Below are positions 1-64,000 of a stretch of 64,000 nt of DNA, one piece after another. A model generated the notes under the pieces. The model searched no databases. It saw only the letters and a program-made list of their open reading frames with translations, and was not told where the DNA came from. Each line of letters begins with the position of its first letter. Within the stretch, counting starts at the first letter, position 1. Origin of the DNA: Raja brachyura. Lineage: Eukaryota. The position numbers were made by a program, and so were the translations under genes. The stretch is taken from positions 2,666,001-2,730,000 of the forward strand of contig OY740826.1 in assembly GCA_963514005.1 (NCBI GenBank), written 5' to 3'.

Positions 1-749
1 AGATGTTGTAGTCCGCAGGCCAGTGGTCGGAGGTCTTCTCCGGGATCCCCAACGAGGGATCCCAGGCTCCGGACGCCGCACCAGCTGGAAGCTCTGCAGA
101 CCGTGGCTTCAGGCTGCCATGGGCCAGTGATCAGAGCACTCCCTTCTGGCGACCTCTGGCGAGGGTTCGCCCACTCCGCGACGAAAAAGTCCACAGCGCA
201 CCCGCTGCTGAAGCTCCGGGCCCTACTCCGGGAAAGGCCGCACCAATCCTTGGTGTTAGGTCACGAGGGAGGCGATATGGAAAAATGTGCCTCCCCATGG
301 AGGAGGCGACCAAAAGCTGCTCCCCCCTCTTACCCCTCCCTCACCACCCCCTACACAAGACACACCGACAGACATTAAAACACACATTTGGACATACCAA
401 AAAACCCCAAAAAAAGTAGAAATGACTAGCACGCTGCTGGCAGGGCAGCCATCTTGCAGCGCCCCCACCAACCTTTCTTCTATCAGGGCTGGGGACTCAA
501 GAACCAGAGGACTTGGGTTTAAGGTGAGCGGGTAAAGATTAAATAGAAACTTGAGGAGCAACTTTTTCACTTACTTGGGGGAGGGTATGTGGAACGAGCT
601 GCCATTATATACATTAATTGGCTTGGTATAAAAGTTAAAATCGTTCCTAGCGTAGGATAGTGTTAGTGTGTGGGGATCGCTGGTTCCTGCGAACATAGTG
701 GGCCGAAAGGCCTGTTTCTGCGCTCTAAACTAAACTAAACCATTAACAG

Positions 750-885
750 TGTAGGAAGGAACTGCAGATGCTGGTTTAAACCAAAGTTAGACACAAAATG
801 CTGGAGTAACTCATTGGGATAGGTAGCATCTCTGGAAAAAAGGAATGGGTGACATTTCGGGTCGAGACCTTTCTTCAGACTGAAT
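750..885 (-). repeat. Penelope-derived short repeat with a minimal type I hammerhead core
   Basis: Minus strand CTGAAGAAAGGTCTCGACCCGAAATGTC. Related copies near 2970, 17180, 40800, 43655, 61395 and 63890. Confidence 0.7.
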
Positions 886-2196
886 CAGGGGAGAGGGAAA
901 TGAGAGATATAGACAGTGAAGTAGAGAGATATAGAACAAAAGAATGAAAGATATGCAAAAAAAAGTAATGATGATAAAGGAAATAATGTTGGCTGTGTCT
1001 TAGGTGAGAACGAGAAGCTGGTGCGACTTGGGTGGGGGAGGGTGGAGAAAGAGAGAGAGAGAATGCAGGGGTTACATTAATTTACAGAAATCAATATTCA
1101 TACTGGACCGAGAGGGAATGGGTGACGTTTCGGGTAGAGTTCCTTCTTCAATGACAGCATTGATGTGCAGCGGGATCTTGGAGTCCAGGTTCACACCTCA
1201 CTGAAGGAGGCAGCATGACTAGATATTGTTTGTGGTGTTGAGAGAGCCGGGTTCGGCAGTGACCACTCAGACATTCACAGTAACACGGTGAACCCAGGTG
1301 CTTTATTCTATTTACACCGGTAAAAATGTCCACGGCCACATGGGGGCGCTGTTCCTCACCGTCAGAGTGCATGTGTGAAGATGCTGGCAATCTGTGGCCG
1401 AGTGAGTTTGCTGACGACACCAAGATTGGAAGAGTTGCAGTGAGTAAGTAAGCTGTCGGAAGATACGGTGGGATGAAGATCAGATGCAGAAAATGGCGGA
1501 GAAATGGCAGACGTAGTTTAATCCGAGCAAGTGTGAGGTGCGCACTTTGGGAGGTTGAAGGCACAAGGAGAAAGTGTAGAGTTAATGGCAAGACCATTAA
1601 CAGCATTGATTTTTTTTTAGTTTAGTTTAGAGAAACAGCGTGGAAACTATGCAGCACACACTGGGGACAATTTACATTTATACTAAGCCAGTTAACCATC
1701 AAACTGTACCTCTTTGGAGTGTGGGGGGAAACATAAGATCTCGGAGAAACACACACACACGTACAAACTCCCTACAGACAAGCACCTATAGTCGGGATTG
1801 AAACTGGGTCTCTGGCGCTGTTAGGCCAGATGCTGGTCATCTCGGGCTTGTCCCAACATCTTATTCCTGTGATCTTCAAAGGAGGAGTTGTGGCTATCAC
1901 AGGCTTCTTTCTGCAGTTCACCTTTGCCATAAACAGTGCTGACAGAGCAGATTTCTTCCTGGCAGCTCAACTTTTGAGCTTGAAGAAGTGATGATAGCAG
2001 TCTCTCGATTATCCTGGCGGCCAGTCTTTGCCTGTGTGTGGGCTAGAAGAATCACTGGCACCTCAGGCTTGCCAAGGCCACTCTATAAGCCTGAGGTACA
2101 AGCCTTGTGTAGGCTTCTACCCAGCAGTCCAGACCTGGTCTTGGGTTTGGCCTTATGGCTCAGTCTTCCTTGAATCTGTGACGGAGGAATCGCAAG

Positions 2197-2485
2197 GACG
2201 GCAGGGTGGCGCAGCGGAAGAGTTGCTGCCATACATCGCCAGGGACCAGAGTTAGATTCTGCCTATGGGTGCTGTCTGTATCGTGTTGACACATTCTCCC
2301 TGTGACCGGATGTGTTTCCTCCAGGTGCTCTGGTTTCCTCCCATATTCAAAAGACAGACAGGTTTACAGATTAATTGGCCACTGTCAATTGTCCCTAGTG
2401 TGTGGGATAGAACTAATGTAAAGGTGATCGCTGGTCGGCGGGGACTCGGTTCCTGTTTCCACATTGTATCTGGGAATTAAACTTA
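2197..2485 (+). mobile_element. tRNA-derived SINE (elasmobranch HE1-like)
   Basis: GGTGGCGCAGCGG A-box head, central core, CR1-like tail. Confidence 0.75.
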
Positions 2486-3438
2486 AATGAAAACTCTGAC
2501 TTCTTTTTCTTTCTGTCCTCTCCCGGTCTGTCCATCGGGTGAGAATGAGTGTGTTTCCGCCAGGGGCGATGAGGAGGGAGCACAGAGCTGTTTGTGGGTT
2601 GGGGGGGGGGGGGTGAGGAGGGAGAACTGCTCTTTGGGAGGGGCGGTGAGTAGTGAGCACAGGGCTGTTTGTGGGTGGGGGGGGGGGGGGTGAGGAGGGA
2701 GAACTGCGCTGTCGGAGGGGTGGTGAGCAAGGAGCGCTCCATTGTATTAGGGAGAGTGAGGGGGGAGAGCTACACTGTGGGTGGAGGGGGTGAAGGAGTG
2801 CCGTGTTGTGGGAGGGATGATGATGATGAAGCGCTGTTCTATGAGAGGAACTGTTCACTCCTTACCCTGTCTCCCCATCCCTCAGTCCCTCCTGACTTCC
2901 CCTCAAACCCTCGTCCAACACAACTCAGACCCTCCTACCTACTGTCCCTCACAACAGTCTCTCTTCACGGAGTCCCGACTCGAAACGTCGCCTATCCATG
3001 TCCTCCACAAATGCTGCCTGACCCACTGAATTACCCCAATACTGTGTTTATTTGTAATCCAGCATCAGCAGTTCCTTGTGTCTCGCCCTCATTTCCTGAT
3101 GCCCTCGCTCTCCCTTCCGCCCACACTCACCGGGGTCCCACACACAAGCACTCGTCGCTCACAGCGAAGGAGTAGCAGGGTCCTCATCACAAGCACATCA
3201 TACACAGACTGGATAAACAGCTTGCATGAGCCGCGTGTGTATCGATGCAGCGTTGCTGAGGGTGATGCCGGCCGGCCTCAGACACATTCTCAAAGTATAC
3301 CAGTGGAGTGAAATGGAAGGATCGAAGCAAGGACCTGGTCTCAGAAAGCATTTAGATTTCATGTAGGAGAAAAAAACTCATGTCAGCATGCATCATTAGA
3401 AAAAAGCAAGTAAAAGGGAAGTCATATTTTCCACAAAC

Positions 3439-3562
3439 CCCAATGGCAAGCACGGCTTCATAATTCTGCTTCATGTTCTTATAACGGACCTTCACCCAGT
3501 CACTTATTTCTTCAAACTCTTCCTTGGAAAGATAGCCAGCAATGTCTTTGAACGCCAACATC
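3439..3562 (-). CDS. PRDM9: PRDM9/SSX-type ancestral KRAB domain exon (124 bp)
   Basis: Acceptor tttttccAG|G at 3564-3563, donor |GTttgt at 3438. Encodes MLAFKDIAGYLSKEEFEEISDWVKVRYKNMKQNYEAVLAIG, which matches the PRDM9 KRAB pattern AFKDIxxYFxKEEWxxxxDWEKxRYxNxKxNY. No SET exon was found in the window, so gene intactness is unknown. Confidence 0.7.
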
Positions 3563-4162
3563 CTGGAAAAACAAACATTGATACACTTTGGTGCATAATC
3601 TGAAATAATCAGATATTAATTCCAAAACTAATTTTAAAATATCAATTGTTTATTCAATACAGGACAATTCCAGGATAAAGTGTCAAGAACTTAAAATAAA
3701 GGCTAAATTCTTCAGGACAGAAATGAGATATTTCTTCACTCAGAATATAGCGAGTTATTTTCTAGGGTTGAAATAAATCAGTTGTTAATTGCATTCCAGC
3801 AAGATCAAAATATTATTGATTCCATGAAGTAATAAACTGAATCTCGGTAAGAGAGGAAACTGCATTTAGGGTACAGGTCAGGCGTGATCTGCCTGAAAGG
3901 TCCAGACCCAAAATGTTGCCTGTAAAGATTCAAGATTGCAGCTTCCAGCCAACAAACATTTTACTTCGGAGTCACGTGAGTGACTACGTGAAGACCCCGC
4001 CAGCACGCATGCGCGACATATCGTTGAATGCACTGCGAAGCGACAGGCAGGAGGAGCGTCGCTCCTCCAGCGCAAGTTTAAAAGTGGTCCGCATGTAAGT
4101 ATTTACCATTCCTGAGGTAGTTGTCGGCTCTGTTAAGTATTTTTCTTACAGAGCGCACCACC

Positions 4163-5150
4163 ATGCAATCAAGGACGAAGTCCAAACGAGCCGCTGACAA
4201 ACTAGCTGCCGAGGACCATGAAGCAGGCAGCGGTCGAGTTCTCCAGGGCTGGTGATACAAACCGCAGCCCCCGACTTCACGCCGCTACAGCCCGCAGGTG
4301 CTCCTCAGACAGGCGGCAAAACCACCCGGAAATCGGGCAGGTCCGCTGACTCGGCTGAGTCCGGACTGGAGGACACCCCGCCGGCGGAAGCGACAGCGGT
4401 CGATTATCCCGCATGGAGCGGATGGTGGAGCAGTTGCTCCAACGTGACCTACTACAGCAGGGGTATGGTCACAGTGGGTCTCCTCGCAGACCCATGGCTT
4501 CACCCTTTACAGGGCTGCCAAATGTCTCACCCTCCTCGCAGGGGAGCATAAGGTGTCAGAACTGGGCTGACTCTGAAGAGGGGAGTGTGGCTGAAGAAAC
4601 ACCAATGCTAGGGGTGCCAGAAGAGGAGCTACTGGGCATGGTATCAAAATTTGCGATGCCTACCCAAAAACGGGTGCCGTTGCAGCCGAAGTTGGCAGCC
4701 AGTATAAACTACATGGCAACGAATCAACTTCAGGAACAGGCCATTAATGACACCGCAGCCAAATACCTAGCTCCTGAGAATTGTGTCTCCCTCAACTTGC
4801 CTGCAGTCAACAACCCCATCTGGGGTGACATGAGCCCTGCCATCAGAAGCCAGGAAGTAAAACTCCAAACAATCCTAAAACTACTAGCTTCTGGGATTAC
4901 GGTCGTTGCCAGGTCAGTGGATGGAGTGGAGATGCCGGAATAGCTACAGGATGCTCTGGCACTCCTCTGTAACACTCAGTTTGAGATCAATTGTTACAGA
5001 AAGAGTGTCATCCGGCCTGCACTGAACCCCAAGTTCGCGGGGTTGTGCAGACCCAGCAATGCACAGCCGCCTACACTACTATTTGGGGACAACCTGCCTA
5101 AGCAGATAAAAGACCTCGATGAAGAGGCAAAGGCAATAGGCATGATATAA
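4163..5150 (+). pseudogene. DIRS gag-like ORF1 (disrupted)
   Basis: ORF pieces such as KYLAPENCVSLNLPAVNNPIW lie upstream of the RT; stops and frameshifts are present. Confidence 0.7.
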
Positions 5151-5408
5151 GTGCCGGCTGCCATCCCCATACCTGCGGTGACAGCACCCCTATGCATCCA
5201 CCAGCAGTCCACGCTACCACAGCGACAGAACACCTGCTGGTGAAAGCTCGAAGGCCATCCAACCTGCCCAACGGTCTTTTTTAGACCATGCCCCAGCACG
5301 GCCTTCCTGGAAGATGCGCCACCCCCACACCACAGCGCCTCCACCTCCCAGGAAACAAGGACAGAGGAAACCAACACAGCACCACCGGTAGGTGGGTCTG
5401 GTTGCCTC

Positions 5409-6900
5409 ATGAACATTGCATGTTTAACCTCTTCACGGATTGGGGGACGATTGCACTTGTTTCGGGATGCATGGAGTTCTATAACTTCTGATCCTTTCAT
5501 ACTGCAAAGTATTCAGGGATACAACATTGAATTTGTTCACAAACTTCACCTTCCTGTTCAGCATACACCTAGTCAAAAGTTTGTGCTTTCACAGAAAGAA
5601 AAGACAGAAGGTCATGCTGAACTCTTAAGACTACATACGAAAGGGGTAATTGAGAAAACCAAAAATGTTTGTATCGAACATCTTCACAAAAAAAAACACG
5701 GCGGATGCCGCATCATTATTGATTTGACACAACTGAATACTTTCGTGCAGTACGCCCACTTCAAAATGGAACCTTTTGTTACTGCCAAACAACTAGTTTC
5801 CAAGAGATACTTCATGGCTTGCATCGACCTAAAGATGCATGCTATTCAGTACCAATAGACAAAGATCATTGCAGATATTTGAAATTTGCCTGGATGGGGC
5901 AGCTCTGACAGTGTAAAACGCTGCCTAATGGATTAACATCAGCACCCAGACTGTTTACAACATTATTGAAACCAGCTTTACCATGTCTCAGAAAACAAAA
6001 ACATATTGTTATGGCATACCTCGATGACATTTTAATTGTGGGGAAACCCTTGGAGTTGACCAAATTGACTGTCTCAGCCACTGAGCACTTATTTCAAAAA
6101 CTGGGGTTTATCATCCATCCAGACAAATCCAAATTTATGCCTTCTACCACTATGGACTACTTGGGATTCACGATTGACTATGTTCATATGTCTGTCACTT
6201 TGCCACTGAAAAAAGCGTCAGACTTGATAGAAGCATGTAACAGCCTTGCTGGCATCAGTAAACCGTCTATTCGGCAAGTAGCCAGGGTAATTGGGAAGCT
6301 TGTGGCTGCCTTTCCAGCCACACAATTTGGGCCCTTGCATTACTAAAACCTACAAAGAGCAACATTTGCAGCACTCAAAGAGCAAAATTGCACCATGCTG
6401 GCCATTTTGACAGGCCAATGCAATTACCAGCAAAAGCAAAATTGAAATTACAATGGTGGATAAACAATGCTCGACATTGCTCTAATCCCATTACAATCAC
6501 GAACCCCTCGGTTATACTACAAACTGACGCCAGCGCTCAAGGTTGGGGAGCAACTAATACCACCTCCAGTTGCGGTGGTAGATGGAATGCACATGAATTA
6601 ACCTTACTCCCGGCACTGGGAATTAATCATCTAGAAATGCTGGGAGCATTTCATAGATTCCGGGCTTACTGTTCGGACATGCACCATCTGCATGTACGCC
6701 TACAAATGGATAGTACCACCGTGGTGGCTTACATCAATCATATGGGTGGAATTAAGTCAATATCTTGTGATGAATTGGTCAATACTATCTGGCACTGGTG
6801 CTAAGAAAGGAACATTTGGATATCAGCCATTTACCTTCCGGGTAAGCTAAATACAGTGGCGGATATCAGGTCACGCAAGTTTAATGACAACACCGAATGG
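5409..6900 (+). pseudogene. DIRS reverse transcriptase/RNase H (disrupted)
   Basis: IGGRLHLFRDAW, RIIIDL, HFKME, YLDD and LQTDASAQGWGA motifs are spread over several frames. Confidence 0.92.
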
Positions 6901-7311
6901 ATGTTGGACCACAAAGTGTTTGACAATATTGTAGATCGGTATGGAACACCAGATATCGACTTTTTGCATCCAGACTCAATCATCAAATACCAACATATGT
7001 TGCATGGGAACCAGACCCTGGGGCAGTAGCGATGGACGCTTTCTCGCTGCACTGGGGGGGATTTGTTTTTCTATGCATTTCCCCCCTTCTGTCTCATCAG
7101 TCGGGTCTTGCAGAAAATTCAACAAGACTCCACATCGGGTATTCTGGTTGTACCAAACTGGCCTACTCAGCCATGGTTCCCTGTGGTACTGGACATGGTC
7201 TCAGAACCATGCATTCCAATACCCAAACGTCCGAGTTTACTGGTACATCCTGTGATGGGGGAGAGTCACCCATGCCATGACCGGATTAACATATTGGTTT
7301 GCAGGGTTTGA
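6900..7311 (+). pseudogene. DIRS Dam-like methyltransferase domain (disrupted)
   Basis: YAFPPFCLISRVLQKI...VVPNWPTQPWF is typical of the DIRS MT domain. Confidence 0.85.
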
Positions 7312-8280
7312 AAAGGCCACTCCTGGATTTCGGATTCTCGGACCAAACAATAAATATCATCACAGCATTGTGCAGGGAGTCGACCAGTAGACAATACGTC
7401 ACTTACGTCAAGAAATGGGAGGTGTTTTGTACCAAGACAAACACCACATATAACACAGCCACCATTACAGAAATGCTGGAGTTCCTGGCAAGCCTTCATT
7501 TTGATCAAGGTTTCAGCTACAGTGCCATCAACTGTGCCAGGAGTGCCCTATCCTCATATCTCGGACTAGGTTTATATCATCTTGCAGTTGGGTCTCACCC
7601 CTTGGTGTCTAAACTTATGAGGGGTATTTTTAACTCAAATCTCCACAGGCCTAGATATTCCCAGACCTGGGATATTGGCATTGTGCTAACCATGCTCCGA
7701 GGGTAGGCACCAGTAACGTCTCTTTCCCTAGCCAAATTGACATACAAAATGGTAATGCTGATGGCACTTGTGACGGCGCAACGGGTCCAGTCCCTACACA
7801 AGCTAAGTATGGACGCCATGGTTATAACCAACAATAAGGTAACTTTCTTCATTCAGGGGTTACTCAAACAAAACAGGCCTGGATCATCTGGCCGCAAGTT
7901 GGATTTCCTGGCCTATCCCGTAGACAGCAGCCTATGCATAGTGACCCACCTTTTACACTACATGGAGGTCACCAAGTGTCTCAGGGGCACGGAAAGGGCT
8001 CTGCTTATGTCACAAACGTCCTCATCACAGAGTCACCGTGTAAACTATTTCAAGATGGCTAAGGGTGGTTTTGGGTGCAGAGGGGGTGGACACTGATGTT
8101 TTTAAATCTCACTCCACCAGGGCTACATCTACATTGGCGGCAAGGATGATGGAAGTTCCTATGGACCACATCCTTGCAACGGCGGGTTGGGCTAATGAGA
8201 AAACCTTTCAGTGGTTCTATAATAAACCCATGGACGCACCTGAGATGTTTGCAGACACAATATTAAGTTCTGTATTATAA
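7299..8280 (+). pseudogene. DIRS tyrosine recombinase (disrupted)
   Basis: SYSAINCARSALS, LVTAQRVQSL, FKSHSTR, AGW and FY motifs, split by a stop and a frameshift. Confidence 0.9.
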
Positions 8281-9329
8281 TTTCCCCTAAGTAGGGTATT
8301 ATTATTGTCATTTGTTAAATAAATACCCTTCTTGGTTTTCAGCACAGTTTCATGTCTGAAATACATTAACATACTTCCTCCATTTGTCATTATGGTAGTG
8401 TGTGAGCATTGTCTTCCTTCCAGGGCATGAAATCACAGCTTTGAAATCTTCACATAGTCACTCACGTGACTCCGAAGTAAAATAGTAAGATTAAATGAGA
8501 ACTTCCAGTTTGAAGTTTGATCTTTATTTTATGAGGCGTTACGATGAGGGATTACGTGCCCTCCGCTCCCAAACCCTCTATTATAAAGATCAACTGGTAT
8601 GCTGGTTCTCTTATCTTACTATCTTAGTCAACTCTGTTATCTGTGATTTCACACCGCTGCTTTGAACAATGTCGCGCATGCATGCTGGCGGGGTCTTCAC
8701 GTCATCCCTCATCGTAACTCTTCATAAAATAAAGATCAAACTTCAAACGGGTAAGTTCTCATTTAATCTTACTATCAGTGTCTACATTTCTGGCAATGAA
8801 TACAGTGACTATCATGGGCTTCCACTGCATTGAAGTCAGGAGCAGCACCCAGGGGCTGCTGCTAAACCGCTATTGTGAAAAAGAATAAGTTGTCACAGAT
8901 AAAATCGGAGATAATCAGCAAGCCAGGCAGCAACAACTGAGTGAATGTTTCATTCTTTCCTCACAGATGGGGAAAGTTGCCAGATAGAGACAGACATCTA
9001 CAGGGATGAGGGAGGTCATCTGACTGGCCTCCCAGTTCAATATTAATGTCAGTGATCCACTCCAGAGCACAGGGAACTCATCCACTCCTCACTGACACCA
9101 TTTCCTGGGGTTGTGATGGTCTGAGATGGAGCAGCAGCATTTCCCCCGTTCCCAGGCCCACGGGAGGACATTTATCCGGCATCTTCTGCCCACTCTCCAT
9201 GTCAAAGCTCCCTGGAGTCCTAGCTCCAAGCCCTGCATCCCAGACATGATATTGTCTCTTTCAGCAGCACTTCGGTCTCCCTTCCTGAGCTCAGACACCC
9301 ACTTCTCCTCACATCACCTACTCTCACTC

Positions 9330-9530
9330 CTCCTCACTTACACACCCACACCTCGACTAAACCCCTCGCCTCAACCAATTCTCATGACTAAACCTCGCCT
9401 TCATTAAACTTCACCTCACACCTAAACCTCAACTCACTAAACTTCACCTCGACTAAACTTCACCTCAACTAAACCTCACACCTTGACTAAGTCCTTGACT
9501 TGACAAAACTTTACCTCACCTCAACTAAAC
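9330..9530. repeat. Degenerate CTAAACCTCAC-type tandem repeat, left part
   Basis: Repeated ctaaac/ctcacct units; continues at 13090-13510 beyond the RTE insertion. Confidence 0.75.
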
Positions 9531-9694
9531 GCCAAAGAAATCCATCCTTGTGGGGACATGGAACATCCGAACCGTGTTCCAGGCTGCCACAATTGCCAAC
9601 AAATTGGTGCACAACAATCTCACTCCTGAGCTTGGCTGAAACAAGATGGACACAGTCAGGGGAGACCAAATTGGTCAGCGAGCAGTCCCTTATC

Positions 9695-10212
9695 TAGGAA
9701 TGTAACAAAATGTTGAGATTTTAAAAAGCCGGTAATTTATCCCATCAGATAAAGCATAAAAGGAACTTTAATTTGACACATAATTCACTTTCATATCTTC
9801 AGTATTAAAAAAGCTATGGCCATTATCATCCTCGGAAATTAGCATCTTGTTCCCTATTGCTTTTCCATTGACTTAACACAAAAGCTGTGACCAAGGACAG
9901 TAAAAAGCCAATCTTTCATAAAAATTAAGAGAACTGAATGATATTTTTCAGTTATTATAGATTGAAGCATTCTGAAACAAATATAAAACATCTTACTTGG
10001 ATGACCTGAAATTAAGCATATAATTAGCTAGTTACCTAATTACAAAATTGACAGATTTTTCTTCATCGACTAGCAGCCCGAGGAAATCCCTCTCTAAAAG
10101 CAGTATAAACCTACATTTTAATCCCGCCCCCCCCTCCCCCCAAGGCTCAAAGTTGCGCACAGCCAGTGGCAGATCTGCAGCGCCGCTGAAGGTAGTTTTT
10201 GTAAAATCGCTA
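9695..10212. mobile_element. Non-autonomous TIR DNA transposon, TAG...CTA family, copy A
   Basis: Ends TAGGAATGTAACAAAA / TTTTGTAAAATCGCTA; TSD degraded. Confidence 0.8.
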
Positions 10213-10772
10213 CTTTAATCTACTCTGGACAGGAAGAGCACTTAAGCATCGAAGGAGAAAATGTAGCAATGTTACAACATTTGAGATCTTAAAAATCAAG
10301 TCTGCAATTTATCCCATCAGATAAAGCATAGAAAGAAGTTTAATTTCATTCCTAATTCACTTTCATATCTTCGGTATTAAAAAGGTTATGGCCATTTTCA
10401 AACTCGGAAATTAGCATCTTGTTCCCCATTGCTTTTCCATTGACTTAACACAAAAGCTGTGATCGAGGACAGTCAAAAACCCATAACTTTCTTAAAAATC
10501 AAGAGAACTGAATGACATTTTCAGTTAATATAGATGGAAGCATTCTGAAACAAATATGAAACATCTTACATAGATGACCTGAAATGGAAGCATATAATTA
10601 GTTAATTACCTAATTGTAGTTAATTACAAAATTGACCGTTGTGACTGAAATAGTAATAAACACCCAGACTACCTTGAAAATTCAAAAATGTGATATTCTG
10701 AAGATCAGACCTTTAATATTATTGTATTATATGCTGTAAGTCCGTAACAGATAGGTAAATAAATTACAATTT

Positions 10773-11008
10773 CTAGCAATAGACCAAGTCTTTATGGAGA
10801 AGATCAGTTGCTGCCTGGTACATTGGCAAATCATTATCAGTAGCATCATCATACTCCTCAGATTGTAAACAATAAGCAACTCTGTACACCTTGTTTTTCC
10901 TCAACTTTTCAATTTTGGCTACATTGTAAACTACAAGTTTTTGCTCTTCAAACCACGCATGACATGCCTTTCTGCCCACTACTTTCCCATTAAGAATGTC
11001 CAGTAGAT
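10773..11008 (-). pseudogene. C-terminal coding remnant of the transposon protein, resembling a Spin/Ssty (spindlin) Tudor-like domain
   Basis: VVGRKACHAW...VYRVAY...MYQAATDLLHKDL parallels spindlin MIGKAVEHMF...WFYITY...MYQLLDDYKEGDL. Eye alignment only. Confidence 0.5.
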
Positions 11009-11741
11009 TCCATTTCTTAAGAAAAGGATATTTTCTTTAAATAGCCTAATAACAAACTGATCTGATTCACACAAGAATTCACAATATAACATGATTTTTA
11101 AATCTCACTGTCATTAATTTATATGGCAGATGGAAGGAATTTAATGTTTAATTCCCACAAATAATCTAGAAACATCCACTCAATATAATTAAATTATTAT
11201 TTTTTTTACAATACATGGGACTAAAACTGATCTTTAGTATAAACATATTGACTATGAGTAGAAAATAACACAAAATATACACGATTTAGATGCTCTTATG
11301 ACATAATTGTCCAAAAAAAAGCATTTAAATCATCTTGCGAGTGGGTTTTTCTGGAACGCGATCGATTGGAACGTTGCATTTGCGGTGAATTTGAACTCCA
11401 TATCGGCAGGAAAAACACGGCCGGTTCGTATGGGGCCTAAATCACATTTTCGCATCGTAACATTTGATTAAAGCCATCCCAAGAAGCAAGATTATATGTA
11501 AAATACACGACTTACATTTTGTTTTGTCCCTTTCATGTGATCCGTCACGTTGTAGGCGTTGAGGATGTTAGAAGTCGCTTGTTAATTTTAATGTAATTAT
11601 CAAATTGTCTCGCGATTAAATTAAAAAAAAATCTGGAACAGAAGTCGGATGGATAATTTTGAGCAGCTCGCAGCCCGAGGAAGTCCACCTCCGACAGGCT
11701 GGAGAAGACGGCATTTTAATCCCGCCCCCCCCCCCTCAAAG

Positions 11742-12777
11742 TAGGTATGTTGCAAAACTTACCTTTAGCGGCGCTGCAGTTCTGCCGCTCCCCTTGTGCG
11801 TGACTTTGGCGCCTTTCAGAGGGGGGCGGGCTTAAAGTGCCGTTATTTTCAACAGACCTGGATAATCGATGAATGTCGGGTGATTTCGTTGCGGAAGAAA
11901 AATCGCTCCGACATTTCATCAATAAAGGTATTTTTAAATTACTCTAAATTTTTTATTAACTAGAGTAATTTAAAAATCACCTTCAAAAGCTGTGAGCACT
12001 GACAAACGGAAGGATTTTCCGTAGGGCAGAAAAAAAGGTAAATAGTTTATTTTTATATTAAAAGTTGGTTTTTCGGGAGGCTTTAATATTATTTTTATGT
12101 TGCGAAATGGGGTCCCAAAAAATGTATGAACAAACAGTATTTTTCCTCCCGACTTCACTGCTAACCGCAACGTTCCAATCCACCGCATTCCACTAAAACC
12201 CACTCGCTAGTTGATTTAAATGGCCATTTATTTACAGGCAAAAAACACTAAATTCCTTCCATTTGGCCCAGAAATTCATGAAAATGAGATTTAAAAATTA
12301 TGTTATATTGTGGGTTATTGTGTGAATGTTATTTGGACACTTAGGCAATTAAAAAAAAGTTTATCTTTTCTTAAGAAATGGATAAATGTTTAGATCCACT
12401 CATTGAATTTTGTAATTAGGTACAATTAGATAACTAACTAATTATATGCTTTAATTTCAGGTCATCCAAGTAAGATTGTTTCATATTTGTTTCAGAATGC
12501 TTCAATCTATAACAACTGAAAATTTCATTGAGTTCTCTTAATTTTTAAGAAAGTTATGGGCTTTTAACTTTTCCAGATCACAGCTTTTGCGTTAAGTCAA
12601 TTGAAAGGCAATGGGGAGCAAGATGCTAATTTCCGAGTATGAAAATGGCCATAACTTTCTTAATACTGAAGATATGAAAGTAAATTAGGTGTCAAATTAA
12701 ACTTCTTTTTATGCTTTATCTGATGGGATAAATTGCAGACTTGATTTTTTAAATCTCAAAATTTTGTAACATTGCTA
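11742..12777. mobile_element. TAG...CTA DNA transposon, copy C (1036 bp, inverted, nested in B)
   Basis: Perfect 7-bp TSD CTCAAAG at 11735-11741 and 12778-12784. Confidence 0.92.
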
Positions 12778-13089
12778 CTCAAAGGTGTCAAAGTCGTGCA
12801 CACAGCCAGTGGCAGAACTGCAGTGCAGCTGAAGGTAAGTTTTGTAACATCACTAGAAAATAGAGTAGGATTGGACACACCCTCAGGAAACCTGCCACAA
12901 ACATCACCCGGCAAGCCCTGAAATAGAACCCCCAAGGAAAAAGGAAAAGAGGTCGCCCCAGGAACAGACAAATGTCTGAGAATCAGCTCAACTGGGGAGA
13001 TCTCGAAAGAACTACCAACAGCCGAGTGAGGTGGAGGACATTTGTCAATGGCCTATGCTACCTAGAGGAGCAAAGGGCTTAAGAAGAAG

Positions 13090-13510
13090 AACTAAACCCC
13101 TCAACCACCTCGACCAAACATCACCTCAGCTAAACCTGACATCAGCTAAATTTCACACCTCACTAAATCTTGCTTCGATTAAACCCCTAGCTTCAACTAA
13201 ACCTCACATCAACTAAACCTCACACCTCACACCAAACTACTCCTCACACCTAAACCTCGCTTCAATTAAACTCCTCACCTCAGCTAAACCTCACTGAAAC
13301 TTTACCTCACTAAACATCGCCCCCAACTAAACACACCTCACTACTATATTTCACCTCACACCGAGACCAACTAAACCCTCACCTCAACTAAACTTGCCCT
13401 CACTAAACCTCCCACCTCACAACTACACTTCACCTCAACTCCACTTCACCTGAACTAAACCTCAACCTCAGCTAAATTTCACAACTGACCTCAGCTAAAC
13501 CTCTCACCTC
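13090..13510. repeat. Degenerate CTAAACCTCAC-type tandem repeat, right part
   Basis: Same units, abutting the promoter exon donor. Confidence 0.8.
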
Positions 13511-13900
13511 GCGCTCAATCGCCCGCGCGCCCCTCACCTGACGATATATTTATAGCCCAACGGCGCCTCACGTGAGCGGAGCGGCTCCAACCAGAGCGCG
13601 GGTCACTTGGGCAGCTCGAGCCCTCGGCGGGAAAAGGCGCCAAAAGTCGTCGCGTGTCTCCCGCCATCCTCGCTTTCCCGCCATCCTCGCGGGTGGAGTG
13701 CGTAGCCCTCCATGGAGTTGCTTTTACAGTGCAGCAGCTGCTGCTGTTGCAGTGTGGTGAAGCTTCTCCAGTTTAGCAACTCCTGCAGTGGAGCATCTCC
13801 TGCAGCAGCAGGGAAAGTTCAAGCCTCCACCATCTCCTCGGGCAGCGTGCCCCGGATTGCAACCACCCTCTGGGTGAGTTTAATCTCATACACGTTCGTT
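13500..13900. promoter_or_regulatory. CpG island, probable bidirectional promoter with non-coding first exons
   Basis: CpG-dense unique sequence. Minus-strand donor CAG|GTGAGG (exon end 13538) and plus-strand donor TGG|GTGAGT (13874). E-box TCACGTGA at 13568-13575; E2F-type GGCGGGAAA (13626), GGCGCCAAA (13636) and TTTCCCGCC (13674). Confidence 0.65.
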
Positions 13901-14015
13901 TTATTGTTCTGTTATTGAGTATAGTCTGGTCTGCAGTTCCTTGTACCATCATTTTATTTTAATTCTTGACTCCAAATGCTACGTTTCCTCATCTGTTCTT
14001 GCCCCATCAGTGATG

Positions 14016-16107
14016 TAGCAATGTTACAAAATGTTGAGATTTTAAAAATCAAGTCTGCAATTTATCCCATCCGATAAAGCATACAAAGAAGTTTAATTTG
14101 ACACCTAATGCACTTTCAAATCTTCAGTGTTAAAACATTTATGGCCATTTTCATACTCCGAAATTAACATCTTGTTCCCCATTGCCTTTCCATTGACTTA
14201 ACACAATAAGGTTCTGATCGACGACAGTCAAAAGCCCATAACTTTCTTAAAAATTAAGAGAACTGAAATACATTTTCGGTTATTATAGATTGAAGCATTC
14301 TGAAACTAATATGAAACAATCTTACTTGGATGACCTGAAATTAAAGCATATAATTAGTTAGTTACCCAATTGTAGCTAATTACAAAATTCAATTACTAGC
14401 AATGTTACAACATTTTGAGATTTTAAAAATCAAGTCTGCAATTTATCCCTTCAGATAAAGCATAAAAGGAAGTTTAATTTGACACCTAATTTACTTTCAT
14501 AGCTTCAGTATTAAGAAAGTTATGGCCATTTTCATACTCGGAAATGAGCATCTTGCTTCCCATTGCCTTTCAATTGACTTAACTCAAAAGCTGTGATCTG
14601 GAAAAGTTAAAAATCCATAACATTCTTAAAAATTAAGAGAACTCAATGAAATTTTCAGTTATTATAGATTGAAGCATTCTGAAACAAATATTAAACAATC
14701 TTACTTGGATTACCTGAAATTAAAGCATATAATTAGTTAGTTATCTAATTGTAGCTAATTACAAAATTCAATGAGTAGATCTAAACATCTATCAATTTCT
14801 TAAGAAAAGATAAACTTTTTTTAAATTGCCTAAGTGTCCAAATAACATTCACACAATAATCCACAATATAACATGATTTTTAAATCTAATTTTCATGAAT
14901 TTCTGGGCCAAATGGAAGGAATTTAGTGTTTGATTCCTGTAAATTAATGGCCATTTAAATCAACTTGCGAGTGGGTTTTAGTGGAATGCGGTGGATTAGA
15001 ACATTGCGGTTAGCGGTGAAGTCGGGGGGAAAAATACTGGGGGTTCATACATTTTTTGGGGACCCCATTTCGCAACATTAAAATATTATTAATGCCTCCC
15101 GAAAAACCAACTTTTGATATAAAAATAAACTATTTACCTTTTTTTCTCCCCTACGGAAAATGCTTCCGGTTGTCTGCGCTCACGGCTTTTGAAGGTGATT
15201 TTTAAATTACTCTAGTTAATAAATAATCTAGAGTAATTTAAAAATACCACCATTCATGAAATGTCGGAGCGATTTTTCTTCAGCAACCAAATCGCCCGAC
15301 ATTCATCGATTTGTCCTGCCTGTTGAAAAACGGCACTTTAAGCCCGCCCCCCTCTGCAAGGCGCGAATGTCGCGCACACGGGGAGCGGCAGAAGTGCAGC
15401 GCCGCTAAAGATAAGTTTTGTAACATACCTACAATTACTAGATCTAAACATCTATCCATTTCTTAAGAAAATATTAACATTTTTGTTAAAGCCTAAGTGT
15501 CCAAATACCATTCACACATGAATTGACAATATAACATGATTTTAAAATCTAATTGTCATTAATTTATAAGCCAAATTGAAGGAATTTTGTGTTTAATGCC
15601 TGTAAATTAATGGGCTTTTTAAACAGCTTGCGAGTGGGATTTTCTGGAATGCAATGGATTGGAATGTTGTGGTTGCGGTGAATTTAAACCCTATATAGGC
15701 ATGTTCATATGAGGACTAAATCACTGTTTCGCAACATGAAATATTGATTAAAGTCCCCTAAACAAGCAAATGTATATGTAAAAATAAACAGCTTTCACTT
15801 ACCTGTCCCCTACGTAAAATCGGTCCCCGTTGTCGGCTTTCACGGCATTAACAGATAATTTTTATTTTACTGCAGCGCAGAAATAGTCGGGCGATTAAAA
15901 AAAAAAAAATAAATAATCATAATAATAACTTACCGGCGGTCGGAACGCATCTCCAGAAATAGATCGTACTCCGACAAAATATTATTCCGGATGGCAAGGG
16001 GAAAGCCGTATTTTAACCCCGCCCCCATCCTTAAAGGCGCCAAAGACGCGCACACGGCCAGCGGCAGAACTGCAGCACCGCTAAAGGTAAGTTTTGTAAC
16101 ATACCTA
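14016..16107. mobile_element. TAG...CTA DNA transposon, copy D (hosts copy E)
   Basis: TIRs TAGCAATGTTACAAAA / TTTTGTAACATACCTA; 7-bp TSD AGTGATG / ATTGATG. Confidence 0.88.
14397..15431. mobile_element. TAG...CTA DNA transposon, copy E (1035 bp, nested in D, same subfamily as C)
   Basis: Perfect 7-bp TSD CAATTAC at 14390-14396 and 15432-15438. Confidence 0.92.
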
Positions 16108-18067
16108 ATTGATGTCCCCTTTGTTCCAGCAATCCACCCCAACCCCTCTCTACAACTTGTTTTTGTTCTTTTCTATTCTGGTGAAGGGTCTCTGATCCAA
16201 AACGGAACTGTTTCTTTCTCCAGAACTGCTGTCTAAACTGCTGAATTATTTTAAATGTCTTCTATTTTTATTTCAGATTTTTAGCATCTGCGATTCTTTA
16301 CTTTACACTTTCAGTTTTTTGTTGTGACCTGCCAACAACGGATCAAAGGAAATCTGATACGTGATGTTGTAATCTACTGGGATTCAAGTAATTAGTAAGT
16401 GTTTCAATGGGAAGGTTCTACCTAGCCGGGATGGGGCTCCATTTTAGTTTTGTTTAGAGATTAGAGATACAGCGCAGAAACAGGCCCTTCGTCCCACCGA
16501 GCCCACGCTGATCACTGATCCCCGCTCGCTAACACCATCCTACACACACTCAGGACAATTTACACTTATACCAAACCGATTATTCCTCAAATCTTTACGT
16601 CTTTGGACTGTGGGTGGAAACTGAAGACCTTGACGAAAATCCACGCAGGTGATAAGTGATTGGAGCAGAATTAGGCCATTCGGCCCATCAAGTCTACTCC
16701 GCCATTCAATCATGACTGATTGCTCCCTCCCAACCCCATTCTCCTGCTTTCTCCCCATAACCCCAAAATGTCTATTGGCTTGGCCTGCATAGCCTTCTGT
16801 GGCAAATAATTCCACAGAATCACCACCCTCCGAGCTGAAACATCACCATTACTTCTCTCCATTAATGTCTATCTTCGGGAAGAATACTGATTTATCTAAC
16901 TTCATGTAACCCTTTCATCCCCTCTCTCCCTCTCTTCCCTACCTATGTCATTGTACTACTTTCAAAGTCGTCTTGTTGTGTCTCATTGTCTGTAACTCGT
17001 TTTCACCAAGCTCTCAGCTAACAATGACCTATTTCCTTTATCATTGTTACATTTGTTTACATTTCTTTCATTCATTTGTTCCATATCTCACTATACATTC
17101 AATTTCCCTCCTGGGATAAATAAAGTTCTATCGTATCTCGTATCATACAACCATCTATATCTCTCGTTGCCCCTTCCCTGACTCGACCCGAAACATCACC
17201 TGTTCCTTTTCTCCAGAGATGCTGTGTGACCCTCTGAGTTACTCCAGCTTTTTGTGTCTATCTTCGGTTTAAACCAGCATCTGCAGTTCCTTCCTACATA
17301 TAACATGTGTTAATTAGGTATACGGTGAGATTGTGTTGAAACTGTGATGTTTAAAACTTGCAGACTGTGGAAGTCAGAGCACCAGTTGTGACTGTGAGGC
17401 GTGGTGTTGTGTTGGAAGCACACAGATGGCCTGGGACAGAACACTTGCATTAGATGCATCAAGAAGTTGCTATGGAGAAGGTGCAGGACATTCCCCCCCG
17501 GTTACAGCAGGGTTCCCTTCCTGGGAACCGTTCCCAAGCGGAACATGCGGCCGTGAATAGAGTTCCCATACGGCAGAAGATGCCTGTCGCCCTGCAGCCG
17601 CCGGTAAATCCATCCCACATCTCCCAGACACTGGCTCATGTGTACGGGCTGTAATTTAATGTGTCTGTAAGCTGGGGACGAGCCACACCTCAAACAAGTC
17701 AAATCGGGGCTGGACAACGGTTCATTTTTCACGGTCATGTAGAAACAGACCCTTCGGCCCAACCTGTCCATGCTGATCAAGATGCCTCCTCTAAGCTGAT
17801 CCTATTTGCCCACGTTTCACCCATAGCCCTCTGACCTTTCTTACCCATGTACAAATGTCTTCGGAAAAATGTATTTTCAGATCAATGACCTTCATCAGAA
17901 CTGGATGCAGTCACATGATGTGGCCAGTTCTGATACAAACTGGAAAGGCTGGTTATCTGAAATTGCCCGTATTAATGACGACCTCAAGGATTGCACCACA
18001 CGCTGAAGTGGTGCTGTTCCGCAAGATTTTGTCGGCTTCGTTGGAACAATGAGAATGGTTTAATCTG

Positions 18068-18375
18068 GGGCGACACGGTGGCGCAGCGGTAGAGTTGCTG
18101 CCTTGCAGCGCCAGAGACCCAGTTCGAACCTGACTACGGATTCTATCTGTTCGGAGCTTGTACGTCCTCGCCGTGACCTGCATGGATTTTCTCCAAGATT
18201 TTTGGTTTCCTCCCACACACCAAAGACGTACAGGTTTGTAGCTTAAATGGCTTGGTATAACTAAATTCTCCCTGGTGTGTGTAGGATAGTGTTAATGTGT
18301 GGGAATCGTTGGTCACAGTGGACTCGGTGGGCCGACGGCCTGTTTCCGCACTGTACCTGTAAACTAAACTAAACA
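18068..18375 (+). mobile_element. tRNA-derived SINE
   Basis: GGTGGCGCAGCGGTAGAG..GTTCGAACC A and B boxes; (CTAAA)n tail. Confidence 0.85.
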
Positions 18376-18428
18376 ATGCGGGTGAACTGATATTATGATA
18401 TGCAATAGCCTGGAAAATCTGCAATTCA

Positions 18429-18865
<437 letters not shown>

Positions 18866-19029
18866 CTGATTAGCAGCAACAAAAAAGAGGTTGATTTGTC
18901 AATCGTAGTTGATGAACTGAGTGCGACAACCAGTCTGCATCACAACAGGACCGATCCCGCACAGTCAGAATATCCCAGTGGGAGCAGTTTAGGCCAGTCA
19001 GAAAATGCAGTCTGTATCTGTATCTATAT

Positions 19030-20285
19030 CTTGACGTATAATCACCACCTGTTTTGTTTTGTGGATCCCAGACCAGGAGCAATACTGAAGTTTGGGTCTT
19101 ATCAGAGTCTTGCAGGCTATACACTTGGTTCTGTTCTTGCAACAATAAATATTTTTCTCCTGCAATCCCAGCATTCTGTTAGCCTTGGTGATTCTTTGGT
19201 TGATGTGCATAGACCATTTAAAATCACTGCTAAGTTCCACTCACATGTAGGGATGATGTTTCACCTGTTCCTGGGTGGAGTGCCCAATCTTGTACTTCAT
19301 GGTAACCGGTTTCCTCCTGTGGGTGACTCTCATACTGAAGCACTTGGAAGAATTGAAAGACATATGCCAATCTCCTTACCATTTGAGTAAAGCATCAAGG
19401 TCTTGTTGGAATCACTCCGAATCTTCAACGGATTGCATTCTATTAAAGGGAACACAGTAATCCGCAAAGAGTCTAACCTTTGAGTGGACCTTTGAAGGCA
19501 GATCATTGATATATGCCAAAAATAGTAGGGTCCCAGGACTCTGCTCTGGGGAATCCCCGATGAAACTTTAGCACTGTTGGAAGAAACACCCTCCATCACA
19601 ACCGGTTTGGAAGGAAAGAATCAATCCGTTTCAATGCGTTGTTTCTAATTCCCATGTGGGGAAGTTTCATCAAAAGACGTCGGTGGGGCACGGAATCGAA
19701 TGCCTTACTGACGTCCATGATGATCAGGTACGCCTGGCCTTTATCATCCATTTTGAGTACAGGCTCCTCTTTTTACAAATGTTTCTCTTGATGGAATTAT
19801 TTATCCAGGGTAATTTCCATCTCAAGGAAGTCATTTTGGAGGGTATAAATTTGTCCATAGCATTCTGAAAAACCCGTTTAAATTCAGTCACCAGCTCATT
19901 AACAGTCTTTGACTCAATGTAGTCAGAAGTCAACTTCCCACCGAAGTTCCTGAACCTGTCCCCGATGTCTTCAAACTTGGCTTTCTTGCAGAGAAAAATC
20001 TTGCGCAAGGCTGGCCAGACTAACTTAGGTTCCACTGATACGTTCACAATCACTGCCTCGTGGTCGCTGATACCAGGAATTCTGATGGTGAGCTGATACT
20101 CACTCTGATGGTGAGTTTGTGAAACACACATCAAGGATGTTAGGTCTAGTCAGTTCCTTCAAGTGCAATTTCCAACATTGCTTTACTAGTTCCAGCAGAA
20201 GATCCACCTTGATTAACTTGAAAATTTCCCAGTCCACGTCAGGAAGATTGAAATCTCCCAAGAGTCACACTGAAGCTTGAGGTGT
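19030..20285 (-). mobile_element. Degenerate CR1/L2-group LINE fragment
   Basis: GISDHEAV (endonuclease end), SGIPQSRVLGP and LIRPKLQY motifs with many frameshifts. Confidence 0.75.
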
Positions 20286-21004
20286 GGTTATGACGTTGTT
20301 GACATAAAAGATAAATGGAACAAGCTCACCAGCATGTCTTCAGTGATCTTCAAAGGTGAATCAAAAAAGGAGTGACACGCCCAGTGATCCATATCCAAAA
20401 TGGTGGACGGTTGAGTTGTGTTGCTGACGAGATGTCTAAAGGCATAAAAATCTTCTTTAGAGGCACATATTTCAAAACGGCCAATGTAAGGTGTAGATTC
20501 CCCATGGTTGATTGATGTCCAGGCCAAAGTACAGCGAATAAAAATTCCATTTACTTCATAGAAAAGTTAAAGCTCACCAATTTACACACCAGAAAATACA
20601 GTGGCTGAAATCAAAATGGCTGACGGTGAAAGTCACAACTCTACTGCGCACTGTCGAAAAATAACTCTAAGAAAAGTTAAAAGCATAGGCTTGAAGCGAT
20701 AAAATATCAATTTGTAAACTCAGGAAACATGGATGGCAAAAGATAATTGCTAAAGATTTGGATTAAAAATTTTCTCGCCACCTCTTTAGTACTGGTCGTT
20801 GGTACTTTAATCCCAAGTCTCATAGAAAATAGGTGCAGGTGGAGGCCATGTGACCCTTCAAGCCAGCACCGCCATTCATTGTGATCATGGCTGATCGTCC
20901 CCCTTCAATAACCCATGCCTGCCTTCTCCCCATATCCCTTGATTCCACTAGCCCCTAGAGCTCTAACTCTCTCTTAAATCCATCCAGTGATTTGGCCTCC
21001 ACTT

Positions 21005-21295
21005 TTTCGAAGAAAGGATAAAGTTTCTCCGTAAATATATTCCCAGTGAAGGTGTGGAGTTGGGACTTGGTGTCCGCATCGTAAAATTAAACTGTCTCGG
21101 ACCTGTAACTGTGATAAACTCCCACCCTCCCGGGGATGGGACGGGCGGGGAGAAAGGGATGGAGGAGAGGTGAGTGCATCAAACTCGTCACCCTGCCGCC
21201 TGATGCTCCAGACTCCATCTCCGAGGTCAGTGTGACTCCTCTTCCTCTCCACAGACACTGCAGCGACTCCCAGACTCCAGTACTGACTTCCTGAC
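21005..21295 (-). pseudogene. TRIM-type B30.2/SPRY domain fragment
   Basis: WSLGVAAVSVERK...GVWSI...EFDALTSPPS, then after frameshifts FYDADTKSQLHTFTGNIFTEKLYPF. Confidence 0.8.
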
Positions 21296-21489
21296 AGTCT
21301 AAAGAGGGTGGGACATGCGGCTATGATACCTGTCCCTGGTCCCCAATTCACACAGGGAGTGGGAAACCATGGACCCATCCCTTATACGCCAGACTTCTCC
21401 ACGCAAAGTATCATTATAAAGAGGGAAATACAGCAAGTGCCAATATTAATACTGTTTGAAAACAAATAATTACTCAAAGTAATTCAAAG

Positions 21490-22489
<1,000 letters not shown>

Positions 22490-22490
22490 T

Positions 22491-23921
22491 TAGGCATGTG
22501 CCGTGAGTAATAGATCAGGGTAGGATGTCAGTCGGCTTTTTAAAAAAAACTTAAACCGCCCATGCGCAGATTGTTCTCTCCGTAAAAATATTAAATTAAA
22601 TAAAGACAGTAACAATTCAATTTGCCCCAGGCTGCCAAGTCTCCTTTATTCTGAATTACTGAATGGGTGGGGGGTGAAGAGTGATGGCAGGTGGAGAGAT
22701 GGTGGGAAAAAACGGGAGCACAGGGTAAAGTTGAATCAGTTGTCATCTTATTGAATGACAACACTTGGTCAAAGGACCAATTGGGGGACAGTTCCTTTCA
22801 CAGCGTGTGGAGAGTCTGTGCCAGGGATAAAGTTGCGGGGAGGGCAGGAGTGTTGAGAAGGAGGGGGTCTGGGATAATGCCAGTAACTCACTCACCGCTG
22901 CTGCAGCGCTCCGGACGTGGAGCCACCGCATTGTAGCTGGGGATAGAATCACCTCAGGTGGCTGCGAGCGGCTGCCAGGACCCGACAGCAAAACCGGCCG
23001 CCACTTCAGCGCCTTCTGTCGGCTCGCTCATCTCTGGCAGTGCTTTCCGTCTGAACACCTCTCACCTGCCGCTCGCCGACTTCGCTCATGTCAGTCGCTT
23101 CCCGCAAATCCTTAAAGTCCCACAGCCGAGTAAACTCAAGCGTGCTATCGGTATTTAAGGTTTAGCGGGAAGCGACTGACATGAGTGAGGCCAGCGAGCG
23201 GCAGGAGAGAGGTTTTTAGATGGAGAGCTGCCAGAGATGAGCGGGGGCACGCAGAAGGCGCTGAAGTGGTGGCCGGTTCCGCTGTCCGGCCCGGCGGACA
23301 CTCACAGCCACCCGAGCTACTTCTCCCCCCCCCCCCCCCCCCCGCCTCAATGTGGTGGCATTGCACGCCTCCATGCAAGGAGTGTTGCAAGAGGCATGAT
23401 CCCGACCCCCTCCTTCACAAGACTCCTGACCTCCCCGCAACTTTACCCCGGGGCAGACTCCATAAACGCTGTGAAAGGAACTCTTTCGCCCCCCAACCCC
23501 GGGAAATACGGTATTTAAAAACATATAGCACTAAGAAATGTACTTACCACATTATTGGTGCACAAACTCCATTCTTCTCTCTTTGTTTCCTAAGATACTC
23601 TTTAGATAATGGTAATCCATATTTGAAAAACCCGCCAAGATACTAGCGCTGCGCATGCACAGGCAGAATTTCTGCTGCCTTCAGCTCCCCTTGAAATTGA
23701 CGGTTTGAAGCAGTGCTGACGGCGCATGGGCTGCACAAATCTTCGTGTCTTACAAGTGCTGAGGGTGAAAGGCACGGAGAATTATGCCTACCTAAGAGAT
23801 CGATCTCTTAGACAGGCATAATTCTCCCATGCCTTTACTATTTATATTTAGTAATTATCATTTTATAATTTTAGTCAGGGTCGGCAGTGCCTACCTTGCC
23901 TACCCTAATGGCACGTGCCTG
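22491..23921. mobile_element. Non-autonomous hAT-type element, copy 1, with a long internal palindrome
   Basis: Termini related to CAGGCACGTGCC; reverse-complement homologue of 34427-35941; no matching TSD. Confidence 0.85.
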
Positions 23922-24577
23922 GGGGGCAATGACTGTCGCGCTTCCAGTCCGGGGATCTTGCTGCGGGGAGGGAGCTTCACCATCACTGAGGTCAGGGAGG
24001 TGGGGGTGGGGGTGGGGGGGAGGGTGGGGCTTCTCCTGGTGGTGGATGTAATGTGCCCTGGCTCTCCGCTCCGGCTGACTAATGTGTACCGGAAGGCAGG
24101 CAGAGGGACGTGGAAGTTAAATGTGAAGCTGTTAACCCCAGAGTACATTGAGGAGCTAAAGAGGGACTATGCATGTTGGAGAATGGTGAGGCCCCTCTTT
24201 GACTCCCCGACACACTGGTGGGAAGCAACCCAGGAGAACATCAAGAGGTTCGTCATATTTAAAGGGGTTCACAGAGTAAGACTGGATTGTGTCAACTCCA
24301 GACAGATTTGTAGCAACTGCTCCTTCTGCAGTCGAGAGGGGGGAATGTGAGGGAGGGACCTAGAGAGTTGAAGGGCTGTAAAACTCTGCTCTTTACCTAC
24401 GAATCCTCCAAGATCATCTTCCGATGCAGGGTCCGCCACGTGGAGCAGGATGAGACATGCTCATGCTTCTGCTTCCATAAGGTTCACAGGGGGAGCGCTG
24501 TGATCAACAGCCTTAGGGAGGAGGACGGCTCGGTAACATCCTTGCAGACGGACATGCTGAGGATCTGCACATCCTTT

Positions 24578-25456
24578 TAGAAACATAGAAACATGGAAAA
24601 TAGGTGCAGGAGGAGGCCATTCGGCCCTTTGAGCCAGCACCGCCATTCATTGTGATCATGGCTGATCATCCCCTATCAATAACCCGTGCCTGCTTTCTCC
24701 CCATATCCCTTGACTCCACTAGCCACTTGCACTCTATCAAATAATCTATCTCTTCAATCCATCCAGTGACTTGGCCTCCAGTGCCCTCTGTGGCAGGGAA
24801 TTCCATGAATTCACAACTCTCAGGGTGAAAAAGTTTTTTCTCACCTCAGTCTTAAATGACCTCCCCTTTATTCTAAGAATGTGGCGCCTGGTTCTGGACT
24901 TGCCCAACATTGGGAACATTTTTCCTGCATCTAGCTTGTCCAGTCCTTTTATAATTTTTATATGTTTCCATAAGATCCCCCTCATCCTTCTAAAATCCAG
25001 TGAATACAAGCCTAGTCTTTTCAATCTTTCCTCGTATGACAGTCCCGCCATCCCAGGAATCAATCTCGTGAACCTACGCTGCACTGCCTTAATCACAAGG
25101 ATGTCCTTCCTCAAATTAAGAGACCAAAACTGTACACAATACTCCAGATGTGGTCTCACCAGAGTCCTATACAACTGCAGAAGAATCTCTTTACTCCTAT
25201 ACTGAAATCCTCTTGTTATGAAGGCCAACATTCCATTAGCTTTCTTCACTGCCTGCTGTACCTGCAAGTCAACTTTCAGTGACCGGTGTACAAGGATGCC
25301 CAGGTCTCAATGCACCTCCCCCTTACCTAACCCCATTGAGATAATAATCTGCCACCTTGTTTTTGCCGTCAAAGTGGGTAACCTCACATTTATCTATATT
25401 ATACTGCATCTGTCACGTATCTGCCCACTCACTCAACCTGTCCAGATCACCCTGCA
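24578..25456 (-). mobile_element. 5'-truncated CR1 LINE
   Basis: ORF 24746-25267 (LYRTLVRPHLEYCVQFW) and an (ATGTTTCT)n tail. Confidence 0.92.
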
Positions 25457-26764
25457 GGTTCTACGGATTTGTGCGACAGTAAGGCCACAGCCAGCACTGC
25501 CTCCCAGAACTTCCTGTCCTCTTTCACGGAGGTCTTGGAGGACTGAGTCTGAACCAACAACTAACCCTAACTGGTTCCATCCGTTCCGTTGACTCTGGTA
25601 AAACTCCCAGAAGCGATGGTTTACCGGCCGAGTTGTACTCGGCTCTGTGGGACTGGGTGGGCCTGGACCTGCTGGAAGTGTACAATGACATGCTTCTAAC
25701 CGGCAGCATGTCAGACTCTATGAGGAAGGGCAACATCACCCTAATCTACAGCAGAAAGGGGATATGAATGATTTAAGGAATTGGAGACCCATCACATTAT
25801 TGAATGTTGATTACAAGATCCTGGATAAGGCCATCGCCAACTGGGTCAAGTCTGCCCTGGGACGGGTGATCCACCCAAACGAAACCTGTGCTGTACCTGG
25901 CAGAAACATCGCAGACAGCCTGAGAGATACCATTGCCTACATGCAGGATAGACAGGTAGATGCCTGCCTAGTCAGCTTGGACCAGGAGAAGGCCTTCGAC
26001 AGGCCATTGCACACGTACATGAAACAACGTGCTCTCCAAAATGGGCGTTGGGGAGAGAATCAGGAATTGGATCCAACTGCTCTACACCGATATCTGTAGT
26101 GCAGTCCAAATCAATGGGTGGGAATCAGACAGGTTCCCCGTCAGGTCTGGAGTCAGGCAGGGTTGCCCTCTCTCCCGTCTTGTTCGTCTGTTGTATTAAA
26201 CCTTTTTTCGAGTCCATCAGGAAGGATGCGAGCATAAGAGGAGTGACATTGCCAGGCAGTGGGGGCACTCGGGTCAAAACCTCCCAGTACATGTATGATG
26301 TCGCCGTCTTCTGCTTGGATCCAGGGTTGGCCCGCAGATTGATTAGCATCTGCGACCAGTTTGCGTCGGCCATGGGAGCCAGGGTGAACCGCAGGAAGAG
26401 CGTGGCCTTACTCTTTGCAAACTGGCCTGACCGTTCTTCCGTCCCCTTCACCATCAAGCCTGAAGCTGCTGGGGATCTGGTTCGAGGGGGCTGAGGCGTG
26501 TGACAAGATTTTGCTGGAGCGGATAGCCAAGGTTGGGAAGAAACTGGAGCTGTGGAAGAAACGCTCCCTCTCTATAACGGGAAAGAACTTGGTCATCAGG
26601 TGTGAGGTGCTCTCGGGAGCTGCTGAACTGGCGCAAGTGTGGCCTGTTCCTCCCTCCTACGCCACAAGGATCACCCGGGCCGTCTTCCAGTTCATCCGGG
26701 GGTCGATGATGGACCGGGTGCGACGGGCCACAATACACAATTTGGTAGAAAAAGGGGGTAAAAG

Positions 26765-29700
26765 TCTCCCGGTGGTGCTATGGAGGGCTAGAGACCAGCG
26801 CCAGCGAGCTCCATGAAAACATCGCTAAAAACGGGGAGAAAAACGGACCTACCTGCTGTTTTTGCCTACAACGCGTGAGTGACGTCATCAGGCGTGCGAC
26901 TCCGTTATGTCTATGCAGCATACCCCCCCCCCCCCAAGAAACCGAAACGGTTTGCTAAGCAGACCCGTGGCACAGGATGAACAAGGCCCGACTGAAGCCT
27001 CGGGCTCAGGTACAACGTCGTCCCAGGAAGATGTCTCGAAGAAACCAAAGCCCAAAAAATCTGAGATAGAAGATTTTCGGATTTTTCTATCTCAGGAAAT
27101 TAAAAATATAAAGGAAGAACTAAAGAAAGTGAATGTTAAAGAATAAATTCAAAACTTCAAGGAAGAGTTTAAGGAGTTTAAGTTGGAAATGACGGAAGAA
27201 ATGAACTCCTTCGTCCTTGAATTTTTGGAAAATTGGAAGAATGAAACAGAAGCAAAGCTGAACCAGCAAATTACAGAGATGGATGTGGAGATGGAAGTTG
27301 CAATCAAGTCAGTGGAGTCTAGTTTTAACGAAAGGCTGGAGCCTGTCGAGGAATCACTGAATCAACAGGCTGTAGCCATAACCAATTAAGAGGAGATTGC
27401 TGCAACAAGTGCTGAAACAACAAAACAGCTTATCAGAGAAACCCAGCGTTTATCAGAGCTACTGAGCAAAATAACTGAAAAATGCACTGAGCTGGATGGA
27501 CGTCAGAGGCGTCAGAATGTAAGAATCGTCGGCATTCAAGAAGGGAGAGAGGGGAAACGAGACCCCCGCGAATTCGCTGCAGACTTACTGCAAAAAGTCT
27601 TAAATTTGGATCAAAAGTCTCTGTAAGCTCGAGCACACAGAGTGATGAGATGTCGCCCCTGGGTGGATGCCCCACCAAGACAAATGACAGTAAAGGTGCA
27701 ATATGACCACGTACTGGAGGAGATGATGAAAAAAAATTGTCCGTACCAGGAATCTCATATAAGAGGGAGATAAGATCAGTATTTACCGAGATTATCCTGT
27801 GAAGGTTCCAGGAAGAGAGCGCTGTTTAAAGAGACAAAAAGAATACTGAAGGATGTGAAAGATCTGAAGTATGGTCTGATGTACCCGGCTACACTAAGAG
27901 TTACAATAAGAATGAACATATCTTTACTAACCCTGTGGATGGATTGGAGTTCACCCAGAAGATCAAGAATCTGCCTGATGACTGATGATTATCTACAAAA
28001 TAAATGACGCCAACGAACAATGTAACTTTGTAAGATCGGATGGAATTAAGGACCTGTTATACCTAAGGACAATCGTAACTGAAGAAGGATGCTGAATAAG
28101 GCGTTTCCCATGGACGTTACACTCATAGCTACTATTATAATAATATTAACATAAATAACTAACAAATACTAATATCATTGCGTGGTACTATTAATAATAA
28201 TTATTACTAATGGTCACTAATTATTTACAATTGAATTACTTAGAATTAGCTAAACGGTAATTATGAGTGCGGTTGGATTTAAAATTTGATTTCACTTTGT
28301 CCCTTTTTAAAAAAATATATTTTTTAATATATATATTTGACTAATGGAATTTGAATACTTTGGAACCTAAAATGTTCCCCATCCCCCCGGTAAAATATCG
28401 CTATGGAAATTTCAATTTAAAGAGAGCATGGAGCTAGTCAAGTTTTTTTTTTACATCGACTACGGAAGTCGGTAGATGGTTAGCCAATGCTAGTATGGCT
28501 ATCACTAACTACACTACTTATAGATGTAGTTTTTCTTTCTTTTTGCACTTTACTAACCTCTTAATCTATCCCTTTTTTTATATAATACTTTATTATAATT
28601 TTAAGTTTGAATGGAGTTATAAGTTTTATCAAAGGAGATATATACGTGCGAAAGATCAACTGGATTTAAAATTAATCTATCTGATGTTCGGGTGTAATGT
28701 CGGGCTTGTCGAGCTGAACCATTTGCTCTTTTATAGACCTCCCTAAACAAAAGATGCAAGACTCAAATATGAAGATTGGGGGTGAAGGAATAATATTTTG
28801 CAGCTGGAACGTTAAGGGTATTAACGAACCAATTAAGAGAGGTAAAGTATTAGCACATTTAAAAGCACTTAAAACAGATGTAATATTCCTCCAAGAAACT
28901 CACCTAAAAAAGGTTGCAGAACATAGATTGAAAGCTAAATAGATTGATAAAGCGTATCATTCTTCATTTACACATAAATCCAGAGGTGTTGCAATACTAA
29001 TCCGTAAAGGGATACCTTTTAAACATATATCAACTATAACGGACAGTGATGGTAGATACATTATATTAATAGGTGAATTATATGCACAAAAATTGGCTCT
29101 TATTAATGTTTATGGACCAAATTTTGATAGTCCTTTGTTTTTTAAGAAAATATTTAATACAATTCCGGAATTAGCACAACACAATTTAATAATTGGAGGA
29201 GACTTAAATTGTACATTAGATCCCTATTTAGATAGGTCATCAAGACAACGGAAAACAAAATCGCACTCCAATGACTTATTAAACGCATATATAGATACTA
29301 GTAATATCAAAGATGTTTGGAGAATAGAAAACCCAACTGGACGAGAATATTCATTTTATTCACCGGTACATAAAACATATTCAAGAATAGATTATTTTTT
29401 AGTGGATTCTAAGCTTATTCCATTTACTTATAATTCGAAATACCACAATATTAAAATTTCGAATCATGCCCCTTTAACATTTATGATTAAAATAAATGGA
29501 AGGACGGAGAAACAGGTACAATGGGAACTTAACCCACAAATTTTAAAGGAAAAGGCATCTCAGGAATATCTTACTAAACAGATTAACACGTTCTTTGAAA
29601 TAAATGATAACCCTGAGACATCTGCCTCCTTACTATGGGAAACATTTAAAGCATTTACTCGTGGAACCATGATCTCCTCCCAAGCATTTCATAATAAAAA

Positions 29701-32700
29701 GAATCGGGTGATACAACAGGCATTGGAAAGGGAAATTGAACAATTAGACATAGAGAAAGCATCTACACCAACCATGATAAAACACAATAAAATTGCTGTA
29801 TTGAAATATAAATAAAATAAAATATATTCAGACCAAGTTGTAAAATTTTATCAATATACTAAACAATTACATTTTGAATTTGGAGATAAACCTAAAAAAT
29901 TATTGGCTCGTCAATTATGGAAACTGGACAGGGAAAAAAACAATTCATAGGATTAAATCAGACAAAGGAGAACCACTCGTACAACCTAAGGACATTAATG
30001 AGAGATTTCTGCAATGCTATCGAAACCTTTATTCTGCTAAAACTATAGATCACCGGCCAGGTATAGAAGCATTCTTACAAAAATGCAATCTTAAAGGGTT
30101 AGATTTGAAAGATAGAGAATTATTAGACACTGAAATAACAGTAAAATAAATTGAAGAGTCTATCAGATCTCTAAAAAATGGTAAATCCCCGGGACCAGAT
30201 GGCATTCACTCGGAATTTTATAAAACATTCTATGACCTGATCGTTCCACGTTTAAAGACATTGTATGAACATATCTATACCCAACAGAAATTACCAGAAA
30301 CGCTAAATGAATCTATTATAACACTTATACCAAAAATAGATAAGGATCTGGAGGATCCAGGATCATATATAGCTATAGCTCTTCTAAATACTGATCAAAA
30401 AATATTAACTAAAATCCTAGCACAAAGATTAAGTACAGTGATTAATAAATTAATACACCCGGATCAAACAGGATTTATACCAAAACGGTATTCCTCATAT
30501 ACCTGAGATGATTATTCAATATTATATACTCAAAAATAAGTATTAACAAAGACCTAGCAATTATTTTGTTAGATGCTGAGAAAGCTTCGACCAGGTGGAA
30601 TGGCCCTATTTATTTTCGGTAATGGAAACTTTTCAACTGAGCGAGAAGTTTAGTACATGGGTAAAACTTTTATATACTAATCCAACAGCTCGAATATCAA
30701 CAAATCAAATGCTATCAACTAAATTTAACTTATCTCGAGGCTGTAGATAAGGATGTCCGTTATCTCCGCTATTATTTGCACTTGTAATAGAACCATTAGC
30801 AGAAAGCGTGAGGTCCCATCCTGAAATATATGTGTATAAAACCAAAGATACTGAAAATAAAATCTCCTTATATGCAGACGATGTATTCATTTACATCACA
30901 AAACCTGAAGTTAGTATCCCTAACTTATTAAATTTAATAATTCAATATGGCTCGTTTTCAGGATACAGAATTAATTGGAATAAAAGTGAAATCATGCCAA
31001 TAATGGAAAGTAACCCACATATATTACAACAATTCCCTTTTAAAATAGTAAATGAAAAACTCAAATATCTTGGAATTTATGTAACAAAGAGATATACTTC
31101 TTTATTTAAATCTAATTTTCCGCCTTTATTGAACAAATTACATAAGAATATTTTATATTGGAAAACATTACCTATTTCAATGTTGGGTAGAATTAATGCG
31201 ATAAAAATGATCTTTCTCCCGCAATTATTGTACCTCGTTCAATTAATCCCGATATATCTCTCAAAAACTTTTTTAAAAAGGTTGACTCTATAGTCACCAA
31301 CTTTATCTGGGATTATAAGAACCACAGAATAAACAAAAAACACTTATGTAAATCAAAAATAAATGGAGGTTTAGCACTACCGAATTTTATGTTTTATTTT
31401 TGGGCAGTTAATATTAAAAATATGAATTTTTGGTTGGAAGAATTGGATAAACAACCAGATTGGTTAAAAATGGAAAAGGAAGACTGTTTACCTTTTGAAA
31501 TTGGGTCGATTTTATTTGGTATTACTAAATTAAGCAAAAAAACCTATAAAGAAAACCCTATAATAGACAGTGGAATACGTATCTGGAAACAATTAAAGAA
31601 GACACTAACATTGAATAGTTTACCACTATCTCTTCCCATTGTAAACAATGCTACATTTAAACCCTCAATGATGGATAAAGGTTTTTTACAATGGAAAAAC
31701 CATGGAATTACAAAGATGGGCGATTTCTATAGGGAACGTTCATTTCTTTCATTTCAGGAATTACAACAAATTAATGGGCTTCATTCAACAGACTACTTTA
31801 GATATTTACAAATTAGTGACTTTGCTACGTCAAATACACAGGACTACAGAAATAGAAAGACAGAAATTCTTGATGAATGTTTGAATAAACACCCGAACAC
31901 AGAAAAATTGATATCTTATATTTATAATATTCTATTAGATAATGATGCACCCATGACGGAAATATATAGGCAATCATGGGAAAATGAACTAGATCAAATA
32001 ATAAGGCCAGAAATATGGGATGAAAGCTTACAACATATACATCACTGTTCGTTAAATGCTAGACATTTTTTTTTTTAAATATATATTTTTATTAGAGGCC
32101 ATACGTATTACAAATAATATGATAATTTTTTCAGATATACATATTACATCTTTCCAAAATTATATAAATATTACCAAGCCATATATATAGGCCTCAACTT
32201 TTTTTAATAGTGTGAAAAAGAAAAAAACAGAATAAAGAAAGAATAGAGAATAATTTAAAGAGTGTGATTATAATTTAGATTAGAAGAGAAAAAGAGAAAG
32301 AGAAAAAAAAAGGAAAATACATATAACTAATAAACAATTATTATACTTTAAAGATTAAAAAAACAGTATACATCTTAACAATGAATGGAACAATTTATAA
32401 TTATAATATACGGAGACAAGTATATAAAGCTCAAATTAAACCTTTTTGTTTGATCTTATCACCTGGTACTTATTGAGTTTCAATGCCGAGCCCAGCTACC
32501 CCTTCATATAATCAGTGAATGGAGACCATATTTGTTCAAAAAGCTCGTGTTTATCCATTAGGATAAACCTAATTCTCTCCAATTGCAACGTCTCCAACAT
32601 TTCCACTGTCCACATTTTAATTGTAGGGGATAATGGTCCCTTCCAAAATTTTAATATTAATTTTTTTCCAATTATTAAACAATAATCCAGAAAGTTTCTT

Positions 32701-34303
32701 TGATTTGCTGTTAATGTTTGATTTGAATCTGAAACACCAAATATTATTAATTTTGGGTCAGGGATTAATGTGATCTTAAGAACTATGGAAATAATTTTGA
32801 AAAGCTCAGTCCAATAACTATTAAGTTTTGTACATATTACAAAACTATGAGTTAAATCAGCTTCTATGTGCTGACATTTATCACACAATGGTGATATATT
32901 AGGAAAAATTCTATTTAATTTCTTTTTTGAGTAATATAATCTATGTAATACTTTGAATTGTATCAAAATATGTCTGGCATTTAACGAACAGCGATGAATT
33001 CGTTGTAAGCTTTCTTCCCAAAAATCTTCTGATATCGGTAAAACCAGTTTCATTTTCGCATTTTTGTCGAAATGATTCAGTTGTTGGTATTTCACTGTCC
33101 AAAAGAATGTTATATATATATGCTATTAATTTTTCTGTGTTTGGATGCTTATTAAGTACTTCATCCAGTAAACCTGGATCTCTATTTCTGTAATCTAGCG
33201 TATTTAATTTGACATAATCTCTGATTTGTAAATATCTAAATAAATTATTTGCTTGCAATCCATAAATCTCTTTCAACTCCTGAAATGAGAGAAATTTCCC
33301 ATTCCTGTAAAGATGTTCTATCCTTATTATTCCTAAATTTTTCCAATGTCTAAACCCCACATCCAATGTCGAGGGCTTAAACAGAGGATTATTCATAATT
33401 GGTAAACAAAGCGGCATAGTTTCTAAATGTAAAGTCTTAACGATTTGTTTCCAAATACGTATATTATTTAAAATTATAGGATTTTCTTATATTATAAGAC
33501 ATTCTGTGATACAATTTAAAGTATTTCACAGATTGCACTATTCAAAAACCAAATTAAACAGAATTTTCCCATGCGTATCACCTATCTGTGATAAATGTCA
33601 ACACTTAGAGGCTAATCTAACGCACACATTTGTAAGCTGTATAAAAAAATAATCATTTTTGGACGGAAATTTTTAAGATAATTTCGGAAGTCGTCAATAC
33701 CAAATTGGTTCCTGATTCAAAATTAATAATATTAGGAATACTAGAACAAAATCAATTATTTACAACGAACCAAAGAACCTTTATCGATTATAGTTTAATA
33801 ATTGGGAAAAAATTAATATTAAAATTTTGGAAAGGCCCTATAACCCCCACAATTAAAATGTGGACTATGGAAATGTCGGACACCCTACATTTGGAAAGAT
33901 TGAGATTTGTCTTAATGGACAAACAAGAACTATTTACTAGATTATGGTCCACATTTATTGAATACTTGAAGGGGCAAACTGGTTCGGCACGAAACCTGAT
34001 TGAAACCTGAATTAGTAATAGATGAAGAATTACATTTTATAATCCGCGGACATATCTCCAATGGTGCATAATCCGTTCAATACTCCACTCTTCTTTTGTT
34101 TTTTTTTTCCATTTTGTTTTAAATTTCTTCCTCCCTCTCTATTAGTTTCTATCTTTATAAAAATTAAAAAAATATATAGAAGTACAATTACTATACAATT
34201 GTTAATATAAATAATATTAATAATGTATGACTATAACAAACAAAATGCTTTTTATTATGTATTTACTTCTAATAACAAAAATTATTAAAAAAAAGAAAAA
34301 GAA
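26765..34303 (+). mobile_element. Full-length degenerate L1
   Basis: 18-bp TSD AGAAAAAGGGGGTAAAAG at 26747-26764 and 34304-34321. ORF1 remnants ~26907-27985, ORF2 remnants 28754-34010 (YADD), A-rich tail. Confidence 0.95.
32068..33496 (-). mobile_element. 5'-truncated L1 inserted antisense into the L1 ORF2
   Basis: Poly(T) at the left end, minus-strand ORF2 C-terminus, 7-bp TSD AGACATT at 32061-32067 and 33497-33503. Confidence 0.92.
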
Positions 34304-34426
34304 AGAAAAAGGGGGTAAAAGCGTACCCAACGTCGCCCTCATCCTGACGGCCACTTTCGTGTGTGGCTGCATCAGGCGGAGCGTAGAGCCAAGGCACGTG
34401 GGAACCAAGTTTCATTACCTGTTGAG

Positions 34427-35941
34427 CAGGCACGTGCCGTCAGGGTAGGCAAAGTAGGCACTGCCTACCCTGACTAAAATTATGAAATGGCAATTATTAA
34501 ATATAAATAGTAAACGCATGGGAGAATTATGCCTGTCTAAGAGATCGATCTCTTAGGTAGGCATAATTCTCCGTGCCTTTCATCCGCAGCGCTTGTGACA
34601 CGGGAAGCTCTGTGCAGCCCACGTGCCGTCAGCGCTGCCTGAAGCCGTCAGTTTCAAGGGGAGCTGAAGGCAGCAGAAATTCTGCCTTTGCAGCACTGCG
34701 AATGCGCATCATCCTTCTGCGCATGCGCAGCGCGAGTTTCTTGGCGGCATTTTCAAATATGGATTGCCATTATTTTAATAGTATCTTAGCAAACAAAGAG
34801 TGAATAATGGACTTAATGTACCAATAATGTGGTAAGTGCATTTCTTTGTGCTTTATGTTTTTAAATACTGTCATTCCCGGGGTGGGGGAGAGCTCCGTTC
34901 GCAGTGTTTGGGCAGTCTGGCGTTGTGAAGGAGGGGATTGGGGTCAGTAACCCACTTGCCACTCTCCGGTCTGAGTGCAGGTAGATGGGACTAGGTGAGA
35001 GTAAGTGTTCGGCACGGACTAAAAGGGCCGAGATGGCCTGTTTCCGTGCTGTAATTGGTATATGGTTTTATTGCGGCCGGGGAGTGAATTAGCTCAGCTG
35101 GCTGCCGCAGCACTCCGGGCACGGACAGCAGAACTGGCCACCACTTCCGAGGAAGGAAGCAGCTCGGGTGACTGCGAGTGGCGTCCGGGACCCAGCCACT
35201 TCAGCCCCTTCTGCTGGTCCCCACTCACCTCTGGCAGTGCTCTCCGTCTGAACATCTCTCACCTGCCGCTCGCCGGCCGGCTTCCCGCAAATCTTTAAAT
35301 TCCGACAGCGCGTTCACGGGTCCAGTTGAGGTTACTTAGCTGTGGGAATTTAAGGATTTACGGGACGCGGTTGACATGAGCGAAGCCGGCGAACTGCAGG
35401 TGAGAGATATTCAGACGAAGAGCACTGCCAGAGGTGATCAGAAGGCGCTGAAGAGCACCCGGTTCTGGTGTCGAGTCCCGGCGGCCGCTCGCACCCAAGC
35501 TGCTTCTATCCCCGGAAGTGGCGGCCAGTTCTGCTGTCCGTGCCCGGAGCGCTGCGGCAGCGGTGAGTGATATGATCTCTGACCCCCTCCTTCTCAAAAC
35601 CTCCGCCTTCTCGCATATTTAACCCCTGCCGCAGGCTCCCCACACGCTGTGAAAGGAACTCCCCCTCCAATTGGACCATTGAATTAGTATTGTCATTCAC
35701 TAAGATGACAACTGATTCAACGTCCCGGTGTACTCCCGTTTTCCCCACCATCTCTCCACCTGCCCTCATCCTCCGTCCCCCACCCATTCAGTAATTAAAA
35801 AATGAAGAAGATTTAGAACCCTTGGGAAAATTGAATTGTTACTTATTTTTTACGGAGAACACTGCGCATGCGCGGTTTAAAGATTTTTTTTGAAAGCAGG
35901 CTGACTGCCTACCCTGAGTAATTACTCACGGCACGTGCCTG
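34427..35941. mobile_element. Non-autonomous hAT element, copy 2
   Basis: TIR CAGGCACGTGCCGT; perfect 8-bp TSD CTGTTGAG at 34419-34426 and 35942-35949. Confidence 0.93.
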
Positions 35942-36670
35942 CTGTTGAGGTTCTACCTGTCCCCGGTGTTGTGAAGGATGGACCTGGGGCAGATGCCATG
36001 AAATATGCCAGTCAGCTGGACATTGTGCACCATCTGTCGTTTGTGGAAAGGTTCTTCCAGACCAACACCTTCGACCACAAGTCCATCGGGCAGTGGTCAG
36101 CACGGAACATCCTGCAGGCACTGCAGCAAATTGACTCCATGGATCCTGTGGCATGATTCCCTGAGCAGACTGCCCAGCTTGTCTGGCGAAATGCCTCATC
36201 GCCACAACTCACCAACAAGCACCAAGACCTGGCTTGCCTGGCGATGAGGGGAGCCCTCCCAGTCAGATCCTTCCTGCACCGTCGGACCTAACTACCAGCG
36301 CACGCTACCTTTGGGACGGCTGCTATGGAGGGGAGACGGTTGCGCACCACTTTGCAGAGTGTGGATTTGCAAAGACAGTCTGGAGAGGTTTGCAAGGGTC
36401 CCTGTCACGATTTATTCTGAACAGCTCTGTCACAGAGGACTCTGTGATTTATGGACTGTTCCCAAGAACGCATTCAGAGACTGACATTGTGTGCTGCTGG
36501 AAGGTCATCAACTCAGTAAAAGACGCCCTTTGGTCTGCCAGAGCTTTGTTGACCACCCAGCGGAGCGGGATGTCTGTCCGAAAATGTTGCCGACTGGCCC
36601 GCTGCAGAATGCAGGAGTACGTGCTGAGGGACGCACTGAAGCTTGGTGCAGCTAACTCCAAGGCTCAGTG

Positions 36671-37319
36671 TGGGGGGGGGGGGGGGGGGGCGGGAGTGGG
36701 CTCCCTCTACGCAGGGATTCTCCCCTGGGGTTGAGGGTATTGCAGCGGAATCCCCTGCAACCTGTTTCTCTCGCGGTTCACAGACTCGCCAACCGCCTGC
36801 CACTTTTGCGGGCTGGAAGAGTCTGTGTACCAAGTGTATATGGAGTGTGTGAGGCTGCATCCGCTGTTCCAATATCTAAAGCGGCTGCTACTTGCCTTCT
36901 GGCTGCATTTCTCACCCACCATCCTCATCTTTGGACACCCTGTGCATGGGGGAGAGGGTAGGGCTGAAGATGTCCTGGTTGGGTTGCCCCTGGACCTGGC
37001 CAGGCTGGCCATCCTCGAGTCACTGCGTCCGGCGGATGAGGGCTCTGCCCGAGCCAGCTGCCTGCCCCTTTTCCGGGGTTACGTCCGTGCCCGGGTGTTG
37101 TTATAGGGACTACGCACTGTCCACGGGGAACCTGGGGGATTTCCAGGACTGTTGGGCACCGCGGGGGGTGGAAAGCATAATTGACAAGGATTGTAACATA
37201 GTTGTATGGTAGTTTATTTAGTATATTTGTTGGTCTTGTATTATGGTGGTGGGTTGTTTTGTTTTATTGTATTGTAAATATTATTTTTAATAATTGATTA
37301 CATTTTTTGATATTAAAAA
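36671..37319 (+). mobile_element. 5'-truncated Tx1 of a second family, inserted just before the host Tx1 stop codon
   Basis: CHFCGLEESVY..MECVRL..FWLHFSP..IFGHPV, A tail, TSD AAGGCTC(A/G)GTG at 36660-36670 and 37320-37330. Confidence 0.85.
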
Positions 37320-37687
37320 AAGGCTCGGTGGGGGTTGACCACAGTCTAGGGGCCTTCCGCTGCTGGACATGGGGGGCAGGATGTGGTGGAGACGCCCCTC
37401 AAAATTAAGGGAAGGGATTCCACGCCAGTGGGCCACATGAGTGGCGAGGGTGGGGGATCAGTTTGTGTAATTTGTGTAAACATTATTGAATGTATGTACA
37501 GCCTCCAAGGATGTGGAATGGAGATTTGTAAGGATCATCTATTGGATATATTTATTTCTCAAATAAAGTATATTTTGAATTTTTTTAAATGGAAGCTTTA
37601 TAAACAACACAATTGTGACTTTTACAAGATATTCAGATGGGAATGTAATAGGAAGGCTATAGTTTAGTATAAGAGACACAGCGAGGA

Positions 37688-38215
37688 AACATAGAAAATA
37701 GGTGCAGGAGTAGGCCATTCGGCCATTCGAGCCAGCACCGCCATTCAATATGATCATGGCTGACCATCCAAAATCAGTACCCCGTTCCTGCCTTCTCCCC
37801 ATATCCCTTAATCCCGTTAGCCCAAAGAGCTAAGAACTCTTGCAAACATCCAGTGAATTGGCCTCCACTGCCTTCTGTGGCAGAAAATTCCCAGATTCAC
37901 AACTCTCTGGGTGAAAACGATTTTCCTCATCTCAGTCCTAAATGTCCTATCCCTTATTCTTAAACTGTGACCCCTGGTTCTGGACTCACCCCAACAGCGG
38001 GAACATTTTCCCTGCATCTCGCCTGTCCAATCCCTTAAGGATTTATATGTTTCTATAAGATGCCCTCTCATCCTTCTAAATTCCAGTGAATACAAGCCCA
38101 GTTGATCCATTCTTTCATCATATGTCAGTCCCGCCATCCCGGGAATTAACCTGGTGAACCTATGCCACACTCCATCAATAGCAAGAATGTCCTTCCTCAA
38201 ATTAGGAGACCAAAA
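37688..38215 (-). mobile_element. CR1 3' fragment
   Basis: RKDILAI..RFTRLIPGMAGL and a CR1 3' UTR. Confidence 0.85.
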
Positions 38216-38399
38216 ATCAAATAAAAGAGATGTTTAAAACATAATTCTGAGACACGTGACTGTAATGGTTCAGCATTTTAATCTCTTTGTTTACAAATGC
38301 AACAAATCCAAATCCTCTGCAGAAAACATTTAATGATAGAAAAATAGTATCAGGATTAATCTTGCAGCTGCTCCACTATTAGATGACCATGACTGATTA

Positions 38400-39117
38400 G
38401 TTTTAGTTTAGTGTAGTTTAGAGACACAGCGCTGAAACAGGACCTTCGGCCCACCGAGTCAGCGCCGACCAGCGATCCCCGCACGCTACACACACCAAGT
38501 CCAGTCTAGTCAAGTCACTTTTATTTCTACAGCACATTTAAAAAACAACTCTCATTGACCAAAGTGCTTTACATTGGTGGAGGTACTAACGTTATACAAC
38601 AGTGGTTCACAGATTAAGTACATACATAAATACATACATATCGCCCTCCCTCAGAGGACGTCAAGAAAGGCTTGAGAGGAAAGATGAGTTTTAAGTCTCG
38701 ACTTAAAAGAGTCGATGGAGGGGGTAGTTCGGAGGGGAAGAGGGATGCTGTTCCACAGTCTAGGAGCTGCAACCGCAAAGCCCCTGAGCTTATGCCTAGA
38801 CCGCAGGATGTTCAGTAACCCCAAGTCTGCCGATTTGAGGGACCTGGAGGGACCAGCGCCGACCAGCCATCTCTGCACACTAACACTATTCTACATGCAC
38901 TAGGGACAATTTTTAAAAACGTTGACACCAAGCCAATTAACCTACAAACCAGCTCATCTTTGGGGTGTGGGAGGAAACCGAAGATCCCGGAGAAAACCCA
39001 CGTAGGTCACGGGGAGAACGTACAAACTCCGTACAGACAGCACCTGTAGTCAGGATCGAACCCGGGTCTCTGGCGCTGTGAGGCAGCAACTCTACCGCTG
39101 CGCCACCGTGCCGCCCT
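38400..39117 (-). mobile_element. tRNA-derived SINE split by an L2 insertion
   Basis: Reverse-complement head near 39117 and (CTAAA)n tail near 38400. Confidence 0.8.
38495..38852 (-). mobile_element. L2 LINE 3' end inserted into a SINE
   Basis: FAVAAPRLWNSIPL..SIDSFKSRLKTHL; SINE sequence (cagcgccgaccagc...) is duplicated on both sides. Confidence 0.8.
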
Positions 39118-39611
39118 TTGTCAGATTTCCAGTGTCTGCGTTTCATTATTATTATTACTCACCAATGCCACACAGAGAGCTGCTTGCTATGAAACTTGTT
39201 ATAGAACATGGCGCTACAAGAGCAAGAGGGCGTTTCAGAGTTTCAGAATAGCATTAGCAAAAATCCCACAGGATTTTCAAAAAATAAAAGTCTTTATTTA
39301 ATAACTACGAGTCTATTTTGTAACTGCAGGTAAAGACTGTGTTTAACAGACTATCATGTGATCAGTGTCAACAGAAGCAATTATTGTCAATGTTAATGGT
39401 TACCCGCGGAACAGTCTGTGTTCTAAAGAAACAAAGGCTTTTTTAAAGAGATACAGCGGGGAAACAGGCCCTTCGGCCCACCGAGTCCGCACCGGCCATC
39501 GATCATCCGTTCACACACTAGTTCTATGTTATCCCACTATTTCATCTACAGAGGGTTAATTAATCTATGAAACCCAAGGTAGTTAAGGCTGGTGTAGCGC
39601 TCTCTCCACAC

Positions 39612-39735
39612 TGCCCCGCCCTTCCTCCACACCGCCCCTCCCTCCCTCGTCACCGCCCCTCCCTCCCTCCACACCGCCCCTCCCTCCTTCCTCACCGCCC
39701 CTCCCTCCCTCCACAACGCCCCTCCCTCCCTCCTC
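39612..39735. repeat. ~21-bp C-rich minisatellite overlapping the Siglec stop codon
   Basis: Repeats of CACCGCCCCTCCCTCCCTCC. Confidence 0.8.
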
Positions 39736-39892
39736 CCACCAACCCCATCCCCTGCTTGGACTGGAACCAGAGCTCCGCGTATTCCACCCCCTCGCCACTG
39801 TGCACGGTGTCTCCGCTGCTCGGTACCTCCCGCAGGTTGGTGTACACGGCCGCTTGATCTTCCCCTGGCCCGTCCTGTCCACTCCCCGCGCT
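39692..39892 (-). CDS. Siglec-like receptor, terminal cytoplasmic exon with ITIM motifs
   Basis: Acceptor cttccAG|AGC, phase 0. SAGSGQDGPGEDQAAVYTNLREVPSSGDTVHSGEGVEYAELWFQ...GR*. VEYAEL is a canonical ITIM. Confidence 0.85.
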   Translation of the reverse strand, partial: SAGSGQDGPGEDQAAVYTNLREVPSSGDTVHSGEGVEYAELWFQSKQGMGLVGGGREGRCGGREGR

Positions 39893-40928
39893 CTGGAAGG
39901 AAAGGGAAGCAGACGGGCTGTTGTGGGTTTAGTACAGAGCAGTGCGCGGTGTGGCCCGGCATTTAATACCATCAGCGAGAAGGTTCACAACTCCTGAACT
40001 CCCACAGACCCAGGTTCAGCCATGTTGTTTATGTTTCTCTCTCTCTCACACACCCTCTCCTTCTGCCTCTCTCTCCTCCTTTCTCCCTCTCCTCTTTCTC
40101 TCTCACACTCACGCACTCTGTCTCTCACACTCTCTCCCCCTCTCGCACTGTCACCCTCGCTCAAACTTTCTCTCACACTCGCACCCACCCTTTCACACCC
40201 CCCTCTAACACACTCTCACGTGGTTAGATAAATCCTCCCCCACCCAAGTCGCGCCAACGTCACGTTTTCACCCAACAAACCGCTAACAGTGACCTGTTTC
40301 CTTTATCATCGTTACTTTGCATTTATCTTTCATTCATTGTTCTTTATCTCTCTCTACATCATCGTCTATATAGAGTCATACATTGTGGAAACAGGCCTTT
40401 CGGTCCGACTTGCCCACATCGGCCAACGTGTCCCAGTTACACTAGTCCCACCTGCCTGCTCTTGGTCCATATCCCTCCAAACTTGTCCTGTCCATGTACC
40501 TTTCTAACTGTTTCTTAAACTTAGGGATAGTCCCAGCCTCAACTACCTCCTCCAGCAGCTCGTTACACACACGCACCACCCTTTGTGTGAAAAAGTTACC
40601 CCTCAGATTTTTTTCCCCTTCACCTTGAACCAATGTCCTCTGGTCCTCGATTCCCCTACTCTGGGCAAGATACTCTGTGCATCTACCTGATCTATTCCTC
40701 TCATGATTTTATACACCTCTATAAGATCACCCATCATCCCCCTGCGCTCCAAGGAATAGAGTCCCAGGCTCCTCAACCTCTCCCTGTAGCTCAGGCCCCT
40801 CGAGTCTCAACCGAAACGTCACCTATTCCTTCTCTCCAGAGATTCTGCCTGTTCCACTGAGTTACTCCAGCTTTTTGTGCCCACTTTTGTATCATCTGCA
40901 GTTGAGATTAAATGCAAAGTTCCACTAC

Positions 40929-40995
40929 CTGATTGGGGGCAGAGTGTGGGCAGTAGATCACATTGGTGTCTTGGTTTCCTGAAGCATCTTCCCTC
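40929..40995 (-). CDS. Siglec-like receptor, short cytoplasmic exon
   Basis: 67 bp bounded by tgcAG| and CAG|GTAG; REDASGNQDTNVIYCPHSAPNQ; phases 2 and 0 match both neighbours. Confidence 0.75.
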
Positions 40996-42359
40996 CTGCA
41001 GCAACAGAAGATCACACCAAGTTTACAGCACATCTGCACAGCAGCAAAGTCCAAGTACAAAGTTGCAGTTGTATTAGACGTTTGTCATAAAGTCATGAGG
41101 TCATTAATGATAGGAGCAGAATTAAGTCATTCGGCCCATCAAGTCTACTCCGCCATTCAATCATGGCTGATCTAACTCTTCCTCCTAATCCCATTCTCCT
41201 GCCTGTTTCCCATAACCCCTGACACCGGTACTAATCAATAACCTATCCATCTCTGCCTTAAAAATATCCATTAACTTGGCCTCCACAGCCTTCTGCGGCA
41301 AAGAATTCCACAGATTCACCACCCTCTGACTATAGGAATTCCTCTCAGCTGCTTCCTAAAGGAACGTCCTATAATTCTGAGGCTACAACCTCTAGTCCTA
41401 GACTCTCCCACTAGTGGAAACATCCTCTCCACGTCCACTCAATCCAAGCCTTTCACTATTCAGTAGGTTTCAATGCATTTAGAGTATTTTGTTCAGTTCT
41501 GGGCACCATGTTGTCGGGGAGATGTTGTCAAGCTCGAAAGGGTGCAGAGAAGATTTACGTGGATGTTGCCAGGACTCGATGGCCTGAGCTACAGGGAGAG
41601 GATGAGCAAGCGGATTCTCTATTCCTTGGAGCACAGGAGGATGAGGGGTGATCTTATAGAGAGGTGTTTAAAATCATGAGAGGAATAGATGGGGTAGACG
41701 CACAGAACATCTTGCCCAGAGTGGGGAATCGTGGACCAGAGGACAGAGGTTTAAGGTGGGGGGGGGGGAAGGAAGAATCAATAGGAACCTGAGCGCTAAC
41801 ATTTCACACAAAGGGTAGTGGGTGTATGGAACGAGCTGCCGGAGGAAGTAGTTGAGCCATGGGAGTAATGTTTAAGAAACAATTAGGCAGGTACATGGAT
41901 AGGACAGGTTTAGAGGGACATGGACCAAATGCAGGCAGGTGGGACAAGTGTAGATGGGGCATGTTGGCCAATATGGGCAAGTTGGGCCGAAGGGCCCGTT
42001 TCCACACTGTGTGACAACTACAAACAGGGGCCATTGATTTTTCCAATTTCATGCAACTCCTGCATTCCTTTCCCCCCTCTCTCCACCCCCACCCCACCCC
42101 TACCCCTACCCTAGTCATCCTCCTAGTTGCACTGTTCGCATCCTTCTATCCCTGTCTTTGGCACTGCTTCCCAGGCCAACAATGGGCCATTGTGGGCTCC
42201 ACCCTTCATAAGTTCAAGGAACAGAATTAGGCCATTCGGCCCATCAAGTTTACTCCGCCATTCAATCATGGCTGATCTATCTCTCCCTCTCAACCCCATT
42301 CTTCTCACTTCTCCCCATAACCCTGACACCCGTACTGATCAAGAACCTATCTATCTCTG

Positions 42360-43225
42360 CGTTAGGCATTTACTATCTAAATGGTGTCAAGTTGAGAAAA
42401 GGGGAAGTACAACGGGATTTGGGGGTCCTTGTACATCAGTCTATGAAAGTAAGCAGGGGTTACACAAAAAGCTGGAGAAACTCAGCGGGTGCAGCAGCAT
42501 CTAAGGGGCGAAGGAGATAGGTGACATTTCGGGTCGAGACCCTTCTTCAGACTATGAAAGTAAGCATGCAGGTACAGCAGGCAGTGAAGAAAGCAAATGG
42601 CATGTTGGCCTTTATAACAAGAGGAATCAAAGAGGTCCTTCTGCAGTTGTACAGAGACCTAGTGAGACCACACCTCTGGAGTATTGTGTACAGTATTGGT
42701 CTGCTAATTTGAGGAAGGACATTCTTGCTATTGAGGGAGTGCAGCGGAGGTTTGCAAGGTTAATTCTCGCGATGGCGGGACTGTCATATGCTGAGGGAAT
42801 GGAGCAGATGGGCTTGTACACTCTGGAGTTTAGAAGGATGAGAGGGGATCTCATTGAAACATATAAGATTGTTAAGGGTTTGGACACGCTAGAGGCAGGA
42901 AACATGTTCCCGCTGTTGGGGGAGTCCAGAGCCAGGGGCCACAGTTTAAGAATAAGGAGAATAATTTAGAACGGATATGAGGAAACACTTTTTCTCACAG
43001 AGAGTGGTGAGTCTGTGGAATTCTCGGTCTCAGAGGGCGGTGGAGGCGGGTTCTCTGGATGCTTACGAGAGAGAGCTAGATAGGGCTCTTAAGTATAGCG
43101 GAGTTAGGGGATATGGGGAGAAGGCAGGAATGGGGTACTGATTGGGGATGATCAGCCATGATCACATTGAATGGCGGTGCTGGCTCGAAGGGCCGAATGG
43201 CCTACTCCTGCAACTATTGTCTAAA
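42360..43225 (+). mobile_element. CR1 3' fragment containing a 96-bp Penelope-derived insert
   Basis: MQVQQAVKKANGML..., GLYTLEFRRMRGDLIETYKI and a CR1 3' UTR. Confidence 0.88.
42456..42551 (-). mobile_element. 96-bp hammerhead-motif element with a 15-bp TSD
   Basis: TSD CTATGAAAGTAAGCA at 42441-42455 and 42552-42566. Minus strand begins TCTGAAGAAGGGTCTCGACCCGAAATGTC. Confidence 0.8.
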
Positions 43226-43878
43226 CATTTTGATTGACTTGGCCTCCACAGCCTTCTGTGGCAAAGAATTCCACAGATTCACCACCCTATGACTGAAGAC
43301 ATTTCTCCTCCTCTTCTTCCTAAAGGTAGTCCTTTAATTCTAAGGCTGTGGCCTCCGGTCCTAGACTCACTCTCCCATTAGTAGAAACATCCTCTCCACA
43401 TCCATTCTATCCAGACCATTCACAATTCATTAAATTTCAATGAGGTCCCCCCCTCATCCTTCTAAACTCCAGCTAGTACAGGCCCAGTAAGTGTCAAACG
43501 CTCATCATATGTTAATCATTCTCATAAACCTCCTTTGGACCCTCTCCAGAGCCAGCACATCCTCCCTCAGATATGGGGCCCAAAACGGCTCATAACAGTC
43601 CAAAGGTCATCTGTTGCTGGCTCTGTTTTGTTCTGACTTTCTCAACCTTTCCGTCTGATGAAGGTCCCGACCCGAAATGTCACCTATTCCTTAATCCCCA
43701 GCAGAGTTACTCCAGCACTTTGTACCTATCCATGTTCTCCAGAGATGCTGCCTGACTTGCCGAGTTACTCCAGCATTTTGTGTCTGTGAACAGGAGTTAG
43801 CCTGGCAGAAGCAGTGATAAGAAGCAGATGACAAAGAGATGGATTTGGAAGTGAAAATGTGGATTTATTTAAACTTAC

Positions 43879-43975
43879 CGCTGTATATACTTGTAGATGA
43901 AGAATCCAGCTAGCACAGTGATCAGTATTATTCCTGCTGTAAGCAAAACTGCCATCCAAATACTGAAGCTTTTAG
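43879..43975 (-). CDS. Siglec-like receptor, transmembrane exon
   Basis: cttacAG| and |GTAAGT; AKSFSIWMAVLLTAGIILITVLAGFFIYKYIQR; phases 1 and 2. Confidence 0.88.
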
Positions 43976-44249
43976 CTGTAAGAACAACCAGAGGTGTGTT
44001 TTCAGATTTTACAGTTTAATTTATTGTCACGTGTAACGAGGTACAGTGAAAAGGTTTTGTGGCGTGCTATCCAGTCAGCGGAAAGGCATCACATGATTCC
44101 AATCGAGCAGTCTACAGTGGACAGCCACAGAATAAAGGGATTAACGTTCAGTGCAAGGTAAAGCCAGCAAAGTCCGATCAAAGATTGTCCGAGGGTCACC
44201 AATGAGGTAGATGGTAGCTCAGGCCTGTTCCCCAGTTGTAGGATTATAA

Positions 44250-47200
44250 CAGTCCCGCCATCCCGGGAATTAACGTTGTGAACCTACGCTGCACTGCCTC
44301 AATAGCAAAAAAGTCCTTCCTCAAATTTGGAGATCAAAACTGCACACAATACTCCAGGTGTGGTCTCACAAGGGCCCTGTACATCTGCAGAAGGGCCTCT
44401 TTGTCCTATACTCAACTCCTCTTGTTATGAAGGCCAACATGCAATTGGCTTTATTCGCTGCTTGCTGTACCTGCATGCTTACTTTCAGTTTTCTGATGAA
44501 CAAGAGCCCCCAGATCTCTTTGTACTACCCCTTTTCCCAACTTGACATCCTGCAGGTAATAATCTGCCTTCCTGTTTTTGCCACCAAAGGGGATAACCTT
44601 ACATTTATCCACATTAAACTGCAGCTGCCATGCATCCTCCCACACACCCAACCTGTCGAAGTCACTCTGCATCCCCATAGCATCCTCCTCACAGTTCACA
44701 CTGCCACCCAGCTTTGTGTCTTCTGCAAATTTGCTGATGTTGCTTTGAATCCCTTCATCTAAATCATTGACATATATTGTAAATAGCTGCGGTCCCAGCA
44801 CCGACCCTTGCGGTCCCCCACTAGTCACTGTTTGCCATTTTGAAATGGTCCCCTTAATCCCTACTCTGCCAAATAATTCTCTATCCATATCAGTGCCCTA
44901 TCCCCAATACCATGTGCTCTAATTTTGCCTATTAATCTCCCATATGGGAGATTAGTAGGCAAATCAAATCTATCTATACTATTACTGCTGTCAGAGGTTC
45001 TGGGGAGAAGACAGGACAATGGGGTTAGGAGAGATAGATCGGCCATGATTGAATGGCAGAGCAGACTTGATGGGCCGAGTGGCTTAATTCTGCTCCTATC
45101 ACTTATGACCTTATACAGTACGACTTGCCTGGGTTGCGTGCAAACACTGAATTCTGGTACACATGGCAATTATACAACCACACCAATAGATGGGCCGAAA
45201 AAAGGGCTGGCATGGACATGGTGGGCCAATGAACCCGTTGCGGTCTTGGATGGAGCTGTTCCCATAGCAAGCTGCGATGCATCATAATAAAATCTATCTT
45301 CTATCTATCTACACTATCAGTAAAAGTCTCATCTTGACTACTTCCGGTCTGTGTTTTCTTTTAAATCTGCGCAAAAACGGTACCCTATATCACTAGGATG
45401 TTTTTGCCACCTTACTCACCGTTCTCCTCTGCTCCAAGCGCACCAAGTTTTGTTCCGATCGATGGTAGATTACAAAAGTTATTAAGGTTTAAAAAATTGT
45501 GAGATCAGCAGGGTTCTTCGTGCCTGTCAGTCACCATGAAGGTAACGCCCCTTCTGGCACCCGCTGTTAATCACCGGGCGGGGCGAGGAGAATAAAACCC
45601 TGGAGGCGGGGCTGAGTCCACAAGCCTTGCTGATTGAGTCCGCGAGCTGTCCGGAGGAGAACTACCAGCGAAGCGGCCAGCGCCCACTGTGAGTCCCCAT
45701 CGCACCCAAAACCCCTTCCCCTCTGGCCCCCCACACCCGTAATACCGCACGCTCCACCATTGCTCTTCCACATCTTTTTTCCGAGCTCTCTCCACTCCCT
45801 GCCCACACACCCCTCCCCTTCACACCCCACCGGCTCCCCACCCACAAACACACCCCTCCCTGCCACCAACCCCTCCCTTCCACACACCTCTCACAATCCT
45901 CGCCCTGCCCACGCACCCCGAGCTCTCTCCCCCCCTCCCCTGCGTTTTTACTACAGCTGCGGGAGGCTCTGGATGGCCTGACCCGGCCAAGTCCGACCCA
46001 GCCCAGCCAAGCCAGTGCGGAGTTGGAGATGGCGCCGATGTCGCCAAATGGAAAGCGGAGACTCCCGGTGGAGGAGAACAACCAGGGAAGCGATCAGCGA
46101 AGCGATCAGCGAAGCGGCCAACGCCCGCTGTGAGTCCCCATCACATTTCCATCCCCTTCCCCTCTGGTCCCCATCGATGGCTCCAGCCCCCCTCCCCCGT
46201 AATACCGCACTCCCCCCATGGCACTTCCCCTGTCTTTTCTCCGAGCTCTCTCCCACCCTGCCCCCACACCCCGCCCACACCAAACCCCCCTCAACACACA
46301 CATCCCTCCTCCCCCCCTCACAAACACCTCCAGCCCACATGCACACTTCCTCTACCACCCCATACCCCCGCCCCCAAACTACAGACTGATTGACTGAGAC
46401 CCAATGAGTCTCACTTAGTCTAGTACTTTCTGAAAGTCCAGGTACACTACATCCACTGGCTCTCCCTTGTCCCTTTTCCCAGTTACAGCCTCAGAAAATT
46501 CCAGAAGATTAGTCAAACATGATTTCCCCTTCACAAATCAATGTGACTCGCACTGACCCTGTTACTGCTTTCCATAAATGCCACTATTTCATCTTTTAGA
46601 ATTGACTCCAGTACCTTCCCCACCACCGATGTCAGGCTAACTGGTCTATAATTCCCTGTTTTCTCTCTCGCCTTTCTTAAAAAGTGGGAGAACATTAGCT
46701 ACCCTCCAATCTACAGGAACTGATCCTGAATCAATAGAACATTGGAAGATGATCACTAATGCACCCACGATTTCTAGAGCCACTTCCTTAAGTACCCTGG
46801 GATGCAGGTCATCAGGCCCCGGGGATTTATCAGCCTTCAGTCCCATCAGTCTACCCAACACCATTTCCTGCCTAATGTGAATTTCCTTCAGTTCCTCCAT
46901 CACCCTAGATCCTCTGGCCCCTAGTACATCAGGGAAATTGTTTGTGACTTCCTTAGTGAAGACGGATCGGATGCTTTCAAGAAAGAGTTATATAGAGCTC
47001 TTAAGATAGTGGAGACTAGGGATATGGTGAGAAGGCAGGAATGGGGTACTGAATGTGGATGATCAGCCATGATCAAATTGAATGGTGGTGCTGGCTCGAA
47101 GGGCCAAATTGTCTACTCTGCTCCTATTGTCTATTGTTTATTTTCAAAGTACCTGTTTAACTCGTCTGCCATTTCCTTCTTCCCCATAATAAATTCACCT

Positions 47201-47750
47201 GTTGTAGTCTTCAAGATTCCAACTTTGGTCTTAACTAATTTATTCCTCTTCACATACCTAAAGAAGCTTTTACTATCCTCCTTTATATTCTTGGCTAGCT
47301 TACCTTCGTACCTCATCTTTTCTGCACGCATTACCTTTTTAGTTATCTTCCGTTGCTCTTTAAAAGTTACCCAATCCTCTGGCTTCTCGCTCATCTTTAC
47401 TGCGTTATACTTCTCTTTTATTTTTATGCTCCCCCTGACTTCCCTTGTCAGCCATGGTCGCCCTTTACTCCCTTTGGAATCTTTCTTTCTCTTTGGAATG
47501 AACCTTCTGTATTATTCCCAAAATACCTGACATTGTTGTTCCAGTCAACCCTGCCAGTGTATCTTTCCAGTCAACTTTGCCCAGCTCCTCCCTCATGGCT
47601 CCATAGTCCCCTTTGTTCAACTGTAATACTGACATTTCTGATTTTCCCTTCTCCGCCTCAAATTGTAGATTAAAACTTATTATGGTCCCTACCTCCTAAT
47701 GGCTTCTTTACCTCGTGTTCCCTTATGAAATCCGGTTCATTACACAACAC
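44250..47750 (-). mobile_element. Fragmented CR1 ORF2, interrupted by a Helitron and short repeats
   Basis: SGGPQGSVLGP...KFAEDTKL (44451-44888), KSPGPDDLHPRVLKE (46646-46903), KEDSKSFFRYVK (47131-47394). Confidence 0.8.
45293..46423 (+). mobile_element. Non-autonomous Helitron
   Basis: A|TCTATC.. 5' end, subterminal hairpin GAGACCCAATGAGTCTC, CTAG|T 3' end, no TSD; internal imperfect duplication. Confidence 0.75.
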
Positions 47751-48336
47751 TAAGGGTGTTGTGTAATGTGAATGTTGCCAGCACTCGAGAATTAGACAGG
47801 TACACGATGAGGTCAGGTATGCAAGGGTATGGGCCAAATGCAGGCAGGTAGGACTGGGGTAGGTGCGACATGTTGGTTGGTGTGGGCAAGAAGAGCCTGT
47901 TTCCACATGGTATGTGTAGGAGCCATTCATGTTTAGGCCAGCTACTGCTGGCATATTATATTAGTTTGTCTAGATATTTCTAGCGGTATTATTTTGGACA
48001 CTTGGTGGCGGTCATTTGATGAATGCAGGGGTGTAACACATGGGCTTCGTGGACAGGGAGTGATTCAGACCTGCTTCAGGAGGTGGAGGGTACACAGTTC
48101 ACACAGATCAGGAGAACAGGGAGATACAACTTGTATGAGCATAAAGGGAACCTGGTACGTTCATCTCTTTGTTTGTACAACTACATCAATAAAGAATGAC
48201 TGGAAGATCTGTTCTTTTTTGGTCTGTGTAAAATCACTCCTCCTTACATGTGTAGTAATGGCAATGGAAAGTTGGCCATTGTAAAAGTTAGAAATGGCCA
48301 TTACAGTTTGACTCTCTGGCTCTCTGACTTCCCTCG
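46967..48336 (+). repeat. 1370-bp direct duplication, copy 1
   Basis: Apparently identical to 56505-57874 (offset 9538); the ORF track is identical in both copies. Confidence 0.95.
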
Positions 48337-48532
48337 ACTTCCGGTGGCGCCATGTTCTAGGAGAGAACAGTGCCAGACCAGCTCTTAAAAAATCTGGAAA
48401 AAAAACGGGGTTAGAGGAGGCTGCTAACACTACTTACCGTAGGAGATCGATTTTAAACGGCTCCGGGTGCGATTGTAAGCTGCGTGACGTCATCAGGCGC
48501 GCGACTTTAGCGACTCCGGTAAGAAATTTAAA

Positions 48533-49669
48533 ATGAATCCCTCCTCCCCCACACAGCCGAAGAAAAGTTCCAGAAGGGAGGCAGGCCCTACCAAAGCTTC
48601 AGGCTCGGGACAGGCTGCCTCCCAAGAAGAGATTTCACAAAGAAAAGCTGAAATGGAAGATTTTAAAAAGTCTTTACTGGCAGATATGAAGAAAATGCTG
48701 AAGGAAACACAAACAGAAATGAAGAAAGATTATAAAGAAACTAAGGATGAAATGAAGGCCTTAAAAATGGATATTCGAAATATCAAAGATGAATTAACAA
48801 GAGAAGTTAAAGAAATGGTAAAAACCATGATGTCGGATTGGAAAACAGAAATTGAGGAGGACATACACAATCAACTGATCGAGGCAACTGATAAGATTGC
48901 TGGGATGGAGCGATTGATGGAAGAGATGATGGATGCGAAAATAGAGGCGAGGTTAAGCCCTATGTCAACTGTACTGGATCAACAAAATGATACGATTAAA
49001 GAATTAACTGATGCTGCTCTAACAACTGCGAGAGAGAATGAGAAGATAAACGAAGAGAACAAACGCCTCTCTGAATTATTACGTAAAATTAATGAGAAAT
49101 GTATTGATTTGGAGGGGCGCCAAAGACGTAAGAATTTGCGCATAGTAGGTCTGTCTGAGGGACGCGAAGGAAACTATGACCCACGTAAATTCTTTGCAAA
49201 ACTCCTAAAGGACATTTTGGATTTGGATGAAGAACCCCTGTTGGGCCGTGCCCACAGGGCTTTAAGACCGGTCCCTAGGAGGGGTGCGCCACCAAGACAA
49301 GTAATTGTAAAGGTGGTTTATGACAGTGTCTTTGAGGATATGATGAAGATAATCATAAGAAAAAGAAATCTGAAATACGAAGGAGATAACATCAGTATCT
49401 TCAGAGACTACCCGGCCGAAGTGGCTAAAAGAAGAGCTCTATTTACAGAAACAAGACGCATCTTGAGAGACATAAAAGGAATAAAGGAGATCAGATATGG
49501 TTTGGTGTACCCGGCAATACTTAGAGTTACCTACGAGAATAAGGATCTTCGTTTCACCAAACATACAGCGGCACTGGAATTTGCTCGGAAAATACTGAAG
49601 GAGGCAGAAGAAAGAGAAGAAGGAGAAGAAGGAGACGCTGTGGAAGAAGGAGTAGACCCAACTGGGTAG
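48533..49669 (+). CDS. L1 ORF1p, 378 aa (coiled coil, RRM, CTD)
   Basis: LEGRQRRKNLRIVGLSEG, RAHR, IFRDYP and YPAILRV motifs. Confidence 0.95.
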   Translation: MNPSSPTQPKKSSRREAGPTKASGSGQAASQEEISQRKAEMEDFKKSLLADMKKMLKETQTEMKKDYKETKDEMKALKMDIRNIKDELTREVKEMVKTMMSDWKTEIEEDIHNQLIEATDKIAGMERLMEEMMDAKIEARLSPMSTVLDQQNDTIKELTDAALTTARENEKINEENKRLSELLRKINEKCIDLEGRQRRKNLRIVGLSEGREGNYDPRKFFAKLLKDILDLDEEPLLGRAHRALRPVPRRGAPPRQVIVKVVYDSVFEDMMKIIIRKRNLKYEGDNISIFRDYPAEVAKRRALFTETRRILRDIKGIKEIRYGLVYPAILRVTYENKDLRFTKHTAALEFARKILKEAEEREEGEEGDAVEEGVDPTG

Positions 49670-50349
49670 TGGATGAATGAACTTTATGGACCTGTGGCTG
49701 TGAATCATTTACTGAGAAAAAGGCGGAATAATGGACATCGATTTGTAGTTTTATAATGTTTACTAATTAATTAATAAATACTAATTTGTAATTTTTAATT
49801 ATTAATTATTAATTACTAATTGGTTTGATTTCCCTTACTCCCCTTATATAGTATTACTAATTATGATAATAATTATAGCTGAGATTAACAACTAAAAATT
49901 AGTAATATGAATAATAGAAAAATTTATTAAGAAAATAAAGTTAGCACCCCCACCCCAATATACACAGTATTTCAAATAAGAGCTGGAATATTTAACATCT
50001 TTTTTTTTTAATACGGAAGTCGTTAGATTAGTAGCCATGTTAGTGTGGCTTTCACCTGCACTCACTACACATTATATAAGTGTAGTTTCTTTTTTTTCTG
50101 ATCACCTTTTTTTCACCCTTTACTTTTTTTATATTCACATTTGTTATTATTTTTGTTATTTTTTGCATAACACATACTTGATATTATATTATATATTATA
50201 TAATCATGACTTTTATCTATTTTATATAATCAGATTAAATGAATATGGTTTAACGGAATTGGAAATTCGCATCGGATTGAAGTTGGGGTGTAGTGTCGGG
50301 CTGGAGGAGCCAAGAAGGCTACTCCAAAAAAAGCCACCCTAACAATAAA

Positions 50350-53300
50350 ATGCAGGATATGAATGTAAGGAATGGAGATGATGGAATCACCTTCTGTAGC
50401 TGGAATGTTAAAGGAATCAATGAACCAATTAAAAGGGGAAAGGTACTAGCTCAGTTGAATAGATTGAAATCTGGAGTTATGTTTCTTCAAGAGACACATC
50501 TTAAAAAAGATGCTCAATATAGATTAACCGCGAAATGGATTTCAAAAGTATATCACTCTTCGTTTATACACAAATCTAGAGGAGTTGCAATAATTATTCG
50601 TAAAGGTATACCTTTTAAACTTAATTCATTAATAGAGGATAAGGAGGGTAGATATTTAATAATTACAGGGGAACTACATTCAAAAAAAGTAATTCTTATG
50701 AATATATATGCACCTAATTTTGATAATCCACTATTTTTTAAGAAAATATTTAATAGTATTCCTATATCTACCCAATATAATTTAATAATTGGAGGTGATT
50801 TTAATTGTACTTTAGATAATTATCTGGATAGATCTTCTACAAAAATTAAGGCTCTCTCTAAATCAAGCAAGCTTATAAACTCCTTTAGTAAGACATTGAA
50901 TGTTAAAGATATTTGGAGATTGGATAATCCTACCGGACGGGAATATTCATTTTTCTCGCCGGTATTTGGAACATATTCGAGGATTGATTATTTCTTAGTA
51001 GACTCAAAACTACTCCCCTTTACATATGATGCAAAGTATCATAATATTATTATCTCAGATCATGCCCCTTTAACATTTAAGATAAAATTAAAAGATATGG
51101 TTAATAAAACTAATATTTGGAGATTCAATACACAGATATTAAAGGATAAAGACTGCTGTAACTATGTGGAGAAACAGATTAAATTATTTTTTGAAACTAA
51201 CGATAAACCTGAGACTTCCTCATTACTATTATGGGACACATTTAAAGCATTTATGCGTGGTGCAATAATATCAGCACAAGCTCATTTTAATAAAGAAAAT
51301 CGAAAGATGGAGCAAAAGTTAGAAAAAGAGATAAACCAATTAGATAGTGAAAATATAATACACCCTTCAAAAGAGTTGAGTAATAAAATTGCAATATTAA
51401 AATATAGATTAAATAAAATTTATGCGGACCAAGTGATAAAATTATACCAACAAACTAAACAAGTTCATTTTGAATTCGGTGATAAACCTCAAAAATTATT
51501 AGCACGACAACTCAGAAGATTAGACGATGAAAAAACTATACATAGTATTAGATCGGCGCAGGGAAATACGTTGACTATACCAAAAGACATTAATGATACA
51601 TTTTTACAATATTATCAAAATCTTTATTCATCTAAATTAACAGGGCAAACAGATGAAATGGAAACATTTCTAGAAAAATGTCATTTTAATAAGTTAAATT
51701 TTGAGAGTAGGCAATTATTAAATGCTGAAATATCTGTAATAGATATCGAAGAATCAATTGGATCGTTAAAAAATGGTAAAACAGCGGGCCCCGATGGCCT
51801 GAGTGCAGAATTTTATAAAAAATTTCACGATCTACTTTCACCTAGATTACAAACAGTGTACAGACACACCTATGAATTAGGAAAATTACCAGACTCTTTA
51901 AATGAATCTACAATTACATTAATTCCTAAATTAGATAAGGACCTGGAAGACCCTGGATCATACCGAGCGATTGCCCTTTTAAATACTGATCAAAAAATAC
52001 TAACTAAAGTACTCTCTCGGAGGCTAAGTTTAGTGATTTCCAAAATAATACATTATGATCAAACAGGTTTTATTCCAAAACGTTACTCATCACATAATCT
52101 TAGACGCTTGTTTAATATTATTTACTCGAGAAGAAGGAGAGATATAGAATTAGCAGTTATATCGTTGGATGCTGAAAAAGCATTCGACCAGGTGGAATGG
52201 TCATATTTATTTAATATAATGGAAAAATATCAACTGGGGGATGGATTTTGTAAATGGGTAAGAATATTATATTCTAACCCTACTGCAAGAATTTTAACCA
52301 ATCAAATATTATCACCTAAATTTAATCTCTTTAGGGGATGCAGACAGGGATGTCCGTTATCCCCTTTATTATTTGCCTTGGTGATAGAACCTCTGGCTGA
52401 AAGAATCAGATCAGAACCGGAAATATATGGGTACAACACTGACATAACAAATAATAAGATATCTTTATATGCAGATGATATTCTGATTTATATTACTAAG
52501 CCGGAACGTAGTATTCCAAAGCTATTCAATGTTATAAATGAATTTAGTGTATTTTCAGGATATAGGATTAATTGGAGTAAAAGTGACATAATGCCTATAA
52601 CTGGTATAAATGTAAATATATTACAAAAATACCCATTAAAAATAGTTACAGATAAATTTAAATATTTAGGAATTAATGTGTCTAAATCCTATAAATTATT
52701 AATTAAAGCTAATTATTATCAATTATTAGAGAAACTTAAAAAAAACATTTTATATTGGAAAACACTTCCTATATCTATGATCGGTAGAATTAATGCTATA
52801 AAGATGATTTTTTTACCACAATTGTTATATTTATTTCAGGCAATTCCTTTTTTTCTTCCAAAAAGTTTTCTAAAAAAAATTGATACCATAGTTAATAATT
52901 TTGTCTGGGATTACAAAAACCATAGAATAGGTAAAAAACACTTATGTAAGTCGAAGATAAATGGAGGGCTGGCACTTCCAAATTTTTTATATTACTATTG
53001 GGCAGTCCAGATTAAGAATATGAATTTTTGGTGGGTAAATATGGATGTTGAACCAATGTGGCTAAAAATGGAAAAGGAAGACTGTTTACCCTTCACTATA
53101 GAGTCGATTATTTTCGCACCAAAGGAAGTACAAAAAAAGACTTATAGGGACAACATTATCATTCATAATATTAGGCGTATTTGGAAACAGATAGTTAAGA
53201 CCTTACATCTGGATAATCTTTCTTTTAGGTTATCAATTAGGAATAATCCACTGTTTAAACCCTCAATCTTAGATGCGGGTTTTAGACTGTGGGAGGATTT

Positions 53301-64000: not shown

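What the first reader, a model, noticed from the sequence alone, without database searches (positions are those of the whole stretch)
9695..16107. DNA transposon family with 7-bp TSDs and a spindlin/Tudor-like domain, piled up around a CpG-island promoter
Seen: five copies with TAG...CTA ends and ~16-bp TIRs. Four have 7-bp TSDs (CTCAAAG, CAATTAC, GAAAATG/A, AG/TTGATG). All lie within ~4 kb of the promoter at 13500-13900, and I saw none elsewhere in the 64 kb. Copy B keeps a C-terminal coding remnant resembling a Spin/Ssty repeat. Known: 7-bp TSDs are rare (hATw-type hAT, some P elements), and spindlin Tudor-like domains read H3K4me3, the mark on CpG-island promoters and the mark PRDM9 writes. 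Inference: the transposase may carry a histone reader that targets H3K4me3 chromatin in the germline.
Basis: partly seen in the sequence, partly recalled or inferred. Interest (0 to 1): 0.8.

Follow-up and report, generated by a model that had tools for sequence, protein, structure and literature searches.

The report
hAT-like transposon with Tudor reader domain
Five broken copies of a very abundant cut-and-paste transposon sit next to a CpG-rich gene start in a skate-like genome, and the enzyme that moves this family carries a small spindlin-like domain that may read histone marks to choose landing sites.

Summary
Window 9695-16107 contains five non-autonomous copies of one DNA transposon family. 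Three are primary insertions and two are nested in other copies. The ends are TAG...CTA with 16-bp inverted repeats. Target duplications are 7 bp: perfect for two copies, 6/7 for two, decayed for one. No other copy lies in the 64 kb.

Copy B keeps a 79-codon C-terminal remnant. Its relatives are the C-terminal ends of ~860-930-aa proteins found across animals, none with a Pfam match. A predicted structure of one shows a Hermes (hAT)-like DDE core (Z 14.8-18.8).

The remnant folds with pLDDT 92.6 into a Tudor-like barrel. Its best structural matches are Spindlin1-4, in the domain that binds H3K4me3 (Z 7.2-8.9). Aromatic and acidic pocket positions are conserved, so the Spin/Ssty guess is supported.

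Promoter or H3K4me3 targeting is not shown. Only one of about eight CpG-rich segments in the window carries copies, and no RNA run was available. The family is extremely high-copy, so local hopping or nesting explains the cluster as well.

This is a new variant of a known kind: a hAT-fold transposase with a built-in reader-like domain. I could not check its Repbase/Dfam name.

The parts
9695..10212 (+). Copy A: internally deleted non-autonomous copy (518 bp), oldest-looking, with a decayed target duplication
   Evidence: Ends read. It is 86-88% identical to the left ~350 bp of the other copies. Flanks are CCTTATC / (C)TTTAATC. The frame test needs 8 bases removed.
10264..12855 (+). Copy B: non-autonomous copy interrupted by C. 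It is the only copy that keeps part of the transposase reading frame. TSD GAAAATG (10257-10263) / GAAAATA (12856-12862).
   Evidence: Removing B plus 7 bp restores the host LINE reading frame.
11742..12777 (-). Copy C: 1036-bp copy nested in the right arm of B, in reverse orientation. Perfect TSD CTCAAAG (11735-11741 / 12778-12784).
   Evidence: In one search, 27 contigs of run X4 run into unlike sequence at 12778.
14016..16107 (+). Copy D: sits in the putative first intron, 142 bp after the possible splice donor. Interrupted by E. TSD AGTGATG (14009-14015) / ATTGATG (16108-16114).
   Evidence: In one search, 50 contigs of X4 run into unlike sequence at 16107.
14397..15431 (+). Copy E: 1035-bp copy nested in D. 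Perfect TSD CAATTAC (14390-14396 / 15432-15438). It is 93.3% identical to C.
   Evidence: In one search, contigs that continue ...ATCTAAACATC after 14399 are D-type copies without this insertion.
10773..11036 (-). Remnant of the transposase C-terminus inside B. The frame is open for 87 codons plus the stop (10773-10775). The 79 codons at 10776-11012 form the Tudor-like domain. The rest of the gene is deleted.
   Evidence: The window copy departs from the family consensus at G32A, W48C, Y60N, M62L, L67A and has an extra V31. The majority of contigs carry the consensus letters at 10869, 10835, 10829 and 10813-4.
16015..16107 (-). Right end of D; the same module is in all copies. Read in the transposase's direction it gives the TIR, then a GC box (GGGGCGGGG) and a TTAAAAT(A) motif about 80-100 bp inside. 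This is the likely transposase promoter / 5' UTR (inference).
   Evidence: Read. It is conserved among copies at 75-85% identity (16030-16102 vs 12778-12850, 84.9%).
13480..13900 (+). CpG-rich segment with a possible first exon (ATG at 13712, GTGAGT at 13874). Promoter status is not shown.
   Evidence: GC 0.61, CpG o/e 0.88. ORF 13712-13918. No RNA run. Summed contig depth is about ten times single-copy depth, so paralogues exist.
9540..13080 (+). Degenerate LINE fragment in three pieces (9540-9694, 10213-10263, 12856-13080) set in a ~20-bp-unit satellite (9300-9530, 13080-13500). It is the target of insertions A and B.
   Evidence: frame ...TRWTQSGETKLVSEQSLIYSGQEEHLSIEGENGVGLDTPSG....

Best explanation
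The stretch is a nest of five dead, non-autonomous copies of one very high-copy cut-and-paste DNA transposon family in a skate-like genome.

The family is moved in trans by a ~900-aa DDE transposase. Its catalytic core has the Hermes (hAT) architecture: an RNase-H fold with a large all-helical insertion domain. The candidate catalytic residues are an invariant D...D...CxxH...E set. The enzyme recognises 16-bp TAG...CTA inverted repeats and joins the ends 7 bp apart on the target, which gives 7-bp duplications.

The transposase ends in a single spindlin-type Tudor-like beta-barrel with a conserved aromatic and acidic pocket. The most likely role of this barrel (inferred, not shown) is to hold the transpososome on a methylated histone tail and so bias where the element lands.

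The local pile-up reflects repeated landing in one permissive neighbourhood: three hits within 4 kb of a CpG-rich gene start, and two hits into sister copies. It does not reflect a demonstrated preference for CpG-island promoters. Which mark the domain reads, if any, is unknown.
For: Copies, ends and TSDs.

Family termini and copy number: 46,951 contigs of run X1 were laid on the 5951 bases. Summed word depth in the transposon bins is about 4e4-1.1e6, against about 20 for single-copy contigs in the promoter segment. The tool warns that this is no copy number.

The remnant belongs to a transposase:
- HMMER against 1.84 billion representatives gave 92 hits. The match is C-terminal in P0053 (922 aa), P0090 (929), P0092 (862), P0052 (729), P0082 and P0005.
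- The domain consensus is present in the 60- and 40-sequence full-length alignments.
- tblastn finds only this piece in the window.

Core fold:
- AF2 model of P0053, pLDDT 85.5.
- Foldseek: all ten best rows are Hermes, E down to 1.2e-6.
- VIA: Hermes Z 14.8-18.8 with 336-348 residues aligned. The next best are ISCth4 and integrase cores at Z about 10.9.
- D356 lies in strand 351-360, D434 follows strand 428-433, and E716 lies in helix 713-728. In the 40-sequence alignment D434, C459, H462 and E716 are invariant and D356 is nearly so (>=90%).

Tudor-like domain:
- AF2 pLDDT 92.6.
- Spindlins rank top. They align to Spindlin1 residues 124-193, the second domain, whose cage binds trimethyl-lysine (PMC8213585, passages read).
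- The HMMER printout aligns H18, W20 and Y29 of the peptide with the H-x-(F/W)...W-x-G positions of the spindlin repeats.
- Counts in the 55-row alignment: H18 50/54, W20 51/55, Y29 55/55 aromatic, Y47 53/55, W48 48/55, Y54 48/55 aromatic, position 60 47/55 aromatic, D70 53/55.
- The domain is acidic: median net charge -3, and -7 for residues 48-79. That suits a basic histone tail rather than DNA.

Precedent: fusions of chromatin readers with transposons are known for Chromo and PHD domains (bioRxiv 10.1101/2021.11.30.470311, passages read).
Against: - No binding or integration data exist.
- Z of 7-9 for a small barrel is 'middling' by the tool's own note. In the wide search Spindlin-4 (7.2) is tied with the RDM15 Tudor domain (7.1) and the TraI domain (6.9).
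- The Pfam Spin-Ssty model does not match. The window peptile had no family at E<=10, and Spin-Ssty is not among the 25 families listed for the 55 members.
- PDB profile hits to spindlins have E 0.23-1.1, which is not significant.
- Only three pocket positions are aligned by a tool. The rest are placed by spacing, and the fourth cage residue is ambiguous (Y54 or position 60).
- I had no access to model coordinates, so cage geometry was not checked.
- The ends and TSD of an autonomous copy could not be defined in the metagenome loci. The link between this transposase family and the 7-bp TSD therefore rests on copy B alone.
- hAT sequence hallmarks (BED, PF05699) are absent, and the TSD is 7 bp, not 8.
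Confidence: 0.7

Rival explanations
1. The spindlin-like domain reads H3K4me3 and steers insertions to CpG-island promoters or PRDM9-marked sites in the germline, and that is why the five copies surround 13500-13900.
For: - The best structural match is the H3K4me3-binding second domain of Spindlin1-4.
- Pocket-type aromatic residues are conserved.
- Three primary insertions lie within 3.8 kb of a CpG-rich segment.
I did not test that.
Against: - By the 400-bp screen, about seven other CpG-rich segments exist in the window (near 4000-4600, 22700-23500, 26500-27000, 35000-35800, 39400-40000, 45400-46300, 55800-56500). None carries a copy.
- None of the five insertions is inside the CpG-rich segment itself.
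- The majority letters of the flanks of 27 and 50 other copies are AT-rich. This is weak evidence, since it is also expected for random sites in a 44% GC genome.
- Tudor-like barrels with cages read many marks. RDM15 (H3K4me1) and BAHCC1 (H4K20me1) score almost as well.
- Promoter activity is unproven, because no RNA run was available.
Confidence: 0.15
2. The cluster is only local hopping plus tolerance of insertions in a transposon-rich, dispensable region. The C-terminal barrel has another job, such as DNA or transposon-end binding, oligomerisation or host-factor docking, like the SH3-like C-terminal domain of retroviral integrases.
For: - Two of five insertions are into sister copies.
- All five lie within 6.4 kb and none lies in the other 57.6 kb.
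- The surroundings are LINE, DIRS and satellite sequence.
- The small barrel also matches the TnsB N-terminal domain (Z 6.7, 4.9) and the TraI domain (Z 6.8-7.1).
- Preference of cut-and-paste elements for nearby reinsertion is general knowledge that I recall; I read no paper on it here.
Against: - The domain is acidic (median -3; -7 in its second half) and rich in invariant aromatic residues. That is unlike a DNA-binding surface.
- In the 40 of 121 listed variant rows, the places where C or E differ from the family majority are not shared between C and E. They therefore do not look like recent copies of one another.
- The domain is conserved across the whole animal-wide family, so it is under selection for some function.
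Confidence: 0.3
3. The remnant in copy B is a captured exon of a host spindlin-like gene, not part of the element's own transposase.
For: Non-autonomous elements can capture host fragments (general knowledge). The fold matches host spindlins.
Against: - The closest relatives (up to 68% identity) are C-terminal ends of hAT-fold transposase-like proteins, not spindlins.
- The remnant sits where the 3' end of the transposase gene should be. It reads toward the left TIR, with the stop 510 bp from the end.
- Identity to spindlins is only 12-16%.
Confidence: 0.03
4. The copies arose by segmental duplication of one nested pair rather than by five separate insertions.
For: There are two nested pairs (B with C, D with E), 1.2 kb apart.
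Against: - Each copy has a different target duplication.
- C is reversed and sits in B's right arm, whereas E is direct and sits 374 bp into D.
- The flanks of B (LINE) and D (intron-like unique DNA) are unrelated.
Confidence: 0.02

Closest known systems
hAT superfamily transposons (Hermes as the solved example)
   Same: - DDE RNase-H core with a large helical insertion domain. Hermes Z is 14.8-18.8 over 336-348 residues.
- CxxH motif after the second D.
- Short TIRs beginning with TAG.
- Abundant deletion derivatives.
   Different: - The TSD is 7 bp, not 8.
- No BED finger and no Pfam hAT dimerisation domain were detected (0 of 10 proteins at E<=0.01; 0 of 40 at E<=1).
- There is a long N-terminal coiled coil.
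- There is a C-terminal Tudor-like barrel.
Spindlin / Spin-Ssty Tudor-like repeats (Spindlin1-4)
   Same: - Same small barrel: rmsd 1.6-2.7 A over 63-67 residues, aligned to Spindlin1 residues 124-193.
- Shared VGxxIxHxW...(Y/W)xG motif.
- Aromatic residues at pocket-type positions.
   Different: - One domain, not three tandem repeats.
- 12-16% identity, and no Pfam Spin-Ssty match.
- It is attached to a transposase.
- The ligand is unknown.
Transposable elements that carry chromatin readers (chromoviruses; Chromo- or PHD-bearing DNA transposons in sponges and cnidarians)
   Same: A reader-type domain is fused to the integration enzyme, which is presumed to tether it to chromatin (bioRxiv 10.1101/2021.11.30.470311, passages read).
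   Different: No tethering has been shown.
Dada superfamily
   Same: 6-7-bp TSDs, and a DDE transposase of the C/DxxH group (PMC3706591, passages read).
   Different: By that paper, Dada elements lack TIRs, insert in snRNA or tRNA genes and carry CCCC and CCHC zinc fingers. The family here has TIRs, lands in unrelated sites and has no such invariant cysteines.
P superfamily (P element, Galileo/1360-type)
   Same: 7-8-bp TSDs (a search listing for Galileo; otherwise recalled). The P element transposase is a Foldseek hit at E 1.7e-4.
   Different: It scores clearly behind Hermes and is not among the 50 best by Z. No THAP or P-element Pfam domains were found.

Membership tests
hAT superfamily | DDE RNase-H-fold core interrupted by a large all-helical insertion domain, as in Hermes | tested here: met
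   Foldseek: the ten best rows are Hermes, E 1.2e-6 to 1.3e-4. VIA Z 14.8-18.8 with 336-348 residues aligned (model 314-754 to Hermes 135-609). The next best Z is 10.9.
hAT superfamily | C/DxxH motif after the second catalytic D | tested here: met
   C459 and H462 are invariant in 60 and 40 sequences. The motif's distribution comes from PMC3706591.
hAT superfamily | 8-bp target site duplication | tested here: not met
   The TSD is 7 bp: two perfect cases (C, E) and two 6/7 cases (B, D). The frame test supports 7 bp for B. Only copy A is compatible with 8. The 8-bp rule for hATx/hATm comes from passages of PMC8721813.
hAT superfamily | BED zinc finger and hAT C-terminal dimerisation domain (PF05699) detectable by sequence | tested here: not met
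   No Pfam family in 10 long homologues at E<=0.01. None of these in 40 homologues at E<=1 among the 25 families listed. The Atlas gives only weak leads: DUF659, Dimer_Tnp_hAT and ZBED5-like at 0.77-0.78.
hAT superfamily | Short TIRs starting (C/T)A(G/A) | tested here: met
   All ten ends start with TAG and form a 16-bp TIR. The consensus rule itself is recalled, not read here.
Spin/Ssty (spindlin) Tudor-like domain | Tudor-like five-stranded barrel superposable on a spindlin repeat | tested here: met
   Model pLDDT 92.6. Spindlins fill ranks 1-24, Z 7.7-8.9, rmsd 1.6-2.7 A. Spindlin-4 ranks first of 48,161 representatives, Z 7.2, tied with RDM15 at 7.1.
Spin/Ssty (spindlin) Tudor-like domain | Significant sequence match to the family (Pfam Spin-Ssty or spindlin chains) | tested here: not met
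   No Pfam family at E<=10 for the peptide. Spin-Ssty is not among the 25 families listed for 55 members; Agenet matches 5/55 and PTM_DIR17_Tudor 3/55. Spindlin-4, -3 and -1 chains are 4 of the 5 best PDB profile hits, but at E 0.23-1.1.
Spin/Ssty (spindlin) Tudor-like domain | Aromatic cage equivalent to Phe141/Trp151/Tyr170/Tyr177 of Spindlin1 | tested here: inconclusive
   H18, W20 and Y29 are aligned by HMMER to H-x-F/W and W-x-G. Y47, Y54 or position 60, and D70 are placed by spacing only. The cage definition comes from PMC8213585. No coordinates were available to check the geometry.
Spin/Ssty (spindlin) Tudor-like domain | Three tandem repeats in one protein | tested here: not met
   There is a single barrel at the C-terminus (strands 850-915 of P0053).
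Spin/Ssty (spindlin) Tudor-like domain | Binding of H3K4me3 | not testable with these tools
   This needs peptide binding assays.
Dada superfamily | No TIRs, insertion in multicopy small RNA genes, and CCCC plus CCHC zinc fingers | tested here: not met
   TIRs are present. The targets are a LINE fragment, an intron-like site and sister copies. No such invariant cysteines exist. The features come from PMC3706591.
P superfamily | THAP DNA-binding domain and P-element transposase domains with a GTP-binding insertion | tested here: not met
   No Pfam hit. The P element transposase is a weaker structural match than Hermes and is absent from the best 50 by Z.
Non-autonomous (deletion-derivative) DNA transposon | TIRs and TSDs present, with no intact transposase gene | tested here: met
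   Only a 79-codon C-terminal piece is left, in one of the five copies.

The most novel reading that the evidence does not exclude
An animal-wide lineage of hAT-fold transposases carries a genuine methyl-lysine reader of the spindlin type. This transposase domain and the vertebrate Spin/Ssty repeat share a common origin, so one was captured from the other.
Probability: 0.15. Interest if true: 0.8.

Novelty: new variant of a known kind. Interest (0 to 1): 0.58.

Why it matters
Target choice of cut-and-paste DNA transposons is mostly explained by DNA sequence and open chromatin. Built-in histone readers are documented mainly for retroelements (chromodomains) and for a few Chromo or PHD fusions.

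This family has four features that make it useful:
- It is large and spread across animal phyla.
- No Pfam family matches it.
- Its transposase always ends in a spindlin-like Tudor barrel with a conserved pocket.
- It has intact-looking members in many animals.

That gives a directly testable case of chromatin-guided DNA transposition, by domain binding assays and integration profiling with and without the barrel. It is also a possible tool for targeted insertion.

The result further shows that Pfam-based surveys of reader-transposon fusions miss such domains.

For this genome the practical point is modest. The five copies are dead debris of a very abundant family, lying next to a CpG-rich, probably multi-copy gene start.

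Tried and rejected
- **Pfam and PDB sequence searches with the 79-aa peptide** gave nothing. A PDB sequence search with P0053 and a profile search with the 60-sequence alignment gave only coiled-coil noise, plus one weak hit of the C-terminal domain to 2qyz (E 0.42).
- **Dada** was considered because of its 6-7-bp TSD. I rejected it on TIRs, targets and zinc fingers. The 2022 Dada paper added nothing.
- **hATw** could not be checked. A one-word search was swamped by unrelated uses of the string. A narrower search found only RepeatModeler labels in an amphioxus paper, and 8-bp TSDs for hATx/hATm. No Repbase or Dfam library is on hand.
- **Literature on this combination.** Zero papers hold transposase + spindlin + Tudor + transposon. 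Two papers hold '7-bp target site' + DNA transposon + superfamily + transposase, one on Dada and one on Galileo. Five papers hold 4 of 5 terms on reader domains and transposases; one was useful. Supplementary files were not asked for, so tables of reader-transposon fusions in that preprint may list this family without my seeing it.
- **Ends of an autonomous copy.** A viral-contig scan found no relative. A metagenome scan gave 43 loci. A TIR+TSD scan over 16 of these 43 loci found one 6-bp candidate that does not look like an element end. Copy-to-copy boundaries and inverted-repeat searches gave a candidate 5' end starting with CAG in L008, L016 and L025, but no matching 3' end. The ends stay unresolved.
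- **Polymorphism and empty sites.** The contigs laid are too short to bridge the copies. No empty-site joint is among the 15 joints shown (333 were not shown).
- **Expression of the putative promoter.** No run on record as RNA holds the stretch.
- **Other windows of this genome.** Look-ups by sequence and by words found no note on this family.
- **KRAB exon.** A KRAB-like exon pattern was not found in the window.
- **Rejected rivals.** Segmental duplication and host-exon capture were rejected (see the rival explanations).

Full report
**What is in the sequence.** The window has no N. Between 9695 and 16107 I read five copies of one element and tabulated their ends:
- A: 9695-10212 (+)
- B: 10264-12855 (+)
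- C: 11742-12777 (-), inside B
- D: 14016-16107 (+)
- E: 14397-15431 (+), inside D

All ten ends begin with TAG and share a 16-bp inverted repeat. The left ends read TAGCAATGTTACAAAA and the right ends TAGGTATGTTACAAAA, with a few mismatches.

Target duplications are 7 bp:
- C: CTCAAAG twice.
- E: CAATTAC twice.
- B: GAAAATG / GAAAATA.
- D: AGTGATG / ATTGATG.
- A: only a decayed duplication.

Shifting the boundary by one base does not give an 8-bp match for C or E.

A and B sit in a degenerate LINE fragment. Taking out B plus 7 bases restores its frame (...SIEGENGVGLDTPSG...). For A, 8 bases must go.

A blastn of the region against all 64 kb finds the five copies and nothing elsewhere. The left ~370 bp are 86-90% identical among all copies. 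C and E are 93.3% identical over 1038 bp. The right halves of D and of the C/E type are only about 70% identical. The nested copies with perfect duplications are therefore the youngest, and A is the oldest.

**Abundance.** One look-up of public runs gave only coded names and no run on record as RNA. I laid the contigs of four runs (three organism labels) on 10200-16150 at 92% likeness.
- 46,951 contigs of run X1 lie on these 5951 bases.
- Summed word depth in the transposon bins is about 4e4 to 1.1e6, while single-copy contigs in the promoter segment have depth about 20.
- The tool warns that this is no copy number, but it shows a very high-copy family shared by related species.
- Contigs break into unlike sequence exactly at 12778 (27 contigs) and 16107 (50 contigs), with low agreement among the flanks. 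These are true family termini.
- Contigs that read on past 14399 with the continuation of D are D-type copies without E.
- The contigs are too short to show empty sites.

**The coding remnant.** Copy B alone keeps an extra 375 bp (10634-11008). On the minus strand the frame is open from 11036 to 10776, with a stop at 10773-10775. Pfam and PDB sequence searches with the 79-aa peptide found nothing.

HMMER against 1.84 billion representatives found 92 proteins at E<=0.001 and 20 at E<=1e-10. Three of the best hits (P0001, P0007, P0009) are repetitive proteins that match only residues 14-34, many times over. In the long hits the match is always at the very C-terminus: P0053 (922 aa), P0090 (929), P0092 (862), P0052 (729), P0082 (546) and P0005 (445). 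tblastn of seven such proteins against the window finds only this piece.

The window copy departs from the 55-row family alignment at conserved places: an extra V31, plus G32A, W48C, Y60N, M62L and L67A. At 10869, 10835, 10829 and 10813-4 nearly all contigs of the four runs carry another letter than the window. Translated, these letters give W48, Y60, M62 and L67. So the family's majority sequence in this genome matches the protein-family consensus, and the window copy is a decayed relic.

**The transposase.** A word-indexed search with residues 270-800 of P0053 found 143 relatives. All are unnamed or 'uncharacterized' and essentially without Pfam domains. Where a source gives a name, the organisms are:
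- fishes: Misgurnus, Scleropages, Oryzias
- molluscs: Patella, Littorina, Biomphalaria, Nucella
- Hydra (many entries)
- echinoderms: Asterias, Lytechinus, Anneissia
- Priapulus, Nymphon and the sponge Ephydatia

Ten long members have no Pfam family at E<=0.01. Among 40 members scanned at E<=1, the only recurring domain is a Tudor family (PTM_DIR17_Tudor, 3 of 40, best E 2.3e-4). No hAT, BED, THAP or P-element family is listed.

The 60-sequence alignment has blocks GFDATTQEG, MTDR..NHA, NCHLHPLD, RYRGNRLH and HNIDAEE.MGMFSA. D434, C459, H462 and E716 are invariant in the 40-sequence alignment, and D356 is nearly so (>=90%).

An AlphaFold2 model of P0053 built on that alignment has mean pLDDT 85.5. 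D356 lies in the first strand of the RNase-H sheet, D434 lies just after strand 428-433, and E716 lies in helix 713-728 after a roughly 250-residue helical insertion.
- In Foldseek against the PDB, the ten best rows are all Hermes transposase (E 1.2e-6 to 1.3e-4). The P element transposase follows at 1.7e-4 and ISCth4 at about 2e-2.
- Re-aligned with VIA, Hermes gives Z 14.8-18.8 with 336-348 residues aligned. Everything else is at or below 10.9, with about 125 residues aligned for integrase cores.

By fold this is a hAT-type enzyme. By sequence it lacks the hAT hallmarks, and it makes 7-bp rather than 8-bp duplications. The language-model look-alike search gave only weak leads, all hAT-related (DUF659, Dimer_Tnp_hAT and ZBED5-like at 0.77-0.78).

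Dada shares the 6-7-bp duplication. It is excluded by its lack of TIRs, its small-RNA-gene targets and its zinc fingers (PMC3706591, passages).

**The C-terminal domain.** The 79-aa peptide, folded with 54 homologues, gives a confident model (pLDDT 92.6). It has five strands, with a helix before the last strand.
- Foldseek: Spindlin-4 and Spindlin-1 chains lead the list, with probability up to 0.96 and TM 0.53-0.59. E is only 0.1-0.4, and no match reaches E<=0.001.
- VIA on Foldseek's best 1000: ranks 1-24 are all Spindlin1, 2B, 3 or 4, with Z 7.7-8.9 and rmsd 1.6-2.7 A over 63-67 residues. They align to Spindlin1 residues 124-193. Next come the RDM15 Tudor domain (7.1), a TraI domain (about 7), the TnsB N-terminus (6.7), and the SETDB1 and SMN Tudor domains (about 5).
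- The Foldseek-independent search of 48,161 representatives: Spindlin-4 is first (7.2), tied with RDM15 (7.1) and TraI (6.9). No match reaches Z 8.

By the tool's own note these Z values are middling. The fold class (Tudor/SH3-like barrel) is safe. The specific kinship to spindlins is likely but not proven.

A profile of the alignment against PDB sequences puts Spindlin-4, -3, -4 and -1 among its five best hits (E 0.23-1.1, not significant). It prints the motif VGxxIxHxW...YxG aligned with each spindlin repeat.

The trimethyl-lysine cage of Spindlin1's second domain is Phe141, Trp151, Tyr170 and Tyr177. His139, Tyr179 and Asp184 also line the pocket (PMC8213585, passages). By the printed alignment, H18, W20 and Y29 of the peptide fall on the His139, Phe141 and Trp151 type positions. 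Y47, Y54 or position 60, and D70 fit by spacing and local motif only; that is my inference.

Counts in the 55-row alignment:

| Position | Count |
|---|---|
| H18 | 50/54 |
| W20 | 51/55 |
| Y29 | 55/55 aromatic |
| Y47 | 53/55 |
| W48 | 48/55 |
| Y54 | 48/55 aromatic |
| 60 | 47/55 aromatic |
| D70 | 53/55 |

The domain is acidic: median net charge -3 overall and -7 for its second half. That argues for a basic peptide ligand rather than DNA. I could not inspect model coordinates, so cage geometry is untested.

**The neighbourhood and the targeting claim.** Positions 13500-13900 have GC 0.61 and CpG observed/expected 0.88, with a possible first exon (ATG at 13712, GTGAGT at 13874). Summed depth there is about ten times single-copy depth, so the segment has paralogues. 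Earlier notes of this scan speak of PRDM9-like gene copies in a skate-like genome; I did not test them.

The same 400-bp screen finds about seven further CpG-rich segments in the window, and none has a copy of this family. Many of these may be transposon-derived rather than promoters.

No insertion lies inside the CpG-rich segment. B ends about 650 bp upstream of 13500, and D starts 142 bp after the possible donor.

Two of the five insertions are into sister copies. That is far more than a family filling roughly 1% of a genome would give by chance (a rough estimate depths, not a measurement). It points to a local or regional effect.

In the 40 of 121 variant rows that one search lists, the private differences of C and of E from the family majority are not shared. 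So C and E do not look like recent copies of each other. This is weak evidence against simple local duplication.

The majority letters of the flanks of other copies are AT-rich. That is what random sites would also give.

Taken together, the cluster is non-random, but its cause cannot be settled from one window.

**Comparison with what is known.** Transposable elements that carry chromatin readers are known. A survey reports mostly Chromo and PHD fusions, including hAT elements with Chromo readers in a sponge and PHD readers of H3K4me in cnidarian retroelements (bioRxiv 10.1101/2021.11.30.470311, passages). I found no paper in the searchable library that combines transposase, spindlin, Tudor and transposon. 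Supplements were not opened, and Repbase/Dfam could not be consulted, so the family may well be catalogued (for instance as a hAT subgroup) without the domain having been noticed.

I file this as a new variant of a known kind: a hAT-fold, 7-bp-TSD transposon lineage whose transposase ends in a spindlin-type Tudor barrel.

**Verdict.** The fold guess is supported. The functional inference (an H3K4me3 reader that targets promoters) remains a reasonable but untested hypothesis. It has some evidence against a strong CpG-island preference, and local hopping or nesting is an equally good explanation for this particular pile-up.

Noticed in passing
window 16060-16107; also 10180-10212, 12825-12855, 15385-15431, and 11742-11790 on the minus strand: Read outward, every copy's right end carries a GC box. 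About 60 nt further on there is a consensus 5' splice site right at the terminus: AAG|GTAAGT in B, C and D, GTAGTT in A and ATAAGT in E. In D and E it points the same way as the putative host gene, so it could act as an alternative first exon. It may equally be just conserved subterminal sequence.
   Followed up: no
proteins P0001, P0007, P0009 (sequence of P0001): Three long predicted proteins consist of many tandem ~25-aa units that resemble residues 14-34 of the Tudor-like domain. They probably translate a satellite derived from a piece of this transposase gene.
   Followed up: no
window 9300-9530 and 13080-13500: A ~20-bp-unit satellite (variants of CTAAACCTCACCTCAA) flanks the LINE fragment on both sides and runs straight into the CpG-rich segment.
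   Followed up: partly
window 13583-13980: The putative promoter and first exon is not single-copy. Summed contig depth is about 240 in run X1 against about 20 for the exact-match contigs, and far more in runs of related species. This fits a multi-copy gene family or a repeat.
   Followed up: partly
loci L001-L043 (JGI metagenome contigs): A few metagenomes hold many diverged copies (66-99% identity) of full-length members of this transposase family. These presumably come from one or two eukaryotic hosts. Their 3' regions contain tandem repeats shared between otherwise 70%-identical subfamilies (for example L008 13669-14877 vs L011 5999-7189 at 85%).
   Followed up: partly
window 28000-34000 and 48500-54140: Two AT-rich L1-like LINE bodies are present, one with an intact 1281-aa ORF2 (50293-54138). 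DIRS-like ORFs lie at 4400-8100, and Ig-domain exons lie on the minus strand at 61500-62900. I saw these only in the ORF list.
   Followed up: no
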